A DNA stretch of 64,000 bases, taken from assembly GCA_001794055.1 (NCBI GenBank), contig MGJB01000017.1, positions 21,339 through 85,338 on the forward strand, read 5' to 3'. The position numbers and the translations under genes were made by a program. Positions 1-64,000 of this stretch are shown piece by piece. This stretch comes from Candidatus Yanofskybacteria bacterium RIFCSPHIGHO2_01_FULL_41_26 (lineage in GTDB: Bacteria; Patescibacteriota; Minisyncoccia; 2-02-FULL-40-12; GWA2-44-9). The notes below the pieces were generated by a model. It saw only the letters and a list, made by a program, of their open reading frames with translations. It was not told where the DNA came from and did not search any database. How positions within the stretch are numbered: position 1 is the stretch's first letter; each line of letters starts with the position of its first letter.

Positions 1-509
1 GTGGAAATTTGAAATCCATCAGATCCGTCCTGCCAATTCCTAAATCTGAATGTCCTCTGTAAAAAAGCTCCTATGCCCTGATATGGATCATCTGTGCAGA
101 ATATCGATTTTCCATCATCAATATTTCTATAATCGCTTCCTGAAAACAGATCCGTACCAGTAATAACAGTAAAAGAAGAATTATCAACTATGGGCGAACC
201 GTCTTGGTTATACCCCGTGATTTCATATTTGCGGAGGTCATACCTTAAATCTGCTATGTCTCGGTTCATTTTCTGAGCAATGGCAATAGCACCGTTTGGT
301 TGTTCAACACCATTTGCACATGGAGTTTCGTCGGCTTCAGCCCAAAACTCACCGGTTACAGTAACATTTTGAGCTTCGCCTTGGTTAAATAAAAGAGGAG
401 TAGTTTCCAGTGCTCCCGAAAAGGCTAGGGATTCATTCTTCAGCAACAAAATTCCGGCAAACATTAAAAAGCCTACAAAAAACACTTTAAATAATCCCTG
501 TTTGTTCAT
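1..509 (-). CDS. secreted hypothetical protein, 5' end and start in window, 3' end off window
   Basis: Minus-strand ATG at 507-509. Translation MNKQGLFKVFFVGFLMFAGILLLKNESLAFSG has signal-peptide character. Open to position 1. Absent from ORF track because partial. Confidence 0.4.
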   Translation of the reverse strand, partial: MNKQGLFKVFFVGFLMFAGILLLKNESLAFSGALETTPLLFNQGEAQNVTVTGEFWAEADETPCANGVEQPNGAIAIAQKMNRDIADLRYDLRKYEITGYNQDGSPIVDNSSFTVITGTDLFSGSDYRNIDDGKSIFCTDDPYQGIGAFLQRTFRFRNWQDGSDGFQIS

Positions 510-533
510 TACCTATAATTATAGATCTATTTT

Positions 534-577
534 AAAAAACAAAAAAGGAGGCAATGCACATACGGCATCTGCCTCCT
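534..577 (-). terminator. rho-independent terminator downstream of lipoprotein gene
   Basis: GGAGGCA/TGCCTCC stem 547-577 followed on minus strand by a T-run (plus-strand A-run 534-546). Confidence 0.4.
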
Positions 578-581
578 GTCC

Positions 582-1064
582 TTACTGTTGTATAGTACAG
601 GCGTTCGTCAGGGTGAATCTTGCATATTCACCCCCAAGGTCGCCTGACACCATCTTTGTTAACTCGATCATCTCACCGATCAGTAACCTCCTACCGACAA
701 TGTGGGAACTACTGGACCCGCCGAAAATGAAGCGCGCGTCATCACGGGCCCACATTTCGTACTCTCCTGGGCTGATATTCTCAAACCCAGAGACGCTAAT
801 CCAATGGCCGTTCGGCTCGTTGTCCCCCAAACGGACAACGCCGAACGCCTGCCACTGGAATGCTTGCCCAGTGGCAGTACGCATCTTGATGTCAGGCGTT
901 ACGTTTTTAGACGTAAAGTCTGAAATTTCCTGACGGAAATAATGAACGGGTGCAAGCGTGCACCTCTTGTTAGGATCCGTTGGTTTCGTCGGCGATCCTC
1001 CGCACGCAAGGAGCGTGCCGGACACGACGGCGGCCAAAAAGCCATTCAGCAGATTCTTCGTCAT
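582..1064 (-). CDS. putative lipoprotein, compositionally atypical (GC about 53%)
   Basis: 160 aa ORF. N-terminal signal with LLAC lipobox. GC clearly above surrounding DNA. Confidence 0.5.
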   Translation of the reverse strand: MTKNLLNGFLAAVVSGTLLACGGSPTKPTDPNKRCTLAPVHYFRQEISDFTSKNVTPDIKMRTATGQAFQWQAFGVVRLGDNEPNGHWISVSGFENISPGEYEMWARDDARFIFGGSSSSHIVGRRLLIGEMIELTKMVSGDLGGEYARFTLTNACTIQQ

Positions 1065-1197
1065 TGTCGCACCCTCCTTTCTTCGGGGTTTGAATTGTCA
1101 GGCGGTGCAGCGGAATGCCACACCGGTACATATCTATATTATAACACTTTTGCTACCATAAAGTCAACAGCCAAAAATAAGGGTATTGTTGGCTGTT

Positions 1198-1644
1198 TTA
1201 GTAATTTTGGGGAACATCTATTTTATCCACGAGTTGTTCTGTTTTATCGTAGGGTAAGGTCGAAAAGTATGCCACTATTTTGTCACCAATTTTAATTTCG
1301 GATAATTTTATATTTTGGTAACTGAAACCTTTTTTAGAAAGGCTAGACCAGGTATAAAGAGTTGCGTTACTAGTTATGGCAATTTTCGCCTCATACTTGA
1401 TAACTGTTTGGCCATCTGTTTTATAAGCAACCGGAGCGGTATAGTATATTTTGTTATTTTCTATTTTATCTACCTTACCGCTGACCGAGTATGTTTTAAT
1501 CTTAATATCATCCGGAGGCAAGACAAGCTTCTCTTGTTCTTGAGTAGTTATGTTTATTTTTATGTAATTTAAAAACCAAACCGCCAAAGCCACGACCAAG
1601 ACAGCAATAATAAAAGTTATTTTCCTTTCCAGGTCTTTTTTCAT
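1198..1644 (-). CDS. membrane-anchored hypothetical protein
   Basis: 148 aa ORF with an N-terminal TM helix (FIIAVLVVALAVWFL) and AT-rich codon usage like neighbours. Confidence 0.45.
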   Translation of the reverse strand: MKKDLERKITFIIAVLVVALAVWFLNYIKINITTQEQEKLVLPPDDIKIKTYSVSGKVDKIENNKIYYTAPVAYKTDGQTVIKYEAKIAITSNATLYTWSSLSKKGFSYQNIKLSEIKIGDKIVAYFSTLPYDKTEQLVDKIDVPQNY

Positions 1645-1771
1645 TTGTTTTGTGCCTAAAATTAAAACAAATACCGGCTAATCATAACTGCTGTATTAAT
1701 TATAACAGGTTCAGCAAAAAATACTCGCGACTTGTTCACAACAAAACCCGCCTTAGCGGGTTTACTGTTTA

Positions 1772-2470
1772 CTAAAATATCTTTATTCCTACGCCGATAT
1801 AAAGCACGGGTATTAAATTTCTTTCTTTTTTTGAACTTTGAAAATCCAGGTTGCCGTCATCCGAGAAATAAAACTCATTAACAACAAAACCATTAATTCC
1901 AAACCTAGCGCCGCCTTCAAACATCATCGGTCCGGCTTTTCGACTCAAGCCAGTCTCAAAAAACAGGCCCGCCAAACCGGTACTTTTGATATCAAAGGGC
2001 ACATTGGCATTTCTTTCAAGATACACTCTCTCATAAGAAACAAGCTTGTCACCGGAATATTTAAAGTTGGTGTGCTCAAAACGGGGCGAGGGTTTGCCCC
2101 ACTCCATGCCTACCCCCGGCTTAAAGTCAAACCATCTTGTTTTGAATTTCCAGAATAACTTTCCATTAACAAAGTGGCCGTAATTGGAGCTGGAGAAATC
2201 TTCTTTTTTGTAGCCAAAGGAGAAACCACTGATAGTTAATCGGTTCCGTGCCATATAATGCTCAATCCCGATCCAAAAATCATTAAAGCGGTAATTGTTG
2301 CCGTAAAGATCGAAATTTCCTCGTATTAATTCTGTTTTAACATAAGTTCCGGAATTTTCTTTTTGGAAATTCTTATCTTTCGACGAATCATCCTGCGCAA
2401 ATAACGAGCTACCAAAAAAACCGAACAAAAAGATAATCAAAAACAAACGAGCTTTATTTCTTAGAGACAT
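1772..2470 (-). CDS. secreted hypothetical protein (Tyr/Phe/Gly-rich)
   Basis: 232 aa ORF with N-terminal signal peptide (LFLIIFLFGFFGSSLFAQD). No recognisable motif. Confidence 0.5.
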   Translation of the reverse strand: MSLRNKARLFLIIFLFGFFGSSLFAQDDSSKDKNFQKENSGTYVKTELIRGNFDLYGNNYRFNDFWIGIEHYMARNRLTISGFSFGYKKEDFSSSNYGHFVNGKLFWKFKTRWFDFKPGVGMEWGKPSPRFEHTNFKYSGDKLVSYERVYLERNANVPFDIKSTGLAGLFFETGLSRKAGPMMFEGGARFGINGFVVNEFYFSDDGNLDFQSSKKERNLIPVLYIGVGIKIF

Positions 2471-2472
2471 GC

Positions 2473-3423
2473 CTACTCCGTTCCCGCTAAAGCTTTAAAT
2501 AACGGCGAGTAGGTCTGATTAGGACCGCGCGGATTAAAAATTAAACTAAAACCAGAATCGGGAGGCGTGTCTCCGCTCCAAAGCGCATACCAATATATCC
2601 TTTCCGCCCCCAAGGAACTGGCTAAACGAGGATAGAAAGAACCCACATGATAAATCTGCCTGGCGGGATCAGAAATTCCAGTTTCGGTAACCCAAATCCT
2701 ATATTTACCCCCAAGATAACGATTTATGGCTGAAGCATAGCTAGCCAAAGCGCTATCGGTATAAACATTAATGGCAACTACGACTTTTTGCGGAGAAATC
2801 CTGTCCGGTTTAAGTCCCAGTTCAGACATTTTTCTTAATTCGTCAGCGCCATAGGAACCGGCACCGAACGTAGATTGGGTAACTAATGTCAAATGGGGAT
2901 ATTTTGATTGGACATGATCGTATATTTTCAAGAATGCTTTCATGTAATCCTCGATCGGCATATTACTGAACCCAGCCGATTTGTTAATTGTGCTTACTTC
3001 ATTCCCTATCTGGATAATCTGGACGCCTGGATTGAAAGAAATATACATATCCATCGTCTGCTCTATGTTCGAATCAAATAATCTTTCATTTGGAATCGAA
3101 CCGAACACTTCAATATCAAGAGATTTAATCATTTGCGTAACCCTATTAGGATTCACACCAATTGACAACCTGACTCCCCTTACCATGCCCCTTGACTTGA
3201 GAAGTTTCAGGGCAGTTTCATATCCATTTATGGCGCTCCCATCGTCATGAACAACGATATAAGGCGACCATCCAATTTGACCTTCCGGTGTATCCACCGG
3301 AATCAAGCCGTTACTCGATGTCGATGATATCGATGACGGGGCAGAAGGAGAAGTAAATTTAGAATTACAACCAGCTAAAAATACCACTAGAAAGACTGGA
3401 ACGGCCGCCTTCACTAAATTCAT
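2473..3423 (-). CDS. lipoprotein, putative TIM-barrel glycoside hydrolase
   Basis: 316 aa ORF. Signal with AGC lipobox. IQIGNEV and WVTETG motifs resemble catalytic Glu motifs of clan GH-A hydrolases. Confidence 0.45.
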   Translation of the reverse strand: MNLVKAAVPVFLVVFLAGCNSKFTSPSAPSSISSTSSNGLIPVDTPEGQIGWSPYIVVHDDGSAINGYETALKLLKSRGMVRGVRLSIGVNPNRVTQMIKSLDIEVFGSIPNERLFDSNIEQTMDMYISFNPGVQIIQIGNEVSTINKSAGFSNMPIEDYMKAFLKIYDHVQSKYPHLTLVTQSTFGAGSYGADELRKMSELGLKPDRISPQKVVVAINVYTDSALASYASAINRYLGGKYRIWVTETGISDPARQIYHVGSFYPRLASSLGAERIYWYALWSGDTPPDSGFSLIFNPRGPNQTYSPLFKALAGTE

Positions 3424-3500
3424 TCCATGCCCTTTTTAAAAGGACGATAATAATAATTATTTAACATTAAATCCAACAAAAAACAATTCCAATCCCTTTT

Positions 3501-4802
3501 TTAGTTCAGAAGGCCGTTGATATCCGAAATGATTATTCTTTTCTGTTCCATTGAATCTCTGTCGCGAATAGTGACCGTACCATCTTCAAGCGTTTGGAAA
3601 TCAACTGTAATACAGACTGGCGTGCCAATTTCATCCTGCGAATAGTAGCGTTTTCCGATATTCCCTCGGTCGTCCCAGACAACAGAAAATTCTTTTCGGA
3701 GCGAGTCGTAAATTTCTTTAGCTTTTGAGACCAACTCCGGTTTGTTTTTTAATAACGGAAATACGGCCGCTTTGTAGGGCGCAAGTTTTGGATGGAGCTT
3801 CAGAACCACGCGGTCTTCCTCTTCGCAGTAAGCATCGAGTAAGAAAAATAGTAATGCCCGGTCAACTCCACCCGATGTTTCGATCACCCACGGAATAAAA
3901 CGCTCTTTAGTTTCCGGATCAAAATAAGACAAGTCCTGTCCGGAAAATTTACTGTGTCGCGACAAATCCCAATCGGAGCGATCGTGAATACCTTCGCATT
4001 CTCTCCAGCCAAACGGGGTCTCGTATTCGATGTCCCATGCTTCTCGAGCATAGTGCGCTAATTCTTCCGAATCTTGTTTGCGAAAATGAATCCTGTCTTT
4101 ATCCATGCCCAATGATAAATACCATTTCATCCTCAATTCTTTCCAATAACCAAACCATCTTTTCCATTCTTGTTGATCAGGTTTTATGTACCACTGAAGT
4201 TCCATCTGTTCAAATTCTCTAGATCGATATGTAAAATTTCCGGGGGTAATTTCATTGCGAAAGGCCTTGCCGATTTGAGCAATTCCGAATGGAATTTTTG
4301 GATGCATAGAATCAATAATATTTTTGAAATTAACATGAACGCCTTGTGTAATCTCTCCCCTCAAATAGACGCTCGACTTTTCACTCTCAACAACCCCAAG
4401 TTTTGCTTCAACTAACAAATTGAATTTTTTGGGCTCAGTCCAGTCAATGTTTTCATTTCTTTTTTTGTGCCATTCTTCATGGTGTTTTTTTTCTTCGTTT
4501 TGATCGGACCTTACTCTTTCGTGGCAAACTTTGCACTCAATGAGTGGATCATTAAATGTCTCGGTATGGCCGGAACTCTGCCAAACTTTCGGATTCATCA
4601 GAATAGCGGCTTGGATTCCAAAAATATTTTCATTTGATTTCACAACGCTGTCCCACCACGACTGTTTTAGATTGTGCTTAAGCTCAGCGCCCAACGGTCC
4701 GTAATCCCATGTGCCACGCAATCCGCCATAAATCTCCGACCCCGGAAATATGAACCCGCGCCGCTTGCATAGTGAAACTATTTTTTCCAATTTATCAGAC
4801 AT
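3501..4802 (-). CDS. glyQS: glycyl-tRNA synthetase, alpha2 dimeric type
   Basis: 433 aa. N-terminus KRRGFIFPGSEIYGGLRGTWDYGPLG and class II motifs are typical of GlyQS. Confidence 0.9.
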   Translation of the reverse strand: MSDKLEKIVSLCKRRGFIFPGSEIYGGLRGTWDYGPLGAELKHNLKQSWWDSVVKSNENIFGIQAAILMNPKVWQSSGHTETFNDPLIECKVCHERVRSDQNEEKKHHEEWHKKRNENIDWTEPKKFNLLVEAKLGVVESEKSSVYLRGEITQGVHVNFKNIIDSMHPKIPFGIAQIGKAFRNEITPGNFTYRSREFEQMELQWYIKPDQQEWKRWFGYWKELRMKWYLSLGMDKDRIHFRKQDSEELAHYAREAWDIEYETPFGWRECEGIHDRSDWDLSRHSKFSGQDLSYFDPETKERFIPWVIETSGGVDRALLFFLLDAYCEEEDRVVLKLHPKLAPYKAAVFPLLKNKPELVSKAKEIYDSLRKEFSVVWDDRGNIGKRYYSQDEIGTPVCITVDFQTLEDGTVTIRDRDSMEQKRIIISDINGLLN

Positions 4803-4835
4803 TGGTTTAGAAATTAGTAATTAATAATTAGAAAT

Positions 4836-6584
4836 TTACTGCACTACCCCTTCTCCTGAACGATCGACAAGATCGTTGCTAGAAATATCCCGGACAGGAA
4901 CAATTATATTCTGTTTGGTAAAAGTATCCACCCCTGAAAGTTTGGAATCTTTTACTAGAAAGACTGGGCTTCCTGTTTGGCTGGTTGACGGATTTATACT
5001 TATCTGAAAACTTGCCTCATATTTAGATCCGGTCACGCCAACTCCTTGCGGTAAAACTCCGGGATTCCAAGCCACTTCGGAAATATTTTTATTGAATGTC
5101 GGTTCCGGCTGTCCCGAACCGACACTTACAATGCTTCTCCAATTTACGCCCGCTGACAATAAGCCGGTTATTTTAACTCCGCTCATATCATTTCCAGGGT
5201 TGGTAATCTGCCAATGAATCGTAAAAGAGGTCTCCTTTCCAACTTCCGGCGGCAAAGGGCCGGACGAACCAAAAGCTGTATCATTATAGTAAGCCGTCTG
5301 TTTTAGCGTCGGCTGAGTAGATATTTTAGTAACCAGATTGGATTCCGCAAAAATTTCATCCCCACCAATGTCGGACGGCACATTCGGAGTACTTAATCTT
5401 GTTGAAGCCCTAACAAAAAGATTTTTGGAACCGGTTGAGCCAGAAGGAATACCGTCCTTAAGCTTAATCCTGAAAGATACCTGCCCCTTTTTGTTGGGAG
5501 ACAGATTTGCAAAATCCGATATCGTGCTTGCGTTCCATAAAATTGTACCATTTGAACTGTCGTAATAACCGCCTTTCGTATCTAAGCTTGAAATGTCATA
5601 CATGTCCCCTTCCAATTTGATTAGCAAGTTTACTCCAATAAGATTGTAGTTGGAACTATTGAAATATTTGATTGTATAATTTAAATCATCGCCGGCAAAA
5701 GCAGAGTAATCAGAAGAATCGTTTACCGAGATCGCCGTACCCAATAAAGCATTGGCAACAACTGATGAAGTTTCGGATTTTTCATAATCAATATATTGAT
5801 CGCCTATTTTTCTTTTTAAAGCTACGGAGATATTTTTTGTTTCTCCTTCTTTTCCATTCAAAAGTCCGCTAATGCTTATCCTTCCGCCGTTACCCTTTTT
5901 GAGAACAGGAATGACCCAAACATAATTTTCCGTGTTTGGCGAAGGAGATGATTTCTGAACACTAAACCCATCAGGATACTTAAACTCAAATCTCAAATCA
6001 TAAATATCACCGTTGGACTCGTTTCTGTAATCCAACACATAACTGATCGCTTGGCCGGGAACTGAATTAGGAGGAGCAGATAAAGTGAGAGACACCGGCA
6101 GACTAATCATCGTGGTAGAGAGAGAAGCAGTCTTTTCAAAAACAGTTTTTAAACTTCCCGCCCCAAAAGACAGATCAATTTTTGCTGTTTTGATATTTCC
6201 CCTGTTGCCCACCAAAAAAGCGGTGAAATCTTTTTCTCCGGACTGACCAACGGCCAACTGGTCTAAAGTGAATATTTCTGAAAATGTATCTTTTCCGTCT
6301 AAGACAGGCCCGCCTCCAGATGGCAAAACAACCGAACCGTCAGGATAAGTAAACTTGAAACTAAGGCTGTTCAGGTTCAGCTTGGTGGTATTTGAATACT
6401 TAACCTTATAAACAACCTCGTCTCCCACAGACGCCTGGGTCGGACCTTCTATTTCCAGTTTGACCCCGGATTCAGAAAAAGACGGGCTTCCAAACCAAAA
6501 CGAAAGGAAACTGACGATAGCCAGCAACAAAGCCAGTAAGATCAGCCATTTCAAAAGTTTATTGTGTGAATATAAAAATTCCAT
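4836..6584 (-). CDS. large membrane-anchored surface protein with repeated beta-rich domains (DUF11/CARDB-like)
   Basis: 582 aa with N-terminal TM/signal. Ser/Thr/Asn/Gly-rich repetitive Ig-like segments. Confidence 0.55.
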   Translation of the reverse strand: MEFLYSHNKLLKWLILLALLLAIVSFLSFWFGSPSFSESGVKLEIEGPTQASVGDEVVYKVKYSNTTKLNLNSLSFKFTYPDGSVVLPSGGGPVLDGKDTFSEIFTLDQLAVGQSGEKDFTAFLVGNRGNIKTAKIDLSFGAGSLKTVFEKTASLSTTMISLPVSLTLSAPPNSVPGQAISYVLDYRNESNGDIYDLRFEFKYPDGFSVQKSSPSPNTENYVWVIPVLKKGNGGRISISGLLNGKEGETKNISVALKRKIGDQYIDYEKSETSSVVANALLGTAISVNDSSDYSAFAGDDLNYTIKYFNSSNYNLIGVNLLIKLEGDMYDISSLDTKGGYYDSSNGTILWNASTISDFANLSPNKKGQVSFRIKLKDGIPSGSTGSKNLFVRASTRLSTPNVPSDIGGDEIFAESNLVTKISTQPTLKQTAYYNDTAFGSSGPLPPEVGKETSFTIHWQITNPGNDMSGVKITGLLSAGVNWRSIVSVGSGQPEPTFNKNISEVAWNPGVLPQGVGVTGSKYEASFQISINPSTSQTGSPVFLVKDSKLSGVDTFTKQNIIVPVRDISSNDLVDRSGEGVVQ

Positions 6585-6594
6585 CTGCTCAATC

Positions 6595-7197
6595 TTATCT
6601 TAACACAGAATGGAGAAAATTTAATGACTTTAATCTAAATCCGGCGTTGTATTCAAAAGCGTCATCCAGCATTGTAAATCCGGGCCGAGTTGCGTCAAAA
6701 GAAGCTGAAGCGGCAATTTCGGGAGAATACCCGAGCAATCCCAGCAAAGCAAACTGTTTTTGTCTTAAAAAAGTTAAGCTCGGCTCAAACCGGTTTAACT
6801 TATCAAACAGACCGGTCATAAAATTCCAAAGTTTTTCATCTTTATCCATTTCGGGAACCATCTTATCAATCACTTCGGAGAAAAAACTCGCAACCGCCAA
6901 AGAAAGAATCGAGCTTTTCAAATCCCGGTATGAATTCTCCGACTGGGCTCCGGCAATTACCGGCAAGGACCGCCCTTGTATAAGATCAAACTCCACAAGG
7001 TTTAAGGTATCTAAATGCATGGCTTGAATAGAACTGTGTTTTAAAATACTTTTAGCAATGGCGGTAAGCTTCCCAAGTTCCTGTGTATAGCAAGTCACGA
7101 ACTGATCGAATTCGTTGGTGTTTTGCTTTTTTATAATTATCGCCTTAATCAGCATTTGATATTTGAAACTTTGATATATTGACAGTTTTGCCGCCAT
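6595..7197 (-). CDS. recO: DNA repair protein RecO-like
   Basis: 200 aa. N-terminal OB-fold-like region and C-terminal helical region resemble short RecO. Confidence 0.5.
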   Translation of the reverse strand: MAAKLSIYQSFKYQMLIKAIIIKKQNTNEFDQFVTCYTQELGKLTAIAKSILKHSSIQAMHLDTLNLVEFDLIQGRSLPVIAGAQSENSYRDLKSSILSLAVASFFSEVIDKMVPEMDKDEKLWNFMTGLFDKLNRFEPSLTFLRQKQFALLGLLGYSPEIAASASFDATRPGFTMLDDAFEYNAGFRLKSLNFLHSVLR

Positions 7198-7329
7198 TTA
7201 CTAATATTATACTGGCATTAAACACTTTTCTGGAGGTTTGAAATGAATGCACTTCGCCTCTTGTTCCTTGCAATTTTGACACTCCTGTCATTGCCGTTCC
7301 TCCCTCGTGAATAGCTACATTCAGCAACT

Positions 7330-7482
7330 ATGAAAATTTTTGGTGTTGGTGTTTACACGCCAAACGATGTGGGTATCATGATGCTCCTGGGATTATTCGG
7401 AGTAATAGGGGTCATGGTCATAAACTCAGTAATCTGGGCACTTTTTATCGAACCAGTTTGTTTGCGATTGCGAAAGTAAACT
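7330..7482 (+). CDS. possible small hydrophobic peptide (50 aa)
   Basis: ATG at 7330. MKIFGVGVYTPNDVGIMMLLGLFGVIGVMVINSVIWALFIEP has a single TM helix. Below ORF-track size cutoff and no clear SD. Confidence 0.2.
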
Positions 7483-7559
7483 CATCGTCCGGAACCGTTT
7501 AGCGGCTCCTTTTTTATTCCGCTCTTCAGTTTGTTTAATTTTTTGTTCTAAATTATCCA

Positions 7560-7976
7560 TTACAAATTTGTAAGATAGGTTCTAATAAATTTATCAGTTG
7601 CCATAACCGTTTCTTTTTTTATTTTTGGGTTGCTAGACGCAACCCATTTCGCAAAGTTATACAATTCTGTATTATCAACCCTAATCCACTTATTATTTTT
7701 ATACAAAAAGTAAAACAAAGTAACCATGGCAATTCTTTTGTTGCCGTTTTTAAAAGGATGGTTTTTTATCATCAAATAAAAAAGTACTGCCGCCTTTTCA
7801 ATCAGTCCCTTATATAATTTCTTTCGGCTAAATGTTTGGAATGGCATCGCTAAGCAGCTCTCTAGAATATTCGGATAACGAGAGCCAAAATCGGGAATCG
7901 GCTCATTCCATTCCATAAACTTTTTAGCCAGACGATGGGCCACATATTCTATTTCCAAAATTGATAAAGATTTCAT
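7560..7976 (-). CDS. doc: Doc/Fic family toxin
   Basis: 138 aa. HPFKNGNKRIAM matches the Doc-type Fic motif HxFx(D/N)(A/G)NKR. Confidence 0.75.
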   Translation of the reverse strand: MKSLSILEIEYVAHRLAKKFMEWNEPIPDFGSRYPNILESCLAMPFQTFSRKKLYKGLIEKAAVLFYLMIKNHPFKNGNKRIAMVTLFYFLYKNNKWIRVDNTELYNFAKWVASSNPKIKKETVMATDKFIRTYLTNL

Positions 7977-8224
7977 TCTTGGCCAAGTAACTTTAAGGTT
8001 TCGCCGTATTCCTTAACGGTCCGGTCAATTGCCTCGTCAATCTCGCTCTTTTTTTGGGATGTTAAAAAATTGCTGGATAGGCCAAGCATGTCCTTCTCCG
8101 CAATAATAAAGTTACGGCCGACTTTTTTGGCTTTAATCTGGCCGCTTTTTATTTTCTTGAATACGGCCACTCGACTTATCCCCAGCATCTTGGCCACTTC
8201 GCTTGTTGAAAGATATTTATTCAT
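7973..8224 (-). CDS. HTH DNA-binding protein, likely antitoxin partner of Doc
   Basis: 83 aa. LSTSEVAKMLGISRVAVFKKIKSGQI is a helix-turn-helix. Its stop overlaps the Doc gene start by 4 nt. Confidence 0.6.
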   Translation of the reverse strand: MNKYLSTSEVAKMLGISRVAVFKKIKSGQIKAKKVGRNFIIAEKDMLGLSSNFLTSQKKSEIDEAIDRTVKEYGETLKLLGQE

Positions 8225-8274
8225 AATGATAAGTTATCACATGTTAACCTTATGGTCAATGGTTAACATAGGAT

Positions 8275-8874
8275 TTATTCCGCCATTTTTAATAATTCTT
8301 CCAAAACGACCGAGAGTTCGACAACTCCGTCTTCTTCGGAAATGTGGCCTTTATTTTTCAGAACGATAATCTTCGCGTTTAAATTATTTCTAAACAATTC
8401 CGAGTTAATTAAAGAAACATAGGGGTCATTATCCGAAGCAATCAAGACAAAATTATTTGTATGCTGTTTTGTTTTCTCAAAATCAATTGGTGTGTTTATC
8501 CACTCATCGGCTATTTCTCTAGTATAAGTTTCGTCCCAGACTCCATCAGTTAAATTAAACCATCCGGCTACGAATACTACTCCGCCAACTTTTTGGTCGT
8601 CAGGCAATTGCTCCAAGTACCTCATTATCGCCTGGCAACCGATGCTATGACCAACAAAGTAAGTATTCTCGTCAGTCAACCCTACAACTTCGGACAGCTT
8701 TCTCAACCAAGATTTTATAGTAGGCTTATCTGTGTCGGGCATCTCCGGAATCATTACTTCGAATCCTCTCGTCTCTAATTCGTTCTTAAGCCAAACCAGC
8801 CACTCCTCGTTTGGCCAACCTCCCCAACCGTGAATTATGAGCACTCGTTTTTTCATTTCCTCAGTCCAATCCAA
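8275..8874 (-). CDS. YdeN/RBBP9-family alpha/beta serine hydrolase
   Basis: 199 aa. VGHSIGC nucleophile elbow. Size and layout match the Ser_hydrolase family. Start probably at the internal Met (about 8856), overlapping the ileS stop. Confidence 0.7.
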   Translation of the reverse strand: MDWTEEMKKRVLIIHGWGGWPNEEWLVWLKNELETRGFEVMIPEMPDTDKPTIKSWLRKLSEVVGLTDENTYFVGHSIGCQAIMRYLEQLPDDQKVGGVVFVAGWFNLTDGVWDETYTREIADEWINTPIDFEKTKQHTNNFVLIASDNDPYVSLINSELFRNNLNAKIIVLKNKGHISEEDGVVELSVVLEELLKMAE

Positions 8875-11800
8875 ATTTTACGTTGCGGAGCAAGTTCAAA
8901 TTCTTTCTCAATATCATACGCTTTTTCGTCATGAGGCCCGTTGCGAAATTCTGAAAGCAAGACTTCCTTTTTTATTTCGTCCGACCATTGGCGAATAGCC
9001 TCTGATATTTCTTTGTCATCACTGTGCCATTGGCCAAATATTTCATCATCAACTTTATATTTGGCTTCTTTTCTCATGTCCTGTATTTGTCGCATCAATT
9101 CTCTGGCATAACCCTCATAGACAAGCGTCTGGTCAAGTTCGATATTCAAACAAACCAACTCCTTCTGACTTTTATCATAAACAATTTCTTTTACATTGAG
9201 TTCTTCTTTAACCAAAATCTCCAGATCTTTCGGAAATTCGTTTGAGAGCCCCAGATGTACTGCCCTTAACGGCTGGCGGACTTTGATTTGTTTTTCTTTT
9301 CTTTGGGCTAAACCCAATGTAACAATGTTTTTAATTTCTTCCATCTGCTTCTCCAGTTCTTTGTTTATCTGTTTCTTGTTTACTTGAGGCCAATCGTGAA
9401 GGTGTACGCTTTCAGTCCCCGAGGACCGTCCTCGGTGGAGGCGCATATGGATGTCCTCTGCCATAAAAGGAATGAACGGGGCGATAACTTTGGCAATCTC
9501 CAAAAGCAAAAATCTTAAAAGCCCTAGGGCCTCTTTTCTTTTTCTTGAACGCCTGAGCCACCAGTTAGAAAGGTCCTCCGCAACAAATTTTTCGATCGTT
9601 TTTGCCGCCGAAGTCGGATCGTATTTATCCAAGCCGTCTGATACTTCTCCTAGCAATCTGTTTAATTTTGACAGTATCCACCTATCGAGCAGATTCAGAT
9701 TTTTGCCTTTAGTATCGTGGAAAGAACCGAATTCTCCTTTTCCGTATAATTCATAAAATCTTAAACAATTGTCAAGCGTACTGAAAAATCCTTTCTGTTT
9801 ATCTTCTATTTCTCTAGGGATTACGCTTTTACTTTCACCTATCGTCATTGACGACAAAAAATACCACCTCAACACATCAACGCCGTATTTATCCATAAAT
9901 TCCATGACCGGCACATAATTTCCTTTTGACTTGGACATTTTGGCGCCTTTTTCATCAAGCGTATGCCCAAGCACCATTACATTTTTATATGGCGCACCTT
10001 TTTCAAGCAGAGTTGATATGGCAAGAAGCGTAAAAAACCATCCTCTTGTTTGATCTATCGCTTCAACTATAAAGTCAGCGGGGAATTGCTCTTTGGATAT
10101 TTTTTTATTATCGAAGGGCCAATGCCACTGGGCATAAGGCATAGCGCCGGAATCAAACCAGACATCAATTAAATCAGGCACTTTTTTCATATCTGAACCG
10201 CATTTAGAACACTTGAGAACAACGCTGTCTATATACGGCCGGTGCAAATCCAACTCACCCAATTCGTTGCGCGGAATTTTAGACCAATTAAGGTTTTTAA
10301 TCTCAGCAATGCGCGGATACCATTGTGCCTTCCCTTCTTTATTCAATATCTGATCTCCGGTCAATCCTTCAGCGATTGTGTTCAACAACCAAAGAGGATC
10401 GCCATGGCTCACGATTAAAATATTTTTATTTTTATATTTTGCTTCGAGTTCAAACATAAATTCCGTCATGCGTTTACGAACATCATTTAAACTTTCGGCA
10501 TCGCGCTGGCGTGAATCCATAGTTCGATCTCCTCCGCCACCTGCGATATAACGAGATACCGGCTTACCATCCCAACCAGAAGCAGATCGATACTCATGTA
10601 ATCGTTCGTCAATCACAACTTTTTGATGCAGTATTTTGCCGGCAATTGAGGCTGTTTCGTGAGTTCGAATGAACGGCGAACTAAAAATATAATCAACCCC
10701 CTCCAGTTTTAACAGTTCAATGGACTTCTCAACCATTTTTTCACCTTCGGAGGTAAGGTGGTAAGCATCGTTTTCCTGACGAGTGTTCACGATCGCATCG
10801 CCCCCTTCATTCCGAGTAGAAAAGCCGTGGCGCATAATGTAATATGTATTTTGGGGACTAACTGAAAGTTTCTCGAGTTCTTTAACCGAACCGATCGTAG
10901 TTTTGTTGTCACACCCGCCCGACCGAACACTCTCGGTAGTTCGAACGGGTTGATTGCATTCCCAAATCGGCAATGGAGTCCCCCAATATCTTTCTCTCGA
11001 AAAAGCCCAGTCCTTCCCCTCTTTCAACCACTGGCCAAATCTGCCTTCTTTAATATGTTCGGGAATCCAATTTGTCTTCCGGTTGTTTTCAATAAGTTCT
11101 TTGTTAACCGCCGACATTTTGATGAACCATGATTCTTTGGCGTAATACAGAAGCGGGGTGTCACATCTCCAGCAAAAAGGATAATCATGTTCATAATTGA
11201 AAGTAATAAGTAGTAAGTGGTTAGTAGTAAGGTAGTCGAGAATTAAGTCCTCCGTTTCTTTGGCTTTTACATATTTCCGGTCAAGACCATGGCCAATATT
11301 TATAAATCTGCCCCGTTCATCAACCGTGTGAAATTTGGGAAGTCCTAATTTTGTGCCAAGGTTGTAATCGTCCTCTCCGTACATGACCGCAGTATGAACC
11401 ACACCCGTTCCGTCTTCGGTAGAAACGAAATCGGCATCGTAAATTCTGTATGATTTATCTGATTTAAGTTTTTCGACACTAAACAACGGTTCATATTCTA
11501 GACCAAGAAGATCAGAACCTTTGTAGGTTGTATTTAGTATTTCGTATTTAGTATCTTTGAGAACTCTCCCAACAGCACTTTCGGCTAATATAAAAATTTC
11601 ATCTCCAACTTTTACTGCTGTATAACCAATATCTTTCCCGACAGCCAAGGCAACGTTGCCAGGCAATGTCCACGGAGTTGTCGTCCAAGCAAGTACATAA
11701 AGGTTCGACCTTAAATCTCCAACAAGATTAGACCTTGCAGAATTTTTAACTTTAAATTTAACAAAAACAGATTTATCTGTAACTGTCTTGTATCCCTGGG

Positions 11801-12368
11801 CAACTTCGTGAGATGATAACGGCGTTCCACAGCGTGTGCAGAAAGGCACGACCCGATGAGCCAAATACAATAATTTCCTATCCCAGATCTTTTTTATTAT
11901 CGCCCAGAGCGATTCAATGTATTGGTTTTTGTAAGTAATGTACGGATCATTCATATCGAGCCAGAAGCCCATTTTTTTGGTCATCTGTTCCCATTCGTTC
12001 TTGTATTTCCAAACGCTCTCCTTGGCCTTCTTGTTGAATTTGTCTATCCCATATGTTTCAATATCTTTTTTGTTTTTAAAGCCAAGCTCTTTCTCAACCT
12101 CTATTTCCACCGGCAGGCCGTGAGTATCCCAGCCGGCTTTGCGCAAGACAAAATATCCGCGCATTGTTTTGTAACGGCCAAAAACATCTTTATAGATCCG
12201 AGTTAGAAAGTGTCCGACATGGGGCAGTCCATTGGCGGTCGGCGGACCTTCAAAAAAAACAAAACGCTTCGCTTTTTGACGGTTTTCCAGAGATTTCTTA
12301 AAAATATTATTATCTCTCCAAAAGTCCAGTATCTTCTTTTCTTTATCGACAAAATTAGAATCAGCCAT
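8853..12368 (-). CDS. ileS: isoleucyl-tRNA synthetase with inserted histidine-phosphatase-like domain
   Basis: 1171 aa. PPTANGLPHVGH (HIGH), WTTTPWTLPGN editing domain and KMSKSKGN are present. Residues about 472-715 form an extra domain with RHG, SSPFIRTHETA and VSHGDP motifs. Confidence 0.9.
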   Translation of the reverse strand: MADSNFVDKEKKILDFWRDNNIFKKSLENRQKAKRFVFFEGPPTANGLPHVGHFLTRIYKDVFGRYKTMRGYFVLRKAGWDTHGLPVEIEVEKELGFKNKKDIETYGIDKFNKKAKESVWKYKNEWEQMTKKMGFWLDMNDPYITYKNQYIESLWAIIKKIWDRKLLYLAHRVVPFCTRCGTPLSSHEVAQGYKTVTDKSVFVKFKVKNSARSNLVGDLRSNLYVLAWTTTPWTLPGNVALAVGKDIGYTAVKVGDEIFILAESAVGRVLKDTKYEILNTTYKGSDLLGLEYEPLFSVEKLKSDKSYRIYDADFVSTEDGTGVVHTAVMYGEDDYNLGTKLGLPKFHTVDERGRFINIGHGLDRKYVKAKETEDLILDYLTTNHLLLITFNYEHDYPFCWRCDTPLLYYAKESWFIKMSAVNKELIENNRKTNWIPEHIKEGRFGQWLKEGKDWAFSRERYWGTPLPIWECNQPVRTTESVRSGGCDNKTTIGSVKELEKLSVSPQNTYYIMRHGFSTRNEGGDAIVNTRQENDAYHLTSEGEKMVEKSIELLKLEGVDYIFSSPFIRTHETASIAGKILHQKVVIDERLHEYRSASGWDGKPVSRYIAGGGGDRTMDSRQRDAESLNDVRKRMTEFMFELEAKYKNKNILIVSHGDPLWLLNTIAEGLTGDQILNKEGKAQWYPRIAEIKNLNWSKIPRNELGELDLHRPYIDSVVLKCSKCGSDMKKVPDLIDVWFDSGAMPYAQWHWPFDNKKISKEQFPADFIVEAIDQTRGWFFTLLAISTLLEKGAPYKNVMVLGHTLDEKGAKMSKSKGNYVPVMEFMDKYGVDVLRWYFLSSMTIGESKSVIPREIEDKQKGFFSTLDNCLRFYELYGKGEFGSFHDTKGKNLNLLDRWILSKLNRLLGEVSDGLDKYDPTSAAKTIEKFVAEDLSNWWLRRSRKRKEALGLLRFLLLEIAKVIAPFIPFMAEDIHMRLHRGRSSGTESVHLHDWPQVNKKQINKELEKQMEEIKNIVTLGLAQRKEKQIKVRQPLRAVHLGLSNEFPKDLEILVKEELNVKEIVYDKSQKELVCLNIELDQTLVYEGYARELMRQIQDMRKEAKYKVDDEIFGQWHSDDKEISEAIRQWSDEIKKEVLLSEFRNGPHDEKAYDIEKEFELAPQRKIWIGLRK

Positions 12369-12410
12369 TTTGGTAAATTATCGGATAATTTTTGATGAAA
12401 AGCAATAATT

Positions 12411-12860
12411 ATGATAAGCTGTCAGATAAATATGAAAAAAACTATTTCGTTTTTAATATTAATCTTTATAATAAACCTGATCGGTTTATACAACCAATGG
12501 TATTTGATTTATCCCTGGTTTGACCAAGTTTTACATTTTTCAGGTGGATTTTTAATGGCCATACTTCTCTCGATATATTTAAAAAACCATCTTCTTGAAA
12601 ATGCTAAATTAAAAAACATCCTGATAGTTTTAGGCGCAGTTTCGTTTATAGGAATAACTTGGGAATTCGCTGAATACTTGGCCAGCCAAATCCTTGTTGA
12701 ATCAATTTATAGAAATTTCGGTATAAGAACTTATTTTATAGGCGACTTAAATGATACGATAAATGATCTGCTAATGGACATCCTCGGAGCTGGATTATTT
12801 TTATTTGTCTTACATTTTTTCAGGAATCGAAAGACCCATAAGATTCAAACAAATCCTTAG
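12411..12860 (+). CDS. multi-pass membrane protein (possibly VanZ-like)
   Basis: 149 aa with 4 predicted TM helices. Divergent from ileS. Confidence 0.4.
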   Translation: MISCQINMKKTISFLILIFIINLIGLYNQWYLIYPWFDQVLHFSGGFLMAILLSIYLKNHLLENAKLKNILIVLGAVSFIGITWEFAEYLASQILVESIYRNFGIRTYFIGDLNDTINDLLMDILGAGLFLFVLHFFRNRKTHKIQTNP

Positions 12861-14420
12861 AACCGTGTGCACTCCTTGAGCGAGCAGGAGACGGGCCGAT
12901 TGAAGTTCCGTGTCATTCTCCTGAATTACATGGTGCTTCTCATAGAACTTATGAAAATCTCCGGCGAGATTCAAAGTATACTGACCGAGATTATGAACCT
13001 GATAGTTTTCTGCGACGCCTTCAACAACTTCCGGAAACCTAACAAGATCTTTCAGTAATCGCAGTTCCTCTTTTTCTTTCAATAAATCAAGGTCGTTGGT
13101 CGTTGGTTGTTGGTTGTTGGTTGTTTTAGCAAAAATACTATTCAATCGCGAATGGGCATATTGAATATAGAAAACCGGGTTTTCTTTTGACTGTTTTTTT
13201 GCCAGTTCTATATCGAACTCCATGTGAGTATTCAAATCCCTGGAAAGGAAGAAAAACCTAATGGCATCTTTCCCGATCTCGGACAGCAAGTCGTCCATCA
13301 AAATAAACCGGCCCGTTCTTTTGGACATTTTTTGGATTTCACCGTCTTCTTTGATTGAAACTAATTGATGGAGAAGTATCTCCAGACGGTCGGGATCATA
13401 TCCTAGAGCCGCAACGCCCGTTTTTAATCTGACAACATCTCCATGGTGATCTGCTCCCCAAATATTTATTGTGCTTGTAAATCCCCTTCCAAATTTATTC
13501 TTGGTATAAGCAATGTCGTTCAACAAATAAGTCGTTGAGCCATCACTTTTTACTAAAACAGCTTTTTGCTCATTATTTATTTTTAACCACTTGGCTCCGT
13601 CTTCTTCAATTACAAATCCCTTCGATTCCAATTCGGCAAGAGCCGCTTCAACTTCTCCGCTTTCATGAAGTTTTGATTCAAAAAACCATTCATCAAATTC
13701 AACTCCCATTTTTTTTGAGGAATTTTTGGCTTTATCGATCATGGCATTAATCGCCCACGCCCGAACATGGCCCTCGGGTATCTTCTTATCCAAAAATTCT
13801 TGGGCCATCTCTTTAATATACTCGCCCTGATACATTTCCGAACCAAATTCCACCTTTTCACCTTTCAATTCTTTCATCCTTAACTTCACTGACTCAACAA
13901 GTTTATCCACTTGGTTGCCAACATCATTGATATAATACTCTTTGGTCACTTGATATCCTGTTTTTTCTAAAATATTGCCGAGTGTATCGCCGAATGAAGC
14001 TGCCCGAGCATTGCCGACCGTTAGCGGCCCAGTCGGATTGGCAGAGACGAATTCAAGATTTATCTTGACTCCTTTACCTGGCTCAGAATTACCAAATTTT
14101 TCTCCTCTTTCTACAACCTCAACTAACGAGTTCCTTAAATAATCTTCGCTTAGATAGAAATTAATGAACCCCGGCGGAACAAGCTGGATTTTTCTTAATT
14201 TTTTGCCCAATTCTTTATCGCCTAAAAGTTCTTCCACCAAGTCCTTTCCTGCTTCTATTGGGCTTATTCCTTTTTTCTTTGCCAAAACAAAAGCAAGATT
14301 AGTCGAATAGTCTCCCAACATATCTTCAGAAGGCATCAAAATATCGAACCCTACCCCTGGAATTCTGTCCGAAATTTCTTTTCTTAGCCACTTTTTTATC
14401 ATATCGTTTAAGTTTATCAA
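12810..14420 (-). CDS. argS: arginyl-tRNA synthetase
   Basis: 536 aa. N-terminal Arg_tRNA_synt_N-like region, SANPTGPLTVGNAR class I motif and C-terminal DALR-like domain. Confidence 0.9.
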   Translation of the reverse strand: MINLNDMIKKWLRKEISDRIPGVGFDILMPSEDMLGDYSTNLAFVLAKKKGISPIEAGKDLVEELLGDKELGKKLRKIQLVPPGFINFYLSEDYLRNSLVEVVERGEKFGNSEPGKGVKINLEFVSANPTGPLTVGNARAASFGDTLGNILEKTGYQVTKEYYINDVGNQVDKLVESVKLRMKELKGEKVEFGSEMYQGEYIKEMAQEFLDKKIPEGHVRAWAINAMIDKAKNSSKKMGVEFDEWFFESKLHESGEVEAALAELESKGFVIEEDGAKWLKINNEQKAVLVKSDGSTTYLLNDIAYTKNKFGRGFTSTINIWGADHHGDVVRLKTGVAALGYDPDRLEILLHQLVSIKEDGEIQKMSKRTGRFILMDDLLSEIGKDAIRFFFLSRDLNTHMEFDIELAKKQSKENPVFYIQYAHSRLNSIFAKTTNNQQPTTNDLDLLKEKEELRLLKDLVRFPEVVEGVAENYQVHNLGQYTLNLAGDFHKFYEKHHVIQENDTELQSARLLLAQGVHTVLRICLNLMGLSIPEKM

Positions 14421-14444
14421 AATTAAGAAAATTAAAAAGGGCTT

Positions 14445-14888
14445 TTAGCCCTCTTCTTCTTTGTATCTCTTTCGCGCCTCATCAATGAAGTCCCATAAAA
14501 TTCTTATCTGTTTCTTGTTTAAGGAGAAATAGAAATATTCTTCAAACTCCAATGTTCTGTCCTCCCTCCACTTAAATTCCTTGTCTGCCCTACATCTTCC
14601 TTTCGTTTTTTTTAAATCTTTCCATGGCAGATTTTCCGACATTTTCTCAAGAACAGTTCCGAGTCCAAAATGACATAATTCGTGGATAAGGACTTTGGGG
14701 GTACCCCTCTTTTTATCAAGATAGATAATTTCGTCTTCTTGATCGATCTCTCCTAAAGTAAGCCGGTCGCTTCTTTTTTCTGATTTTTTGAAATCTTTGA
14801 TTATAATTATCCAGCCCGAGTTGACAAAATGTTCCATCAATAAGTAAAAAAACCAATCCCTGAACTTATACAAGGACCTTCGTCTCAT
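14445..14888 (-). CDS. putative HExxH zinc metallopeptidase (SprT/DUF45-like)
   Basis: 147 aa. LIHELCHFGLG HExxH motif. Confidence 0.4.
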   Translation of the reverse strand: MRRRSLYKFRDWFFYLLMEHFVNSGWIIIIKDFKKSEKRSDRLTLGEIDQEDEIIYLDKKRGTPKVLIHELCHFGLGTVLEKMSENLPWKDLKKTKGRCRADKEFKWREDRTLEFEEYFYFSLNKKQIRILWDFIDEARKRYKEEEG

Positions 14889-14963
14889 ATTTGAAACCTC
14901 TTAAAGGAACTTGCTTAAAGAATATCCTAAAAGTCCAAAATTAAAAACGGCTGCTATCAGCCA

Positions 14964-15572
14964 TTAAAACGGGAACTCGGTAACAATCTCGTCAATGAGC
15001 CCGTTGGTTCCGAACCTTTTGGCACTCTGAGCATCCAGCCAGTAATCCTTCTTTTCGCTTAATTTCTTGATTTCATCCAAATCCATTCCCACCCGATCCG
15101 CAATAATTTTCATTGCGATGTCGTTGATGCGGTCCATTTCTTGTTGTCTTTCTCTTCCTTCATTGACTTCTTCCGATTTAAAGAACGGAAGAACTTGTCT
15201 TACCTGATGGACAAGAAATTGAGTATTCGGAAAAGAATACCTCTTTGTTCCGGCCTGCATAATAGCCGTTGCCATTGAAGCAACATATCCGACACCAAGG
15301 ACGTTTACCTCACAACCGGCGGCGGTAAGGGCTTTCATGAGGTCAAAAATAGCAAACCCTTGGCCCACATCTCCACCAGGAGAGTTCAAAAACAACCAAA
15401 TTGGCACATTGGCCTCAAATAAATGCCGATACATAAAATCCAAGGCGACAGAATAAGAAGCAGAACCATCAATCTCGTCGGCCATGATTAATACGCCTCT
15501 TTCCGCCAAAGCATATCTTCGCTCATCGCCAGGCTTAAGCTGCATTACTCTTCGATATTCATTAGCATTCAT
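14964..15572 (-). CDS. clpP: ATP-dependent Clp protease proteolytic subunit
   Basis: 202 aa. LNSPGGDV, GYVASMAT (Ser) and LVHQ (His) catalytic motifs. Confidence 0.9.
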   Translation of the reverse strand: MNANEYRRVMQLKPGDERRYALAERGVLIMADEIDGSASYSVALDFMYRHLFEANVPIWLFLNSPGGDVGQGFAIFDLMKALTAAGCEVNVLGVGYVASMATAIMQAGTKRYSFPNTQFLVHQVRQVLPFFKSEEVNEGRERQQEMDRINDIAMKIIADRVGMDLDEIKKLSEKKDYWLDAQSAKRFGTNGLIDEIVTEFPF

Positions 15573-15628
15573 TACTGTGTCCTTTCAAGGTTCTTCTGAC
15601 AATCAAAATACTATAATCCCAGGAGATG

Positions 15629-16159
15629 TCAAAGATAGAACCGCCACAATTTGTTTTTCCATTTTCCGGCGTAATCCACGCCTATCCGTTTGCCCTTTTT
15701 AATCTGGGATTTTTTAATTTTAATTTTGCTGTTTTCAATCCACAATAAGTCGTTTTTTGTTAAATCAACGGCATTGAGTTTCTTGTCTATTTTCAGTTCT
15801 CTACAAAGTTTCCCTGGTCCATCACAATTTTCATATTCAAGAGCCCTGATTAACACTGCTGACGGGTTACCTTCTTTTTCGGTGACAGTATTCAAACAAT
15901 TATACATTCCATATACAAGATAAACATAAGCGTGCCCCGGCGGACCGAACATTACTTTTGTTCTTTCGGTTAAACCCCGAGAGGCGTGGCAGGCGAGGTC
16001 TCTTATTCCACAGTATGCCTCGGTTTCGATTATTCTGGCTTTAATAATTTTGGCCTGCCCTGAGCGAATCGAAGGGATTTTCCGCACCAAAAACTTTCCC
16101 AAAAGATCTTGGGCAACCAATGCGGTATTTCTATTGAAAAATTTCCTATTTAGCTTCAT
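15629..16159 (-). CDS. mpg: DNA-3-methyladenine glycosylase (AAG/Mpg family)
   Basis: 176 aa. FFNRNTALVAQDLLGKFLV, ETEAY and GHAYVYLVYGMY are typical of Mpg. Confidence 0.85.
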   Translation of the reverse strand: MKLNRKFFNRNTALVAQDLLGKFLVRKIPSIRSGQAKIIKARIIETEAYCGIRDLACHASRGLTERTKVMFGPPGHAYVYLVYGMYNCLNTVTEKEGNPSAVLIRALEYENCDGPGKLCRELKIDKKLNAVDLTKNDLLWIENSKIKIKKSQIKKGKRIGVDYAGKWKNKLWRFYL

Positions 16160-16168
16160 ACTTAAGTC

Positions 16169-17242
16169 ATGACTACACCATCCAATGAATACGACAGGCT
16201 TCCAATCGAAGCGGTAAAGAAGGTCGCTCCTTCGGTCGTCAGTATTGTTATATCAAAATTCCTTCCCAAGATTAAGGGAGTTTGTGGCCTGCCTGGCCAG
16301 GGCATGCCTAGTACTCCTTTTTCAAACCCATTCCTATTCGGAGAAGTTGATCCGTCAGCTGACGGAGGCCAAAAAGAAAAAATAAGCATAGGCGGCGGAT
16401 CGGGTTTTATCGTTCATCCTGACGGTCTTATTCTCACGAACAAACATGTTGTTTTTGATCAGGACGCTGATTACACCATCATAACCACAGACTTGCAGGA
16501 ATATCCGGCAAAAGTTCTTTCCCGAGATCCAATCAATGATATCGCCGTTCTAAAGATCAACGCCAATGGGTTGCCGACTGTTCGTCTCGGAAATTCAAGC
16601 AAACTTGAACTGGGACAAACAGTGCTCGCCATAGGAAATGCTTTAGGCATGTTCTCAAACACTGTTTCAAGGGGAATAATTTCCGGTTTATCAAGAAGTA
16701 TATCTGCTGCCTTAGGCACTGAAGGAGAGATGGAGCACCTAAGGGGCGTACTCCAAACAGACGTAGCTATCAATCAAGGCAACTCGGGTGGTCCATTGAT
16801 TAATGTTGACGGGGAAGTTGTTGCCATCAATACCGCTATTATTTTCGGTGCCCAAAATATCGGATTTTCAATTCCAATCAACTGGGCAAAACAAGACCTT
16901 GAAGACATCATAAAATACGGAAGAATTGTTAAACCATATCTCGGACTTCAATATGTAAAATTAGATAAAAAGCTACAGAAACAATATTCCTTGCCTGTTG
17001 ATTATGGAGCGTTAGTGGTTCGAGATCACCGCCCGGATTCAGTAGCTATTGTTCCTAATTCTCCTGCCGCTCGGGCTGGAATCAAAGAGAACGACATAAT
17101 TCTTGAGTTAGATGGGGAGAAAATATCCGACGAACTCCAAGACATGCTCCAAAAGTTTTCTGCCCAAAGCGAAGTCGAACTTACGGTCTTAAGAAAAGAT
17201 CAGCAGATGAAGATGAAAGTAAAACTAGAAGAAAGAAAATAA
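16169..17242 (+). CDS. htrA: HtrA/DegP-family serine protease with PDZ domain
   Basis: 357 aa. GSGFIV...TNKHVV (His), DIAVLKI (Asp) and GNSGGPLIN (Ser). C-terminal PDZ. Confidence 0.85.
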   Translation: MTTPSNEYDRLPIEAVKKVAPSVVSIVISKFLPKIKGVCGLPGQGMPSTPFSNPFLFGEVDPSADGGQKEKISIGGGSGFIVHPDGLILTNKHVVFDQDADYTIITTDLQEYPAKVLSRDPINDIAVLKINANGLPTVRLGNSSKLELGQTVLAIGNALGMFSNTVSRGIISGLSRSISAALGTEGEMEHLRGVLQTDVAINQGNSGGPLINVDGEVVAINTAIIFGAQNIGFSIPINWAKQDLEDIIKYGRIVKPYLGLQYVKLDKKLQKQYSLPVDYGALVVRDHRPDSVAIVPNSPAARAGIKENDIILELDGEKISDELQDMLQKFSAQSEVELTVLRKDQQMKMKVKLEERK

Positions 17243-17404
17243 GACGCTCGGTCTTGTGATTTTTATAGCTCACACAACATCTATGCATGCTACGTAGTGT
17301 GCTTTTCTGAAATACTACTGATTTCACAAAAGCACGCCCACTCCGCCGGTTGGTTAGGTGGTTAGTTGATATTTGGCAATAAAATATCAAACTCTCTATG
17401 ATGC

Positions 17405-17435
17405 AAAAAAAAATAGCCCTCTGGGCTATTTTTAA
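17405..17435. terminator. bidirectional hairpin terminator between htrA and a minus-strand ORF
   Basis: A-run, AGCCC-tct-GGGCT hairpin, then T-run. Confidence 0.4.
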
Positions 17436-17698
17436 TTCATTTTGCATATGACTTGTTCTCTGTAAAGTATCGGTTTTAGTTTAAAATTTCTATTACTGTT
17501 TACTAAACACCATTTATTGAATTCTTCAATTGCTTGATTCTCATCAACAATTGATTCATACTTTCTCAACAATAAGTTTAATTTTATATCTTCCTCAAAT
17601 TCTCCACCGATGTCTTCATGTCCATAATCTATAAATCTAACAAAAAATGGACAAGTTAAGTCAAGTTCTCGAACAGAAATAATTTTCATTTTCAACAT
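17432..17698 (-). CDS. hypothetical protein
   Basis: 88 aa ORF with no motifs. Confidence 0.3.
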   Translation of the reverse strand: MLKMKIISVRELDLTCPFFVRFIDYGHEDIGGEFEEDIKLNLLLRKYESIVDENQAIEEFNKWCLVNSNRNFKLKPILYREQVICKMN

Positions 17699-17906
17699 TC
17701 CGCCTCACCAAATTATCAATATTCTTAATCCAAGATAGCTGAAAATATTATTTTGGACAACCCCTTGACACTACAAGATTCTAGCCCTACATAGGTCCGT
17801 CCGCCCTATGTAATTGTCTAGGCTGTTGAAATTAAACCAGCTAATCTTGACTTAGATTAACTTTCATGTTAACCTTAAGACCACACTTTTCCCAAAAGAG
17901 GTTTTC

Positions 17907-18110
17907 ATGAAAACACCTGATGTACCACTAAGTGAGATATTCCATTTGGAACTATTCAAACATGGTGAAGAATGGTTTATCAAATATTGTCACCATCACG
18001 AAAAAGGAAATGCCCGACATCGGTCAAGCAAAAGAGACTACGTTTCCTTGCCACCGGAAACTTTAGTCCAAAGAAAAAAACCCGACATCTCCATTCAGTT
18101 TGCCGACTAA
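17907..18110 (+). CDS. small hypothetical protein
   Basis: 67 aa ORF. Its stop lies inside a terminator hairpin. Confidence 0.25.
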   Translation: MKTPDVPLSEIFHLELFKHGEEWFIKYCHHHEKGNARHRSSKRDYVSLPPETLVQRKKPDISIQFAD

Positions 18111-18129
18111 CTGTCGGCTTTTTATTTTT
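18102..18129 (+). terminator. rho-independent terminator
   Basis: GCCGAC-taact-GTCGGC followed by TTTTTATTTTT. Confidence 0.55.
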
Positions 18130-18154
18130 AAAAAGCAAAATTTAAGGATATCAT

Positions 18155-18604
18155 GTGGATATGGCAGAATATGCGAATAATCCAAAAGCGGGGTTTGATT
18201 ATGAAATACTGGAAACACTTGAGGCGGGTATTGTGTTGAAAGGATATGAGGTTAAATCAATCAAAACAGGCAAAGTTTCAATCAAGGGTTCTTATGTGAA
18301 AATACTCAACGGAGAACCATTTTTGGTTGGCGCCATTATTTCACCTTACCAGGCGGCAAACACTCCAGCCGACTACGACCCCCAATCTTCCCGAAAACTT
18401 TTGCTTTCCAAAAAACAAATTTCAGTTCTGGTCGGAACATCCCAAGCCCATGGACTAACGCTTGTGCCCCTGAAACTTTATGACAAAAAGGGCCGAGTAA
18501 AACTCCTCGTTGGTATCGCCAGAGGCAAGAAAAAGTATGACAAACGAGAAACAATCAAGAAAAAAGATATCGCTAGGACCAGACAGAGAGGTATTGACGA
18601 ATAG
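18155..18604 (+). CDS. smpB: SsrA-binding protein
   Basis: 149 aa. YEVKSIKTGKVSIKGSYVKI and C-terminal basic tail are typical of SmpB. tmRNA gene nearby. Confidence 0.9.
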   Translation: MDMAEYANNPKAGFDYEILETLEAGIVLKGYEVKSIKTGKVSIKGSYVKILNGEPFLVGAIISPYQAANTPADYDPQSSRKLLLSKKQISVLVGTSQAHGLTLVPLKLYDKKGRVKLLVGIARGKKKYDKRETIKKKDIARTRQRGIDE

Positions 18605-18660
18605 TCGTTTTAGATATAAAATATTGACATCCTGTTCAAAGGGATAAGGGGTCTCGGAGT

Positions 18661-19311
18661 ATGCGTGCTAAAATGCTTGAACGTTGGATCGCTCTTTTAA
18701 AAAGATTGGGAGTCAATGAAATAACAGCTCAAGAGACGTACCACATGCTGGTTTACTACTACATGCAGCCGCATCGGCATTATCATACCCTGACCCACAT
18801 TTCAAGCGGACTGAAAGAATTTGACGACATCAAGGGCCTGGCTGCAAATCCAGATGAGCTTGAGTTGGCTTGGTATTTACATGATGCAATTTATGAAACT
18901 TGGGCCGAAGACAATGAACATCAAAGCGCCGGGCTAGCTAGGTTTTATATAACAAAAATGATGCACCTTCCTCTGTCCACAACGGGTATCCGTGTTTATC
19001 ATTTAATTCTATCGACACACCATCGCTACGATCCGAATGTTTTATTTAGCGATACAAGATTAATGGTTGATATTGATCTTCATGAACTTGGCAAACCTAC
19101 GGCTGAATTTGATATAAATTCCACCAACATCAGGAGGGAATACTGGTGGATGCCAGAACAAGAATATCGCCACAAGGGAATTGATTTTCTTGAACACTTT
19201 CTCAAGCGCACCGATATTTATCTCACGCCTTACTTTCGCGATAAATATGAAATTCAGGCCAGGTTAAATCTAAAGGCCGAAATTGAAAAATTACAAGCCG
19301 CTACCTTATAG
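18661..19311 (+). CDS. HD-superfamily phosphohydrolase (COG4339-like)
   Basis: 216 aa. HYHTLTH and LHDAIYE motifs match the H..H/HD pattern. Confidence 0.55.
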   Translation: MRAKMLERWIALLKRLGVNEITAQETYHMLVYYYMQPHRHYHTLTHISSGLKEFDDIKGLAANPDELELAWYLHDAIYETWAEDNEHQSAGLARFYITKMMHLPLSTTGIRVYHLILSTHHRYDPNVLFSDTRLMVDIDLHELGKPTAEFDINSTNIRREYWWMPEQEYRHKGIDFLEHFLKRTDIYLTPYFRDKYEIQARLNLKAEIEKLQAATL

Positions 19312-19333
19312 GCAGGCGGTTTTTGATTTAAAA

Positions 19334-19693
19334 GGTGGAGGTGGTGGAAGTCGAATCCACATCCGAGATTTGATCCGAAGAACTTCTACTTAGATAGTCG
19401 GTTTGGTATTTCACCTGAAGCTAAAAAACCAACAAAATAACTTCGAGCTATTTTTCCGTATTCTCAACAGCAAAACAGGAAAAAGATGAATTGCTGTCCA
19501 GCCTACTATATAACATTCCGTAATCCCCTAGCAGGCATCAAGGCGGAATGGCTTACCTAAATAAATTTAGGCGAAAGCGTAATTAGGTTGCGTTTTTGCA
19601 CCTATTAATTTGGTCGAGGTTTTATAGTGGTTAACGGCCATCCACTCTAAGCGTCCAGTCAGTTCATAAATCTCGTCGAAGCCTTTCACCCCC
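19334..19693 (-). ncRNA. ssrA: tmRNA (ssrA), tag peptide AKTQPNYAFA
   Basis: 5' GGGGGTGAAAGGCTTCGACG pairs with 3' CACCTCCACC, giving a tRNA-Ala-like acceptor with G3:U70. T-arm GGATTCGACTTCC. Internal GCA AAA ACG CAA CCT AAT TAC GCT TTC GCC TAA follows a stop-rich region. Confidence 0.85.
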
Positions 19694-19709
19694 CAATTTC
19701 CTGATACAA

Positions 19710-20093
19710 TTATACCACAAAACCTGAATAGAGCAAATAGATTCCCGCCGCTAACCAAACAAGTCCCCAAAGCACAAGCTTCTTTCCGCCGGCAAATTCC
19801 TTACCAAAATGACCAATCTTTGTCGAAACCAAAATTCTTAATCCACCTTTCATTACTCCCATCCAACCCATCAGGGTTACTAATCCCCTGAAGTCTGATG
19901 TCCAGACATTGTGGGCCACCACTATCAAGAGCCCCAAAAACAGATGCATAAAACCGGAGAAAACAACCAGACCCGTGCTTTTTGAGAAATCGTCCAATAT
20001 TTTGGACAAATGTTTTTTGTTTAAAAACTTCGCCACACATGCTACGACCAAGTATATCCCGAATACTCGGGCTAAATAAATTGAAATGTTCAT
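19710..20093 (-). CDS. membrane protein (3-4 TM)
   Basis: 127 aa hydrophobic ORF. Confidence 0.4.
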   Translation of the reverse strand: MNISIYLARVFGIYLVVACVAKFLNKKHLSKILDDFSKSTGLVVFSGFMHLFLGLLIVVAHNVWTSDFRGLVTLMGWMGVMKGGLRILVSTKIGHFGKEFAGGKKLVLWGLVWLAAGIYLLYSGFVV

Positions 20094-20135
20094 ATTTGAA
20101 TTCTAACATATTATATGTTAGAATAACTCATTACT

Positions 20136-20639
20136 TTGTTAAAGAGATTAAGAATAAACAACCAGATAAAAGCCATTGAAGTCCAGGTTATAGATGAAAA
20201 CGGCAAACAGCTTGGGACCATGAAGACTTTTGACGCGCTTAAACTTGCCCGTGAAAAAGATCTTGATTTGGCCGAGGTAGGCCCGAATGTTCAGCCCCCT
20301 ATTGCCAAAATCATGGATTATGGTAAATATATATACCGCAAGAAGCGTCAAGAAAAGAAGTCCGGCCCCAAACAGAAAGAACAGGAAAGAAAGACAGTAA
20401 GGGTAGGATTTAAGACCGGAACCCACGATTTGGAGTTCAAAGCCAAACAGATAAAGGAATTTTTAAATGAGGGCCATATCGTCAAGATAGAATTAACCTT
20501 AAGAGGCAGAGAGAAAGCCCTGGCACATTTGGGCAAAGAAAAACTTAATAATTTTATAAAATTAATCGGTGAAGAATTCGCTGTTCAGGAAGCTGTAAAG
20601 AGATCGCCTTTTGGTTGGACAACCACAATCAAGAAATAA
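20136..20639 (+). CDS. infC: translation initiation factor IF-3 (TTG start)
   Basis: 167 aa. KAIEVQVIDENGKQLG, DLAEV and VKIELTLRGRE are typical of IF-3. A non-ATG start is typical of infC. Confidence 0.9.
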   Translation: MLKRLRINNQIKAIEVQVIDENGKQLGTMKTFDALKLAREKDLDLAEVGPNVQPPIAKIMDYGKYIYRKKRQEKKSGPKQKEQERKTVRVGFKTGTHDLEFKAKQIKEFLNEGHIVKIELTLRGREKALAHLGKEKLNNFIKLIGEEFAVQEAVKRSPFGWTTTIKK

Positions 20640-20646
20640 TTAAACA

Positions 20647-20856
20647 ATGAATATGTCGCATAAAGGAAAAACAAATAAATCGTTTTTGAAGAGAGTAAAA
20701 ATTACCGGAAGAGGTAAAATCATGAAACGTCCGCCCCATCAGGATCATTTTAATGCCAAAGAAGCGGGAAGCGCCGCAAGAAACAAGAAGGGTCATGTAA
20801 TGGCTCCCAGTTCATTGATTAAAAACGCCAAGGCCTTACTTCAAAGTAATATCTAA
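20647..20856 (+). CDS. rpmI: 50S ribosomal protein L35
   Basis: 69 aa basic protein between infC and rplT. KRVKITGRGK motif. Confidence 0.75.
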   Translation: MNMSHKGKTNKSFLKRVKITGRGKIMKRPPHQDHFNAKEAGSAARNKKGHVMAPSSLIKNAKALLQSNI

Positions 20857-20891
20857 TAAAATTTCTAATTACTAATTTTTAATTTCTAAAA

Positions 20892-21233
20892 ATGCCGAGG
20901 GTAAAGAGAGGAACAACTGCAAATGCCAGAAGAAAAAGATTGCTGAAACATGCAAAGGGTTTTATGTGGACCCGAAACACCAAATACCGCCAAGCCAAAG
21001 AAGGCCTACTCCACGCCTGGTCATTCCAATTTGCCGACAGAAAGAAAAAGAAACGGACAATGCGTAATCTCTGGACTATTAAAATAAATGCAGCCGCAAG
21101 AGAAAACGGCCTTACCTACTCCAAACTCATCAACCAACTCAAAAAAGCAAATATAGAATTAGACCGAAAGATACTCTCCGACCTCGCCGCCAACAACCCG
21201 GAAGTATTCAAAAAAATAGTATCGAAACTCTAA
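20892..21233 (+). CDS. rplT: 50S ribosomal protein L20
   Basis: 113 aa. MPRVKRGTTANARRKRLLKHAKGF is typical of L20. Confidence 0.9.
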   Translation: MPRVKRGTTANARRKRLLKHAKGFMWTRNTKYRQAKEGLLHAWSFQFADRKKKKRTMRNLWTIKINAAARENGLTYSKLINQLKKANIELDRKILSDLAANNPEVFKKIVSKL

Positions 21234-21303
21234 CAAGTTGAGCTAGCTAGGGGTGAATCTAAATTAAAACCTACTTTTTATGAAGTAGGTTTTAATTTAT
21301 AAC

Positions 21304-21340
21304 CCTGCAGGGCCAATAGAGAACATTGGAAAACTTTGTT
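21304..21340. repeat. repeat motif A, copy 1 (CAGGGCCAATAGAGAACATTGGAAAACTTTGTT)
   Basis: 34 nt identical to 22273-22308. Contains CCAAT...ATTGG inverted repeat. Confidence 0.7.
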
Positions 21341-21439
21341 CGGTCAAATTTACGGGTATTTTATTAAAGACCCGACTTTCTTTGAATTTAACACGATTTT
21401 TAGAAATTAAAAAGCGACCGAGATCTCGTGCCGCTTATA

Positions 21440-21805
21440 CTAATGAATGCTTTTATGTTTGCCTTGTGCAATTTCAATTAGATACTGATGAAGTTCAGTT
21501 GGCGGCATACATTCATAATCAGGATAAATTTTTATTATCCTATCATATAATTCTTGATCTTCTCTAATCATGCCAATCAATTCTCTTTGATTGAGCGTTT
21601 CGACAGGCCATCTTTGCAATTCATCGACATGTTCTTTAAACCAAGAAGTTATCTTAGAACCGTGTTCAGTAAATTCCCTTAAAAATCGTAAACCTTCTTT
21701 GGACTGCTCCTTGGTTAACTTATTCTTTTTTATACTCCATCTTATTAGAATTACCCCTAATGCGATCAGCACCGATACGACAACATATATGACATTCATG
21801 GCCAC
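21440..21805 (-). CDS. membrane-anchored hypothetical protein (cargo of cassette 1)
   Basis: 121 aa with N-terminal TM helix. Confidence 0.4.
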   Translation of the reverse strand: MAMNVIYVVVSVLIALGVILIRWSIKKNKLTKEQSKEGLRFLREFTEHGSKITSWFKEHVDELQRWPVETLNQRELIGMIREDQELYDRIIKIYPDYECMPPTELHQYLIEIAQGKHKSIH

Positions 21806-21911
21806 ATCCTTTAATCAAAAAGCTGAAAATACTATACAATACTTTCGGTATTATTGCAAAAAAATTGGGGCTAACCAAAAAACCAGCATTTCTGCTTATT
21901 TTTCGTCAAAA

Positions 21912-21936
21912 GTTTTCCATTCCCCTTGGCCCCTAG
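21912..21936. repeat. repeat motif B, copy 1 (AAAGTTTTCCATTCCCCTTGG), imperfect inverted copy of motif A
   Basis: 21 nt identical to 22894-22916. Its reverse complement GGGCCAAGGGGAATGGAAAACTTT resembles motif A. Confidence 0.65.
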
Positions 21937-22187
21937 ATAACTGGCTTACCAAACTTAATTAGATTTAATTTCTTTTCACGTCTCCACCCTTTGATTTGTG
22001 CTTCTCTTTTAAGTGCCCGGGATTTATCATTAAACTTCTCGGTATGTAAAATTTTCACTACTTTTCTTGCTCTAGTATAACGAGCTCCTCTACCAACTTG
22101 GTGCTCGAGAAATCTTCTTTCAACATCTTTGGCAATACCGGTATAAAAAGTGCCATCTCCACATTGAATTAAATATACAAAATACAT
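21933..22187 (-). CDS. GIY-YIG nuclease domain protein
   Basis: 84 aa. MYFVYLIQCGDGTFYTGIAKDVERRFLEH is a GIY-YIG motif (UPF0213-like). Confidence 0.75.
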   Translation of the reverse strand: MYFVYLIQCGDGTFYTGIAKDVERRFLEHQVGRGARYTRARKVVKILHTEKFNDKSRALKREAQIKGWRREKKLNLIKFGKPVI

Positions 22188-22272
22188 AATGATTTTAAGA
22201 AATGCCCTTCGATAAACTCAGGGCACTTCTCCAGCTCTGCTCGCCAAAAATGGCTCGCACTGAGCTTGTCGA

Positions 22273-22308
22273 AGTGCAGGGCCAATAGAGAACATTGGAA
22301 AACTTTGT
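22273..22308. repeat. repeat motif A, copy 2
   Basis: Identical 34 nt to copy 1. Confidence 0.7.
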
Positions 22309-22413
22309 TAGCTGATATTTATATGTATTTTATACAAAATCCATTAGAACTAAAATTTGACATAATTACATTATAGTGATAATATACTGGAACTTAGCAA
22401 AAGGAGGACTGAC

Positions 22414-22866
22414 GTGGCTAGCAGAGACCGAGTCGCAAAGCTCTTTGAAACCCTACAAGTAAGCAAGCAATTCGATGCAATAATCGAAAATACTTCCTCT
22501 GTTATGAGAGATAAGTATAGCACTGAATGTCTTGAGGATGGTATTGATCCAGCCGAATTTCATCGAATTGTTACAGAACCAGTAGGACTTCTGAAAGACG
22601 GCCTACTTGAACTAGTTGCACAAATTTATACAGAAATTTTTACAGACGAAGAAGTTGACGAATTGGTTTCTATTTATTCGTCACCTACGTTCCAAAGATT
22701 GTTGGAACTTACGCCCGAGATTCACAAACGAACAATGACCTTTGTTGTTGATCGTATGGACGAAATCCAAGCTCAGGTAGAAGAAAAAGTCGAAGCTCTT
22801 CTTGAAACAAAGAATCCCACTACAAAACCCCGCAGATCACCGTGGGGGATGGATTCTCTGGACTGA
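22414..22866 (+). CDS. acidic hypothetical protein (cargo of cassette 2)
   Basis: 150 aa ORF preceded by AAGGAGG RBS at 22400-22406. Confidence 0.45.
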   Translation: MASRDRVAKLFETLQVSKQFDAIIENTSSVMRDKYSTECLEDGIDPAEFHRIVTEPVGLLKDGLLELVAQIYTEIFTDEEVDELVSIYSSPTFQRLLELTPEIHKRTMTFVVDRMDEIQAQVEEKVEALLETKNPTTKPRRSPWGMDSLD

Positions 22867-22893
22867 TTAATTCAGTCCTTTTTATTTGAAAGT

Positions 22894-22916
22894 TTTCCAT
22901 TCCCCTTGGGGGTCGA
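22894..22916. repeat. repeat motif B, copy 2
   Basis: Identical 21 nt core. A third degenerate copy (AAAAGTTTTCCTCATTCC) is at 22973-22992. Confidence 0.65.
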
Positions 22917-22997
22917 TAAAAACAGGAATTCGGAAAACTCTCAGTAACCTAGATTCCCTGATGATTCCTGGCTTAAAAAGTTTTCCTCATTCCACTA

Positions 22998-23072
22998 TGG
23001 CAGCGCTACGGGGAGTCGAACCCCGCTTCTATGCTTGAAAAGCATATGTCCTAACCGATAGACGATAGCGCC
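22998..23072 (-). tRNA. tRNA-Glu (anticodon TTC)
   Basis: Manual fold: acceptor GGCGCTA/TAGCGCT, anticodon loop TTTTCAA, T-arm GGGGTTCGACTCCCC, CCA encoded. Confidence 0.85.
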
Positions 23073-23129
23073 AATTTATAAAAAATTTTACATCAAAATC
23101 TGGTAAAAATCAAGAAAACCTGTTAAAAT

Positions 23130-24194
23130 TTGGCAATGAAAATTTTAGGAATTGAAACCTCTTGCGACGAAACAGCGGCGTCGGTAATTGAAGTAACTGG
23201 CAAAAATGGTATTAAAGTTCTATCCAATATCATTTCCTCTCAGGTAAAACTCCATGCCAAATATGGTGGAGTGGTCCCCTCTCTTGCCGCCCGCGAACAT
23301 GTTAAAAATATTGGACATGTTTTTAACTACGCATTAAAGCAGGCCGGTCTGTTGAAGTTTGGCTTTAACAGGCTTGATCTGATTGCTGTAACCCGCGGGC
23401 CCGGCCTCGGGCCCGCTTTGTTGGTCGGTCTAACATTCGCCAAAACAATTTCCTGGCTACATCAAAAACCTATCATCGGAGTAAATCATCTTGAAGGACA
23501 CATATACAGCAACTGGCTATCGCCAGTTGCTGAAATTTCTAAAAAAGATTTTCCGGCACTTAATTTAATAGTGTCAGGCGGACACACAGAACTAGTTCTG
23601 ATGAAAGACCACGGCCAATACAAAATAATTGGAGAAACCATGGACGATGCCGCAGGAGAAGCGTTCGATAAGGTCGCCCGTCTTTTGGATCTTGGATATC
23701 CTGGCGGACCGGCCGTTTCGGCAAGAGCTGAACAATTTTCAATTTCTAATTTTCAATTTCCAATTAAATTTCCTCGGCCAATGAAAAAATCTAAAAATTT
23801 TAACTTCAGCTATTCCGGGTTGAAAACCGCCGTATTATATAAAATTAGGGAGCTGAAAAATGATGGAATCAAACTGACTGTTTCCATCATTGATGAAATA
23901 GCATACGCGTTTCAGGAGGCCGCTATTGACGTCTTAGTACAAAAAACCATACGCGCTGCAAAAGAACATAACGTTGAATCGATTTTGTTGTCGGGCGGGG
24001 TTTCGGCCAATAAATTACTTCGTTCTGAACTTAAAAAAAATGCCACCAAAATGGGTATTAAATATTTTCAACCACCGATGGAATATACAGGCGACAACGC
24101 GGCCATGATAGCAGTTGCCGGATATTTTACTTATTTAAAAAACAAAAAAACCGATTATAAATCGGTTAAAATAGATGCCAATTTGGCCATATAA
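23130..24194 (+). CDS. tsaD: tRNA N6-adenosine threonylcarbamoyltransferase
   Basis: 354 aa. KILGIETSCDETAAS and HxxGH metal motifs of Kae1/TsaD. Confidence 0.9.
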   Translation: MAMKILGIETSCDETAASVIEVTGKNGIKVLSNIISSQVKLHAKYGGVVPSLAAREHVKNIGHVFNYALKQAGLLKFGFNRLDLIAVTRGPGLGPALLVGLTFAKTISWLHQKPIIGVNHLEGHIYSNWLSPVAEISKKDFPALNLIVSGGHTELVLMKDHGQYKIIGETMDDAAGEAFDKVARLLDLGYPGGPAVSARAEQFSISNFQFPIKFPRPMKKSKNFNFSYSGLKTAVLYKIRELKNDGIKLTVSIIDEIAYAFQEAAIDVLVQKTIRAAKEHNVESILLSGGVSANKLLRSELKKNATKMGIKYFQPPMEYTGDNAAMIAVAGYFTYLKNKKTDYKSVKIDANLAI

Positions 24195-24726
24195 AGAAAA
24201 ATATCATAATCATTGACAGGGCCAATAGAACAAGCCCTATGTTCGAAATATTGACCCACAATTTTGAAGTAGGCGGAGAAACAACTCTTTCACGCTTATA
24301 GACATCTTTGTATCTTTTCGGATTAAAAACAATCTCTAATTGGCAATGGCCACACTGGACATATAGACAACCCTTGTGACGATAACCATGGGGATAGTCG
24401 ATGCAGACTTTGCCGCAATTGGAACATTTGAAAAGATAGAATCCCGAATGACCAGTCCAGCCGGGCATTGTAAAGTTTCCAACAAACAACGGCTTTGAAG
24501 TAGCTTGTTCTTTCTGCTCTCTTGGAACTAAAAAGGTTAGAAGTGTTTCTTTGTCCCTAACGAAATTGCATTCTGTGCACACACTATCACGATGCTCTCT
24601 GTGGGGGTTTTCTCTTTCCCAGTCCTCTTTGCTTATAGGATATTGTTTACCATCTTTTACTCCCGCGACTCCATTTGCATCGTGAATCGTATAGTCGTAG
24701 TCACTTGCTTTAGCACTTAAAGCCAT
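24166..24726 (-). CDS. Cys-rich zinc-ribbon protein with C-terminal TM anchor
   Basis: 186 aa. Multiple CxxC pairs (CTEC, CSNCGKVC, CGHC). C-terminal hydrophobic helix. Confidence 0.4.
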   Translation of the reverse strand: MALSAKASDYDYTIHDANGVAGVKDGKQYPISKEDWERENPHREHRDSVCTECNFVRDKETLLTFLVPREQKEQATSKPLFVGNFTMPGWTGHSGFYLFKCSNCGKVCIDYPHGYRHKGCLYVQCGHCQLEIVFNPKRYKDVYKRERVVSPPTSKLWVNISNIGLVLLALSMIMIFFFIWPNWHLF

Positions 24727-24793
24727 TTGTGAAACCTTCTTTTTTAAGATACAATTTAACTAAACTTTTAGAAGTCTACCATTAAATTCGATA

Positions 24794-26956
24794 ATGTCAA
24801 TAGAACTACTCAAGACCTATAACCCCAAAGAGGTTGAAGACAAAATTTATAAACTCTGGAAAGAGAGCGGATTTTTTAATCCCGATAATCTGCCGAAGCG
24901 ACATCAAAATCCATTTACCATCATTATGCCTCCAACTAATGCCAATGGCTCACTTCATGCCGGCCACGGCTTAGTAATGACAATTGAGGATATTATGATC
25001 CGTTATAAACGCATGAGGGGATACAAAACTCTATGGCTCCCCGGCTTAGATCACGCCGGTTTTGAAACACAAGTTGTATATGAAAAACAACTCGAAAAAG
25101 AAGGGCGTTCTCGTTTCCAAATGGATCCAAAAGAACTATACAAAGAAATTTTGGATTTTACCTTAAACAATAAAAAAAATATAAAAGGTCAAATTCCCAA
25201 GATTGGATCCTCTTGTGATTGGTCAAGAGAAAAATTCACACTTGATGGTGATATTGTAAAAACAGTTTATAAAATATTTGAAAAAATGGCCAAAGATGGC
25301 CTTGTATATCGTGGCAAGAAGGTAATAAATTGGTGCCCCAAACATCAAACCTCCTTATCTGACCTTGAAACTGCCGACACAGAACAGGTTGATAATTTTT
25401 ATTACCTTCAATACGGCCCTTTTGTTATTGCTACCGCTCGTCCGGAAACTAAGTTCGGAGATAAATATGTAGTCATGCATCCAAATGACGAAAGGTATAA
25501 AAAATACAAAAACGGACAGAAGATAAAACTTGAATGGATTAATGGACCAATCACCGCTACGATCATCAAAGACGAAGCAATTGATATGACATTTGGTACC
25601 GGTGTTATGACTATTACACCGTGGCACGATTCAACTGACTTTGAAATTGCAGAACGCCATAATTTGGAAAAAGAACAAATCATAGATTTTCGCGGTAAAT
25701 TGCTTCCAATAGCCGGCGAATTTGTGGGGATATCAATAAAAGAAGCCCGTCCGCTAATTATTGAAAAGCTTAAATCAAAAGGCCTCTTGGTCAAGATTGA
25801 TGAGAATTATAAGCATGTGGTCAAGAAGTGCTACAAATGCGAATCAATAATTGAGCCCCAAATAAAAGATCAGTGGTTCATCAAAATGAAACCCCTAGCC
25901 GAACCGGCTATCAAGACAATAGAGGATGGAGATATTGAATACATTCCGGAACACTACAAAAAAATATCTCTACACTGGCTTAAAAATATTATTGACTGGA
26001 ATGTCTCACGCCAGATTGTATGGGGTATCCCTATCCCGGCTAAAATTTGCATCAAATGCGATGAGGGCATTGTTGATATAGATAATAAAATATCCGTTTG
26101 TCCCAAATGTGGAGGAGATGTAAGACAAGAAACGGATACTTTTGATACATGGTTCTCGTCAGGTCAATGGCCATTCGCAAGTCTTGGTTTTCCAGATTCA
26201 AAAGATTATAAAGAATTCTTCCCCACTGATGTCATGGAGACCGCAGGAGAGATAATATTCTTTTGGGTTGCCCGTATGATTATGTTTAGTTTATATGTCA
26301 CGGGAAAAATTCCCTTTAAAACCGTATACCTTCACGGCCTTGTTTTGGATGCTAAGGGACAAAAAATGAGCAAGAGCAAGGGCAATGTTATAAACCCTCT
26401 CGACCTAACAGAAAAGTATGGCACTGATGCTTTTAGGATTGGATTGGTGGTTGGCAATACACCCGGAACATCGCTTGCATTGGCAGAAGATAAGATAAAA
26501 GGCTACAAACATTTTGGAAACAAACTTTGGAATATTGCCCGATTTGTTCTTATGTCTTTACCCGATGATATGTCCACTGTTTTGAAGTCACCACTAACCC
26601 CAGAGGATCAAAAACTAATTGATGAGCTTAATGTCTCTATGAAGGAAATAACCGATGATATGGATCAATACCGATTCTATCTTGCCGCTGAAAAAATTTA
26701 TCATTACACTTGGCATGCATTCGCAGATAAAATAATTGAGGAATCAAAAGCAAAACTTGCCAGTGAAGATGAGAAAATAAGGACATCTGCCCAACGGATG
26801 CTTATAGAAATTTTAACTACATGCCTAAAAACACTCCATCCATTCATGCCGTTTATTACCGAAGAAATATACTCTAAATTGCCTCTCCATCCGCCTCCGC
26901 CAGAAAGGGCGGATGGCGGAAAAAAACTCCTGATGATAGAAGATTGGCCGGTTTAA
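24794..26956 (+). CDS. valS: valyl-tRNA synthetase (short form lacking C-terminal coiled coil)
   Basis: 720 aa. PPTNANGSLHAGHG (HIGH), GTGVMTITPWHDSTDFE editing motif and KMSKSKGN. Confidence 0.85.
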   Translation: MSIELLKTYNPKEVEDKIYKLWKESGFFNPDNLPKRHQNPFTIIMPPTNANGSLHAGHGLVMTIEDIMIRYKRMRGYKTLWLPGLDHAGFETQVVYEKQLEKEGRSRFQMDPKELYKEILDFTLNNKKNIKGQIPKIGSSCDWSREKFTLDGDIVKTVYKIFEKMAKDGLVYRGKKVINWCPKHQTSLSDLETADTEQVDNFYYLQYGPFVIATARPETKFGDKYVVMHPNDERYKKYKNGQKIKLEWINGPITATIIKDEAIDMTFGTGVMTITPWHDSTDFEIAERHNLEKEQIIDFRGKLLPIAGEFVGISIKEARPLIIEKLKSKGLLVKIDENYKHVVKKCYKCESIIEPQIKDQWFIKMKPLAEPAIKTIEDGDIEYIPEHYKKISLHWLKNIIDWNVSRQIVWGIPIPAKICIKCDEGIVDIDNKISVCPKCGGDVRQETDTFDTWFSSGQWPFASLGFPDSKDYKEFFPTDVMETAGEIIFFWVARMIMFSLYVTGKIPFKTVYLHGLVLDAKGQKMSKSKGNVINPLDLTEKYGTDAFRIGLVVGNTPGTSLALAEDKIKGYKHFGNKLWNIARFVLMSLPDDMSTVLKSPLTPEDQKLIDELNVSMKEITDDMDQYRFYLAAEKIYHYTWHAFADKIIEESKAKLASEDEKIRTSAQRMLIEILTTCLKTLHPFMPFITEEIYSKLPLHPPPPERADGGKKLLMIEDWPV

Positions 26957-26980
26957 TAATTAGGAATTAGAAATTAGAAA

Positions 26981-27766
26981 TTGTATAATGGGTATATGTC
27001 ACCATTGACGGTTAACATCATCTTGATAATTCTGGGGTTAACTCCAAGCCTGGTGTGGCTTTATTTTTTTGCCAGAAAAGACTGCCACCCCGAACCGAAA
27101 AACCTTCTTGCTCAAACATTTCTCATGGGCATTATCATCTCTCCAATCGCTATACTTTTACAATTCAGTTTTGCCCAGCTTGCATCAGTACTAATGGGAA
27201 TAAGCCAAGCTTCAACCCAAAACACTTCATATTTTTTTCTCTGGGCCGCTGCTGTTGAAGAAGTTATTAAATTTTACGCTGTCAGAATGTTGATCTTAAG
27301 AAACCCGGAATTCGACGAACCCGTTGATGCCATGATCTACATGATAACAGCTGGATTAGGTTTTGCCGCAATGGAAAACATCCTCGTCATGTTTAGAATT
27401 TTCCCTGACGGAGCCCAGGCTACTTTAGCCACATGGACCCTCCGTTTTACAGGAGCAACCCTGCTTCATGCCTTATCTTCCGGACTGCTTGGCTATTTCC
27501 TTGCCATGTCATGGTTCTTTCGCGATCACAGAAAAAAGTTGATTTTTATCGGACTCATAATGGCGACCATTTTTCACTTCACTTTCAACACCTTCTTGTC
27601 GGTTTTTGATAACCGGGTAACTGGCTTGATTTATTCAACGGCCCTTTTGTTGTTAATGGCTTTTCTTGTTTCAATTTTATTTGATAAAATAAAAGACAGA
27701 CATGCATCAACAACTGCCGGCTTAGCAACTGTTGTTAGCAACAAAACCATAAATTTGTTAAGATAG
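26981..27766 (+). CDS. PrsW-like intramembrane protease family membrane protein
   Basis: 261 aa, multi-TM. EEVIKF (EExxK), FAAMEN and FHFTFN motifs resemble the PrsW/CPBP family. Confidence 0.45.
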   Translation: MYNGYMSPLTVNIILIILGLTPSLVWLYFFARKDCHPEPKNLLAQTFLMGIIISPIAILLQFSFAQLASVLMGISQASTQNTSYFFLWAAAVEEVIKFYAVRMLILRNPEFDEPVDAMIYMITAGLGFAAMENILVMFRIFPDGAQATLATWTLRFTGATLLHALSSGLLGYFLAMSWFFRDHRKKLIFIGLIMATIFHFTFNTFLSVFDNRVTGLIYSTALLLLMAFLVSILFDKIKDRHASTTAGLATVVSNKTINLLR

Positions 27767-27786
27767 GGTCAGATAACGACAATGAC

Positions 27787-28188
27787 ATGGAAGACTATTT
27801 TGAGAAAAACAACAATCTAGAAGCAACATTGGTTTCAACTAAAAAAGAACCCCGTCAAGAAAGCGAGGGCCAGCTTACAATTGACGTCTTTCAAACTGAA
27901 GACGATGTGGTTATTCAGTCAACTATAGCCGGGGTCAGCGATAAAGACCTGGATATATCAGTCGCAAACGATATGGTGACCATAAAAGGAGCAAGGACAC
28001 CCGAACAAAAAATCAAATCTTCGGATTACTATTACCAAGAACTATACTGGGGGCCATTCTCAAGATCCATCATACTGCCCGTTGACATTGATGCCGATAA
28101 CGCCAAAGCATCAATGAAAAACGGGATCCTCACAATCCGACTTCCAAAACTTGACAGAATCAGAACAAAAAAGATAAAGGTCTCTTAA
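27787..28188 (+). CDS. Hsp20/alpha-crystallin small heat-shock protein
   Basis: 133 aa. Alpha-crystallin domain with GILTIRLPK near C-terminus. Confidence 0.85.
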   Translation: MEDYFEKNNNLEATLVSTKKEPRQESEGQLTIDVFQTEDDVVIQSTIAGVSDKDLDISVANDMVTIKGARTPEQKIKSSDYYYQELYWGPFSRSIILPVDIDADNAKASMKNGILTIRLPKLDRIRTKKIKVS

Positions 28189-28207
28189 AAAGCATCCTCC
28201 CTCATCA

Positions 28208-29389
28208 ATGTTCAAGTTGGTTTACGTAGGTCCCAAAGAATTCAATGTTTTAGTTTACCGGTTGATCACAGTCGGTGTTGTTGTCTTGATTGGATTTAAT
28301 TTAGGATCTTGGTTTTATTTGTATACCGTTTCAATTTTCAATCCCAAAGTTCCACTCAGAAACTTTGCATCAATTCTTAGTACCTCAACCCTAAATGACC
28401 TGGAGCTGGATATAGGCAATAATAACAGAATAACAATAAAGAGCGCTGACCTGAAAGGTTGGGTAGAGCCCTACACAAGAGCCTATTCTGGCAAACAAGA
28501 CTTGCGGGTCTCTTCCAAATTTAATGACTATCTAATACGGTTAGCCACTGCCAATAATATTGAGCCGATTGACGCCAGGTTTGAATTCGGACCCAATAAT
28601 AAAGTAATTGTATTTAGCCAGTCAGTTCAAGGTAAAAAAGTTAACATTGCCAAATCCGCCACAGCCATAATAGATTCCCTTCGTGAAGGTAAAACTTCAG
28701 CCCGATTAACAATAGACATCATAGAACCCGAGATAACACTCGAAAAAGCAAACGACTTTGGCATAAAAACCCTCCTGGCCAAGGGCGAATCAAACTTTCT
28801 TGGTTCAAGTAATGCTAGAATCAATAACATTAAAACTGGTTCTTCTAAGTTCAACGGGTCTATTTTAAAACCAGGAGAGGAGTTCTCTTTTAACAATATT
28901 TTAGGAAATATTGACGAAAAGACAGGATATCAACCCGAACTCGTGATAAAAAATGGACAAACCATACCGGAATATGGAGGCGGTCTTTGCCAACTTTCTA
29001 CAACCATCTTCAGAGCCGCTATATTAGCTGGTTTGCCAATTACAGAGAGGAGGCCCCACTCTTTTCCTGTAAAATACTATAGCCCTCAAGGATTTGACGC
29101 TACTATTTATCCTGGGGTTTCCAACTTAAAATTCACTAATGACACGCCGGGGCACATTTTGTTGCAAACCAGAATAGAAGGCACCCGGTTGATCGTGGAA
29201 CTCTACGGCTCCGATGACGGAAGAAAAGTGACACTAGACGGTCCTCACCAATATGACCAAAAGGCCAACGGAGCGATGAAGGCTTACTTCATCCGAACAA
29301 CATCCTACGCAAACGGTGAGAAGAAAAACGAACGTTTTGATTCTAACTACCAGCCGCCTTTCGCTCAAGCCAGAAATCCATTAGAATAA
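28208..29389 (+). CDS. VanW-family protein
   Basis: 393 aa with N-terminal TM. GGGLCQLSTTIFRAAILAGLPITER matches the VanW signature. Confidence 0.75.
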   Translation: MFKLVYVGPKEFNVLVYRLITVGVVVLIGFNLGSWFYLYTVSIFNPKVPLRNFASILSTSTLNDLELDIGNNNRITIKSADLKGWVEPYTRAYSGKQDLRVSSKFNDYLIRLATANNIEPIDARFEFGPNNKVIVFSQSVQGKKVNIAKSATAIIDSLREGKTSARLTIDIIEPEITLEKANDFGIKTLLAKGESNFLGSSNARINNIKTGSSKFNGSILKPGEEFSFNNILGNIDEKTGYQPELVIKNGQTIPEYGGGLCQLSTTIFRAAILAGLPITERRPHSFPVKYYSPQGFDATIYPGVSNLKFTNDTPGHILLQTRIEGTRLIVELYGSDDGRKVTLDGPHQYDQKANGAMKAYFIRTTSYANGEKKNERFDSNYQPPFAQARNPLE

Positions 29390-29641
29390 TGTGGTGTCTC
29401 TATTGTACCAAGCTCGCACCTATTTCCAAAATCGCTGATGTGCCACGCGCGGAGCGCGTGGTGGCTCTGAATTGAATCTTACGCTCCACGAAAGCCCCGC
29501 CACCGCCTCGCTTCACTCGGCAACCCCAAAAAGAAAAAATGTCCTTTCCATTTTAGAAAAATCCACCCCCGCGAAAATCCGGAAAGGCGGCGGAGCCGCA
29601 CCGCTGACAATTTCAAGTTTTTCTTTGGCGGCAAATTTAAG

Positions 29642-30580
29642 TTAATGCTCTTTCTTTAAAACGGGGAGTGTAATACTAATGGTCGTTCCCTTCCCAACTT
29701 CACTAATTATGTCAACTTTTCCATTTAAAACTTTTTCGAAGTATTCTTTCAGTAAAAATAAACCTTTTCCAGTGCCTTGCGTTTTTGTAGTAAACCCGTC
29801 TTCAAAAATTTTCTGTAAATTTTCTTCTGTAATACCCGCACCAGTGTCAGTAATGGTAATCGCTACATTATCTCCATGCTTTTCCGCACTAATTTTTATT
29901 GTCCCACCGTTGGGCATTGCGTCAATAGCATTTCTTATTAATTCATTAATTGATTCAATTGTTAGTCCTAAAAAATGATCAATTTCAATTTTTTCACTAG
30001 GTCTTTCTACTTCAAGTATTATATTTGGTCTCTGCTCGGAACCATGCTTATACTGATAATTCAAGTCGTTAAAAACTTCAGACAGGTCATCTTCTCTGGG
30101 GGTAAAATTTTCCGGATTTATCTCAATATCAGAGATAGTAAAAGCATTAAAAACAGGAACATTTTCTATGGCTTGCTCGTTTTCCTGAAGATCTAAATAA
30201 TCCTTTAGCTTATCAGCGTATTCCTCAAATCGTGAAGAAATTAAACCCTTAATGTCATGTACGTAAGTACCCACTAGAGAGTTTAACAAAAAATCACCTT
30301 CTGTAAAAAAATTATCTTGCATCCTATGAACAATACCAATAAGTTCGACAATTATAGAATCCTGTATTTTTTTGAAAGCATCCAAATCTTCTCGAGTTAT
30401 TTTTTGTCCTCCGTGAATCTTGGTAGTAAGTTCATCACAAAAAAATTTCGCTCGGGCTTGCTTTTCTGCAAATTGAGGTATAATTTGCGATCTCAAAAAT
30501 TCGTTTATCTTCGAACAAACTTCTATAATTGGTCTTGGTATGCCATCTTGCTTTGGAGTAAATTTTCTTTCGTTTTCCAT
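29642..30580 (-). CDS. cytoplasmic sensor histidine kinase (orphan)
   Basis: 312 aa. H-box GTYVHDIKGLIS. N (NELIRNAIDA), G1 (DTGAGI) and G2 (GTGKGL) boxes of HATPase_c. No TM. Confidence 0.7.
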   Translation of the reverse strand: MENERKFTPKQDGIPRPIIEVCSKINEFLRSQIIPQFAEKQARAKFFCDELTTKIHGGQKITREDLDAFKKIQDSIIVELIGIVHRMQDNFFTEGDFLLNSLVGTYVHDIKGLISSRFEEYADKLKDYLDLQENEQAIENVPVFNAFTISDIEINPENFTPREDDLSEVFNDLNYQYKHGSEQRPNIILEVERPSEKIEIDHFLGLTIESINELIRNAIDAMPNGGTIKISAEKHGDNVAITITDTGAGITEENLQKIFEDGFTTKTQGTGKGLFLLKEYFEKVLNGKVDIISEVGKGTTISITLPVLKKEH

Positions 30581-30616
30581 AAAAATTTTTCTTCCCCCAA
30601 AATTAAAATATGGTTC

Positions 30617-30691
30617 TGGTGCGCGCTGTAGGGATTGAGCCTACGACCTTCTCGACGTCAACGAGACGCTCTACCACTGAGCTAAGCGCGC
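30617..30691 (-). tRNA. tRNA-Val (anticodon GAC)
   Basis: Manual fold: acceptor GCGCGCT/AGCGCGC, anticodon loop TTGACGT, CCA encoded. Confidence 0.8.
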
Positions 30692-30702
30692 AATTTCCTC
30701 AA

Positions 30703-30789
30703 TGGTGCGCGGGAGAGGATTTGAACCTCCACGCCCTTGCGGGCACCACCACCTCAAGGTGGCGAGTCTGCCAGTTTCTCCACCCGCGC
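30703..30789 (-). tRNA. tRNA-Leu (anticodon GAG), type II
   Basis: 87 nt. Long variable arm, anticodon loop TTGAGGT, T-loop TTCAAAT, CCA encoded. Confidence 0.8.
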
Positions 30790-30792
30790 ATC

Positions 30793-31179
30793 CTACTCAG
30801 TTTTTTCTAATTTTTCCGTTTGAACCGAGGTGTCTATCTTCGTTTTTCTTCGGATTTCCTTGGCTGTTTTGTCGCGGAGATAATAAAGCTTTGACCGGCG
30901 GACTTTTGATTTTCTGATCACTTCAACCTTGGCTATCGTAGGTAGAAAGACGGGGAAGGTTTTTTCTACGCCGATACCACCGGAGACCTTTCTTACCGTA
31001 ACTGTTCCACCGGCCTGGGCGCCGTGTTTGCGAGCGATTATGATTCCCTCAAAAGCTTGGGTCCGTGTTTTTTCACTCTCTTTGATTTTCTGATAAACTT
31101 TAACAGTCCAACCAGATTTTAGGCCTTCAAATTTATTTTGTCTCAAGTTTTTTGACTGAAATAGTTGAATTTTGTCCAT
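30793..31179 (-). CDS. rplS: 50S ribosomal protein L19
   Basis: 128 aa with typical L19 sequence (VKVYQKIKE...RKHG...VRK). Confidence 0.9.
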   Translation of the reverse strand: MDKIQLFQSKNLRQNKFEGLKSGWTVKVYQKIKESEKTRTQAFEGIIIARKHGAQAGGTVTVRKVSGGIGVEKTFPVFLPTIAKVEVIRKSKVRRSKLYYLRDKTAKEIRRKTKIDTSVQTEKLEKTE

Positions 31180-31204
31180 TTCTGGCTAATTAAATTTAAC
31201 TACT

Positions 31205-31900
31205 CTATTGTAGCTGATTTATGAAATTTTGCAACTCATTGGGTAGGTCAATCTCTATTGTCAACGCTTTACCATCTGGAGAAGTGAATTGTAATTTGTA
31301 GGCGTGAAGAAACAATCTTTCTGGCTGATTTGGGCCATTAGACTTTTGACGGCCATATAAAGAATCTCCGGCAACCGGGGTTCCGATGGACTTTAAATGG
31401 ACCCGGATTTGATGGGTCCGGCCCGTATGAGGGGAAACTTCAAGAAGAGTAAAATCTTTAAAATTCTTTACAGTACTATATTCCGTAACCGCTGTTTTTT
31501 CGTCTTTAAGTTTTTTCTTGCCATGAAGTTGAGTGGTTCGTTTCATGCCTATTCTGCCCAAGGGAGCATCAATGACTCCTTTGGGTTCTTTGGGTTTTTC
31601 GTGAACCAAAGCCAAGTAATATTTCTTTATTTTTTTATCTTGAAATAAGTTTTTTAAACAAAGAAATGAGTCTTGATTTTTTGCTATGACCAAAAGGCCG
31701 GAAGTATCTTTGTCTAAACGATGAACCAGTCCCGGTCTCAATGGATCGTCTCCGACGGTTTTTATTTCGGGATATTTTTTAACCAGCCAGCCAGTAACAC
31801 TTTCTTGTTTGTCGTTAGTATCTTTTGGATGAGTGATAAGTCCGGAGGGCTTGTTTATGACGAGGAGATTATCATCTTCATAGATAATACGTAGATTCAT
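31205..31900 (-). CDS. rluA: RluA-family pseudouridine synthase
   Basis: 231 aa. HRLDKDTSGLLVIAKN catalytic Asp motif. Confidence 0.85.
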   Translation of the reverse strand: MNLRIIYEDDNLLVINKPSGLITHPKDTNDKQESVTGWLVKKYPEIKTVGDDPLRPGLVHRLDKDTSGLLVIAKNQDSFLCLKNLFQDKKIKKYYLALVHEKPKEPKGVIDAPLGRIGMKRTTQLHGKKKLKDEKTAVTEYSTVKNFKDFTLLEVSPHTGRTHQIRVHLKSIGTPVAGDSLYGRQKSNGPNQPERLFLHAYKLQFTSPDGKALTIEIDLPNELQNFINQLQ

Positions 31901-32148
31901 TTTTTAAGTTTTTGTTCGAGATTGTTTGTGAGGTTGCGAAGCTGTTCCACGACTCTCTTTTTGTCTGTTGAGTCCTGAAATAATTTTTGAATTAAACCCG
32001 AAATTGTTTCCATAAGTTCTTCTGATTCTGTATCTGGAAACACAAAGGGTTCTTTCTTTTTTGCTTGTTCAAAATCAACAACATCCGCTGGTTTTTCAGG
32101 TTTTGTTACTCTTTTTATTGATGGTCTAAATTCTTTTATTTCAGCCAT
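31897..32148 (-). CDS. hypothetical protein
   Basis: 83 aa charged ORF overlapping rluA start by 4 nt. Confidence 0.35.
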   Translation of the reverse strand: MAEIKEFRPSIKRVTKPEKPADVVDFEQAKKKEPFVFPDTESEELMETISGLIQKLFQDSTDKKRVVEQLRNLTNNLEQKLKK

Positions 32149-32177
32149 GATTTTTTAAATTTATTTTATTTTTTTAT

Positions 32178-32264
32178 TGGTGCCGAGGGTGGGATTTGAA
32201 CCCACACGGGATTACTCCCAACGGCTTCTAAGGCCGTAATGTCTGCCAGTTCCATCACCTCGGC
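32178..32264 (-). tRNA. tRNA-Leu (anticodon TAG), type II
   Basis: 87 nt. Anticodon loop CTTAGAA, long variable arm, CCA encoded. Confidence 0.8.
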
Positions 32265-32270
32265 ATTTTA

Positions 32271-32942
32271 TCATATAAATTGTCTGGCTATTTGGTACTT
32301 TCTATCTAAGTAAAATTCGGAGTTGTTGTAAATCAATTTAAAAAGCTTAATCGAATCATCTTTTGCAAAAACAAGTTTACAAACCCGACACTTTCCCATT
32401 TCCTCAATCCATCCCCCTTTTAAATCAGAATTCGCGCTAATACTGTCTTTTATCCATTCAAGAAATTTGGGACTTGCTGAATATAATCTTACTCTTAATT
32501 GAGGTTGAGCACTTTCTGGGTGTTTAAAAATACCAATACTACCGTCTCCATCTATACAACCTCTTAAAAAGTGCCAAAAATATTGTTGTGGGATAGATAG
32601 TTTATCCAAGGTTTTTGATTTTCTTGGACTTAAACCTATAGATAACAAGAACTCATAAAAATTTACATCTCCCAATTGAATCCTGAAACACTTTGTTTTT
32701 TGATATTTATCATTACCCCTATATTTTACTCCTATCTTATTTTTAGATCCTAAGCATTCTCTAAATTTCAAAACAAGCTCCTTATCCTTAGAAGTAAAAT
32801 CGATGTGTCTACCATCATTACACAAACAACCATCTGTAGTAATTAAGCCCATTACATATGCAAATTTAGGACTCCACTCAACCTTTATTTTAGACAATCT
32901 ATTCACCATATCTATTATACTAAACCCAATATCGTCTGCCAA
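32271..32942 (-). CDS. double-motif LAGLIDADG homing endonuclease
   Basis: 223 aa. YVMGLITTDGCL and FLRGCIDGDGSIG match the two LAGLIDADG motifs. Ends 6 nt from tRNA-Leu. Confidence 0.65.
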   Translation of the reverse strand: MADDIGFSIIDMVNRLSKIKVEWSPKFAYVMGLITTDGCLCNDGRHIDFTSKDKELVLKFRECLGSKNKIGVKYRGNDKYQKTKCFRIQLGDVNFYEFLLSIGLSPRKSKTLDKLSIPQQYFWHFLRGCIDGDGSIGIFKHPESAQPQLRVRLYSASPKFLEWIKDSISANSDLKGGWIEEMGKCRVCKLVFAKDDSIKLFKLIYNNSEFYLDRKYQIARQFI

Positions 32943-33015
32943 TACCCTTTTCTTCGTCCAACGAAAAACCGACCCAAATGGGTCGGTTTTTCAGACATGT
33001 CTAATTGGTTAATTT

Positions 33016-33402
33016 CTACACATTAAAGAATGACCTTGCGATCAGACCGGCAACGGTCTGTAAAATAACACCGACTGCCAAAACCACCGCAGCTCCGATA
33101 ATTCCGTTCTTTATTCTATCTTTTGCAGCTGTTGATTTTGTTTCATCACCACCGGCAAACATATAGGCGATACCACCCCAAATAATAAATATAACTGCCA
33201 AGATAACACCAACAATAATCAGGAATCTTGCAATTTGCTCTATTCTGTCTTGTATTTCTTGCAAAGTGATGGCACTTCCCGTCACAGGCAGCGTTGGATT
33301 AGGCAGTGCGGCCAAAACCAAAACAGGCACCAATAAAACCAGCGCGGTCATGGAAATATATCCTATCTTTTGTACTTTGTTCATTAATCCACCTCCCTTC
33401 AA
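33016..33402 (-). CDS. VirB2/TrbC-like pilin 1
   Basis: 128 aa. Signal peptide plus two hydrophobic helices split by a short polar loop (GIAYMFAGGDETKSTAAKDRIKNGIIGAAVVLAVG). Confidence 0.55.
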   Translation of the reverse strand: MKGGGLMNKVQKIGYISMTALVLLVPVLVLAALPNPTLPVTGSAITLQEIQDRIEQIARFLIIVGVILAVIFIIWGGIAYMFAGGDETKSTAAKDRIKNGIIGAAVVLAVGVILQTVAGLIARSFFNV

Positions 33403-33464
33403 ATTCTTAAAACTTGAAACTTGAAACCGTTAAGCCCCAGGTTTCATGACTCAAGATTCAAGAT

Positions 33465-33851
33465 TTAATTAATAATACAGATCCCCAGAACCTGGAATCT
33501 GCAGAAAAATCCTCTGGTCACGATTCCGGCCACTGTATTAATAATCACTCCAACCCCCAGAACTATCGCCGCTCCGATTGTGGCATTTTTCAATCTTGTC
33601 TGCGCTTCAGAAACCTTGGTAGCATCAGACCCAGCATACATATAAGTAATACCGCTCCAAACGATCATTATTACCGCAATTAAAACACTTGCCACCAGCA
33701 TAAACTGGGCAATTTGACCAATAAGACTATCGACTTCGGGTAGTGTTATCGGCTGTCCAGGAGGCAAGTCTGCTATCTGGCTAGCCCAACCCGTGTGAGC
33801 TATAGCTAAAAACAGAAGCATCACAAATAAAATTCTTGAAACAATTTTCAT
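33465..33851 (-). CDS. VirB2/TrbC-like pilin 2 (paralog; start trimmed to internal Met)
   Basis: Same architecture (GITYMYAGSDATKVSEAQTRLKNATIGAAIVLGVG). ORF-track upstream extension is probably not translated. Confidence 0.55.
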   Translation of the reverse strand: MKIVSRILFVMLLFLAIAHTGWASQIADLPPGQPITLPEVDSLIGQIAQFMLVASVLIAVIMIVWSGITYMYAGSDATKVSEAQTRLKNATIGAAIVLGVGVIINTVAGIVTRGFFCRFQVLGICIIN

Positions 33852-33859
33852 GTTATAAA

Positions 33860-34201
33860 CTAGCTGCAACGCAACGGGATAATTAGCGTGTAATCGGCTC
33901 CCAAAGCATTGGCGACTGTTGCAATAATAGTATAAGTGCCAAGAATTACTAAAATTCCGACCAGTCCCCATGTAAATGACTTCTTGGCTTCAGTGAACTT
34001 GGTTTCGTTTCCTTGGGCCATCATGAATTTAATTCCGTAAATTATTATATAGACAACAATAAGGATAAGTGCAAATCTTGTAAACCAGCAAGCCAATCCA
34101 GTAATTATACCGAAAACACTCTGGATGGTTAAATCAATCCCTTGATATTCACCGGTTGCTAAGAAAATTGTGATTCCGAAATTTTTTAGTTGGTTTTTCA
34201 T
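33860..34201 (-). CDS. VirB2/TrbC-like pilin 3 (start trimmed)
   Basis: 113 aa from MKNQLKNFG. IKFMMAQGNETKFTEAKKSFTWGLVGILVILG hairpin. Start abuts the upstream stop. Confidence 0.5.
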   Translation of the reverse strand: MKNQLKNFGITIFLATGEYQGIDLTIQSVFGIITGLACWFTRFALILIVVYIIIYGIKFMMAQGNETKFTEAKKSFTWGLVGILVILGTYTIIATVANALGADYTLIIPLRCS

Positions 34202-34203
34202 GT

Positions 34204-35568
34204 TTATTGCGGACGGAAACAACTTCCAAGTTTTTGTCCGTCTATTACCTGCTCGGCAGTCAAATCGCAGGCTAAGCCCGAGGAGCAGTTTACTCCTCCA
34301 ACACAGGCTTCTCCAACAAGGTTTCCTGTTGCTCTTTGACAAATAGAGTTCTTGCATTTCAGGCCTGAAAAACAATTCCTGTCATTGCTACATTTGTTTC
34401 CCACTGCTCCAGTAACCATAGCTCCTCCGGTAGTGCTTCCTGCCGGAAGAGTCGATCGCGAGTTTGCAGAAGGAGCACCCAATTCAAGTACGCTCTGTAT
34501 CAAAGTAACAAATCCGCTTCCGATAAGTATGATGACTAAGCCTACTACTGCCCATTTTAACACATCTCTTGCCTTTGTTATTTTCGCAGGTTCACCGGCA
34601 GCAGTCAAAAACAAAATCCCCGAATACACTATCATAGCAACTGCAATCGGTATTGCCAGATTGAATATCCATTGGGCAAGAATTTTCACCAGGCCCGATA
34701 AATCTTTAACCCCGCCCTTTAGCGGATTCGGAATTTCAAAAGAATATGTTTGTTCTTGGCCTGATTCGCAAGCAGGTTGACCTGAAGTGCCGCAGGTTGT
34801 TCCTCCATCACCGGATTGACAAACGCCTCTGCTGTCGCAAGATATGAGTTGAGATTTGGCCACGTCTGTGCCTTTACATATGATCGTGCCCTGATATGTT
34901 TTGCCGTTCGTCTGGCCGGGTTCATCAAAATCAAATTTATAGTTTGTCTTATCCAACGCGAATTGTCCGTTTCTTACCAGTTTGATCGGATTTATCTCTA
35001 TGGCTCTCCAGAAAGGGTCGGCTCCGCAAAAACTCTTCAACTCACCCGGCCTGGGAATATTTACCAAAAAAGTAAATCTAATAGTGCTCGCATTCAGTTG
35101 CGTCACATTGAAACTCGTAATTGTCGTTCCACCGTTGCTAGATTGAGCTGGATAAAGAAAGATTGGATTTGATTTTATATAACCACTTTGATTTTGAGGG
35201 AGGGCGGTAAAATAAATAGTTCCGGGGTTTTCGCTTCCACCCCTCTCCCAATCCTGAACAGTAAATACGTAATCATAATTAACGGTGCCGGAGGTGCCGG
35301 AAAACCTTTTTACCAAAGGGCCGACTATGCTATCATCGCCAAACACATCACTTTCAAAAATTTGAAGTCCGATGTTTTGATTAGAACAATCGGTCGGATT
35401 TTGGACAGAAATAGTCATTTGAATACTCTCACCCACCTTTACCGTGTTTTTGCTCCACCTTGCACTGGAAACGGTACAAGCAGCCGCTTCGGCTTTTTGA
35501 ACAACCAAAATAGAACCTGTCAAAAATAAAATTGAAAAAAATAATATTTTAATTCTCATAAATTTCAT
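34204..35568 (-). CDS. secreted protein with C-terminal pilin-like TM hairpin and Cys-rich tail
   Basis: About 454 aa. Signal peptide and large extracellular region. VirB2-like hairpin (IAVAMIVYSGILFLTAAGEPAKITKARDVLKWAVVGLVIILIG). Cys-rich C-terminus. ATGA overlap with the upstream gene supports start at 35568. Confidence 0.5.
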   Translation of the reverse strand: MKFMRIKILFFSILFLTGSILVVQKAEAAACTVSSARWSKNTVKVGESIQMTISVQNPTDCSNQNIGLQIFESDVFGDDSIVGPLVKRFSGTSGTVNYDYVFTVQDWERGGSENPGTIYFTALPQNQSGYIKSNPIFLYPAQSSNGGTTITSFNVTQLNASTIRFTFLVNIPRPGELKSFCGADPFWRAIEINPIKLVRNGQFALDKTNYKFDFDEPGQTNGKTYQGTIICKGTDVAKSQLISCDSRGVCQSGDGGTTCGTSGQPACESGQEQTYSFEIPNPLKGGVKDLSGLVKILAQWIFNLAIPIAVAMIVYSGILFLTAAGEPAKITKARDVLKWAVVGLVIILIGSGFVTLIQSVLELGAPSANSRSTLPAGSTTGGAMVTGAVGNKCSNDRNCFSGLKCKNSICQRATGNLVGEACVGGVNCSSGLACDLTAEQVIDGQKLGSCFRPQ

Positions 35569-36212
35569 TGGGTAGATGGATTTCCTTTCCACCTCCGCCA
35601 GATAGCGGATCCACCGTACCAGCCGCCGCTCACAAGTCCAATTCCTATTATAAAGTAAATTATAATTTTTTTCATCCCCCCCAAATCTCCTGCGGACGGT
35701 TCAGTCGATATGACCGGAACAGAAGTTGTCGTTTTGCAATCTGACGGGCAAGTTTTGATGTCTTCTCCAACATTGGAATTGCAAACACCATCATCATTGC
35801 AGAAAGAACTCTCGCTAACAAAAATAGATAGAAGTTGTTTCCCCTGTCCATCATAAAAATTAACTTTTTGGCCGTCTGGGGCATAAGGCGCTTTTACCGA
35901 AAGCGTTCCTTTCAAAAATTGAGGATTGCCTTGACGAGGATCAAAAACAAAGTTATCAGCAATTTGGTTGTTAAATGTTATTATTTCACCCTTAAAGGGG
36001 AACTGGGTATTCACGACCTCGGGAACAAATCTCTCTGAAACGACATCGTACTTAAATTCAGAATCTCGATCAGCAAAAAGCTGTCCATTGTCATAATAGA
36101 GCCGAAAAACATAACTCATCTCATAAGTCGGCGTGTCCAGAACAAATTCTGACGCCAAGACGGGACTGATCATAAAGAAAAGCGTCCCAAAAATGATAAA
36201 TAATATCTTCAT
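35565..36212 (-). CDS. secreted protein with C-terminal TM anchor
   Basis: 215 aa with signal peptide and C-terminal hydrophobic helix (IIIYFIIGIGLVSGGWYGG). Confidence 0.4.
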   Translation of the reverse strand: MKILFIIFGTLFFMISPVLASEFVLDTPTYEMSYVFRLYYDNGQLFADRDSEFKYDVVSERFVPEVVNTQFPFKGEIITFNNQIADNFVFDPRQGNPQFLKGTLSVKAPYAPDGQKVNFYDGQGKQLLSIFVSESSFCNDDGVCNSNVGEDIKTCPSDCKTTTSVPVISTEPSAGDLGGMKKIIIYFIIGIGLVSGGWYGGSAIWRRWKGNPSTQ

Positions 36213-37109
36213 TTAAAAATTAACATGAATATTTCCTCCGGTAGCATTATTTGGCTTACAAGCGGCTACATACTCATCTAGAAAAGAGACAACGGCACCG
36301 GAACTTCTTGCTGCTTGATAGAAATACTGGGAACAGCTGTTATGATCCGGCAGAAGATTAAAATCAGCGCACGTCCCACTTTTGCTGGTGCCGGGCTTGT
36401 GGCACTGCGAAATGCTAGGGCCACTACCCCCTTGAATTGTTGAGGACAGCCTTAAGGTGCATTTTCCACCACTCAAGCTGTTGAAGGATGCTATAAATTT
36501 TTTGGCTTGTTCCGATGCCTCTTGAGAAAGCAGGCATACTCCGTCATGGCTTTCACAGCCATGGGTCGGTGTTATGTTGGAAGCATCAACACAGGCCGTG
36601 CCAGAACATCCACTCGAAGAAACTAGACTAAAACTTTGATTACAGGCACCGGAAGGAAGCGGTCCTTCTGAAGGCTGAGGAACCGGAGGTTGAGACACGG
36701 TTGTAACTCTACACTCAAATTTCCACCATTCGGGAGCGATATTATCTTCAGCTATGCTTCTTATTATAGTATTTGTAATTAGCCATGAAGCCAAAATAAT
36801 GGCAACCCCAATAGCGGTATTCCAAAAAATGCTCCTGCCTTTGGAAATTAAACCGGGATTAGCTCCGCCCATCAAAATTAAAAATCCTCCCCAGACAAAA
36901 AGTATCGCCGCCACAGGAGGCATTAAGCCGATCAAAACAAAATCGATTACATTTTTAAGAAGACGAAATAGATCGCATTGATTACAAGGGGTCGGATTAA
37001 CAGAAGTTCCGCATGGTACAAGAGGCCACCAACTGACAGCGTAAGTAAAAATAGGGAAAAACATAAAAACAAGCACTGTCAGAACTATTATTTTTTTGCC
37101 TATTTTCAT
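36213..37109 (-). CDS. N-terminal pilin-like domain fused to Cys-rich extracellular domain
   Basis: 298 aa. ILFVWGGFLILMGGANPGLISKGRSIFWNTAIGVAIILASWLI hairpin, then about 180 aa with more than 14 Cys. Confidence 0.5.
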   Translation of the reverse strand: MKIGKKIIVLTVLVFMFFPIFTYAVSWWPLVPCGTSVNPTPCNQCDLFRLLKNVIDFVLIGLMPPVAAILFVWGGFLILMGGANPGLISKGRSIFWNTAIGVAIILASWLITNTIIRSIAEDNIAPEWWKFECRVTTVSQPPVPQPSEGPLPSGACNQSFSLVSSSGCSGTACVDASNITPTHGCESHDGVCLLSQEASEQAKKFIASFNSLSGGKCTLRLSSTIQGGSGPSISQCHKPGTSKSGTCADFNLLPDHNSCSQYFYQAARSSGAVVSFLDEYVAACKPNNATGGNIHVNF

Positions 37110-37129
37110 GTTTAGTTGTTGAATTTTAA

Positions 37130-38443
37130 CTATCTTCTGCGTTGCATCAAAACATTTACTCTGGATTCAGCGTTGTTTATTGAGTCTTTAACCGACATCC
37201 TCCCAAAATTTACATCGTCTATCATATCGGCAAATATGCTTTCTATCGCGATATTATCTATCTGATACCAAGAACGGGCAGACAATGCCTGTATGGCAAA
37301 GACTCCAAGATCAAGATCGTTTCTTTGAAGCTCTATCAAGTCTCGGCGGGCGGAAGGACGAAGGGTTGCACTTAGATAATTTTGAGCTCCTTCTTTAGAA
37401 GCAAGATAGGCCACGAATTTCCATGCTTCATTCGGAAATTTAGAACTAGAAGTAACGGCAGCACCCCAATAGTTTGCGTAATTCTTAAGGTCCGTGCTTG
37501 AAACTTGAGGCATAGATGCCACACCAAAATTAAGACGCGAGAATTTATTCTTTAAAACTTCCACCTCATGAGAATAATTGAACATCATCGCGGTTTTCCC
37601 TTCCGTAAAAGCATCAACAGAATAGTGCTGGACATCGTTCCAAGTATAGTTTCTAACCGAAGGATTAGCAAAATCAGTGTAATACTTCAAAGCCAACTCC
37701 CCGACCGGAGTGTTGTTGACCTGTCTAGCAAATGAGGCTCCGATGTTGTCAGCATCTGTCATCCTTACTCCTGTCTGAATCATCAGTGCCGCCAAAATAT
37801 CAGTCGAGCGATTAATGTTCCGGGACGTGCCGATGGCCGCTGCAGATTGGAGAATCTGGCCGCTTCCATCCAGCCGGGTTATGGTTTCCACATCGGAATT
37901 AAACTCTTCCCAGTTCTGGGGTGGACGAGTAATACCGGCACTGTTTAAAATATCTTTATTGTAAAAAAGGGCTAAAGTATCAACATAGAGCGGAAGAGCA
38001 TAAATTTGATTATTAAAAACAAAATCATTGAAAGCCACATCGACAAAATTGGTCTTGTAGTCCTGAATGGTTAACAGAGGTTCTTTTTGTCCGGGAATCG
38101 TGGCCGGAAGAGCCTTTAACTTGTCGCCATGTTTAGGCAGCCAAGAATTATGAATCATGACAATATCCGGTCCAGTACCAGAAGCCAAAGAATCAATCAA
38201 GCTTTTTTCATATTCTTCATAAGAAAAAATCCGGTATAAAACTTTGACCTCCGGATTCTGGGCTTGAAAGCCGGTAATAACTTTATCAAAAGCACTTTTG
38301 TCGTCAAAAACTCCCCAAAATTCAAGAGTAGCAGATTGGGTATTACCTCCGCCACCAATACTTTTTAAAATCAAAATTACCGTCAAAAATACGGCAACAA
38401 CTACTGAACCGACTAAAATGTAGAAGATTTTGTTGGTATTCAT
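37130..38443 (-). CDS. extracellular solute-binding protein (family 1, sugar ABC-type), membrane-anchored
   Basis: 437 aa with N-terminal TM. SBP_bac_1-like sequence. No permease or ATPase adjacent. Confidence 0.7.
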   Translation of the reverse strand: MNTNKIFYILVGSVVVAVFLTVILILKSIGGGGNTQSATLEFWGVFDDKSAFDKVITGFQAQNPEVKVLYRIFSYEEYEKSLIDSLASGTGPDIVMIHNSWLPKHGDKLKALPATIPGQKEPLLTIQDYKTNFVDVAFNDFVFNNQIYALPLYVDTLALFYNKDILNSAGITRPPQNWEEFNSDVETITRLDGSGQILQSAAAIGTSRNINRSTDILAALMIQTGVRMTDADNIGASFARQVNNTPVGELALKYYTDFANPSVRNYTWNDVQHYSVDAFTEGKTAMMFNYSHEVEVLKNKFSRLNFGVASMPQVSSTDLKNYANYWGAAVTSSSKFPNEAWKFVAYLASKEGAQNYLSATLRPSARRDLIELQRNDLDLGVFAIQALSARSWYQIDNIAIESIFADMIDDVNFGRMSVKDSINNAESRVNVLMQRRR

Positions 38444-38458
38444 CCCGCTAAATTCAGC

Positions 38459-39040
38459 TCAAAGTTTTTTAAATCTCATGCCATAGTGAAATTGTCCGGC
38501 ATTAATATCATTTTCAAAAACCAACTTCTCACCGAGAACAAGAGAACGCATCGCAATCTCGTCGATTCTTAAGTTATCGGGTGGCCCAAATCCTCCGGCT
38601 GCTCTTTTCCAGTCAATTACAACCAGTATTCCTCCGTTTTTTAAAACCCTGACGGCTTCTTTAATAATTTCGGGTTTCTGTTGGGATTGAAAAAGAATGT
38701 TGGCGAGAAGCACCATGTCCTGAGAATTATCCGCCAAACCGGAGCTGCCCGCAACTTCAAGATTGCTTCTGATTGTCTCAACATTTTCAAGTCCAGCTGC
38801 TTTGGCTTTGACCCTGACATTATCTAAAGCAGATTCTTGAATATCTAAGGCATAAACTTTTCCACTGATACCGATTCTCTTGGCTAATAAAATAGTAAAA
38901 TAACCCGCCCCTGAACCAAAATCAGCCACTACCATCCCCGGCGCAATTCCAAATCCAGCCGCAATTTTTTCCGGATTCATAAAACCACCTGTCCCAAGAT
39001 TACTACCCAATCCACTCGTAGGCATGTTTACCGGCTCCAT
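38459..39040 (-). CDS. class I SAM-dependent methyltransferase
   Basis: 193 aa. VADFGSGAGYFT motif I. Acidic YALDIQE motif II. Confidence 0.7.
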   Translation of the reverse strand: MEPVNMPTSGLGSNLGTGGFMNPEKIAAGFGIAPGMVVADFGSGAGYFTILLAKRIGISGKVYALDIQESALDNVRVKAKAAGLENVETIRSNLEVAGSSGLADNSQDMVLLANILFQSQQKPEIIKEAVRVLKNGGILVVIDWKRAAGGFGPPDNLRIDEIAMRSLVLGEKLVFENDINAGQFHYGMRFKKL

Positions 39041-39127
39041 ACATCAAATTTTACCACAACAAAAGAATTGAGTTATAAACAAACCTCTCGCCCACAACAA
39101 AAACGGCCGAAGCCGTTTTTTTGATTT

Positions 39128-39550
39128 CTACTGACCCCCACCGGGTCGCCACTCTCCGGTTGTTGGATTCTGCCAAACCCATGTCGAATCAACATTTGCA
39201 GTTGGCATTCTCCATGTCCAACTTGTTTCAACATTCGGCTCAGGCCGGCCATAGCAAGCGGCTGATCCGCCCCGATTCAAACAGGAATTACCGCCGCCGT
39301 CTTCCTCAAGCAATGGCGGTTCGTCTTCGTCAGCAAAAGAATTTAAAAATCCAAACCATGATTTATTTTGTGCTAATGTCGTTCTGGTGGCAACCAAAGC
39401 TGCTACCTTATCAGAATCTTTATTTAAAGCTGACCATGCAGCATTCAGGTCCTTAATAGCTGTTGACCTGGTATTAGCTTTAATCGTCTCATTAACACCG
39501 ATTACAAAAATCAGGGTTAATATAATTGTCAGTATTATTTTTTTGTTCAT
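39128..39550 (-). CDS. secreted hypothetical protein
   Basis: 140 aa with signal peptide. Gly/Trp-rich C-terminus. Confidence 0.4.
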   Translation of the reverse strand: MNKKIILTIILTLIFVIGVNETIKANTRSTAIKDLNAAWSALNKDSDKVAALVATRTTLAQNKSWFGFLNSFADEDEPPLLEEDGGGNSCLNRGGSAACYGRPEPNVETSWTWRMPTANVDSTWVWQNPTTGEWRPGGGQ

Positions 39551-40195
39551 TTAAATATTTAATTTTAAAATTAGTATCCAGGCAATAGCGAAACCGACCA
39601 AGGCAAACAATGCACTGGCAACAAGCCAAATTTTCGCTCTTGCCCTAGATACAAGTATAAACTTCTTATCGAAATTGTTAAGGAAATTGTTGATAACTTC
39701 TTCAACGCGCAGTTGTTCTTGAAACTTGCGGGCATCAATATTCTGCTCACCCATGAATTTGATAATGTCATGTCGACCAATAACGCCGGTCAATATTTTC
39801 TGCTCATTAACCACGGGCAGAGATACATTCATGTTTTTTGAAAATAAATCAATTATTCCAAATATCGAATCCCCTTCTTTTGCAAAATAGGGATCGTCAT
39901 TCATGGCATCTTTCACTTTTAATTCGGATATTTTTTCAAGTTCTTTTTTTACTGGCTCGGCATCGCTCTTATACAATTCGACTGTTTTAAAAATCCTCAA
40001 GAATGTTGGCAAGTGAACTGATGTTCCCCTTATAATCATATCGCTATTTGTAATGCTCCCCACAAGATAACCCCCAATAACAACCGGCAAGCCGTTAAAG
40101 CCATTCTTCAAAATCAAATTAACAGCTTCAATTAAGCTTGTATCAGGAGTAACGGTTACAATGTTTTTGACCATTATATCTGCTGCTGTTTTCAT
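39551..40195 (-). CDS. CBS-domain pair protein with C-terminal TM helix
   Basis: 214 aa. Two CBS motifs (IVTVTPDTSL...GLPVV; ILTGVIGRHDII). C-terminal hydrophobic segment. Confidence 0.65.
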   Translation of the reverse strand: MKTAADIMVKNIVTVTPDTSLIEAVNLILKNGFNGLPVVIGGYLVGSITNSDMIIRGTSVHLPTFLRIFKTVELYKSDAEPVKKELEKISELKVKDAMNDDPYFAKEGDSIFGIIDLFSKNMNVSLPVVNEQKILTGVIGRHDIIKFMGEQNIDARKFQEQLRVEEVINNFLNNFDKKFILVSRARAKIWLVASALFALVGFAIAWILILKLNI

Positions 40196-40202
40196 CGATA
40201 GT

Positions 40203-42629
40203 TTAAACTAATGCCACCGAGGCCAATCCGTCGCCTGATTCTACCCTCATAATCCTGACGCCTTGAGTAGCACGTCCAAGCACGGAGACGCTGTCTATTG
40301 ATGTACGAATTACAACACCTTTGCGCGAAACGGCGATTAATTCTTTATTTTCTTCCGAGGTAATATGGGCTGAAACCAATTTACCAGTTTTTGGTGTAAT
40401 TTTAGCCGTCATAATTCCCCGGCCGCCCCGGTTCTGAACTTTGTAAAATTTCAAATCTGTGCGCTTGCCATAGCCATTGGCCATGACAACCAATATCTTC
40501 AGGCCTTTTTCTACACCGGCAGGAACAACGTCAGCTCCGACAACTTTTTCTTGTTTTTCTAACCTCATACCGATAACCCCCGAAGCGCCCCTGCCCATTG
40601 CCCGCACATCTTTTTCTTTAAAGCGAATAGAATTGCCACCGGAAGAAACCATCATTACTTGGTCATTGCCGGAAGTAGTCACAACCCAACCAAGCTGATC
40701 ATCGCCCTTTAATTTGATCGCCACCATGCCGCTACTTCGAACTTTGGAGAAAGCATCTGTGTCAACTTTTTTAATGATACCGTTGGCAGTGGCCATGAAA
40801 AGAAATCCTTTGGAATCCTTCGGCACTGGGACTACGGCCGTAATTATCTCGCTAGGTGAAATATTCAAAAAATTAACTATCGCTTTGCCCTTGGATTGAC
40901 GGGACGATTCCGGAACTTCGTAACCTTTTGTTTGAAATACTTTTCCTGTATTAGTAAAGAACAACAAACTATCGTGGGTATTGGCCATGAAAAACTGGGA
41001 AATGACATCTTCTTCTTTGGTGGCCATACCGATTAAACCCTTACCGCCTCGTTTTTGAGATTTTAATCCTTCGGGTTGTATTCTCTTTATGTATCCACCG
41101 TGAGTAATCATGAACAAGGAATCCTCCTCCGGCATCAATTCGTCTTCCCCTATCTCTCTCAAGGCCGACTTAACCACTTTTGTCCGTCTTTCATCGCCAA
41201 ATTTTTCTCTGATTTCTTTGAATTCTTCTTTTATTACTCCCAAAATTTTCTTCGGACTTGCCAGCAAGTCTTCGAGATACGCGATAAGATCCAGTTTTTC
41301 TTTCAATTCGTCATTAATTTTCTTCCTCTCTAGACCAGCCAGAGCCTGCAATCTCATATCCAAAATAGCCAAAGCTTGCTTATCGGAAAACTTGAATTTT
41401 TTTATTAAATTATTAAAAGCATCTTCTTTTGATTCAGAAGCTCTGATTGTTTTGATTATCTCGTCAATGTGATCAAGGGCCTTTTTAAGTCCTTCTAAAA
41501 TATGGGCCCTGTCTTTGGCCTTCTGAAGTTCGAATCTAGTCCTTCGAATTACAACTTCGCGACGATGGTCAACAAATTTCTCAAGAAGTCCTTTCAGGCC
41601 TAAAATTTGGGGTTGAGTGCCCCCATCAACCAAGGCTAGCATATTGAAATGAAAAGCTTTCTGAAGCTCTGTGTATTTGAAGAGTTGATTAATAACTTTC
41701 TTGGGAAAAGCGTCTTGTTTCAGGTCAATTGCGATTCTTAGTCCATCTTTATCGGATTCGTCTCGAATATCTCTAATGCCTTCTATTTTCTTTTCTTTCA
41801 CAAGATCGGCTATCTTCATTATCAACTCGGCCTTATTCACCTGATAAGGTATTTCAGAAACTATTATCTGATAACCTTTTTTGTTTTCCACGATATCGGC
41901 CTGGCCTCGCATTATTATGGGACCACGGCCAGTGGCATAAGCGCTGAGGATATCTTTTTCGTTATATATGATTCCCCCAGTCGGAAAGTCCGGTCCTTTT
42001 ATAAATTGAGTTAGGTCTTTTACGTCCGCTTCCTTGTTGTCTATAAGATAAGCCAACGCATCTAAAACTTCGGTTAAATTGTGTGGGGGTATGTTGGTGG
42101 CCATGCCGACAGCAATGCCCATAGAACCGTTTATGAGAAGATTGGGAATTCGAGAGGGCAGTACTGTTGGTTCTTTAACCGATGAATCATAATTATCTTG
42201 AAAATTAACAGTTTCCTTGTCAATATCAGCAAGCAGCGATTCAGATATTGAGGCCAGCCGACATTCTGTATAACGCATGGCAGCCGGAGCGTCAGCATCA
42301 ATCGATCCAAAATTTCCTTGACCTTGAACCAGCGGGTATCTTAAAGAAAAATCCTGGGCCATGCGAACCATAGAATCATAGATGGCCGTATCTCCATGCG
42401 GATGAAAGGAACCCATGGTTGTACCGACAACCTTGGCTGACTTTTGAAATTTTGCGGTCGGTCTTAATCCCATTTCGTGCATCGCATACAAAATCCTCCG
42501 ATGAACCGGTTTTAAACCATCTCTGATATCCGGCAAGGCGCGGGCAACAATAACGCTCATCGCATATTCCAAATAAGCCTGCTGCATTTCCTGGACTATT
42601 TCCCTTTGTTTTATTTGGCCTTCAGCCAT
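40203..42629 (-). CDS. gyrA: DNA gyrase subunit A (type IIA topoisomerase A subunit)
   Basis: 808 aa. [22 protein letters not shown] active-site region. C-terminal beta-pinwheel repeats. Confidence 0.85.
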
Positions 42630-42733
42630 ATGCTTTGCTTCAGCTTATCAAGTAAAAAGTCCATAAAGTTTATCAAGTTTTTAGAACTTAATTATACTTT
42701 ACGAACTTTATTAACTTTACAAACCTTATTAAC

Positions 42734-43087
42734 CTATTTCTTCTCCGACAATGGCAGCGTGTACACCTTTCCTAAATCGTTGGCTTTCGTATTGTCGATA
42801 GTAATGTCTTTTTTGTCGTCGTTGGTCAAATTAAAAATACTAAAAAATGCGGCTTTAAGGTCCTGTCCCGTCTTGCCTATATCTCCCAGCAATGAAGGCA
42901 CATTCTTGTTTTCGGCTAAATTTCTTTGGTCTGTGATTTCTCCAGGATTTAATAGTACATACAAATTCTTCTCAAATGAGTTATACCAAATCATTCCCAC
43001 CAATGAAATAGTTGTAACAACACAAAGACCGAACATTATTTCTCTGTGGTGTCGTGGTTGTTTGCGTATCTCGTCTAAGAAACTCAT
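42734..43087 (-). CDS. membrane-anchored hypothetical protein
   Basis: 117 aa with one TM helix. Confidence 0.35.
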   Translation of the reverse strand: MSFLDEIRKQPRHHREIMFGLCVVTTISLVGMIWYNSFEKNLYVLLNPGEITDQRNLAENKNVPSLLGDIGKTGQDLKAAFFSIFNLTNDDKKDITIDNTKANDLGKVYTLPLSEKK

Positions 43088-43089
43088 CG

Positions 43090-43749
43090 TTACGTTTGAA
43101 ACATTATCAATTTCATTTCTTCCGCTGGAAGAAGTTTTTTTGATATTTTATATTTACCTGCCCCGAGCGAAGTCGAGGAGTCTACCTTTTCCGGCGTCAG
43201 CCCTAATTCTTTCACAAACTTTTCAGGGCCTTCTATCTCAACTCTCAAGTCTTTCAATTTGTAATGCATCGGAATTATTATCTTCGGCTCAATCTGACTG
43301 ATAACTCCGATAGCCTCTTTATAATTAATTGTATAATTTCCTCCGACAGGAACCAAGAGTATATCTACGTCGCCGATATCATCTACCTGGCTCTCGGTCA
43401 ACTTCTCCTGGCCCAAATCACCCAGGTGGCAAATGGTCATTTCTTCAGCTTTGATTACATATATTATATTGAGTCCCCGCTCCTTGCCTTCAGTCTTGTC
43501 ATGATATGAAGAGATCCCCCTGATAGCAATTCCTTTCTTCTCGTATTCACCTGGCGTGTTTATCAAAAAAGCTTCTGGATTTATCTCGTCCACATTGTTG
43601 TGATCATCATGACCGTGAGATACCAAAACAATATCATCCTTAATTTTGGGTGGTTTTAAACCAATTTCCTTAGAAAATGGGTCAATCAAAATACTGCCTT
43701 CTTTGGATTCTATCCTGAAACAGCTATGCCCAAACCAGTTAATCGTCAT
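43090..43749 (-). CDS. MBL-fold metallo-hydrolase
   Basis: 219 aa. LVSHGHDDHNN (HxHxDH) motif. Confidence 0.75.
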   Translation of the reverse strand: MTINWFGHSCFRIESKEGSILIDPFSKEIGLKPPKIKDDIVLVSHGHDDHNNVDEINPEAFLINTPGEYEKKGIAIRGISSYHDKTEGKERGLNIIYVIKAEEMTICHLGDLGQEKLTESQVDDIGDVDILLVPVGGNYTINYKEAIGVISQIEPKIIIPMHYKLKDLRVEIEGPEKFVKELGLTPEKVDSSTSLGAGKYKISKKLLPAEEMKLIMFQT

Positions 43750-43931
43750 GCTCTAATCTTAGCAAATTTTTAGTAGCAAATCAATAGCAAAATCGACACT
43801 CCGCCCCATCGTCTTCGTCAACCATTCGCGTTTCGCAGTTGCAAAATTTGGGGAGTTGAGGTATAGTACTGACTACAAAAGTAAATCTTTAATGCCAAGG
43901 ATCAGGAGCCGGTCGTGAGTTAACGCCGGCC

Positions 43932-45083
43932 ATGACTGATGCTAGGCAAATCAGTTCAATGCAAATCAACAATTCAGATATCAAATCAATGAAAGACCTC
44001 CTTTTCAAGGAGGAGTTTTTTCTGCCTAAGCCGGGAAATATATTAAGTGGACAGATAATTAACATCTCCAAAGCCAATGTTGTTGTGGACTTGGGTCACA
44101 TTGGAATCGGCATAGTTTATCCAGGCGAATTTTATGACAACCCCGACAGAATGAAGGGTTTAAAGCCTGGAGACAAAGTATCGGCAATGCTTATTGAGCT
44201 TGAGAATGATGATGGTTACCGAGAGCTGTCTTTGAGATCTGCTCAAATGACTACCGCCTGGCAGGATATTAAAGAAAAGATGGATGCAAGTGAAGTCATT
44301 ACCACCAAAATAGTTAACATCAACAAAGGCGGTCTTATTGTTGAAGTAAGTGGAATTCAGGGCTTCCTTCCACTCTCGCAATTATCGTCTGAACATTATC
44401 CAAAAATAGACGGCGGAGACACCACCAAAATAGTCCAGGCCCTCCAGAAATTCAAAGGCATGGAATTCCAGGTCAAAATTCTTGATTTTAACGAAACGGA
44501 AAACAAGTTAATTGTTTCTGAAAAAGCAATCAAAGAAGAAGCCGCCAAAGAAGAGCTCTCAAAATTAAAAGTCGGAGATTTGATTGAAGGCAAAATAACC
44601 GAGGTTACCGACTTTGGGGCCTTCGTCAAATTAAGCGACACGTTGGACGGTTTGATACACTCATCTGAGATAGATTGGAAATTTATTGAAGACCCGCGAG
44701 AGGTCCTCCATTCGGGAGATGAAATCACTGCAAAAATAATCAGCTTGGAAGGCGGGCGAGTTTCTCTTTCCTTAAAAGCTTTAAAGGAAGATCCCTGGTT
44801 AAAGGCTGAAGAAAAATATCAACCCGGACATAAAGTCAGCGGCCGAGTCATCAAAATCAGAAACAACGGCGCTTTCGTGGAACTCATCGGAGACATAATC
44901 GCTTTTCTGCCGGTGGCGGAACTAGGCGGACAGAATCTTAATGATGTTTTCGAGCTAAATAAAGAATATGAATTTGCCATCGTCAGCTTGGATCCCAAAG
45001 AACACAAAATGGTTTTAACACTACCAGGCAAAAAACCTGTCCAAGAAACTCATGAGGAACCCAAAGAAGAAACTGTTTCCTAA
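43932..45083 (+). CDS. rpsA: ribosomal protein S1-like (four S1 domains)
   Basis: 383 aa of repeated S1 RNA-binding motifs (GQIINISKANVVVDLG, GKITEVTDFGAFVKL, GRVIKIRNNGAFVEL). Confidence 0.7.
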   Translation: MTDARQISSMQINNSDIKSMKDLLFKEEFFLPKPGNILSGQIINISKANVVVDLGHIGIGIVYPGEFYDNPDRMKGLKPGDKVSAMLIELENDDGYRELSLRSAQMTTAWQDIKEKMDASEVITTKIVNINKGGLIVEVSGIQGFLPLSQLSSEHYPKIDGGDTTKIVQALQKFKGMEFQVKILDFNETENKLIVSEKAIKEEAAKEELSKLKVGDLIEGKITEVTDFGAFVKLSDTLDGLIHSSEIDWKFIEDPREVLHSGDEITAKIISLEGGRVSLSLKALKEDPWLKAEEKYQPGHKVSGRVIKIRNNGAFVELIGDIIAFLPVAELGGQNLNDVFELNKEYEFAIVSLDPKEHKMVLTLPGKKPVQETHEEPKEETVS

Positions 45084-45225
45084 AATAAGAACTCAGATTT
45101 CTGTCCCTCCTTCGCAAGTACACGAAAGTAAAGTTAAGCCTGTCTCAAGGGCAAAGATAAGACGACATTCTCAAAAAGAAATTAAAGAAGGAATAAAAGA
45201 GATGAATTAATCTCGAAGTTTTAGT

Positions 45226-45254
45226 TTGACAATCTATTGTTTTTGCTGTAATAT
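45226..45254 (+). promoter_or_regulatory. consensus sigma70 promoter TTGACA-17-TAATAT
   Basis: Read directly. -35 at 45226-45231. -10 at 45249-45254. Confidence 0.5.
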
Positions 45255-45295
45255 ATATCAACGTTCATTACCAACTAAACAGGAGACCCGCACAC

Positions 45296-45694
45296 TTGTT
45301 GCACAGAGTCACCGACAGAGTCCCAGCCAACATCACTGCCCGCCACACTTTTGGCGGCCATAGCGAAATCATCATCCCCGAGAATGACGGCTGTCTCGGT
45401 TCTTGGAATGGCGGTAATTTCGAACTTGAGATTGAATCCATAACTGGGTTTTTTGTTACCCAAGCAGATGAAAAAGGGGAAATCGTTGAGCTCCCCTCGG
45501 ATGAACGGGGCAGAAGAAAAAGATTTACCGTATCAGTTCCCCTCTTCTGGTCTGAAAAAGTCGGCCTATTAATAACAAGGCCTCCGTCAAATTATGTGAA
45601 ATTGCAAGAATCCACCAAATCTTCCCGTGTTTGGGAAATCGCCATCATAACAAATGAGACAAAATTCTTTCTTTCGATTAGACCTCTCCGCTAA
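45296..45694 (+). CDS. hypothetical protein (TTG start; GC about 48%)
   Basis: 132 aa ORF preceded by AGGAGA RBS. Compositionally richer than flanks. Confidence 0.4.
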   Translation: MLHRVTDRVPANITARHTFGGHSEIIIPENDGCLGSWNGGNFELEIESITGFFVTQADEKGEIVELPSDERGRRKRFTVSVPLFWSEKVGLLITRPPSNYVKLQESTKSSRVWEIAIITNETKFFLSIRPLR

Positions 45695-45720
45695 GAGCAT
45701 GTCCATACAAGTATTTTCTG

Positions 45721-45746
45721 CCTACGCCCATTGCGTAGGTTTTTTG
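45721..45746 (+). terminator. rho-independent terminator
   Basis: CCTACGC-ccatt-GCGTAGG followed by TTTTTTG. Confidence 0.5.
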
Positions 45747-45747
45747 T

Positions 45748-45777
45748 TTGACAATTATCGTATTGTCATGTTATAAT
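45748..45777 (+). promoter_or_regulatory. consensus sigma70 promoter TTGACA-(17/18)-TATAAT
   Basis: -35 at 45748-45753. -10 at 45772-45777. Immediately after the terminator. Confidence 0.5.
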
Positions 45778-45812
45778 ATCAGCACGTTCGTTTCCAACCA
45801 AAGAGGTGACAA

Positions 45813-46553
45813 GTGAAAAAAATCGCAACGCTCAGCCTATCGGTTAGGCTAGTAGTGTTCCAATACCATGTCAAAAACGCGAGTATCCCCGAAGGTATTC
45901 CGAAGTACTCGGATTTCCACAAACCAACAGCTAGTCAATTTGAAGGCACTGGTGTCCAAGTCATGGGACCAACTCCTGATGTCCTATCAGAATTTATTGA
46001 CAACAGCGACTATCAATTGATTGATGCATGGCACGCCACAGAAGAAGACTGGACTCGGAGTGCCGTTCGATTCGTGTTCTGTCACAAAGAATATCTGAAT
46101 CCAGCTGGGCTTCGTCCGGAATTCGTCACCCAGAGAGACGGCTTACTAGAGTCTTTCAACAGACTCGCAGGCAAAAACCTATGGCAGACAATGGCTCATA
46201 TCAATCCATTTTTTGTCGCCGGAAAAGCAACAGACGAGACAGTTCTCGTGTTGGATTGCAACTCCCGTAAAGAAGCAACGAAGTTTATTCGGGTCGAGAC
46301 CGGAGAATTCAATCTTGTTCCGGCCAAGACCGAAGACGAAGAAGAGATTTTTGTAAAAGAACCTGTCACCGTCATGGTGGAAGAACCAGTTATCGTTTTC
46401 CAGGGTGGCCGGGAAAAAGTGGAACGAGGAATCGGTCCTGGCATCGGACCCAAGGTCCTCTTGACCGACAAAGCCAACCGATTAAAGTTGGTCAGCAACG
46501 AGGTCGTTCTCGTTGCTCCTGAACCAATTCCGGCTTCGGCTTCAGCCACCTAA
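45813..46553 (+). CDS. hypothetical protein (GTG start; GC about 52%)
   Basis: 246 aa ORF with AAGAGGTG RBS. No recognisable domain. Confidence 0.45.
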   Translation: MKKIATLSLSVRLVVFQYHVKNASIPEGIPKYSDFHKPTASQFEGTGVQVMGPTPDVLSEFIDNSDYQLIDAWHATEEDWTRSAVRFVFCHKEYLNPAGLRPEFVTQRDGLLESFNRLAGKNLWQTMAHINPFFVAGKATDETVLVLDCNSRKEATKFIRVETGEFNLVPAKTEDEEEIFVKEPVTVMVEEPVIVFQGGREKVERGIGPGIGPKVLLTDKANRLKLVSNEVVLVAPEPIPASASAT

Positions 46554-46578
46554 CTATTTTTAAGGAGTAACACTCCCT

Positions 46579-46611
46579 GGCCCGCACAAAAGTGCGGGCC
46601 CTTGACTTTTT
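46579..46611 (+). terminator. rho-independent terminator
   Basis: GGCCCGCAC-aaaa-GTGCGGGCC then CTTGACTTTTT. Confidence 0.5.
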
Positions 46612-46629
46612 ATACGAAAGGAGTATAAT
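46602..46629 (+). promoter_or_regulatory. sigma70-like promoter TTGACT-16-TATAAT with about 270 nt structured leader
   Basis: -35 at 46602-46607. -10 at 46624-46629. Leader has a 16 bp stem (46672-46687 with 46765-46780) and several GC hairpins before ATG 46897. Confidence 0.4.
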
Positions 46630-46896
46630 GATGATATACAGTAAAAATTTAGTTACTTTAATAACTTACTTAGGAAAGAGCGTTTGAGGAGCGAAGGCGA
46701 CGAAATACTGAGGCCAACAGGCCGAATGTATTCAAAATGATATGGTCTAAGATATCTTCGCAGTTCAAACGCTCTTTCCTAAACTACCGCATTTCCGCGG
46801 GATGCCGTCATACGACGACTGCTCCGCTACGCGGGTTGTTATGGGGATGTTCCCCGGAAGAGCTTACGCCCCAAAGGGGCAATTGGAGAGTGTATC

Positions 46897-47715
46897 ATGG
46901 CGAGACAGAATTACAACCGTGTCGGTGTCGAACGTGTGACCGACGAGCAGATTGCAGCGATGGCAAAAACTGGTGTTAGCGACGCCAGCACAGACCTCTC
47001 GGTCGCCGAGCGCGCAGGCGCCGACGACAAGGTCGCGGCCGTCGTGGCGGAGAACGCTCCGCAGCGTGTCTCGACCTTCACACCCGAAGCGCGGGTGTGG
47101 ATCGAGGGCAACAAGGAGCTGAATACCGAGGGCCTCTACGGCCAGCGGAGTCTCCTGGCTATCCGCCCGGAAGACTTCCAGCAGCGCGCACAGTTCCTCG
47201 GACGCCCCCTCACGGTGGCGGATCTCGAGGAGATCCACGGCGTCGACACGTCAGCACCGGCGTCGATGGACTGCACGACCTGCGGGAAGGCTGTGACGTC
47301 CTTCATCCGTACGGCCATGATCGGCCGTGACGGCGACCTGCGCCGCAACCCGGATGGGAACATCACCTACCGCGGTCAGGCCGTGACCACGGGACGTCCG
47401 CTGGCGGTTCACGCAGCTCACACGGGCACGTGCCTGTACAAGTTGCGCAACAACCTCGAACAGACGAAGAAGCTGACGAGTGGCCGAGAGGTCGCCAAGT
47501 TGCTTCACTCGCACTCGTTCGAGCAGGCCAACGCGCGGTTGGCCGGCATCCAGGGTCACTTCAACGCGAAGGACCAGGAGAAGCAGGCGATGAAACAGCG
47601 CCTGGGCGCCAGGACCGGTGGCGACGCCGCCGGATTCAGCAATGGGGCGAACTTCACGCCCCGCACGCCCCGTGGCAAGTCCCGCAAGGAGTCGCGGAAC
47701 TGGAACGCCGAGTAA
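46897..47715 (+). CDS. hypothetical protein, strongly GC-rich (about 63% GC)
   Basis: 272 aa ORF with GGAGAG RBS. Codon usage unlike the rest of the window. Antisense ORFs are composition artefacts. Confidence 0.5.
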   Translation: MARQNYNRVGVERVTDEQIAAMAKTGVSDASTDLSVAERAGADDKVAAVVAENAPQRVSTFTPEARVWIEGNKELNTEGLYGQRSLLAIRPEDFQQRAQFLGRPLTVADLEEIHGVDTSAPASMDCTTCGKAVTSFIRTAMIGRDGDLRRNPDGNITYRGQAVTTGRPLAVHAAHTGTCLYKLRNNLEQTKKLTSGREVAKLLHSHSFEQANARLAGIQGHFNAKDQEKQAMKQRLGARTGGDAAGFSNGANFTPRTPRGKSRKESRNWNAE

Positions 47716-47736
47716 TATCGACGTCAAGCATCCTTG

Positions 47737-47780
47737 GGGAGGAAGAGACACTGGTCTCTCTCCTCCCCCGGGGTGTTTTT
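47737..47780 (+). terminator. rho-independent terminator
   Basis: GGGGAGGAAGAGACA-ctgg-TCTCTCTCCTCCCC then T-run. Confidence 0.55.
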
Positions 47781-47792
47781 TAATACTTAAAT

Positions 47793-47821
47793 ATTGACTT
47801 ATTTAATGTTTTAGTGTATCA
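47793..47821 (+). promoter_or_regulatory. sigma70-like promoter TTGACT-17-TATCAT with structured about 150 nt leader
   Basis: Leader contains a nested 19 bp stem (CAGGTAGTGAAATTTCCAA ... TTGGAAATTCTACTACCTG) and a GGTACgaaaGGTACC hairpin before ATG 47979. Confidence 0.45.
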
Positions 47822-47978
47822 TATGATCAGTACCAAAATCTCGGGAGAATTCATCAGGTAGTGAAATTTCCAATTCTAGATTTTCCGACAAAGTCGGATT
47901 TGGAAATTCTACTACCTGACGAGCTCTTCTACAATTGAATAGGTACGAAAGGTACCAAGAAAGAGGGAGGAAAGAGCC

Positions 47979-49478
47979 ATGCAGGAGATCAGGTACGAGG
48001 ATTTGGCTGACCATTTGGCCAGCGGTAAAGATTTTATTGTTGAGCTGGGCGAACAGAAAGGTATCGGTTCCAGCAGTCTCTTGGTTCGCAAGTGCGAAAA
48101 AACATTTCTGATTGACCGCGGTGCCGCCTTTGAAGGCATTGGTACAAACAAAATTACCACCTTCCCTGTCGGCGGGAATCTTGAGGAAATCTACATTGAC
48201 CTCATGATTTTCACCCACGTGCATGCCGATCACATTTTACAAATCGTGCCGACCGTGTTGATGCACGGCGAATCACGAGTGGTATTTTCAAAGAAGACAC
48301 TAGAGGAGCTGAAAATCGTTTTGGCCGATTCTTTGTCTATTCAGAGAAAAGAAGCCAAGAAAGCCTACTACTCTGGATTACCGGCACCGAAAGCCGAGTT
48401 CAACGAAGAAGATGTTGCAACTTTTCTAGCTCGAGCCGAAGCCGGTTTTTATGAAATAGTGGACACCGATGAAGAAGATGAATGGATTACCTTTGAAGAT
48501 TGGCCAGGATGGGAATTCGGATTCACATTTTCCGGACATACTAAGGGAGCCTTCATCTCTCTCATAAAGTCGCCCGATGGCGACGGCCTCGTCTTTTCAG
48601 GCGATTTGTCCGGCCACAATCAGGAAACAACGCGAGGCGTGAAAACGTTGAGCGAAAGTTTCTTGGCAATGGCCGAATTCCGAAAATGCCGGCGAATCAT
48701 TCTTGTTACGGAAGCCACCAACGGCAACCGCGATATTGAAGAGAGCCAAGAAGAGATGGACGCCCGACTCAAGGCTGTCCTGAATGAAACCCAGCGCAAG
48801 GGTGGCCACGCTCTGATGCCGGTATTCATGGTCAATCGTGGACCAAATATCGTTACCAAATTGGTTCGTCTCGGATTTAAAGTGTTCGTTGCCGGCGGGG
48901 TCAGAAAAACCCTTGCCGTAGAAGTTGGAGCTGACATCGTTGAAAAATGGAAGGCCGACGGAACAGTCATGTTCATTGAGAACGGGCCGAACTATTCGAG
49001 CCAGATCAAGGCTGCCTCTCGAGGCGAATATGGCTTCCGGCCAATTGTTACTTCTTCGGCTACGTTAGACCAGGGAGCCGGAGTTGAATTCGCAATCGAG
49101 ATGTTGCCAGTTCCGGAAAATGTATTGATTTCGACCGGTCATCGTTTTGATGGGTCGGCCATGAAGGAGTTTTTTGAGATAAAGAACCGGCCAATTGGGC
49201 CCGGTCATACGATTGTATTGAATAGAATGGATAGAGACTTTCATTCAGTAAAACATGCGGTTAATGTCAGATGTGGCGGACACCACTTTGACTATTCCGC
49301 ACACTCAGATCGGAAAGAGTTGGTCGCATTTACAACCAACCTCAATCCTGACATTATCTTCATAAAGCATTGCACCGAAGACGGATTCAATGGTCTGGAA
49401 TCGGCCCTGCGTAGCGAGTTGAGAGAAAAGTGCCCTCCGATCAGTCGGGCGCGCCACCTCCATTTGTTTGAATTCTAA
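47979..49478 (+). CDS. beta-CASP family MBL-fold ribonuclease (RNase J/CPSF73-like)
   Basis: 499 aa. FTHVHADH (HxHxDH), FSGH, SGDLSGH, and C-terminal YSAHSD (beta-CASP motif C). Confidence 0.65.
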   Translation: MQEIRYEDLADHLASGKDFIVELGEQKGIGSSSLLVRKCEKTFLIDRGAAFEGIGTNKITTFPVGGNLEEIYIDLMIFTHVHADHILQIVPTVLMHGESRVVFSKKTLEELKIVLADSLSIQRKEAKKAYYSGLPAPKAEFNEEDVATFLARAEAGFYEIVDTDEEDEWITFEDWPGWEFGFTFSGHTKGAFISLIKSPDGDGLVFSGDLSGHNQETTRGVKTLSESFLAMAEFRKCRRIILVTEATNGNRDIEESQEEMDARLKAVLNETQRKGGHALMPVFMVNRGPNIVTKLVRLGFKVFVAGGVRKTLAVEVGADIVEKWKADGTVMFIENGPNYSSQIKAASRGEYGFRPIVTSSATLDQGAGVEFAIEMLPVPENVLISTGHRFDGSAMKEFFEIKNRPIGPGHTIVLNRMDRDFHSVKHAVNVRCGGHHFDYSAHSDRKELVAFTTNLNPDIIFIKHCTEDGFNGLESALRSELREKCPPISRARHLHLFEF

Positions 49479-49501
49479 ATTAGGGCCTTCTAGTGCCCGG
49501 G

Positions 49502-49533
49502 CCTCACGTCGCTTGACGTGAGGCCTTTTTTGT
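49502..49533 (+). terminator. rho-independent terminator (possible overlapping promoter TTGACG-17-AATAAT)
   Basis: GGCCTCACG-tcgcttg-ACGTGAGGCC + TTTTTT. Confidence 0.6.
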
Positions 49534-49559
49534 GCAATAATTAGCAACAAGGAGGTCTC

Positions 49560-50318
49560 ATGGAGACCGAGCAGACTGAACAGATCTTTGAAGAAACTAC
49601 CACCGAGGAGACTCGGAAGCTAATCCTCACTATTTCTACTATTGCCTTTGATTTCGATTTCGTTACTTCTGACCCATCAAGGTCACGGGCTGACGAAATC
49701 AAGGTTTTATTGGTAAAGAACAAGAAACCTTCCCGCAAAAGCAAAGAAGGTAAGCCGGGTGGGTTTGGACTCCCAACAGGACAAGTAGAGAGCCGTGAAG
49801 CGATACTTCATGCTGTCGAAAGAGAAACCGAGGACGAGTCTGGCTGTTCGGTGAAGAAAATAATCGGCAAACTTTTTGTGATCAAAAAGACCTTAAAGAT
49901 ACCCGGGAAGGAGAATCCGGAAAACCTTCCGAACCATCTTAATTATGAGTCCGTCCCCAACGAGATTCATGTTTTTCTTGTCGAGGCTTCCGAGCCACTA
50001 AGACGGATAAGAGAGGCTGATGAAATCGACGGCTCCGTCGAGCCGTGGAAACCTCTTCGGGAAGTATTTGAAATGCCTCTTGCTCAGGACCGGAGTGGAA
50101 GCAGGAAAAATAGCGACGGCATTTATTTTAGCCACATCAAAAGACTATATACGGCCATTGAGTCGATGATTTACAACCCCGAAGAAGAGCTAGTCGATGG
50201 TGAGGCCATCAAGCGATGGCTTGAGCCTAATCGTCAGGCTCTATACTCGGCAATGTCTGATCTTAGAAAGTCTGGTCTTCTGGAAAACTTTATTACTCCT
50301 GACGAAGCTCAGGAATAA
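49560..50318 (+). CDS. NUDIX hydrolase domain protein
   Basis: 252 aa. GQVESREAILHAVERETEDESG fits the Nudix box GX5EX7REUXEEXGU. Confidence 0.7.
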   Translation: METEQTEQIFEETTTEETRKLILTISTIAFDFDFVTSDPSRSRADEIKVLLVKNKKPSRKSKEGKPGGFGLPTGQVESREAILHAVERETEDESGCSVKKIIGKLFVIKKTLKIPGKENPENLPNHLNYESVPNEIHVFLVEASEPLRRIREADEIDGSVEPWKPLREVFEMPLAQDRSGSRKNSDGIYFSHIKRLYTAIESMIYNPEEELVDGEAIKRWLEPNRQALYSAMSDLRKSGLLENFITPDEAQE

Positions 50319-50351
50319 TAAATACCAGATTTAATTACACACGCGCCCCGC

Positions 50352-50382
50352 AATGGGGCGCTATTTTATTTTTCGAAGGACC
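50352..50382 (+). terminator. rho-independent terminator
   Basis: GCGCCCC-gcaat-GGGGCGC + TATTTTATTTTT. Confidence 0.55.
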
Positions 50383-50456
50383 CAATTAACAATACTCCCC
50401 CCTACAAATAACTCTGTTGAAAAATATTAAAACTTCGGGTATACTCAATCCTAATC

Positions 50457-52280
50457 ATGATCAAACAATTCACAAAATATATTTCAATAGTTTTCTTAAT
50501 CCTGCTTAGCGCAGCTGGTTTAGTTATGGTTTTTCAGTCCCCTTTTGAAAAAGTTGACAGTGTTTCTGTCTCAGAAATAGTAACCAAAATAAATGCCGGC
50601 CAAGTTAAAGACATAACAGTCAAAGGAGATAATCTGGAAATCGTCCTAAAAGATGGTGACAAGAAATTAACATCTCAAAAAGAGTCGGGTATTTCAGCTT
50701 TTGAAACATTGCTGAACTTAGGAACAAATAAAGACAAGCTCTCAGCTTTTAATATTCAAGTTAAAGACGAAACTGGAACAGTGGGTATGATATTGTCTTC
50801 TGTTATTCCAGTCGTTTTACCATTTCTTTTGATAGTTTTAATTTTCTGGTACATGTTTAATAAGGCTCAAAAGGGATCGATGCAAGCCTTTTCTTTCGGC
50901 AAATCTAAGGCCCGTTTGGCCAACCAGAAAAACGGAAAAAAGCAGGTTACCTTCAAAGATGTTGCCGGACTAATTGAGGCCAAGGAAGAAATATCAGAAG
51001 TTGTAGAATTCTTGAAAGACCCGAAGAAATTTCACAAACTTGGAGCCAAAATACCAAGAGGTATTTTATTAGTTGGTTCTCCGGGAACAGGAAAAACACT
51101 TTTAGCTAAAGCAGTTGCCAGCGAAGCCCATGTTCCATTTTATTTCGTTTCCGGTTCAGAATTCGTCGAAATGTTCGTTGGTGTCGGCGCCAACAGGGTC
51201 AGGGACATGTTTGAGCTAGCAAAGAAAACTGCTCCGGCAATTGTATTTATCGATGAAATAGATGCCGTAGGCAGACACCGCGGAGCTGGTCTTGGAGGCG
51301 GACATGACGAAAGAGAACAAACCTTGAACCAAATTTTGGTTGAAATGGACGGTTTTGATACTGATGCCGCCGTAATTGTAATAGCCGCGACCAACCGACC
51401 TGATATTCTTGATCCGGCTCTTTTAAGACCCGGCCGTTTTGACAGACGGATAATTTTAGATGAACCCTCAATGAAAGATCGAGAAGATATTTTAAAAATC
51501 CATGCCTTGGGTAAACCCTTGGCAAAAATGGTAAACCTTAAACTTGTTGCCGAAAGAACTCCGGGATTATCGGGGGCAGATTTGGCAAATTTAATAAATG
51601 AAGCCGCCATTCTTGCCGCAAGAAATAACCAAAAAGAAATTACACAGGATAATCTTTTTGAGGCAATTGAAAAGGTAATCTTGGGACCAGAAAGACGCAG
51701 CCACATATTTTCCAAAAAAGAAAAAGAGATAACCGCCTACCACGAAGCTGGACATGCATTGGTGTCCTTCTCGCTCCCCTTCACAGATCCGATCCACAAG
51801 GTTTCAATCGTTTCACGCGGAAGAGCGGGAGGATACACGCTCAAATTACCAACCGAAGACAAACATCTTCGATCCCGCTCTGAATTTGAGTCAGAATTAG
51901 CTGTTTTACTCGGAGGATTTGCGGCTGAAAAAATGATATTCAAAGATACTACCACCGGCGCTTCAAATGACTTGAGGGTTGCGTCCGATCTTGCCCGTCG
52001 GATGATTACCCAATATGGAATGTCCGATGTCCTCGGCCCAATAACTTTCGGTGAAAAAGAAGAACTGGTTTTTTTGGGAAAAGAAATTTCAAGCAATAAA
52101 AACTACTCCGAAACAATTGCGTTTCAGATTGATGAGGAAATTAAAAAACTGATATCAAAAGGATTAGTTTCCGCCAAAAAAGTTCTTACTCAAAAGATGG
52201 CAGTCCTCCACAAAATCGCCAAAGAATTAATCAGCAAAGAAACTCTGGAACAAAAAGATTTTTACACGTTGGTGAGGTAA
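50457..52280 (+). CDS. ftsH: ATP-dependent zinc metalloprotease FtsH
   Basis: 607 aa. N-terminal TMs. Walker [19 protein letters not shown] zinc motif. Confidence 0.9.
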
Positions 52281-52572
52281 GGCCAGCTCAACCCCGCCCA
52301 TTTTAGGCCTATTGGATTGCGGCCTCCGGCCTTCTTCGGACAAATGCTTAAATTAATCTCAATTTGCTTAACAAATTTTAGCGTCCGTTCCTCTCTTCGG
52401 GATTTTCCGGCTAAAATTTGTTTATTAAGCAAATTATTAGTTAATTTAAGCATTGTGTTGCCCTCGAAACCAAACGGTCTGAAAATAGGCGGGGTTGTCG
52501 CCCCACAAGAGACAGGAGTCAAACTCTGGAATAAAATTCTTAAAAAGCGTAAGATAATACTTAGTTTTCTTT

Positions 52573-52647
52573 GGGCGTGTAGCTCAGTGGTAGAGCACGG
52601 TACTTATAATACCGGGGTCGGAGGCTCGATCCCTCCCACGCCCACCA
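52573..52647 (+). tRNA. tRNA with anticodon TAT (Ile, AUA-reading)
   Basis: Manual fold: GGGCGTG/CACGCCC acceptor, anticodon stem CGGTA/TACCG, loop CTTATAA, T-arm GGAGGCTCGATCCCTCC, CCA encoded. Confidence 0.7.
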
Positions 52648-54130
52648 TAATAAAACTAGACGACTTTTTTGAAGTCAATTGATGGGCGGCACGAAGTGCC
52701 GCCCATTGATTTTCCCCTGACAAATCCTCTCCGCTCGGCGCGCGCAGCCGCGCCTCGCGGTTGGCCAAAACGAGGTTCGAGCCGAAAAGTTTTTCGGCAG
52801 CAACCTTTTTCTCAAAAAGGTTGCTCTCTTGTGCGATTTTAGGCAGAGATTCTGCCTCTTTTATCCATTCCGACATCGGTTCGAGCCAGCCAGTCCGCTT
52901 TTGTTCAAAGTTGATGATTTGCTCCTCCAGCGACTTTTTCTCGCTCATAAAGTTTCGTTTCTTTTCGAGATAAGTTTCTCGTTCAATGTCCTGTTCCAAA
53001 TAGCCATCTAAAAGTCGCTGGAGTTTAACAGTGATAATTTTTACTTTAGTTTCCGATTCTTGAACAAAAGCGGTTGCGGATTGGGCGGATTCCTTTTTGT
53101 CTTTTTCAAGTATTTTATTCATCTGTTCCGCCCAATCCGGTCTCAAAGAAAATTTTTGAAGCAGAGAGGATAACTGCCGATCCAGTTCTTCCTCGCGGAC
53201 ATAAGGTTGGCTACACTGTATGTTTTTCTTGGTGCAACGATAGTAAGTATGACCTTTTTGGATTTCGGCAGTTATCATTCTTCCGCATTCTTCACAACGC
53301 AATAAATTAGTGAAGGGTTTAGCGATTTTAGGATTACCCTTTGGTTTTCCTCTCTGCTTCATTACCTCTCGGACTTTATCAAAAATTTTCTTTGAGACTA
53401 CTGGCTGGTGCTTGCCTTCATACACCTCACCCGCATAACGAAAATGTCCATAGTAAAATGGATTGGAGAGGATAAAAGAAATTCTGTCTCGGTGAAGTTT
53501 CTTGCCGCCAGAGGAGAGAATACCATGTTGCGCCAAAAAGTTTACAATATCTTCCAAACGAGAGCTGTTTTGTCCATATAGCTCAAAGGCCTTGCGAATA
53601 ATAACTGATTTCTTTTTGTCCACAACGATTGATTTAGTACGAACATCGTTTAGATAACCAACTGGCGCAAGGCCGGGATATTCTCCTCGTCTGACTTTTT
53701 GGCGCAACCCTCGTTTGGTATTCTCACTCAAATTGTCCACATAGTATTTGCTTTGCCCAAAAGCGATATTGAGCATGAACTTACCTTGGGCGGTATTTTC
53801 ATACCAAAACTGTGGAAACTTCAGGCCCGCAAGTCCACCTGTGTCCAAAAGATAAATAATCTTTCCACCATCAACAGAATTGCGCGCCAGTCTGTCAGGA
53901 TGCCAAGCCAAAATTCCGTTTGCTTCACCGCGCTCGATGCGAGCAAACATTTCGTTAAAAATCGGTCTGCCAGGAATTTTGGCCGACTGCTTTTCCACCA
54001 ACTCCTCCACTATCTCCAAATTTTCACGCTTGGCAAACTCGCGCAATTCTGTGAGTTGCGCTTCAATCGAGAGGACTTGCTTATCCTCAACATCTGTGGA
54101 TTTGCGGGCATACAAAAAGAATTTTTGCAT
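52604..54130 (-). CDS. large serine recombinase (resolvase/invertase N-domain + recombinase + zinc-ribbon + coiled coil)
   Basis: 508 aa. N-terminal YARKSTDVEDKQVLSIEAQ (catalytic Ser). RLARN motif. C-terminal CxxC...CxxC. The 3' end overlaps the tRNA 3' end. Confidence 0.85.
   Translation of the reverse strand: MQKFFLYARKSTDVEDKQVLSIEAQLTELREFAKRENLEIVEELVEKQSAKIPGRPIFNEMFARIERGEANGILAWHPDRLARNSVDGGKIIYLLDTGGLAGLKFPQFWYENTAQGKFMLNIAFGQSKYYVDNLSENTKRGLRQKVRRGEYPGLAPVGYLNDVRTKSIVVDKKKSVIIRKAFELYGQNSSRLEDIVNFLAQHGILSSGGKKLHRDRISFILSNPFYYGHFRYAGEVYEGKHQPVVSKKIFDKVREVMKQRGKPKGNPKIAKPFTNLLRCEECGRMITAEIQKGHTYYRCTKKNIQCSQPYVREEELDRQLSSLLQKFSLRPDWAEQMNKILEKDKKESAQSATAFVQESETKVKIITVKLQRLLDGYLEQDIERETYLEKKRNFMSEKKSLEEQIINFEQKRTGWLEPMSEWIKEAESLPKIAQESNLFEKKVAAEKLFGSNLVLANREARLRAPSGEDLSGENQWAALRAAHQLTSKKSSSFIMVGVGGIEPPTPVL
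52645..52779. repeat. inverted repeat X, left copy (about 135 bp, GC-rich)
   Basis: Reverse complement matches 54335-54472 with 3 mismatches. Begins within tRNA 3' end. Contains GGGCGGCAC-gaa-GTGCCGCCC palindrome. Confidence 0.8.
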
Positions 54131-54334
54131 AAAATTATTGGTTAAAACTTAAATAGCCGCCCTTGGTGCGACAAACCCAATTGCTCGGATTTATTTCCAA
54201 AGACGGCTATTAAAAAAGCAATTGGCCCGTTTGTCGCAAATTCAGTATACCATTTCCAAAAAGAAAGCAAAAATTCTTTTTGTATATTTTGGGCAAAACA
54301 ATTCACCGAGACAGAATTTAAAATCGCACAAGAG

Positions 54335-54472
54335 CGAACCTCGTTTTGGCCAACCGCGAGGCGCGCCTGCGCGCGCCGAGCGGAGAGGATTTGTCAGGGG
54401 AAAATCAATGGGCGGCACTTCGTGCCGCCCATTGATTGACTTCAAAAAAGTCGTCTAGTTTTATTATGGTGT
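54335..54472. repeat. inverted repeat X, right copy
   Basis: Reverse complement of 52645-52779. Its 16 bp palindrome is perfect here (AATCAATGGGCGGCAC / GTGCCGCCCATTGATT). Confidence 0.8.
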
Positions 54473-54648
54473 GGCTTTACAACCAAGCTCGAAGTTATTT
54501 TAGCAGAAATTTGTAAAAACGGATAGAGTGCCGCGCTACGCGCGGCCTAACGCTTCTGAAATGCGCTCGGACGGGGCGGGAAGAAAAAGGGGTGTAGGGA
54601 AAATGAATTCCCGCCCTGTCCTCGCTATTTTCGCCGCCGCCAATTTCG
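54469..54648. repeat. inverted repeat Y, left copy (180 bp)
   Basis: Perfect reverse-complement match to 56162-56341. ORF-track pairs 54528..54758(+) and 55980..56282(-) give identical peptides because of this repeat. Confidence 0.85.
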
Positions 54649-54772
54649 TATTTCGCAAAGCGAAATACGCCGCAAGAAACAATTTTGGTATTGCCCTTGC
54701 CCCTCCCGCCCATGCGCGGGCAATATCTTTTGAGCTCCCAATTAAGTTAAAAATCTGATAAAATAAAAACAT

Positions 54773-55681
54773 ATGGCAAATTTTTATCAGCATAAAAACT
54801 ATAGTTTCCAAGATTTTGACCTCTTGGTTGATGATGGGGTTATTTATGCTTGTTATATCAAAAAGGCACCTCGCCTAATAGGCGAACATGACTCCCGCCA
54901 GCCCAATATTTATGCAATGGCAAAAAGCAAGGATAGTGTGAATTGGGAAGAAGTCGGAGATATTATTTTGCCCGTTCCAAATTCTTGGGAAGAAAGTATT
55001 TGGGCTGGCGGGATTTCCAAACAAAATGACAAATACGTTATTTACTACACCGGCACAACCATGAAAGGACGCAACGATTTTTGCAAAATAGGCAAAGCAT
55101 ATTCTGAAGACCTCGCTCATTGGGAAAAAGATTTAGAAAATCCAGTTTTTATTTTTGATTCACAAAGTCCTTACTACTCTGATGAGAAAAAATTGGCCTT
55201 TCGCGACCCTTTCTTTTTTGAACACGAGGGTAGAAAGTATATCCTTTTCTGTGCAAAAGATAAAAAACAACCAGCAGGAAAACAAGGATGTATCGGTGTA
55301 GCTGAAGAAACAGAACAAAATAAATTTTGTTGGATGCCGCCAATTTTTTCTCCCGGAATATATTTTGATGGATTAGAATGTCCTGCACTCTATAAAATCA
55401 AGGATAAATGGTATCTACTTTATGGGATTGACATGGAGAATGACGAAAAGGCATTCCGATATGCTGTAGCAGACTCCCCATTCGGGCCATATAAAACTTT
55501 TAAGGATAATCAGCTCTTATCAAGCAATAACTATACTTGCCGAATTATAAATTTTGGAGGTAAAAATTTGCTTTATCATTGGTTTAGAGATAATCAGAAT
55601 GGCAAGACGCGTGAGCGTCTTGCGCCTCCGAAAGGGGTGCACATTTTAGAAGACGGCAGAATTTCACTTTCGGAAATATAA
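54773..55681 (+). CDS. GH32-like (clan GH-J beta-fructosidase-like) five-bladed beta-propeller glycoside hydrolase
   Basis: 302 aa. FRDPFFF (RDP motif) and GLECPALY (EC motif) of GH32/GH68. N-terminal nucleophile motif not clearly seen. Confidence 0.5.
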   Translation: MANFYQHKNYSFQDFDLLVDDGVIYACYIKKAPRLIGEHDSRQPNIYAMAKSKDSVNWEEVGDIILPVPNSWEESIWAGGISKQNDKYVIYYTGTTMKGRNDFCKIGKAYSEDLAHWEKDLENPVFIFDSQSPYYSDEKKLAFRDPFFFEHEGRKYILFCAKDKKQPAGKQGCIGVAEETEQNKFCWMPPIFSPGIYFDGLECPALYKIKDKWYLLYGIDMENDEKAFRYAVADSPFGPYKTFKDNQLLSSNNYTCRIINFGGKNLLYHWFRDNQNGKTRERLAPPKGVHILEDGRISLSEI

Positions 55682-55690
55682 ACGCAAGAT

Positions 55691-56122
55691 ATGTTAATGG
55701 TTAAAACAAAAATTGGGTCGAGCAAAATTCATGGCGTAGGTGTATTCGCTGATGAGTTTATTCCGAAAGGGACAGTGATTTGGAAATTTACGCCTGGATT
55801 TGACATTTTGAGTTTTCCTGATCTTTTACAAATCTACATCTACAAATATTCGTGGAAAAGCAAGAAGAGCAAGCTATATTGTTTTTCTTCCGACAATGGG
55901 AAGTATTTTAATCACTCAAAAAATTCAAATACCATTTCGGAACACAGAGATGGTGAAGAAGAAGTTACCACAACAGCAGTTAAGGATATTCAAATCGGTG
56001 AGGAACTAACTGATAATTATTCATCATTTGAGGCAGACAGTGATGACAAAAACGTCTTAGAGGAAATTGCCAAAAAATATGCTCTTGTTGATGAGTTAGA
56101 TCCTCGTCTAAAGAAACATTGA
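55691..56122 (+). CDS. SET-domain protein (putative lysine methyltransferase)
   Basis: 143 aa. FNHSKNSN (NHSxxPN-like) and EELTDNY (ELxxDY) SET signatures. Confidence 0.6.
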   Translation: MLMVKTKIGSSKIHGVGVFADEFIPKGTVIWKFTPGFDILSFPDLLQIYIYKYSWKSKKSKLYCFSSDNGKYFNHSKNSNTISEHRDGEEEVTTTAVKDIQIGEELTDNYSSFEADSDDKNVLEEIAKKYALVDELDPRLKKH

Positions 56123-56161
56123 AATAAAATTTTTCTTTGCGGCGTGCCAGTTTTACCGGCG

Positions 56162-56341
56162 CGAAATTGGCGGCGGCGAAAATAGCGAGGACAGGGCGGG
56201 AATTCATTTTCCCTACACCCCTTTTTCTTCCCGCCCCGTCCGAGCGCATTTCAGAAGCGTTAGGCCGCGCGTAGCGCGGCACTCTATCCGTTTTTACAAA
56301 TTTCTGCTAAAATAACTTCGAGCTTGGTTGTAAAGCCACAC
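56162..56341. repeat. inverted repeat Y, right copy (180 bp)
   Basis: Perfect reverse complement of 54469-54648. Ends 12 nt before tRNA-Val. Confidence 0.85.
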
Positions 56342-56353
56342 AAGATTTATCAT

Positions 56354-56430
56354 GCGCGCTTAGCTCAGTTGGTTAGAGCGACTCGTTTACACCGAGTAGG
56401 TCGTGGGTTCGAATCCTACAGCGCGCACCA
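56354..56430 (+). tRNA. tRNA-Val (anticodon TAC)
   Basis: GCGCGCT/AGCGCGC acceptor, anticodon loop TTTACAC, T-arm GGGTTCGAATCC, CCA encoded. Confidence 0.85.
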
Positions 56431-56436
56431 GAAACA

Positions 56437-57087
56437 ATGGTGGAGAAAATAAAAAAACCGGAGCCGTTACAAACCGAGGTTGAGAGTGGAGATTTTATGT
56501 CTCCTGAAAAAGTTGCGAGCAGAGGACCAGAACACATGAAGTCTCTGCTCAAAGCAAAAGAGATGCTACTCAACGGGGAGGCGGTGGTAGAGGTTAGAAA
56601 AACAGAGAATGGCAGATACAAATCACTGTCTATTTTTAGAATAGACCCGAACACAAAAGAGAAAAAAGAACGGTTGGTATATTTTGATAATATGCGCGAA
56701 GAAATTGGTCCATTTGAACAACAACTCTGGAAAATGGGAATAGAACCGATTCATATAACGGAACCGGGTACAGAAACAATGGGGCTTAAACAAAAATTCA
56801 CTGATTTCGCACAAGATATCAAGCAATCGAAATTTTCCCGAGAGGAGACCGTCAAAAAATGGGGTACCGAACATGAGGAAATGCTGGCAGCTTTGTTTGA
56901 TTTGTTGAAAAAAGACGCAGTTAGATTAAGAGTGAAGCACAATAAAAACAAAAATACATGGAATGCAGAAATTTATTTTATAGGCACCAATGGGGTTTGG
57001 TATTATACTGATTTTCCCAATGAAATAAAAATTTTAGTTGAAACCATTTCGGATAACGGATACGAACCAGAGTACATCGAAGAGTAG
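56437..57087 (+). CDS. hypothetical cytoplasmic protein
   Basis: 216 aa charged ORF starting 7 nt after the tRNA. Confidence 0.4.
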   Translation: MVEKIKKPEPLQTEVESGDFMSPEKVASRGPEHMKSLLKAKEMLLNGEAVVEVRKTENGRYKSLSIFRIDPNTKEKKERLVYFDNMREEIGPFEQQLWKMGIEPIHITEPGTETMGLKQKFTDFAQDIKQSKFSREETVKKWGTEHEEMLAALFDLLKKDAVRLRVKHNKNKNTWNAEIYFIGTNGVWYYTDFPNEIKILVETISDNGYEPEYIEE

Positions 57088-57090
57088 CAC

Positions 57091-57127
57091 CAATATCAAA
57101 AAGGCCTAGAATGCCTTTTTGATATTG
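57091..57127. terminator. long perfect hairpin (15 bp stem), bidirectional terminator-like
   Basis: CAATATCAAAAAGGC-ctagaat-GCCTTTTTGATATTG. Overlaps the tRNA-Phe 3' end by 2 nt. Confidence 0.4.
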
Positions 57128-57200
57128 GTGCCGCGGGGGTGAATCGAACACCCAACGCCATCCTCTTCAGGGATGCGCTCTACCATTGAGCTACCGCGGC
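57126..57200 (-). tRNA. tRNA-Phe (anticodon GAA)
   Basis: GCCGCGG/CCGCGGC acceptor, anticodon loop CTGAAGA, T-arm GGGTGTTCGATTCACCC, CCA encoded. Confidence 0.85.
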
Positions 57201-57332
57201 AATTTACTTACTCAAAAATTATAGCATTTACAAGCCAATCTTTCAATCTAAATGACGATTATTTTTACGTTATCAACATAATTACCCACAAAAACCGAAC
57301 CCCTGTGATATAATAAAGCTATTACCTGTTAC

Positions 57333-58046
57333 GTGGTACTACTTTGTTATCAACACATGCGAAAAGATCAAGAAAAAGCGTTTGGGTTGCGTCGTCAAAA
57401 GCAAAGCTATAAAACCATCAGCAAAGAGCTTGGCATTCCTAAAAGCACTCTTGCTGGCTGGTTTAAAAATGAGTTGTGGTCACAAGATATTAGAGATGAG
57501 TTGGGTCGAACCGCATCACTAGCTTTTCCTGAAAAATTAAACCGCATCGTTGCGGCTAATAAAAAACGGTGGGCCGATTGGCATCAACAAGCTCGAGATG
57601 AGGCTGTGGTAGAATTTCCGAAACTTAAAGACGACTCCCTATTTTTAGCGGGACTCATGCTCTATTGGGGAGAGGGTAACAAAACACCAACAAGTCCTCA
57701 AGTAAAATTAGCCAACAGCGACCCCGCCATGATTCGCCTTTTTTGTCTCTTCTTGAAAAAAACTCTCTTGGTGCCAGATGAAAAAATAAAGATTTGGCTA
57801 CTTCTTTATCCTGATCTTATTGATTCTGTTCAGAAAAATTTCTGGAGCAAAGCCACAGGCATACCTCTTACGCAATTTAACAAGTCTATTTACATTAAAG
57901 GAAGACGCTCGACAAGAAGACTATCATATGGAGTATGTAATGTAACAGTTTCAAGCCGACAATTAAAAGAAAAAATCGTTAAATGGATCGAGCTTTTTCA
58001 GTTAAACTTACAAGAATCCGCTTTCTTGAAAAAAACTTTAAAATAA
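57333..58046 (+). CDS. HTH + single LAGLIDADG-like motif protein (homing-endonuclease-like)
   Basis: 237 aa. N-terminal HTH (YKTISKELGIPKSTLAGWFKN). FLAGLMLYWGEGNK resembles a LAGLIDADG motif. Confidence 0.4.
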   Translation: MVLLCYQHMRKDQEKAFGLRRQKQSYKTISKELGIPKSTLAGWFKNELWSQDIRDELGRTASLAFPEKLNRIVAANKKRWADWHQQARDEAVVEFPKLKDDSLFLAGLMLYWGEGNKTPTSPQVKLANSDPAMIRLFCLFLKKTLLVPDEKIKIWLLLYPDLIDSVQKNFWSKATGIPLTQFNKSIYIKGRRSTRRLSYGVCNVTVSSRQLKEKIVKWIELFQLNLQESAFLKKTLK

Positions 58047-58072
58047 GCTATAGTATAGATTAGATTTGACAC

Positions 58073-58146
58073 GCGGGTATAATATAGCAGTAGTATATTT
58101 CCTTGCCAAGGAAAAAGCACGGGTGCAAATCCCGTTACCCGCTCCA
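58073..58146 (+). tRNA. tRNA-Gly (anticodon GCC)
   Basis: GCGGGTA/TACCCGC acceptor, anticodon stem TTTCC/GGAAA, loop TTGCCAA, CCA encoded. Confidence 0.8.
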
Positions 58147-58614
58147 ATGTGGAAATTACTGTCAAAGATTACTGGAAAAAACATAATTCGCAACAAAATC
58201 GAACACAGTGAAGCCGGACTGTATTTTTATCTTGTCTTTCCTATCGCTTTTGCGTTTCTTTTAACCTTTGTTGGCGCCAGAATTTTTAGTCTTTTAGCTC
58301 CCAATTTTTATTTATTAGACATCGCTTTGAACCGCGTCCATCATTATGTCTATGGTTTTTTTGTTTTGGCTGTTTCCGGGTACCTTGCTCTAATTTTTAA
58401 CGGCCCCCGAGCAAAATACCTGATATCGCTTCTTCATGGTTTTGGTTTGGGCTTGGCTTTTGATGAATTCGCCTTTTGGCTTAAATTAACTGACACCGAC
58501 CCGGCCCGTTGGAGCTATGACGGCTTTCTTATAATTATGGGGCTGTTTTTTTTCATTATTTCAGCCAAAAAGGGATTCAGAATGCTCAAGGTTTTGTGGC
58601 CTTTTGGGGGTTGA
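58147..58614 (+). CDS. membrane protein (4 TM)
   Basis: ATG at 58147 directly after the tRNA. The ORF-track start 58066 would overlap the tRNA and is rejected. Confidence 0.4.
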   Translation: MWKLLSKITGKNIIRNKIEHSEAGLYFYLVFPIAFAFLLTFVGARIFSLLAPNFYLLDIALNRVHHYVYGFFVLAVSGYLALIFNGPRAKYLISLLHGFGLGLAFDEFAFWLKLTDTDPARWSYDGFLIIMGLFFFIISAKKGFRMLKVLWPFGG

Positions 58615-58733
58615 CTTTTTGACCCCGATTTGCTATACTTATAGCATAACCTGAATATCGTAGTAGATGGCTTGATAGGCCGTTTTTTTGTGCCTAAAAG
58701 ACCATTTCTATCTCATTTTTTCAGGTCAAAAAA

Positions 58734-59288
58734 ATGATTAAAAAACTTACAATTTCAGCAATAATTTTGACGGTTTTTATTACAGTCCCAACTTCGGCAA
58801 ATGCAGCCTTCTTCGACTGGGCTGATCCTGGCAGTGATAATGCCCATCCCTTTATCGATGGTGGGTCCGAATGGTCAATAAGTAATTTGGCTAAATTCGA
58901 ATTAATCAAAAAAAGGGTACCCGATGAAGCAACGGAACCAGTCGCAAGTCCTACTCCAATACCCAAAACCAAAACAATCAGAACCAATTCTATTGCAACA
59001 CATACAATAATGGCCAGTGCGTATTCCTCAACCCCAGATCAAACAGACAGCACTCCTTTCATTACCGCTTGGAATACTCGGGTTAGAGACGGCATTATCG
59101 CTGCAAACTTTTTGCCTTTTGGTACTCAGATAAAAATACCGGAATTATACGGCGATAAAATATTCGTTGTTGAGGACAGAATGAATCGAAGATATACTTA
59201 TAAAATTGACATCTGGTTCCCGGAACGAGAACAAGCATTAGAATTCGGAAATAAAAAAGTAAAAATAGAGGTTGTTGCCAGACTGTAA
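58734..59288 (+). CDS. secreted 3D-domain protein (MltA/YabE-like C-terminal domain)
   Basis: 184 aa with signal peptide. C-terminus has conserved Asp pattern (DQTDSTPFITAW...RDGIIAAN...VEDRMNRRY...IDIWF). Confidence 0.6.
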   Translation: MIKKLTISAIILTVFITVPTSANAAFFDWADPGSDNAHPFIDGGSEWSISNLAKFELIKKRVPDEATEPVASPTPIPKTKTIRTNSIATHTIMASAYSSTPDQTDSTPFITAWNTRVRDGIIAANFLPFGTQIKIPELYGDKIFVVEDRMNRRYTYKIDIWFPEREQALEFGNKKVKIEVVARL

Positions 59289-59349
59289 CTTCCCAAATCA
59301 AAAACACCCGTAGGGGTGTTTTTGATTTGGTGTACCCGGTTGAAGAAAG

Positions 59350-59808
59350 TTAAAACAACTGTTGAGGGTTAATCCAGTCTCCAAAAACATCAAGAAAAAG
59401 ATTTTGTGCTTTTGCTCGGTCGACTTGATTCTTAAGAAGATAACCCTTAATCATTTCGTCTTTTTCTTCCTCGCTAATTCCTTCAGCTTGAATAATTGGC
59501 TTTATAAAAAATTCTTCTACGGCCCAGTCACTTTGAAAAACCACTTTAACTGCTCTTAGTTTTTCGGCAACAACTTTGGTGCTTTCTCCGTGTGAGTATA
59601 AAAAAAGAATATTTTTAACAATTGAAACTATTCTTTCCTTGGGGAAACCATAATCTCTCGAAATGTGTTCTGCCGTAAGTTCAATGGAATCAAATGGCAA
59701 AGCTTCGATAATTCCGTTAGTATGTGCATGAGACTCCCCAATCTGCCGCATTGCCGTCTTTAAGCCTAGTTTTAATATTATCAATTGTATGGTCAAGCGG
59801 ATTTGCAA
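59350..59808 (-). CDS. hypothetical protein (possibly 3' part of a frameshifted gene)
   Basis: 152 aa ORF. Upstream overlapping ORF 59717..59965 in another frame. Confidence 0.35.
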   Translation of the reverse strand: MQIRLTIQLIILKLGLKTAMRQIGESHAHTNGIIEALPFDSIELTAEHISRDYGFPKERIVSIVKNILFLYSHGESTKVVAEKLRAVKVVFQSDWAVEEFFIKPIIQAEGISEEEKDEMIKGYLLKNQVDRAKAQNLFLDVFGDWINPQQLF

Positions 59809-59965
59809 ATTTATCTAAGGCTAATTCATTTACCCTACCTCCACAAACTCTATCATAGATAATTAAAACCTCTCTTAACGTTTCTGTATTAAGTTGAGAC
59901 ATTAACATCCCTAGCCTAGGAAGCTTTTCTTTAGTTTCTAACTTTTTTGGACTTTCATTAATCAT
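59717..59965 (-). CDS. hypothetical protein (possibly 5' part of a frameshifted gene)
   Basis: 82 aa ORF overlapping 59350..59808 by 92 nt in a different frame. Confidence 0.3.
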   Translation of the reverse strand: MINESPKKLETKEKLPRLGMLMSQLNTETLREVLIIYDRVCGGRVNELALDKFANPLDHTIDNIKTRLKDGNAADWGVSCTY

Positions 59966-60270
59966 TTTGTCCGCCCACTCACCCTTGGATGGAACACTTT
60001 GGAAAAGATGATTTTAACTTGGAAACAGGTTTTTGGGAGTTTTGCGTCTGTGACTAGTATTGGAAGTAGTTAAGTGCAATTAAAAAATCCGACATTTGGT
60101 CAATGTCGGATTTTCTATTCACAATTCACAATTTTTGCTATGCCGTTGGTAACGACAGTAATTCCTACACAAATACAGTAAATCGGAAAGTATAAACCAA
60201 GTGCAAGCAATACTGAACCCAACTAGCGTGATTAAAATAATCCTGACAAAGCAGGATTATTTTAATGTTG

Positions 60271-60343
60271 TCCGCCCCCCGCGACTCGAACGCGGAACAT
60301 TCACCTTAAGAGGGTGCTGCTCTACCAATTGAGCTAGGGGCGG
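60271..60343 (-). tRNA. tRNA-Lys (anticodon CTT), CCA not encoded
   Basis: CCGCCCC/GGGGCGG acceptor, D-arm GCTCAATTGGTAGAGC, anticodon loop CTCTTAA, T-arm CCGCGTTCGAGTCGCGG. Confidence 0.75.
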
Positions 60344-60353
60344 ATATATTGTG

Positions 60354-60428
60354 TGTCCCCGGAGGGAATCGAACCCCCATCAACAGCTTCGAAGGCTGCT
60401 GCTTTATCCGTTAAGCTACGGGGACATA
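60354..60428 (-). tRNA. tRNA-Arg (anticodon TCG), CCA not encoded
   Basis: GTCCCCG/CGGGGAC acceptor, anticodon loop CTTCGAA, T-arm GGGGGTTCGATTCCCTC. Confidence 0.8.
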
Positions 60429-60472
60429 TCCCACCGTTAAACATTAAAATTTTACCACAAATTAGATTTTTT

Positions 60473-61648
60473 TCAATTATTTTCGTATCTCTTTTTTAAA
60501 TCTGAAATTACCTTCGGTAAAACCCTAAGCACATAATCCAAGTCCTTTTTCGTTGTTTGCTTGCCCATAGAAAACCTCAACACACCCAACAAATGTTTTT
60601 TATTTACACCGATGGCCTTGAGAACATGTGAAGGTTCAACAGAATGAGATGTACAGGCCGAACCGCTTCCAGCATGGATACCATATTTATCAAGTTCCAA
60701 AAGCAGGTTCTCACTATCTAACCCTGGTATTGATATATTTATATTATTCGCAAGTCGCTCTTTGCCAGTTGGACCATTTAATCTTATTTCTGAATCTATT
60801 TTCTTAATCTTACCAATAAAGTAATCTCTCAATTTCATAACTCGGGCTGACTCCTTGGTATCAATCAATTCAATTGCCTTAGCCAAACCAAGTATGGCCG
60901 ACAAGTTCTCTGTCCCCGCCCGCATTCCTCTCTCCTGCCCACCGCCTAAAACACAGGGGGTTAAGGCAACATCATGACGAATATACAAAACACCAATTCC
61001 TCTGGGTCCGCCTAATTTAGAGCCATTAAAAGTTACGAGATCAGCCTGCAAATTATTAACATTCATATTAAGATACCCCGCCGCTTGGCAGGCATCGACA
61101 TGAAACAAGACCCGCCTTGTTTTATCAATTTCCAATTTTTTGTTAAACTCTTTGATTATCTTTCCGATCTTATTTATTGACTCTATCGTACCAATCTCGT
61201 TATTGGCATACATAATCGAAACTAAAGCCGTTTCCTTTCGCAAAGAATTTTGAAATTCTTTAAGGTCAACAAACCCCTCTTTGTTTACGGGAAGATAGGA
61301 TACCTCAACACCCTCTCTTGCTAAAAGTTTTATTGGTTCAAGAACAGAAGGGTGCTCTATTTGCATTGTGATAATATGGGGTTTTAAAACCAGAAGCTGC
61401 CTGACCGTTCCCTGAATAGCGAGATTATTTGATTCTGTTCCCGAAGAAGTAAAAATTATTTCGTTACTATGCGCACCCAAAAAACGGGCCACTTTTATTC
61501 GTACTCTGCTTAATTCTCTAGCTGCCTCTCGGCCTGAGTCATTATAAGAAGACGGGTTGCCGTAAATCTTCATGGCTCGAACCACCTCTCTTTGGACTTC
61601 AGGATCTATCGGAGCCGCTGCTGCATTATCTAGATATATCTCTTTCAT
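60473..61648 (-). CDS. iscS: cysteine desulfurase (IscS/NifS class V aminotransferase)
   Basis: 391 aa. PLP-Lys region and active-site loop SGSACTS. Confidence 0.85.
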   Translation of the reverse strand: MKEIYLDNAAAAPIDPEVQREVVRAMKIYGNPSSYNDSGREAARELSRVRIKVARFLGAHSNEIIFTSSGTESNNLAIQGTVRQLLVLKPHIITMQIEHPSVLEPIKLLAREGVEVSYLPVNKEGFVDLKEFQNSLRKETALVSIMYANNEIGTIESINKIGKIIKEFNKKLEIDKTRRVLFHVDACQAAGYLNMNVNNLQADLVTFNGSKLGGPRGIGVLYIRHDVALTPCVLGGGQERGMRAGTENLSAILGLAKAIELIDTKESARVMKLRDYFIGKIKKIDSEIRLNGPTGKERLANNINISIPGLDSENLLLELDKYGIHAGSGSACTSHSVEPSHVLKAIGVNKKHLLGVLRFSMGKQTTKKDLDYVLRVLPKVISDLKKRYENN

Positions 61649-61705
61649 ACAAAAACAGCCTTGTGGCTGTTTATTTATACTATCATAATGTTTTAGTATT
61701 TTCTA

Positions 61706-62080
61706 CTAATAATTTCTCTGTCGGGGCCAAAAAACCAAAGACAGCAATGCACCTGCCAATCCGATGTCTCTCACGAGAATTTCGCTAAATCCTAGAAAAA
61801 ACATGATGCTTGCCAGAAAAAGAACCGCCAGTGACGAAAAGAGTGGAACAAATATATTTGTGATGAGGCTGATTCCGACAAGAACCTCAAAAACACCGGA
61901 AATATAAATAATATCTATCGGCCTAATATTAAAATTTGCCGCAAACAAAGAAACAGATTGGGGAACCCAAGCATTAATCCAATAATTCGGGTGAAAAAAC
62001 TTGTCTATACCAAACCAAAAAAATACGATTGCCAGACCGATACGAAGAACCGAATTGGAATACCTTGGGGATTGTAACAT
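61706..62080 (-). CDS. membrane protein (4 TM, DoxX-like)
   Basis: 124 aa hydrophobic ORF. Confidence 0.4.
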   Translation of the reverse strand: MLQSPRYSNSVLRIGLAIVFFWFGIDKFFHPNYWINAWVPQSVSLFAANFNIRPIDIIYISGVFEVLVGISLITNIFVPLFSSLAVLFLASIMFFLGFSEILVRDIGLAGALLSLVFWPRQRNY

Positions 62081-62309
62081 GTTTGAGGCCTACTTATAGT
62101 GGGATTGTCAAACTATTGACAATCTGGTTAAATTAGTGTATAATACAATCATGGTCTACTGTCGACTGCGTGTCGCTTGTGACATCAAAAGTTACCCTTA
62201 GGGGTAACTCCACTTCTTTATTATAATAAAGAAATAATTCGCCACAAGAGGATATCGGGTCGACGGTTAAAATATAAAAGCGCCTTAAGGCGCTTTTATA
62301 TTTTAACCA

Positions 62310-63614
62310 TTAAGTAGAACAATTTTTCTCCAAAAAATCAAGAACTTTTTCATTCGTTATACGACTAGAAATATTATCACGAAGACTCTTAATATCCAAA
62401 CTTGACTTATCAGTTTCCCCCTTCATTAACATTGACTGGACGGCCGCACTCACTGATTCATCTACTTCTTCGTGTGAAGCTAAGATGTTGTTGTCTTTTG
62501 CTATCTTGTGCAGAACCAAGACTATTTTAACCTGTTTTTCCGCTTCTTCTCGCCATTGTTTTCTCAAATCGTCCTGGGTCTTGCCCATCTGCGCCAAATA
62601 CAATCCCAATTCCATTCCATTGGCATGTAAATCGCTGTCAAGATTGCTTATCATAGAGTCCAACTGCTGATTTAAGAGAATCTCCGGTGCCATTATGCTA
62701 GAATTATTTACGATATGATTAATTATTTCCAGACGGACCCTTTGCTTTTCTTTTAGTCTTTTCTCTTCCATAATTCCTCCTCTGATGTTGTCGATCAACT
62801 GATCCAAGTTCTGAAAATTACCCAAGCCCCTAACAAATTCGTCATCAATTTTGGGAAGTTCCACCGACTTAATATTATTTATCTTTACGGTAAAATCCAA
62901 TTTTTGGCCGGCAATCTTTTTTACATAATAATCTTTTGGAGCAACCAACGAGAAGGTTTTTTCCTCGTCCTTCTTCATCCCCAAAAGGCTATCCTCGAAA
63001 CCAGGCATAAAATTCTTGCTTCCGATAATTAAAGGATGATTTTTACTTACTCCGCCTTCCAACATTTCCCTGTTATGTCTTACTTCAAAATCAACCTCAA
63101 CCCTGTCACCCTTTTCAACTACTCCTTCTTTGTCACGGAGAATACTCCTTGATGCTTTAATTGTTGCAAGAGTATCATCTATATCTTTCTGCTCTACTTG
63201 GACATCTCGCTTAGCCACCTTAACCTTAGAAAAATCTCGAATATTAATTTCGGGAAAAAGGGTAAGTATAACTTTATAAACAAGTTTGACCGGGGTGTTT
63301 TCTTTAATCTCAAGCTTAGAAACATTCAAAACATCCAACTTTTCTTTTTCAATAACCTTGGCTAAACTGTCCTTCATGGCCAAGTCCAACGCCGATTCAA
63401 GAACCTGCTTTGCATCCAAGCTCTTTTTTATCAAATCCTTTGGAACTTTTCCTTTCCTGAATCCGTCCAATTGGAAATCTTTTCCGATTTCGACTTCGGT
63501 TTTTTCTACATATTCCTTAAGATCATTTCTGTCCAATTCAACGGTCAATTCTGTCTGATTTTGATCAATTTTTTTAAGAGTGTGGCTCATCTTGTAATTC
63601 GTCTTGTGCCTCAA
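62310..63614 (-). CDS. tig: trigger factor
   Basis: 434 aa. Ribosome-binding signature GFRKGKVP. PPIase-like middle domain. Confidence 0.85.
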   Translation of the reverse strand: MRHKTNYKMSHTLKKIDQNQTELTVELDRNDLKEYVEKTEVEIGKDFQLDGFRKGKVPKDLIKKSLDAKQVLESALDLAMKDSLAKVIEKEKLDVLNVSKLEIKENTPVKLVYKVILTLFPEINIRDFSKVKVAKRDVQVEQKDIDDTLATIKASRSILRDKEGVVEKGDRVEVDFEVRHNREMLEGGVSKNHPLIIGSKNFMPGFEDSLLGMKKDEEKTFSLVAPKDYYVKKIAGQKLDFTVKINNIKSVELPKIDDEFVRGLGNFQNLDQLIDNIRGGIMEEKRLKEKQRVRLEIINHIVNNSSIMAPEILLNQQLDSMISNLDSDLHANGMELGLYLAQMGKTQDDLRKQWREEAEKQVKIVLVLHKIAKDNNILASHEEVDESVSAAVQSMLMKGETDKSSLDIKSLRDNISSRITNEKVLDFLEKNCST

Positions 63615-64000
63615 TTTCTTTGTGGCTTAAGTCTTCTCTGGGCGAACGAACATCTATTTTCCATCCGGTAAGCTTCGCGGCTAAGCGGACATTCTGTCCT
63701 CTTTTTCCGATAGCAAGCGAGAACTGATCATCGGAAACCTCAACCAAAGCATGCCTTCTGGATTCATCAATAATTGTAACTCCTAAAACCTTGGCCGGAG
63801 AAAAAGAATTGGATATAAAATCCTTTGCCTTATCATTCCATAAAATTATATCAATTTTTTCTCCAGACAGTTCATTTATTACAGTCTGAACGCGAACCCC
63901 TTTTTGGCCAACCAAAGAACCGATGGGATCCACCCCTTCTTCTTTTGACACAACTGCTATTTTGGTTCTGGAACCGGCCTCTCTGGCAATGGCTTTCACC
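63574..64000 (-). CDS. nusA: transcription termination/antitermination factor NusA, 3' part (5' end off window)
   Basis: KH-domain sequence (GSLVGQKGVRVQTVINEL...LAIGKRGQNVRLAAKLTGWKIDV). Open to the window edge. Confidence 0.75.
   Translation of the reverse strand, partial: VKAIAREAGSRTKIAVVSKEEGVDPIGSLVGQKGVRVQTVINELSGEKIDIILWNDKAKDFISNSFSPAKVLGVTIIDESRRHALVEVSDDQFSLAIGKRGQNVRLAAKLTGWKIDVRSPREDLSHKEIEAQDELQDEPHS

Follow-up and report, generated by a model that had tools for sequence, protein, structure and literature searches.

The 64-kb stretch of DNA analysed here (the window) carries, at 8853..12368 (end coordinate including the stop codon), ileS, a continuous open reading frame (ORF) for an 1171-aa type-2 isoleucyl-tRNA synthetase (IleRS) with an embedded phosphatase; this gene, its features and the two neighbours named here all lie on the minus strand. 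Its conserved upstream neighbour is argS (12810..14420; Pfam Arg_tRNA_synt_N, tRNA-synt_1d and DALR_1), and recO (6595..7197; Pfam RecO_N and RecO_C) is conserved downstream, giving an argS-(phosphatase)-ileS-...-recO synteny block. The argS-ileS synteny was also found at loci L001-L008, L065, L085 and L101. No second ileS was found within the 64-kb window, and no leader RNA or T-box was found upstream of ileS at Rfam gathering thresholds.

The N-terminal part of the IleRS (aa 1-470; 10959..12368) comprises the first half of the Rossmann/HUP fold, the CP1 editing domain and the first zinc site. It contains PHVGH, the HIGH motif (aa 49-53; 12210-12224), the CP1 editing motifs WTTTPWTLPGN (aa 228-238; 11655-11687) and GTGVVHTA (aa 320-327; 11388-11411), and the CTRC and CWRC of the first zinc site (11829-11840 and 11163-11174); the editing-domain structures 1wk8 and 1ue0 match aa 192-397. 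The C-terminal part (8856..10199) comprises the second half of the Rossmann fold, with DVWFDSG (aa 735-741; 10146-10166) and KMSKS (aa 810-814; 9927-9941), followed by Anticodon_1 (PF08264; aa 895-1036) and DUF5915 (PF19302; aa 997-1150), with no C-terminal treble-clef zinc domain, which is the type-2 organisation. Among the class I signature motifs, H53, K810, S812 and K813 were invariant across 60 homologues. The whole protein scored 857.9 bits against the ileS equivalog TIGR00392 (cut-off 621.4), and its best PDB matches were IleRS2 (8c8v, E=2.1e-246) and Thermus thermophilus IleRS. By these sequence features the host is a housekeeping enzyme, the type-2 IleRS of a Patescibacteria/CPR genome belonging to Candidatus Yanofskybacteria; the protein is 100% identical to P0121, a Ca. 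Yanofskybacteria entry named "hypothetical protein". A preliminary description of the locus had reported a continuous 1171-aa IleRS ORF that keeps HIGH, the CP1 editing domain and KMSKS, and all of these motifs could be located; the segment that it flagged, 10224-10955, corresponds exactly to residues 472-715.

The embedded phosphatase and its insertion site

The inserted segment matches the Pfam family His_Phos_1 (PF00300) at aa 510-673 (10350-10841) with E=5.7e-24 and 85.3 bits against a gathering cut-off of 21.7, a significant hit that splits the tRNA-synt_1 match of the host. With short linkers, the histidine phosphatase domain spans aa 503-699 (10272..10862), and the part equivalent to a whole free-standing protein spans aa 506-695 (10284-10853). 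The three phosphatase motifs pointed out previously are present, as IMRHGFS (aa 511-517), SSPFIRTHETA (aa 563-573) and VSHGDP (aa 653-658). Within them, R513 and H514 of the RHG motif (10827..10832) would be the phosphate-binding arginine and the nucleophilic histidine, R568 (10665..10667) the second phosphate-binding arginine and H655 (10404..10406) the second active-site histidine, while E592 (10593..10595) is the putative general acid/base. Among 120 homologues R513, H514, R568 and H655 were 100% conserved and E592 was 99% conserved (E in 119, D in 1); free-standing forms have E or D at this position. The further pocket residues N507, S564, E625 and R633 were also 99-100% conserved among the 120 homologues, and R513-H514 was present in every copy of multi-copy proteins. 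In the predicted structure the phosphatase domain was modelled confidently (pLDDT 93, with a pTM of only 0.71 for the full-length protein) and has the alpha/beta/alpha fold of the superfamily, showing at the level of the model that the insert folds as a branch-1 His_Phos domain. The window protein lacks an H-C-(H/E)-C cap cluster that about 70% of its relatives have. The embedded phosphatase is complete and, judged by its residues, probably active.

The nearest solved structures are those of the small-molecule phosphatases PspA, GpgP, PhoE and CobC, and the domain missed every NCBIfam equivalog cut-off, so that no characterised phosphatase family claims it. Phosphoglycerate mutase of the dPGM type (NF038349, TIGR01258) was rejected, as NF038349 gave 60 bits against a cut-off of 225 and the sequence after H655 is HGD, not HGN. 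CobC alpha-ribazole phosphatase (TIGR03162) gave 40.7 bits against a cut-off of 162.9, and the thresholds for PspA-type phosphoserine phosphatase (NF045917) and SixA phosphohistidine phosphatase (TIGR00249) were likewise missed.

The loop that received the insertion is the second Cys4 zinc knuckle; in the catalytic Rossmann fold it is preceded by the WGxPxPxW strand and followed by the DVWFDSG strand. WGTPLPIWEC (aa 462-471) leads into the first half of the knuckle (10863..10958), consisting of C471...C486 followed by IGSVKELEKL, and the second half (10200..10250) consists of DLHRPYID (10227-10250) and C720-x-x-C723 (10200-10211). Native knuckle sequence flanks the insert, CxxC...IGSxxEL before it and DLHRPYID after it, and the junctions read ...EKLS|VSPQNTYY and ...IPRNELG|ELDLH. 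When aa 503-699 were removed in silico, the host aligned without interruption to residues 400-598 of 8c8v (Priestia megaterium IleRS2) and 402-600 of 1ile (T. thermophilus IleRS), showing at the sequence level that the host is contiguous after removal of the insert and keeps all IleRS motifs. This alignment maps the insertion to the zinc-knuckle position, as had been proposed, and places the phosphatase motifs outside the native knuckle. About 240 extra residues had been estimated at this site; extra residues are indeed there, but they number about 210, made up of the phosphatase domain with linkers (about 197) and of 12 residues that expand the stretch from the first knuckle cysteine to the second. 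This expansion (aa 474-485) is absent from 94% of relatives, and its aa 476-483 have a pLDDT below 50 in the predicted model. An intein or other mobile insertion was considered at these borders and rejected, as splice-junction residues are missing and only short chance repeats occur, none of them bracketing the insert; the GC content of the insert (0.46 against about 0.40) is only slightly raised.

Distribution and other forms of the phosphatase family

The embedded phosphatase was found in all of the 120 best full-length relatives and in 74 of the 80 GTDB species loci fetched, and the family was detected in at least 235 species-level genomes with a strict motif, which only about a quarter of the retrieved members match. 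The IleRS-phosphatase architecture recurs in many assemblies, made independently and drawn from four data sources, and this recurrence speaks against a chimera. In a few GTDB loci ORFs are broken near the insert. A natural split of IleRS at the insert borders was considered for these and discarded, as 1-nt frameshifts or stretches of N account for the breaks at L010, L012, L063, L068 and L087 and the candidate P0372 is truncated by the contig end; P0364 (L094) stands apart, with no such explanation.

In related genomes the same family occurs as a free 190-aa gene between argS and an insert-less ileS. No remnant of such a gene was found by tblastn in the 441-bp argS-ileS gap of the window, and no locus with both a free and an embedded copy was found. 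In other genomes the phosphatase is located at two further IleRS loops or as tandem pairs, four copies lie within a ValRS, and in P0254 it is fused to the C-terminus of ArgRS. The fact that several IleRS loops, ValRS and ArgRS carry the family points to repeated capture by class Ia synthetases of Patescibacteria. The domain thus appears to be a captured neighbouring gene, with IleRS, ValRS and ArgRS all as putative captors, some of them more than once; the number of capture events is not countable from the phosphatase-domain tree, which is a neighbour-joining tree with bootstrap values mostly below 50. The ArgRS C-terminus lies far from the catalytic site, and the variation among insertion sites indicates that a single geometry is not required. 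A simple N-terminal read-through fusion to IleRS was found in none of 150 representatives, even though the free gene lies directly upstream. Among 12 distinct contexts of free forms, 11 are linked to aminoacyl-tRNA synthetase (aaRS) genes. A widespread free member, P0261, adjoins secA and has no aaRS gene within 4.5 kb. Another protein, P0047, combines a faint adenylate kinase match with His_Phos, and its genomic context is uninformative.

Putative function of the tethered phosphatase

The architecture, the origin and the catalytic competence of the nested phosphatase are proposed here with high confidence. Its role can be assigned with less assurance, and the reading that we favour as reasonably likely from the comparative data is that of an IleRS carrying a tethered but independent phosphohydrolase. 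In such an enzyme, H514 would attack a terminal phosphate to give a phospho-histidine intermediate, with the phosphate held by R513, R568 and H655, and E592 would protonate the leaving group and activate water, while activation, transfer and editing by the IleRS would proceed as normal. That the domain has been captured repeatedly, at several permissive class Ia loops, suggests selection for proximity to, or fixed stoichiometry with, the synthetases. As to the substrate class, our tentative first choice, itself rather doubtful, is a small phosphorylated molecule found near the synthetase; a nucleotide monoester or terminal phosphoanhydride (AMP, NDP or PPi) would be an example. Against the tethered reading count the existence of free forms, with P0261 unlinked, which makes the tether not obligatory, the C-terminal place of the phosphatase in ArgRS, the variety of sites, which also fits mere co-expression, the missed NCBIfam equivalog cut-offs, and the lack of the cap cluster in the window protein.

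A bolder and unlikely version of the tethered reading is that of a dedicated synthetase-coupled phosphatase that performs an undescribed step of aminoacylation or tRNA quality control in Patescibacteria. Such an enzyme might repair tRNAs with a phosphorylated 3' end ahead of charging, might reverse phosphorylation of the KMSKS loop by toxin kinases, or might stand in for a missing housekeeping enzyme by clearing PPi or nucleotide products locally. If this were the case, nesting in IleRS, ValRS and ArgRS would reflect selection for the coupled activity, and, if the KMSKS-loop reversal were true, class Ia synthetases would be self-repairing.

The strongest alternative, though still an improbable one, is that the domain is an ordinary metabolic phosphatase (of the sugar-phosphate, phosphoserine or PGM-like kind) fused only for co-expression or stability and with no link to aminoacylation; its place in the argS-ileS operon of streamlined CPR genomes would then be due to chance, and the hosts would offer abundant, constitutive and essential partners. 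This would be consistent with the small-molecule metabolic phosphatases among its nearest structural relatives, with sites and hosts so varied, including the ArgRS C-terminus, that no fixed geometry seems needed, with a free member away from any aaRS gene, and with free-standing forms that evidently work without a tether. However, adjacency in the operon already gives co-expression, yet the domain has repeatedly entered internal loops of ValRS and of IleRS, in the latter at three or more sites, and the simple read-through fusion was not seen in the 150 representatives. The predominance of aaRS-linked contexts among the free forms and the failure to reach any NCBIfam metabolic equivalog threshold also speak against a chance association.

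The probability is lower again that the phosphatase acts on a macromolecule, either removing a 2'/3'- or 5'-terminal phosphate from tRNA, as in end-healing before charging, or dephosphorylating the synthetase itself, for example at a KMSKS-loop phosphoserine introduced by HipA/HipT-type toxin kinases. Charge was considered as evidence for RNA binding, since a first sample had a pI of 9.5 and a charge of +14, but a comparison of 85 free forms with neighbouring ORFs as background showed it to be unexceptional (+5.5 per 100 aa, sd 6.2, for free forms against +3.7, sd 4.2, for neighbouring ORFs, with 30% of background ORFs above the free-form mean), and it is therefore kept as weak evidence only. 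The domain is structurally nearer to small-molecule phosphatases than to SixA, no His_Phos enzyme with RNA ends as its substrate is known to us, and free forms, among them the unlinked P0261, show that a synthetase need not be close by for the enzyme to work. A catalytically inactive domain, structural or pseudo-enzymatic, whose sole effect would be to modulate IleRS (by tRNA binding or oligomerisation, for instance) is highly improbable, given that the five catalytic residues and the further pocket residues are almost invariant, also in every complete copy of multi-copy proteins. The chance that the assembly is chimeric, that a frameshift simulates the feature or that a selfish mobile element (intein or transposon remnant) has inserted itself is negligible: broken ORFs near the insert in a few loci and recurrence in several essential genes, as is seen for inteins, would fit such an origin, but the breaks are explained by frameshifts or N runs, the architecture is shared by independent assemblies, the borders have neither terminal repeats nor intein junction residues, the GC bump is small and the catalytic residues are under strong purifying selection, and an assembly artefact is refuted as far as sequence data allow.

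Comparison with known synthetases and phosphatases

Few enzymes are as conserved or as well studied as the aminoacyl-tRNA synthetases, and in bacteria they seldom harbour another catalytic domain within the catalytic fold. An IleRS with a complete and, by prediction, apparently active phosphatase nested in it, found throughout a large clade of bacteria, points to class Ia aminoacylation in the CPR being functionally linked with phosphate-ester hydrolysis, a link that we did not find in the literature. The occurrence of the same family as a separate gene and in fused, nested and multiplied forms also provides a natural series for studying how domain insertions arise. Automated annotation names such IleRS "hypothetical protein" or "class I tRNA ligase family protein", and a dedicated model would correct the annotation of these essential enzymes. 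No description of an aaRS-histidine phosphatase architecture was found in the literature, and the words phosphatase and Patescibacteria are absent from the main text of a 2026 survey of 96,219 IleRS sequences.

The window protein shows full-length homology to P. megaterium IleRS2 (8C8V, E=2e-246) and T. thermophilus IleRS (1ILE, E=1e-231), and shares with these type-2 enzymes HIGH, KMSKS, CP1, both Cys4 zinc sites and the anticodon-binding and DUF5915 domains. Solved IleRS structures have a loop of about 25 aa in the second zinc knuckle, whereas the window IleRS has a phosphatase of about 197 aa there; a histidine phosphatase in the catalytic core is, as had been suggested, not a standard IleRS feature, and the phylogenetic survey shows that the window is not alone in having it. 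The bacterial LeuRS leucine-specific domain is inserted at the same topological position, from WGxP to the DxWFDSG-type strand, and lineage-specific class Ia insertions at that position are small non-enzymatic modules that tune aminoacylation. In contrast to these LeuRS-type insertions, what the window IleRS carries is an entire second enzyme. An IleRS with an additional enzyme domain has a precedent in NF040702 ("ileS_w_GNAT"), in which the domain is of a different type, an N-acetyltransferase; no paper describing an IleRS with a GNAT domain was found in the literature. The window protein scored 320.8 bits against this model (cut-off 1999) and is therefore not a member.

Among phosphatases, PspA (4IJ5), glucosyl-3-phosphoglycerate phosphatase (6S2Q), PhoE (1H2E) and CobC (6E4B) show only 19-22% identity to the domain, and the signatures N-x-Y-[YF]-x-x-RHG and SHGDPLWLL set the window family apart from them; unlike these enzymes, the family is tied to, or nested in, class Ia synthetases. 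Fusions of His_Phos domains are known from the mycobacterial bifunctional RNase H/acid phosphatase (NF005567) and the Nudix-His_Phos protein MutT1 (3FJY, 9CXX). In these proteins the domains are joined end to end, whereas the phosphatase described here is nested inside the catalytic fold of its partner, and that partner is an aminoacyl-tRNA synthetase.

A histidine phosphatase within the catalytic core of an IleRS

As the preliminary description had claimed, ileS in the window is a single uninterrupted ORF of 1171 aa (8853-12368, minus strand), which was identified as an isoleucine-tRNA ligase by TIGR00392 (NCBIfam; 857.9 bits vs. a cut-off of 621.4). The closest solved structures are the type-2 IleRS of Priestia megaterium (8c8v, E = 2e-246) and the Thermus thermophilus IleRS (1ile), and the host protein is a type-2 IleRS by every feature that could be tested. 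The search with the His_Phos_1 HMM that the preliminary description had proposed gave a significant Pfam match at residues 510-673 (E = 5.7e-24; 85 bits vs. a cut-off of 21.7), which cuts the tRNA-synt_1 match in two. By its motifs, its fold and its score, the insert is a member of branch 1 of the histidine phosphatase superfamily; it scored below the thresholds of the dPGM, CobC, PspA and SixA families and is thus not a member of these. All motifs quoted in the preliminary description are present in the protein, and the flagged segment (10224-10955) corresponds exactly to residues 472-715, although the extra residues number approximately 210 rather than about 240, since this segment also holds native knuckle residues. 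The active-site residues of the phosphatase are under strong purifying selection. These analyses show that one polypeptide comprises two complete catalytic units, an intact IleRS and a histidine phosphatase with conserved active-site residues.

After in silico deletion of residues 503-699, the rest of the protein aligned in one stretch to 8c8v (400-598) and 1ile (402-600), the sole gap being an expansion of 12 residues that separates the first two knuckle cysteines. This puts the phosphatase within the second Cys4 zinc knuckle, where the preliminary description had expected that mapping onto IleRS structures might place it, with C471, C486 and C720, C723 on either side in the catalytic Rossmann/HUP fold. 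The insert is located between the conserved IGSxxEL and DxHRPYxD motifs, where the loop of solved enzymes is about 25 residues long; we take this position to be the one at which bacterial LeuRS bears its leucine-specific domain in class Ia structures.

The knuckle expansion, PVRTTESVRSGG (aa 474-485; window 10914-10949), is modelled with a pLDDT of less than 50 in the full-length protein, and a plain CxxC takes its place in 94% of relatives. About 70% of embedded homologues also carry a His595/Cys599/(His or Glu)606/Cys609 cluster (HCHC in 47/120 and HCEC in 19/120 of the aligned homologues) in a cap loop by the phosphatase active site, which may represent an extra metal site. The window protein has S/W/R/A at these positions (aa 595-609; window 10542-10586) and is thus without the cluster.

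Distribution and origin of the insert

The embedded phosphatase is not an artefact. An identical protein, P0121, is on record as a "hypothetical protein" from a Candidatus Yanofskybacteria metagenome-assembled genome and occurs on 12 contigs, and PF00300 was found within IleRS in all 120 of the best full-length matches (58-100% identity), which came from NCBI, JGI, ENA and Logan. A scan for the peptide VSHGDPLW in one genome per GTDB species confirmed at least 235 relatives, a lower bound because just 35/200 free and 45/161 embedded forms retrieved have the exact motif; source names include Yanofsky-, Nealson-, Azam-, Colwell-, Harrison-, Ryan-, Giovannoni- and Uhrbacteria, Paceibacterota and Minisyncoccia. 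Among 80 fetched GTDB loci, a sample biased for the same reason, 74 showed the order IleRS-N, phosphatase, IleRS-C, as one continuous ORF in 69 and interrupted solely by single-base frameshifts or N runs in the remaining five. The phylogenetic survey suggested in the preliminary description thus recovered the same insertion across many relatives, which are currently labelled "hypothetical" or "class I tRNA ligase family protein" in public records. Neither terminal repeats nor intein junction residues were found flanking the insert, and base composition shows a small bump only.

The nearest non-embedded relatives are free proteins (186-195 aa) that share 33-40% identity with the insert and match window positions 10287-10853 over their whole length; the insert is therefore a whole copy of such a protein. 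In five distinct free forms examined, the gene directly follows argS after a gap of 3-37 bp. Four of these (P0044, P0058, P0031 and P0442) directly precede an ileS without insert (938-965 aa), with a 1-4 bp gap or a 4-bp overlap, and the fifth (P0048, locus L005) adjoins a 959-aa ileS on the opposite strand. The gene order around the free gene is smpB / ... / argS / phosphatase / ileS / ... / recO, which the window shares apart from the separate phosphatase gene. Five GTDB loci (L065, L081 and L083-L085) also carry the free gene upstream of ileS. The insert is thus a captured neighbouring gene; no remnant of a free copy was found in the 441-bp argS-ileS gap of the window.

This gap (12369-12860), the position of the free gene in relatives, is AT-rich (GC 0.27-0.30) and holds an opposite-strand ORF of 149 aa (12411-12860), which overlaps the argS 3' end by 51 nt and weakly matches the membrane protein family DUF2238 (25.4 bits, just below the 26.4 cut-off). 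On the other side of ileS, a Ser_hydrolase (PF06821) gene (8275-8874, minus strand) begins 22 nt ahead of the ileS stop codon; relatives have a different gene or none between ileS and recO. A Fic/Doc-family toxin gene with the motif HPFKNGNKR (7560-7976, minus strand) and an upstream HTH_17 gene (7973-8224, minus strand; 4-nt overlap) look like a toxin-antitoxin pair (7560-8224) inserted between the ileS cluster and recO. The window also encodes a tmRNA (19333-19693, minus strand; RF00023, 132.8 bits) and, elsewhere, ten tRNA genes. At locus L093, a 106-aa Trbp111-like tRNA-binding-domain gene (PF01588; 2102-2422) has a 4-nt overlap with the stop codon of an embedded-type ileS.

Additional sites, copies and hosts

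Further analysis with the domain profile, searched against 1.84 billion representative proteins, yielded 508 representatives at E<=1e-30. The best 150 of these comprise 62 free forms, about 79 IleRS with the phosphatase at the window's insertion site (site A; some shortened by contig ends), 3 tandem fragments, 5 with other IleRS sites and 1 ArgRS; none of them showed a simple N-terminal read-through fusion to IleRS. Site B follows DxWFESG, between SGSMPYA and FPADFI.EG.DQTRGWF, and site C immediately precedes the anticodon-binding domain. In the model of the window protein, both fall on the loops of lowest confidence (aa 736-754 and 880-882), and they look like permissive surface loops. Sites B and C are filled and A is empty in P0288 and P0377, A and C are filled in P0272 and P0335, A and B in P0269, and tandem domain pairs occupy site A in P0289, P0357, P0367 and P0375. 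The ileS cut-off was passed by P0288, P0272, P0289, P0269 and P0377; P0288 is represented by six cluster members, of which one lies on a 1.06-Mb contig, and P0289 was recovered in assemblies of two separate samples. The gene context of P0288 (L090, 5001-9260), with purA, DAHP synthase and SLH-domain proteins, is different and suggests another lineage.

Two other synthetases also carry the domain. P0241, a ValRS (NF004349, 411 bits vs. 199 bits for ileS), contains four phosphatase copies. In P0254, an ArgRS, the phosphatase forms a C-terminal fusion; this protein comes from two contigs, each about 70 kb long, that were assembled independently (L095 and L096, both 4001-6070), where recO follows directly and no ileS is nearby. 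P0241, a C-truncated ENA metagenome protein of 1161 aa, has one copy downstream of the QWF strand and a tandem of three behind the WWGHRIPVWY motif, all diverged and 33-51% identical to one another. Copies in the same protein share only 27-51% identity, and the catalytic set is intact in each complete copy; judged from sequence, the copies are therefore old and functional rather than assembly duplications.

An NJ tree built from the IleRS body intermixes free and embedded states: L005 (free) groups with L049 (embedded) at a bootstrap of 88%, and a clade of 16 taxa that contains both states is supported at 100%; the phosphatase has therefore been captured more than once. The phosphatase-domain tree gave no resolved branching. 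P0364 (L094, 1-170), an ORF of phosphatase plus IleRS-C, has in-frame stops immediately before it, at 158 nt from the contig end, and may reflect either a genuinely split IleRS or a frameshift.

Association with synthetases and possible function

Linkage to aminoacyl-tRNA synthetase genes was found in 11 of 12 distinct free-form contexts. Taking into consideration that adjacency already provides co-expression, yet internal insertion recurs in several loops and hosts, we infer from comparative genomics that selection keeps the phosphatase physically with class Ia synthetases. The window ValRS (24794-26956, plus strand) has no phosphatase insert; this compact protein of 720 aa aligns to the valS model (860 positions) over positions 2-696 only and therefore seemingly is without the usual C-terminal extension.

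By the established chemistry of the superfamily, H514 would attack a terminal phosphate to form a phospho-histidine, R513, R568 and H655 would bind the phosphate, and E592 would act as acid/base. Structural matches include the MutT1 structures 3fjy and 9cxx, presumably of an enzyme acting on nucleotides, which provide a precedent for a His_Phos domain joined to a nucleotide enzyme. The structural neighbours of the domain and this precedent weakly favor, as a tentative reading, a small phosphorylated substrate in the reaction sphere of the synthetase, either a nucleotide or a terminal phosphoanhydride. One of the two main alternatives, less likely than a coupled enzyme, is a phosphatase of unrelated metabolism that is simply carried along by synthetase genes; the recurrent linkage speaks against it. 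The single exception to this linkage, P0261, speaks for it: this widespread free member (77 index blocks) is encoded between secA and cell-wall genes (L097-L100, 4501-5085), and neither argS nor ileS is present within 4.5 kb. The other, action on tRNA ends or on the synthetase itself, is improbable. The extra positive charge of free forms, at first sight suggestive of RNA binding, is not exceptional compared to neighbouring ORFs.

No description of an architecture joining an aminoacyl-tRNA synthetase to a histidine phosphatase was found in full-text searches of the literature, and the main text of a 2026 survey of 96,219 IleRS domain architectures does not contain the words "phosphatase" or "Patescibacteria". 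The relevance of this architecture is high for synthetase researchers and for CPR biology. By comparison, an IleRS with an extra enzyme domain is already recognized in NCBIfam as ileS_w_GNAT, a family that is distinct from the window protein, which is not a member.

Follow-up and report, generated by a model that had tools for sequence, protein, structure and literature searches.

The interval between rplT and tRNA-Glu in a 64-kb stretch of DNA from a Candidatus Yanofskybacteria MAG (hereafter the window) contains two repeated motifs, A and B, arranged around small genes, and it is the origin of these repeats that we address here. A sequence-only reading of the window had described two units of similar size, separated by a GIY-YIG nuclease gene and carrying one small ORF apiece, these on opposite strands, and had taken them for MITE-like or cassette-type mobile units, possibly mobilised by the GIY-YIG enzyme, or for a repeated regulatory palindrome. 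Our analysis makes it likely that the rplT-tRNA-Glu interval is an integration hotspot of elements encoding a large serine recombinase (LSR), and that the repeats are remnants of the att sites and gene ends of these elements.

The described layout is correct, the units measuring 625 and 636 nt. Repeat A (34-35 nt, (T)GCAGGGCCAATAGAGAACATTGGAAAACTTTGTT) is present in two identical copies at 21306-21340 and 22275-22309, and the similarity stretches to 68 nt at 84% identity. Repeat B (AAAGTTTTCCATTCCCCTTGG) is found at 21909-21931 and 22889-22911, the 21-nt motif itself occupying 21909-21929 and 22889-22909, with a similarity that stretches to 31 nt at 87% identity. The repeats and their inverted relation are thus real, the starts first given for them (21304, 22273, 21912 and 22894) being off by 2-5 nt. 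A and B, inverted relative to each other, share GGCCAA...TGGAAAACTTT with a linker of 10 nt in A and 6 nt in B, and the outer 11-mer is the same in all four copies. The degenerate third B that had been noticed next to tRNA-Glu (B') was located at 22975-22990. Within the 64 kb, neither the exact gapped A pattern nor the B 20-mer has any further occurrence. With up to two mismatches allowed, the A pattern gives four matches (two being the exact A copies) for 0.81 expected, a number reached in 0 of 100 shuffles, and the B 20-mer gives two matches for 0 expected; the repeats are not a product of chance. A solitary A-like half-site had also been reported; an 11-mer match does exist at 24219 (13 nt with its flanks), but it forms part of the 3'-terminal coding sequence of a conserved ORF on the minus strand (residues GLVLLALS) and is probably coincidental. 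All features are listed in Table 1.

Table 1. Features of the rplT-tRNA-Glu interval and of the tRNA-Ile locus (positions in the window)
Feature	Position	Strand	Description
rplT	20892-21233		
Bidirectional rplT terminator	21260..21299	.	17-bp perfect inverted repeat; host-side flank of the left array boundary, attL-like junction
A1+X	21303..21410	+	LSR gene-end relic (PCRANREHWKTLFGQIYGYFIKDPTFFEFNTIFRN, then stop), without start codon; aligns with P0131 residues 372-395 in tblastn (79% identity, E 1.6e-8); nhmmer support
A1	21306..21340	+	Core GCAGGGCCA plus P'-type half-site (CCAAT..ATTGGAAAACTTTGTT); identical to A2
ORF121	21440..21805	-	119 aa from ATG at 21799; unit 1 cargo
B1	21909-21931, within 21877..21931	-	Hairpin (CAGCAGAAATGCTGG plus T-run, minus strand) precedes B1 on the plus strand
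GIY-YIG domain protein	21933..22187	-	84 aa; Pfam PF01541, E 1.1e-17; occupies the B1..A2 junction
Two inverted GC-rich mini-hairpin units	22200..22275	.	CTTCGAYAARCTCAG; upstream of GIY-YIG, indel-polymorphic
A2+X'	22272..22376	+	Second LSR C-terminal relic (KCRANREHWKTLLADIYMYFIQNPLELKFDIITL, then stop); A2 itself 22275-22309; tblastn to P0131 residues 370-397, E 5.4e-8; nhmmer support
ORF150, DUF2059 protein	22414..22866	+	Own promoter; Pfam PF09832, E 1.6e-9; unit 2 cargo
B2	22889..22938	.	Complete ~50-nt dyad-symmetric B-module (AAAGTTTTCCATTCCCCTTGGGGGTCGATAAAAACAGGAATTCGGAAAAC); consensus built from 12 loci
Decayed recombinase-side arm	22939..22997	.	Includes B' (22975-22990), runs into the tRNA 3' end; attR-like junction
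tRNA-Glu (UUC)	22998-23072	-	3' end is the putative attB core (TGGCAGCGCTA on the plus strand)
Intact paralogous LSR	52604-54130 (locus 52573..54130)	-	508 aa; Resolvase, Recombinase and Zn_ribbon_recom domains

Repeat A together with the ~70 nt that follow it (A+X) corresponds to the final ~30-35 codons of an LSR gene ('RANREHWKTLF..IYGYFIKNP'). A profile of the two window copies, run against 1.84 billion proteins, found P0131 (E 1.7e-11), which has Pfam Recombinase and Zn_ribbon_recom domains, the C-terminus ..MVENFIWKEGNLDMVWKKPFDLVAERSISADCRANREHWKTLFNEIYGYFIRNP.. and no catalytic domain. The translation reads (G)RANREHWKTLFxxIYGYFIKNP.. up to a stop codon in 10 of the 11 copies; changes in the Ile and Tyr codons are all synonymous, and variability peaks at codon position 3 (entropy 1.28 vs 0.74 and 0.90). 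Full-length LSRs with a catalytic-serine Resolvase domain are present in two related loci, L028 (502 aa, next to a CHC2-primase gene) and L027 (504 aa); the Resolvase, Recombinase and zinc-ribbon domains were assigned by Pfam in L028, and by 68% tblastn identity and the N-terminal serine motif in L027. The tRNA-Glu locus of the window holds only C-terminal LSR fragments and no cognate intact LSR, the sole LSR within the 64 kb, at tRNA-Ile, being 24-26% identical. The other matches of the A+X profile were mostly short ORFs with the same fragment. In public data, ~100-nt 'RANREHWKTLF' fragments are repeatedly miscalled as hypothetical proteins of 44-100 aa. The reverse complement of A resembles a tRNA T-arm and acceptor, and we considered A as a tRNA mimic; ARAGORN and Rfam find neither a tRNA nor any other RNA family, and the L019 copies do not preserve the CCAAT/ATTGG stem. 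Similarity of the att core and half-site better accounts for the likeness of A to the tRNA-Glu 3' end.

Searching all loci with P0131 by tblastn revealed two classes of LSR fragments, and the breakpoint always falls at residue ~372-375. The first class (residues 308/318-374) occurs once per locus and abuts tRNA-Glu in L019, L020, L023 and L035, where the counterpart of window positions 22939..22997 still codes for LSR residues ~315-374, running to ..PIFHN and then directly into the tRNA (L023 keeps only residues 339-368). The second class (residues 372-398, A+X) occurs one to four times per locus in the rplT-tRNA-Glu interval, all copies on the same strand, and L019 has two further copies upstream of infC on the opposite strand. 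Each unit begins with this downstream part of the LSR, which also adjoins the rplT terminator; the upstream part abuts tRNA-Glu. Three classes of junctions can be distinguished. The host terminator is followed by GCAG(G/C)GCCA and A in the window, L020, L034 and L031 (in the last, analogously, a terminator not tied to rplT is followed by GCAGGGCCA); an LSR arm is joined through GCAGCGCCA to the tRNA in L019, L020, L023 and L035; and an LSR arm is joined through GCAGGGCCA to A in L024, L031 and L011. The partners switch at one fixed point, and GCAG(C/G)GCCA is common to the three classes. We also considered tmRNA as a second target in L019, where the infC-upstream A+X is joined to ..GGTGGAG, like the 3' end of the window tmRNA; no tmRNA was detected there, and we set this weak inference aside.

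Comparison with relatives shows that the interval is hypervariable, from empty in one genome to one to at least four small gene units in others. The window has two units, L011 one, L019 two plus hicAB, L020 four plus a hicAB-like pair, and L036 and L037 three each. At the empty site (L021), rplT, a terminator, tRNA-Glu and tsaD are present without A, B or LSR fragment, the tRNA being inverted there, and in the near-empty L022 the rplT terminator is immediately followed by a directly repeated 19-nt copy of the tRNA 3' end. The cargo of the arrays includes toxin-antitoxin pairs, the GIY-YIG nuclease, a ClpP-like protein, a EutH-family protein and DUF2059. Across at least 20 related loci the repeats are confined to the rplT-tRNA-Glu interval and to the one infC-upstream site of L019. 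The two findings that would have spoken against the first reading did not arise: the motifs are not ubiquitous promoter elements, and the presence/absence polymorphism is strong, to which a 22-nt indel between strains is added; the mini-hairpin stretch carries a 22-nt insertion in the strain variant L008 and in L036.

ORF121 matches no Pfam family, and its hydrophobic N-terminal stretch is a possible transmembrane helix; its homologue in L011 (75% identity) lies within the same B..A boundaries, directly beside tRNA-Glu. The ORF150 homologue in L012 (80% identity) is located beside a HemN-like gene, and its upstream side carries neither A nor B. Homologue searches with ORF121 and ORF150 returned just two to three relatives each, on short contigs. 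We regard both units as recombinase-less relics or cargo. The block formed by B, GIY-YIG and A recurs in L036 (86% identity) with other neighbours. Mobilisation by the GIY-YIG enzyme is not supported, since the gene is missing from four of the six arrays examined (L011, L019, L020 and L034; present only in the window and L036); it is a passenger within one junction. The hairpin at B1 would terminate minus-strand transcripts such as that of GIY-YIG, and the same pairing of terminator and B is found in L011, L019, L024, L031 and L036.

We propose that small integrative elements encoding an LSR would insert between rplT and tRNA-Glu. The LSR fragments are split with their parts at opposite ends, and attP therefore appears to be contained in the 3'-terminal coding stretch of the recombinase gene, near residue 374 of a protein of ~400-500 aa; integration would consequently split off the last ~30 codons. 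The putative attB is the 3' end of tRNA-Glu, with the common core ..ATAAT(G/T)GCAG(C/G)GCCA, and attP would comprise about 60 bp around ..TTTTCCATAATGGCAGGGCCAATAGAGAACATTGGAAAAC.. or ..GACCAATTTTCCATAATGGCAGGGCCAATAGAGAACATTGGAAAACTTTG... The circular form is predicted to join ..PIFHN directly to GRANREHWKTLF... Upon integration the split-off A+X piece would land at the far, rplT-side end and the LSR gene body would read antisense into the tRNA. The tandem array could then have arisen through serial insertion, or through recombination within the ~200-nt repeats at the junctions, and later loss of the recombinase genes by deletion; it starts with A+X, followed by cargo, B-module and decayed recombinase arm, after which the next A+X begins, and tRNA-Glu comes last. 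The window would thus represent two relic units (ORF121 and DUF2059) with the GIY-YIG passenger at their junction. The impression that A and B are terminal inverted repeats comes from a motif pair, inner CCAA and outer TGGAAAACTTT, that they share in opposite orientation. We read these motif pairs as putative half-site-like recognition motifs as in the dyad-symmetric att sites of LSRs, and the inversion of the B outer motif relative to A fits the symmetry expected of such a site. Several recombinase-side arms are interrupted by 18-25-nt hairpin insertions, which would probably destroy recombinase binding, so that most junctions are probably dead relics.

The homology of A+X to the LSR C-terminus, the constant breakpoint, the junction types, the empty site and the variability of the arrays are direct observations; the LSR is the presumed catalyst of the insertions, and the exact crossover point is likewise presumed. 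Neither a circular or excised form nor an element with both ends intact was found, scans of IMG/VR with LSR and A-motif patterns were negative, and the far ends of the elements with intact LSRs in L027 and L028 were not located; attP is therefore inferred rather than observed. The lack of a cognate intact LSR at the tRNA-Glu locus of the window, the missing circular form and the hairpin insertions count against the proposal, as do two further points. A simple attL/attR scheme does not account for B, and local DNA alignment of the B-to-A spacer with LSR 3' regions gave no significant similarity (z 0-3, not above shuffles except in L020). LSRs normally recombine attP with attB only, and serial insertion at a tRNA that already bears attR stays unexplained by the LSR model. 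The tRNA-Ile locus of the window offers a parallel: tRNA-Ile(TAT) (52573-52647, plus strand) is antisense to the last 14 codons of the intact LSR, which thus reads into the tRNA with the same geometry as at tRNA-Glu. No repeat of the tRNA-Ile 3' end that could mark the far end of this element was found in the window.

The proposed arrangement can be extended to a joint reading, which we hold to be rather doubtful, in which the swap of the LSR tail would act as a directionality or expression switch and an LSR would run integron-like gene capture at tRNA-Glu in Patescibacteria. If the first part were true, the RANREHWKTLF..IYGYFIKNP tail would exist only in the circle and a short tRNA-antisense tail in the chromosome; if the second were, the junction repeats could allow small cassettes with promoters of their own to be taken up and rearranged at tRNA-Glu.

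An active, integron-like cassette system, in which an LSR encoded elsewhere would excise units as circles and capture them at tRNA-Glu, is in our view unlikely. The cassette would then consist of the cargo and one ~200-nt composite site of B-module, arm, core, A and X. Such a system would account for shared cargo that changes its place in the array and is homologous only up to the edges of the repeats (ORF121 in the window and L011, ORF232/236 in L020 and L036), for the B-GIY-YIG-A block shared with L036 among different neighbours, for a B-to-A spacing that is constant at 129 nt in three loci, and for toxin-antitoxin cargo as in chromosomal integrons. However, the arms beside A carry hairpin insertions and frame disruptions, no circular junctions were seen, and the system would need attP x attP or attP x attR reactions, which LSRs are not known to perform. 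The junction repeats could equally well have recombined through RecA to give this pattern.

Of the proposal of cassette-type mobile units, the discrete, exchangeable modules in a variable array are supported, whereas MITE-like terminal inverted repeats are not. That A and B are such repeats, recognised in trans by a transposase or the GIY-YIG nuclease as in a mobile insertion cassette, is very improbable. Inverted repeats do bound units that enclose passenger genes, with the GIY-YIG gene adjacent, but consistent target-site duplications are lacking: unit 1 runs from TGCAGGG to TTGGCCCC between ATAACCC and TAGATAAC, and unit 2 from TGCAGGG to TTGGGGG between GTCGAAG and TCGATAA. Only the 5-mers ATAAC and GTCGA occur near the unit ends, and they were rejected as duplications because of their inconsistent offsets. 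Moreover, apart from the infC-upstream site of L019 no dispersed copies were found in the 64 kb or in the related loci compared, A runs on into 70 nt of recombinase coding sequence, and the GIY-YIG gene is, as noted, missing from four of the arrays examined.

A regulatory palindrome, an operator or a structured RNA in front of small genes is hardly credible. B does lie upstream of the promoters of ORF121, of ORF67 and ORF155 in L019 and of ORF51 in L012, and A contains a small CCAAT/ATTGG hairpin; yet each repeat can stand on either side of a gene and point either way, with no constant position relative to promoters or gene orientation, the stem is lost in the L019 copies, Rfam gives no match, and the conservation pattern is codon-like. 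There is scarcely any probability for a classical integron or an attC cluster without integrase, which the array of small cassettes with imperfect palindromic repeats between them and toxin-antitoxin cargo might suggest. No IntI-type tyrosine recombinase was called in the flanks examined, the R''/R' signature (RYYYAAC/GTTRRRY) is absent (GGAAAACTTT is followed by GTTCGGT, GTTAGCT, GTTACGA, ATTCAGT etc.), promoters and terminators belong to the individual cassettes, which are oriented both ways, and the repeat has been shown to be part of an LSR coding sequence. That a ~970-nt segment was simply duplicated in tandem and then diverged, as the copy spacing of 969 nt for A and 980 nt for B might suggest, has negligible probability: the two units enclose unrelated genes on opposite strands, and in other genomes many different cargos are found between the same repeats.

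Integration of LSR elements thus remains the preferred explanation, and literature searches found no description of such a system. Gene flux and mobile elements in the small genomes of CPR/Patescibacteria are poorly described, and the tRNA-Glu 3' end would constitute a defined hotspot at which gene content is replaced from one close relative to the next and whose repeats still show the footprint of the enzyme family responsible. A serine integrase targeting tRNA 3' ends would be uncommon, as would an attP in its own coding end, through which the C-terminus changes. LSRs that target tRNA genes with short, well-defined sites are of possible interest for genome engineers.

The elements proposed here resemble LSR elements and prophages such as phiC31, Bxb1, A118, SPbeta and SCCmec Ccr in the Resolvase, Recombinase and Zn-ribbon domains, the specific chromosomal site, the inverted motif pairs in the site halves and the recombinase gene at the element end beside the att site. 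They differ in their target, the 3' end of a tRNA gene, which to our knowledge is unusual for serine integrases, in the putative attP within the 3' coding region, so that integration would swap the last ~30 residues, in being found almost only as recombinase-less relics in tandem arrays, and in their CPR/Patescibacteria host.

In SSV1-type (fusellovirus) archaeal integrases, attP also lies inside int, and integration into a tRNA gene partitions int. The att site within the recombinase gene, the tRNA target and the gene fragment at the far end are common to both systems. However, those enzymes are archaeal tyrosine recombinases whose gene is split more centrally, whereas here a bacterial serine recombinase would lose only a short C-terminal tail, and full-length catalytic domains are still present after integration (L027, L028 and the window LSR at tRNA-Ile).

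Tandem accretion of integrative elements and integrase-less cis-mobilisable elements (CIMEs) at tRNA genes share with these arrays the degraded, recombinase-less units at a single tRNA locus, the att-derived direct repeats between them and the strain-to-strain variation in unit number. The described cases involve tyrosine integrases and units of several kb, whereas here the units measure 0.4-1.2 kb, coding sequence of a recombinase makes up the repeat, and an inverted B-module belongs to each unit as well. With integron arrays and attC clusters the similarity lies in small single-gene cassettes, conserved imperfect-palindromic sites and toxin-antitoxin cargo, the differences in the lack of IntI and of an attC signature, in own promoters and both orientations, and in a site derived from an LSR gene. 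Finally, short units with inverted-repeat ends and a passenger gene without transposase recall mobile insertion cassettes and MITEs, from which the units differ by the absence of target-site duplications and of dispersal and by ends that are not of IS type.

The sequence-only reading had described two repeats, A and B, at the ends of two small gene units beside tRNA-Glu, and both repeats and layout proved real, with coordinates 3–5 nt off and otherwise correct. A1 and A2 agree at all positions across 35 nt, the repeat running on to 68 nt with 84% identity, and B1 and B2 match at 87% across 31 nt. As proposed, B repeats A imperfectly in inverted orientation, the two sharing the reading GGCCAA, linker (10 nt in A, 6 nt in B) and TGGAAAACTTT. 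A motif search detected no further A or B copies in the rest of the 64 kb, and shuffled sequences gave no comparable matches. The A-like GGGCCAATAGA at 24219–24229 falls within a minus-strand ORF of 186 aa whose sequence overlaps the tsaD stop; it belongs to a hydrophobic stretch in the 3' coding end and probably matches by chance.

Features of the rplT–tsaD region in the window, and GC mini-hairpins in related loci
Feature	Position	Strand	Remark
rplT	20892–21233
rplT terminator	21260–21299		bidirectional
A1	21306–21340
ORF121	21440–21805	minus	unit 1
B1	21909–21931
GIY-YIG gene	21933–22187	minus
GC mini-hairpins	22200–22275		two, inverted
A2	22275–22309
ORF150	22414–22866	plus	unit 2; DUF2059 protein
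B2	22889–22911		full module 22889–22938
Degenerate B'	22975–22990
tRNA-Glu	22998–23072	minus
tsaD	23130–24194
GC mini-hairpins, L008	~1930
GC mini-hairpins, L036	8490–8600
GC mini-hairpins, L019	~3320
GC mini-hairpins, L020	~1015–1090, ~4370–4420

Syntenic loci were obtained via TsaD homologues (70–78% identity). In one relative (L021), rplT, its terminator, tRNA-Glu and tsaD follow each other with only 157 nt between genes and no repeats in the rplT–tRNA-Glu interval, indicating that the site is empty. In another (L022), 19 nt of the tRNA-Glu 3' end (GCAGCGCCAAGGGGAGTCG) are duplicated immediately behind the rplT terminator, at a distance of 165 nt from the actual tRNA gene. The same interval is filled with unrelated small genes over 2.9 kb in L019 (a 155-aa ORF, a PemK toxin with its partner, and a HicA-family gene with a 96-aa neighbour, called 'hicAB' here on a Pfam match for HicA only) and over 4.9 kb in L020 (a 232-aa ORF, a EutH-family gene, 140- and 117-aa ORFs and a hicAB-like pair). 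To the left of every gene block stands A, followed by a conserved extension of ~35 nt (X), and to its right stands B, with cargo genes oriented either way. The interval is therefore a hypervariable array built of cassette-like units, and what the sequence-only reading named as its possible refutation is not seen: the motifs are not a ubiquitous promoter or operator element, and the interval does vary in size. For ORF121 and ORF150, homologues are very few, two of them informative. The L011 homologue of ORF121 has the same B and A motifs on its two sides and directly adjoins the tRNA-Glu 3' end, with neither ORF150 nor the GIY-YIG gene present, which makes the ORF121 unit a discrete module bordered by B and A. 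In L012, the ORF150 homologue comes after a HemN-like gene and lacks an A on its upstream side. Together, these arrangements indicate that both ORFs are cargo, able to occur with the repeats as well as without them. A further tRNA-Glu-linked array (L037) contains ORFs of 296 and 256 aa (6212–7102 and 8599–9369) that read like IS-type transposases, in which case the hotspot would also gather ordinary insertion sequences.

The origin of A was revealed by its coding content. Eleven copies of the A core plus X align without gaps, and 10 of them read in one frame as (G)RANREHWKTLFxxIYGYFIKNP, followed by a stop 4–12 codons on. Changes in the Ile and Tyr codons are all synonymous, and variation is highest at third codon positions. 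No start codon is present in any of the 11 copies, which makes them fragments from the 3' end of a gene. When 1.84 billion representative proteins were searched with a profile built from the two window peptides, 19 matches were obtained, mostly miscalled ORFs of 44–100 aa with the same fragment; in public protein sets (P0127–P0145), metagenome gene calls repeatedly annotate it as hypothetical proteins of this size. One match, P0131 (402 aa, E 1.7e-11), combines Recombinase and zinc-ribbon domains, as large serine recombinases (LSRs) do, and has the C-terminus ..KSMVENFIWKEGNLDMVWKKPFDLVAERSISADCRANREHWKTLFNEIYGYFIRNP.., and tblastn identified full-length relatives, 68% identical, in L028 (502 aa; Resolvase, Recombinase and Zn-ribbon domains in Pfam) and L027 (504 aa; N-terminal ..VYFRVSTKKQE.. 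read directly in the sequence). On its 127-kb contig, the L028 gene adjoins genes for a CHC2-zinc-finger primase and a 521-aa protein, and this locus appears to represent the element in its least decayed state. Both integrated, intact enzymes stop 3–10 codons past ..HNG, and thus lack the A+X tail while keeping all catalytic and DNA-binding domains.

When P0131 was compared with all loci by tblastn, only two kinds of fragment were found, and both break at residue ~372–375, so that the breakpoint is constant. The first (residues 308/318–374; only 339–368 in L023) occurs once per locus and runs straight into the antisense tRNA-Glu 3' end, reading ..KPFDLVAERPIFHN|GSAT.. in L019 and equivalently in L020, L023 and L035. 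The second (residues 372–398, A+X) is present in 1–4 copies per locus at the rplT–tRNA-Glu interval, all on the same strand. Alignment of all GCAG(S)GCCA sites gave three junction classes with the common sequence of about ATAAT(G/T)GCAG(C/G)GCCA: host rplT terminator/core/A (window A1, L020 and L034, the last retaining the tRNA-type C in the core; L031 has an analogous junction with a terminator not assigned to a gene), recombinase arm/core/tRNA-Glu (L019, L020, L023, L035) and recombinase arm/core/A (L024, L031, L011 and internal array junctions). These would be the expected attL, attR and attP-like forms if attP lies inside the recombinase 3' coding end and attB is the tRNA-Glu 3' end. The repeats derive from an LSR gene end and att site.

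Two other arrangements were observed. Outside the interval, upstream of infC in L019 (1045–1745), two extra A+X copies on the opposite strand and one B surround a 67-aa gene; these copies are joined to ..GGTGGAG, like the antisense 3' end of the window tmRNA (19337 onward), and no tmRNA was detected at that site. In L034, an inverted pair of LSR 3' fragments (10939–11118 and 11881–11988), each joined at the core to AGTATTCTTGAA..GTTCGAAC, which is tRNA-like and not detected as a tRNA, surrounds a ~760-nt segment that may be invertible or may be another target site.

Across 12 loci, B forms the left arm of a dyad-symmetric module of ~50 nt, AGTTTTCCCCTCCCCTTGGCCCCTCCGAAAAAGCTGTTTTGGGAAAAC, which is present once per unit and usually preceded by a hairpin that serves as a terminator for minus-strand transcripts. 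Window B2 is a full copy, and B1 is interrupted by the GIY-YIG gene after ..TTGGCCCC. The distance from the module to the GGAAAAC of the next A is 129 nt in L019, L020 and L024, and alignment found no significant similarity between the B-to-A spacer and LSR DNA. Since the outer motifs of the module, GTTTTCC/GGAAAAC, are those on either side of the core at the 3' end of the intact recombinase gene (..ATTTTCCATAATGGCAGGGCCAATAGAGAACATTGGAAAAC..), and the reverse complement of B (GGGGCCAAGGGGAATGGAAAAC) resembles the antisense tRNA-Glu 3' part (GCGCCAAGGGGAGTCGGAC in L022), we interpret A and B as half-site-like and as belonging to one recombinase system. Serine-integrase att sites have dyad symmetry, which the inverted relation of A and B would mirror. 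B could be what is left of an attL, an additional binding site within the element, which the minimal array of L034 (A+X, small ORF, B-module, hicAB, LSR 3' fragment) suggests, or an inversion product; tRNA-Glu is inverted in L021 (7924–7998, opposite strand to that of the window). The orientation of tmRNA likewise differs among relatives, and inversions have occurred around these recombinase targets.

The GIY-YIG enzyme, previously put forward as a possible mobilising activity, is absent from the arrays of L011, L019, L020 and L034. The block of B, GIY-YIG, hairpins, A and its extension X' is common to the window (21890–22350) and L036 (8160–8655) with 86% identity, has different cargo on both sides, and loses homology at the B outer edge and the X' end; the gene is a passenger within a single junction, with the hairpin of B as its terminator, and does not encode the mobilising enzyme. 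The GC mini-hairpins (17–37 nt, 22–24 nt beside GIY-YIG; core ..CTGAGCTTGTCGAAG.., translating as LSLSK/FDKLS) sit upstream of this gene and, in other genomes, at two fixed points inside A. They are indel-polymorphic between strains, the variant L008 having a 22-nt insertion relative to the window in the hairpin region upstream of GIY-YIG, and may constitute a miniature insertion family.

The window also encodes an intact LSR of 508 aa (52604–54130, minus; Resolvase, Recombinase and Zn ribbon; 26% identical to the L028 enzyme), whose last 14 codons (..MVGVGGIEPPTPVL*) overlap the 3' part of tRNA-Ile(TAT) (52573–52647) in antisense. This is an independent example of the geometry seen at tRNA-Glu; 52573–54130 is probably an element integrated at tRNA-Ile, whose far end was not found in the window. 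At tRNA-Glu, LSR elements would have integrated with the newest one beside the tRNA, as the better preservation of the tRNA-proximal recombinase fragment suggests, and their recombinase genes would have been deleted afterwards. LSRs normally recombine attP with attB only, so serial insertion at an attR-bearing tRNA would need another route: pseudo-attB sites might be used, or RecA might recombine the arrays within their ~200-nt junction repeats. The pattern of cargo swapping is compatible with the RecA route. Given the hairpin insertions in many recombinase-side arms, the two window units are most likely immobile relics.

The idea of cassettes holds in part, and the transposon and GIY-YIG interpretation is wrong. 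A MITE or mobile insertion cassette is rejected because there are no target-site duplications and no dispersed copies in the 64 kb. An integron is likewise rejected, with no IntI called in the flanks and no attC signature in the repeats. In the literature, we found no description of such a system in Patescibacteria. In domain architecture and site logic, the system corresponds to serine-integrase elements, and the SSV1-type tyrosine integrases of archaea offer a parallel geometry, with att inside the recombinase gene and a tRNA target. The array itself resembles the tandem accretion of integrase-less elements at tRNA genes.

Follow-up and report, generated by a model that had tools for sequence, protein, structure and literature searches.

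The window analyzed here is a 64-kb stretch of chromosome from a Rifle-aquifer groundwater Candidatus Yanofskybacteria (Patescibacteria/CPR), an ultra-small bacterium; cultivated members of the CPR/Patescibacteria are epibionts. Six tightly packed, co-directional minus-strand genes (g1 to g6) span positions 33016-37109 (Table 1). The successive intergenic gaps from g1 to g6 are 0, -4, 2, 8, and 80 nt, which gives the genes the appearance of one operon. A gene for a membrane-anchored solute-binding protein lies 20 nt upstream of g1 and is the conserved first gene of what is a seven-gene, co-directional cassette (solute-binding protein, g1, g2, g3, and three small pilins). This gene holds the same position at the syntenic loci L024 and L025, overlapping g1 by 4 nt in the latter, and an open reading frame (ORF) of 442 to 443 aa (domain content unscanned) takes its place at L008 and L009; the L008 ORF again shares 4 nt with g1. 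No ABC permease gene was seen adjoining it. The placement of the cassette between gyrA and ValRS is kept in several Yanofskybacteria, and the cassette is native by composition (GC of 0.42 for the array and 0.41 for the window). A LAGLIDADG-type endonuclease gene sits directly downstream; the endonuclease block is absent from L024 and L025. The initial sequence-only reading of this DNA had recognized the five hairpin-encoding genes and overlooked both g2, which encodes no hairpin, and the solute-binding protein gene.

Table 1. Features of the pilin cassette (positions counted from the first nucleotide of the window)
Feature	Position	Strand	Description	Support
Solute-binding protein	37130..38443	-	437 aa, membrane anchored (SBP_bac_1/SBP_bac_8)	Pfam 4.1e-31
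g1	36213-37109	-	298 aa; signal peptide, Cys-stapled pilin-type helical hairpin, Pro-rich linker, LAS zinc-peptidase-like head	
g1 pilin module	36753..36977	-	aa 45-119; helices H45-82 and H86-119, loop GGANPG	AF2 model
g1 head	36216..36662	-	aa 150-298; disulfide-rich LAS-type zinc peptidase domain (predicted)	
g2	35565-36212	-	215 aa; signal peptide, beta-rich ectodomain with CxxxGxC...E...CxxDC, C-terminal TM anchor	
g3	34204-35568	-	454 aa; signal peptide, two Ig-like domains, pilin hairpin, disordered linker, 8-Cys beta domain	
g4	33860-34201	-	113 aa; small VirB2-like pilin paralog	PF18895 26.6 bits
g5	33465-33851	-	128 aa; small VirB2-like pilin paralog	PF18895 30.9 bits
g6	33016-33384	-	122 aa from the ATG behind GGAGG; small VirB2-like pilin paralog	PF18895 47.8 bits

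The kinship with VirB2/TrbC pilins proposed from sequence alone was borne out by profile searches for g3 to g6. At the Pfam gathering threshold of 26.6 bits for PF18895 (T4SS_pilin), g6 gave the best match, g3 scored 38.3 bits, and g4 fell exactly on the threshold; g1, at 22.1 bits, was just below it, and several g1 homologs carry a prior PF18895 annotation. The canonical TrbC/VirB2 family (TrbC, PF04956; threshold, 27.9 bits) matched g6 at 27.1 bits and g5 at 17.0 bits, both under threshold, and none of the other proteins among g1 to g6. A further match of g4 to the NCBIfam Mbov_0395 pilin-like family (31.5 bits) was also under its cutoff. The three small genes contain the hairpin loops described earlier (YMFAGGDETK, YMYAGSDATK, and FMMAQGNETK). 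A hydrophobicity scan found an N-terminal hydrophobic segment and two more segments in g1, g3, g5, and g6, while g4 has both hairpin helices and a weak N-terminal segment. Read directly, the N-termini are of the ordinary Sec type and precede two hydrophobic helices, in contrast to the single helix of T4P; features of type IV (T4P/T2SS) pilins were not found, as there is no class III signal peptide (G/FTLIE-type prepilin motif). No sequence similarity to solved pilins was found. The small pilins are 13 to 52% identical among themselves (g5 and g6, 52% over the pilin module) and share 64 to 88% identity with the orthologs at the corresponding positions of L024 and L025 (73% and 84% for g4, 64% and 81% for g5, and 64% and 88% for g6, respectively). 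These identities indicate three conserved one-to-one orthologs without recent duplication.

In the AlphaFold models of the fusion proteins g1 and g3, the two-helix hairpin is predicted with confidence. The g3 hairpin (aa 290-364; AF2 helices 290-322 and 327-364) is preceded by two Ig-like beta-sandwich domains (aa 33-139 and 149-253) and followed by a small disulfide-rich 8-Cys beta domain (aa 387-452). The earlier description of a 454-aa protein with a hairpin and a Cys-rich tail holds, and its N-terminal part is newly read as the two beta-sandwiches. Pilin-family similarity was detected, and the hairpins were not predicted as ordinary anchors of an unrelated fold, which supports the earlier interpretation. 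The pilin hairpin is indeed reused as a module in larger proteins, and far more generally than could be seen from this locus.

The C-terminal part of g1 had been described as a 180-aa domain with more than 14 Cys. It is Cys rich, with 10 of the 14 Cys of the whole protein lying within a domain of ∼150 aa; its fold and motif point to a predicted Hedgehog/DD-peptidase-fold (LAS) zinc peptidase domain and not to a generic surface domain. The model displays the LAS fold, a central antiparallel sheet with flanking helices. H237, D249, and H295 are the putative Zn ligands and E279 is the putative general base, and all four residues are invariant. The family motifs (H-x6-D, exactly spaced in the short variants, a Glu, and a terminal [H/N]-x-H, which is HxH in remote members, as in Shh) match those of the Hedgehog N-terminal domain, the bacterial Hh/DD-peptidases (M15-type), and the LAS enzymes VanX, VanY, MepA, and LdcB (Roelink 2018, PMC6027127). 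Unlike these enzymes, g1 itself has an H-to-D spacer of 11 residues and NIH in place of HxH (the first His being Asn), its head contains ten Cys with about five disulfides expected, and sequence homology was not detectable. No HMM or profile-profile link to the M15 or Hedgehog families was found, hhalign against ShhN gave a probability of 0.04, and neither Pfam and NCBIfam nor a PDB search with the domain profile yielded a match for the head. The domain family is also tiny (40 representatives in 1.84 billion proteins). Nearly all members scanned carry a PF18895 module as well, a near-constant fusion that sets them apart from the known LAS enzymes.

Relatives of the g1 head in other Patescibacteria may link it to the secretion machinery. 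In two proteins (P0197 and P0201) the domain is joined to an SLT lytic transglycosylase, and homologs lie directly downstream of virB4 at two loci, L014 (homolog at 9278-10438, virB4 at 7040-9121) and L017. Gram-positive T4SS hydrolases are membrane-anchored VirB1-like proteins that combine an SLT or lysozyme domain with a CHAP-type peptidase domain (PMC12102498). The g1 enzyme would likewise be extracytoplasmic and membrane tethered, and its family carries SLT glycosidase and peptidase domains together or alternately (P0201, P0197, and L024). It differs from these hydrolases in its anchor, a VirB2-like hairpin and not a single TM helix, in its predicted peptidase, a LAS zinc enzyme and not a Cys-His CHAP or NlpC domain, and in having no glycosidase domain (no SLT domain was found in g1 with Pfam); g1 itself, unlike its homologs at L014 and L017, is not near virB4.

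Comparison of the syntenic loci revealed that the hairpins stay conserved between close relatives while the heads of g1 and g3 are exchanged. The N-terminal module of g1 is 67 to 69% identical to its counterparts in L024 and L025, but the heads cannot be aligned: the g1 position carries an SLT domain in L024, a second LAS-motif head in L025, and the Hedgehog-like LAS head at the present locus. The Hedgehog-like head is kept in L008 and L009. The counterparts of g3 in close relatives bear different beta-sandwich domains. This pattern would fit a diversification toward different host envelopes.

No VirB4, VirD4, or VirB6 gene was found in the window or its flanks (∼10 kb on each side); the ATPase check of the window, which scanned all ORFs of at least 430 aa, agrees with the sequence-only reading in finding neither VirB4 nor VirD4. 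The array therefore does not lie close to a virB4 cluster at this locus. A PilB-like ATPase is encoded ∼30 kb from the array, a few kilobases past the window's right end. Across the Patescibacteria, however, virB4 occurs near a pilin gene in only 1,135 of 1,948 assemblies (PMC12102498), so that proximity to virB4 is not strictly required of the family. Sister genomes that carry this cassette are recorded as VirB4-positive; in one of them, that of L025 (GCA_001794125.1), no VirB4 lies closer than 8 kb to the cassette. In one part of that survey's Table S1, 37 of 44 Yanofskybacteria assemblies are VirB4-positive (PMC12102498).

Tandem VirB2-like pilin arrays are already published for the Patescibacteria. 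VirB2-like pilins were reported in 1,948 VirB4-positive assemblies, with 441 arrays of 2 to 11 genes (PMC12102498, Quinonero-Coronel et al. 2025), and Southlakia epibionticum ML1 has an essential six-pilin array inside its T4SS cluster (PMC10633639, Wang et al. 2023). The present array shares with these the PF18895/PF04956 family, tandem sequence-divergent paralogs, and a monoderm CPR chromosome with no relaxase context. It differs in not adjoining virB4, in being a syntenic cassette of seven genes in fixed arrangement, whose orthologs pair one to one between species, and in including two members with large exchangeable ectodomains. These enzyme- and adhesin-like heads are what the present locus adds, and the literature examined on Patescibacteria T4SS pilins makes no mention of pilin-hydrolase or pilin-adhesin fusions. 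Gram-negative conjugative pili (VirB2/TraA shaft, VirB5 tip adhesin) also consist of small, signal-peptide-bearing two-helix pilins, and g3 could play a VirB5-like role as a separate adhesin-like component. Unlike in those pili, the envelope here is monoderm, there is no VirB5 homolog, and adhesin and enzyme are each linked covalently to a pilin module.

Collectively, these observations suggest, with a probability of about two-thirds, that the locus is the pilin cassette of a monoderm-type (MPF-FATA-like) Patescibacteria T4SS, encoded away from its VirB4 ATPase, with heads displayed on hairpins. This reading draws on the PF18895 matches, the confident helical hairpins, and the sub-threshold matches to TrbC and to pilin-like proteins of monoderm conjugation. 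It draws further on the organism's place in the Patescibacteria, the published pilin arrays, the LAS fold and invariant residues of the g1 head, the g1-head homologs behind virB4, their SLT fusions and near-constant pairing with PF18895, the orthology of the small pilins, the swapping of heads, the native GC, and the VirB4-positive sister genomes. Counted against it are the lack of T4SS ATPase or VirB6 genes in and around the window, the g1 hairpin below the Pfam threshold and g6 just under that of TrbC, the lack of sequence similarity to any solved pilin, a peptidase call made from fold and motif, with Asn at the first HxH His, and the lack of any observed pilus among Patescibacteria T4SSs. 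All hairpin proteins would be exported by Sec and sit in the membrane in the VirB2 topology, the short charged loop facing inward and both termini outward. The three small pilins, individually conserved and probably ancient paralogs, may be the units of a short filament or stalk that the T4SS assembles across the cell's own wall. Through the same hairpin, g1 and g3 would join or dock on this filament and display their outer domains. The g1 head may cut peptide links in peptidoglycan, as a VirB1-like opener of the cell's own wall, on the host wall, or both, and g3 would act as an adhesin with its two Ig-like domains and disulfide-knotted tail on display.

The hairpins might alternatively be mere membrane anchors or channel subunits that form no filament, the cassette then supplying surface wall-remodelling and adhesion proteins together with small translocon subunits. 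The model for this explanation would be the proteins annotated as pilin-like in conjugation systems of monoderms. Gram-positive T4SSs generally lack pili, no pilus has been observed for any Patescibacteria T4SS (PMC10633639), and the hairpin fold is generic. Sub-threshold NCBIfam matches link the cassette to the Mycoplasma ICE "pilin-like" protein (Mbov_0395) and to the conjugation membrane proteins pLS20_p028 and MMCAP2_0566, in which the hairpin stands alone (80 aa) or is N-terminal and followed by a long domain in proteins of 320 to 380 aa. These matches, at 15.9 to 31.5 bits, are well below the curated cutoffs of 40 to 150. We consider the explanation unlikely, as it does not readily account for three small, separately conserved proteins that consist of a hairpin and no further domain, the architecture is VirB2/TrbC-like with a near-threshold HMM score, and the pilin genes of S. 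epibionticum are themselves essential.

Swappable peptidoglycan-hydrolase heads on a conserved N-terminal module also recall polymorphic secreted toxins, and g2, which is extracytoplasmic and encoded 0 nt after g1, could be read as the immunity protein of a g1 effector aimed at the host wall. This is quite improbable because g2, which has no family match in Pfam or NCBIfam, is 61 to 64% identical to its positional counterparts in L024 and L025 whichever head g1 carries (Hedgehog-like LAS, SLT, or second LAS), with no co-variation, and is missing from L008 and L009, which nonetheless have the Hedgehog-like head. An effector role without immunity would overlap with the preferred pilin-cassette reading. 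Finally, a phage-derived lysis cassette (holin-like two-TM proteins with an endolysin-like hydrolase) or mobile-element remnant, suggested by small two-TM proteins adjoining a wall hydrolase and by the downstream endonuclease gene, is effectively refuted, since none of the six proteins matches a PHROG family, signal peptides precede the hairpins, composition is native, the gyrA-ValRS synteny is conserved, and the endonuclease block is not shared by the syntenic loci.

Beyond the pilin-cassette reading, we tentatively raise the possibility, itself doubtful, that the T4SS filament is a modular display platform, whose hairpin carries exchangeable tools (LAS enzymes including the Hedgehog-like one, SLT domains, and Ig-like adhesins) to the site of host contact, with heads swapped by recombination. 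To our knowledge, covalent enzyme-pilin fusions are known for no VirB2-type pilus, and a literature search found no description of them. If the proposal is true, binding of the host cell wall and its enzymatic opening would both fall to the pilus or stalk, head swapping by recombination would track host envelope types, and the co-operonic orphan solute-binding protein might capture the released material.

The six genes g1 to g6 are packed in an operon-like manner, with successive intergenic gaps of 0, -4, 2, 8, and 80 nt from g1 to g6. Two of them encode pilin-module proteins that carry outer domains (the headed proteins g1 and g3), three encode small pilins (g4, g5, and g6), and g2 lacks a hairpin. 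The GC content of the array (0.42) matches that of the window (0.41), so the array is not compositionally foreign, and the surrounding DNA is ordinary chromosome with gyrA, several aminoacyl-tRNA synthetases, FtsH, trigger factor, tmRNA, and ten tRNAs. A hypothetical protein identical to g1 is present in a Rifle-aquifer Candidatus Yanofskybacteria MAG, and the contig was found again in Rifle metagenomes. Proteins of the assembly are deposited as OGM98294-OGM98299 and OGN21614-OGN21619, under the locus-tag prefixes A2915_ and A2649_.

Genes of the pilin cassette and protein identity at the corresponding loci of two other Yanofskybacteria, L024 (GCA_002771155.1) and L025 (GCA_001794125.1)
Feature	Position	Strand	Length	Remarks	Identity to L024 / L025
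gyrA					83% / 89%
Membrane-anchored solute-binding protein (SBP_bac_1)	37130-38443			gene end 20 nt upstream of g1	
g1	36213-37109	minus	298 aa	N-terminal module with hairpin	69% / 67%
g1 head				C-terminal domain	unalignable / unalignable
g2	35565-36212	minus	215 aa	signal peptide and one C-terminal helix (hydrophobicity scan)	61% / 64%
g3	34204-35568	minus	454 aa	headed pilin-module protein	alignable in hairpin region only, both
g4	33860-34201	minus	113 aa	small pilin	73% / 84%
g5	33465-33851	minus	128 aa	small pilin	64% / 81%
g6	33016-33384	minus	122 aa	small pilin	64% / 88%

Hydrophobicity scans identified a signal-peptide-like segment followed by two more hydrophobic helices in g1, g3, g5, and g6, and the two hairpin helices in g4, which agrees with the description given in the sequence-only reading. 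All five hairpin proteins matched the Patescibacteria pilin profile PF18895 (T4SS_pilin; Pfam threshold, 26.6 bits), with scores of 47.8 for g6, 38.3 for g3, 30.9 for g5, 26.6 (at the threshold) for g4, and 22.1 bits (below the threshold) for g1. The TrbC/VirB2 profile PF04956 fell just short with g6 (27.1 bits against a threshold of 27.9), and NCBIfam families of pilin-like and hairpin-bearing proteins from monoderm conjugative elements were matched below threshold only. AlphaFold models built from 24-sequence alignments contain confident long helical hairpins in both g1 (residues 45 to 82 and 86 to 119, pLDDT mostly >90) and g3 (residues 290 to 322 and 327 to 364). The PF18895 matches and the confident models thus give good support for placing the hairpins in the Patescibacteria pilin family, and membership in canonical VirB2/TrbC is near-threshold only. 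Under the main rival explanation, which is less likely but still plausible, the hairpins only anchor proteins in the membrane or serve as subunits of the translocon, and a filament is not formed. No sequence-level link was found between the small pilins and solved pilins. Overall, what the earlier reading observed is confirmed and its interpretation of the hairpins as pilin modules is supported, with one correction: g1 was said to carry more than 14 cysteines in its C-terminal domain, and the whole protein has 14, ten of them in that domain.

Comparison with L024 and L025 places the cassette in a syntenic locus that reads gyrA, methyltransferase, solute-binding protein, g1, g2, g3, three small pilins, VanW, HSP20, PrsW, and ValRS, and the order of g1, g3, and three pilins is also kept beside gyrA in two more distant relatives (L008 and L009). 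Within this conserved synteny the heads are exchanged: the g1 head is replaced by an SLT domain in L024 and by a second LAS variant in L025. These locus comparisons indicate that the three small pilins are old paralogs, each conserved individually rather than members of a recently diversifying family, and that the variable parts of the cassette are the displayed heads. A holin-endolysin or prophage origin of the array was rejected on the basis of native composition, conserved chromosomal synteny, and the lack of any PHROG match for g1 to g6.

The flanks of the locus differ in detail. The pilins of L024 and L025 run straight into VanW, HSP20, PrsW, and ValRS without an endonuclease block, so that ∼3.6 kb of the window after the pilins has no counterpart there. 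This additional stretch holds a LAGLIDADG-type endonuclease gene (32271-32942; phrog_4645, 6.7e-34), which separates the last pilin gene from tRNA-Leu, as well as tRNA-Leu itself, an RluA-like gene, L19, two tRNAs, and a HATPase_c protein. In L025, gyrA (1881-5480; 1,199 aa) contains an intein with an Intein_splicing domain; the window gyrA product has 808 aa and no intein. An orphan membrane-anchored SBP_bac_1 protein is encoded directly upstream of g1 in the window, L024 (6667-7974), and L025 (6694-8004). Its gene and g1 overlap by 4 nt in L025, as do g1 and an unscanned ORF of 442 aa in L008. The solute-binding protein gene has no ABC permease gene beside it, and its product may work together with the pilin and hydrolase cassette. 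At L007 (8619-9995), in the 1.2-Mb genome GCA_964474825.1, a Peptidase_M23 protein rather than a solute-binding protein precedes the g1-like gene, placing a further wall hydrolase in a g1-type neighborhood.

The g1 homologs consist of two cleanly separate modules, as the first ∼135 residues are up to 88% identical despite differing C termini. The C-terminal domain of g1 (aa 150 to 298) could be aligned in 24 proteins, among which nine cysteines and residues S232, S234, H237, D249, E279, Y280, and H295 are invariant. A Foldseek search with this head placed 27 Hedgehog N-domains on top (probability, 1.00; TM score, 0.50 to 0.58), with VanXYc next. The defining LAS motif combines H-x6-D, H-x-H, and a catalytic Glu (H141, D148, E177, and H183 in Shh). 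Short variants of the head family preserve an exact H-x6-D (CHSNGTCAD), and the spacer in g1 is 11 residues; remote members end in GHVHCNL, GHMHCNF, or EHFHVHF, comparable to AHIHCSV in Shh, and g1 has GNIHVNF. No link to known peptidases was found in PDB sequences with phmmer and hmmsearch, none to ShhN with hhalign (with an ShhN sequence confirmed to be exact), and no sequence method connected the head with either the M15 or the Hedgehog families. The assignment draws on fold and motif, which point to a Hedgehog-like LAS zinc-peptidase-like domain with inferred peptidase activity.

When 1.84 billion representatives were searched exhaustively with a profile, the head family came to only 40 members (22 below 1e-30), and nearly all scanned members also contain the PF18895 module. 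Single-linkage clustering merged all C-terminal tails of the g1 N-module homologs through common linker and Ig regions, and the tails were sorted by domain. Among these 87 homologs, 21 have the g1-type head and 18 an SLT domain, while 29 end in one of two further tail types that are also LAS-like because of their motifs (SxHxxGxAVDF and HTH or DHIH). A He_PIG Ig domain is present in 23 of the 87, in nine of them together with SLT. The g1-type head domain is associated with both virB4 and SLT in other genomes. Two other Patescibacteria show the link with virB4. At L014, VirB4 (7040-9121; CagE_TrbE_VirB and TraG P-loop matches) is directly followed by a TM-anchored protein with the g1-type head (9278-10438), and the same order is found at L017, where the head-domain protein lies immediately downstream of the VirB4 homolog. 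The protein P0197 joins SLT to the g1-type head, and in P0201 that head occurs together with a pilin module, a He_PIG Ig domain, FN3, and SLT. The domain repertoire of the g1 family is that known from Gram-positive T4SSs, whose VirB1-like hydrolases are bifunctional and membrane anchored. Those enzymes are held by a single TM helix, whereas the g1 family uses a pilin hairpin as the carrier. An extreme form of the headed-pilin theme occurs on a contig labeled Saccharibacteria (L013, 1796-9590), where a 970-aa pilin-module protein with a Hedgehog-like head adjoins a 1,620-aa pilin-module protein and two further pilin-module proteins flank the pair.

In the g3 model, the hairpin is followed by a disordered linker and a confident small 8-Cys beta domain (aa 387 to 452), and Ig-like folds are predicted in the protein. 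Only the hairpin region is constant among g3 homologs; their N-terminal domains vary, and they have no, one, or two copies of the Cys-rich tail. Family-profile searches returned no match for g2. The idea that g2 confers immunity to the g1 head was ruled out because g2 does not covary with that head, being 61 to 64% identical where the heads are unrelated and absent where the same head is kept.

The sequence-only reading had reported no VirB4/VirD4 ATPase in the window, and none was found among all window ORFs of at least 430 aa. Past the window ends, VirB4 was likewise absent from ∼10 kb on the left to gyrB and a few kilobases on the right to a PilB-like ATPase with RuvB. This PilB-like type IV pilus ATPase (L022, 5024-6691; MshEN and T2SSE, 555 aa) adjoins NusA and RuvB, which shows that type IV pilus machinery is encoded in this genome in addition to the separate VirB2-like pilins. 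No VirB4 lies within 8 kb of the L025 cassette; that genome (GCA_001794125.1) is listed as VirB4 positive in Table S1 of Quinonero-Coronel et al. 2025 (PMC12102498), as are 37 of the 44 Yanofskybacteria assemblies in the section of the table covered here, including both RIFCSPLOWO2_01_FULL_41_* entries, which have a GC content that fits the window.

Several other features of the window were recorded. A block of raised GC (45800-49500; 0.48 to 0.54 against a background of 0.41) has overlapping ORFs on both strands, two without a Pfam match (45813-46553 and 46897-47715) and one matching the RMMBL domain only (47979-49478); no Rfam family matched in this block, which may be foreign DNA. A large serine recombinase on the minus strand (52573-54130; 508 aa; Resolvase, Recombinase, and zinc-ribbon domains) abuts and overlaps tRNA-Ile(TAT), possibly at the border of an integrated element. 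To the right of the recombinase are a GH43/32-like gene (54773-55681) and several ORFs without annotation. A class I tRNA synthetase of the I/L/M/V type (8853-12368; 1,171 aa) has a His_Phos_1 (histidine-phosphatase) domain inserted in the middle of its catalytic domain (aa 510 to 673).

Under the proposed mechanism, the hairpin proteins would be exported by Sec with both hairpin ends outside the membrane, a topology in keeping with the disulfide-rich outer domains that flank the hairpin. From the small pilins g4, g5, and g6, a distal T4SS would build a filament or stalk. The g1 protein would cut peptidoglycan cross-links in the cell's own wall, the host wall, or both, and g3 would serve in adhesion.

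The tandem pilin array as such is already known biology, because such arrays have been published for Patescibacteria. A search of 3,035 genomes with the PF18895 and PF04956 profiles found VirB2-like pilins in 1,948 VirB4-positive assemblies, with a pilin gene near virB4 in 1,135 of these, and 441 arrays of 2 to 11 pilin genes with a mean identity of ∼25% within an array (Quinonero-Coronel et al. 2025, PMC12102498). In Southlakia epibionticum, the pilin series inside the T4SS cluster is essential for epibiotic growth, and pili are normally absent from Gram-positive T4SSs (Wang et al. 2023, PMC10633639). A 2025 review considers the Patescibacteria systems unique among monoderms in their potential for conjugative pili, with no filament seen. 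We found no description in the searchable literature of the headed variant, which is characterized by a predicted Hedgehog-like LAS peptidase head, by the replacement of this head with SLT or other domains in syntenic loci, and by a putatively adhesin-headed partner. Most Patescibacteria with VirB2-like pilins apparently miss a VirB1 homolog, a published puzzle on which pilin-hydrolase fusions may bear: in this lineage a predicted wall hydrolase is joined to a pilin module and escapes standard profiles. The Hedgehog-like fold is of side interest for the evolution of Hh/DD-peptidases. More broadly, these proteins may bear on how ultrasmall CPR bacteria attach to host cells and feed from them; the T4SS and pilin array are essential in the sole genetically tractable species. 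The enzyme and adhesin fusions provide biochemical handles, namely, a soluble predicted zinc peptidase head for assays on host and self peptidoglycan, Ig-like heads for tests of host binding, and natural head-swap variants at one locus for comparison with host range.
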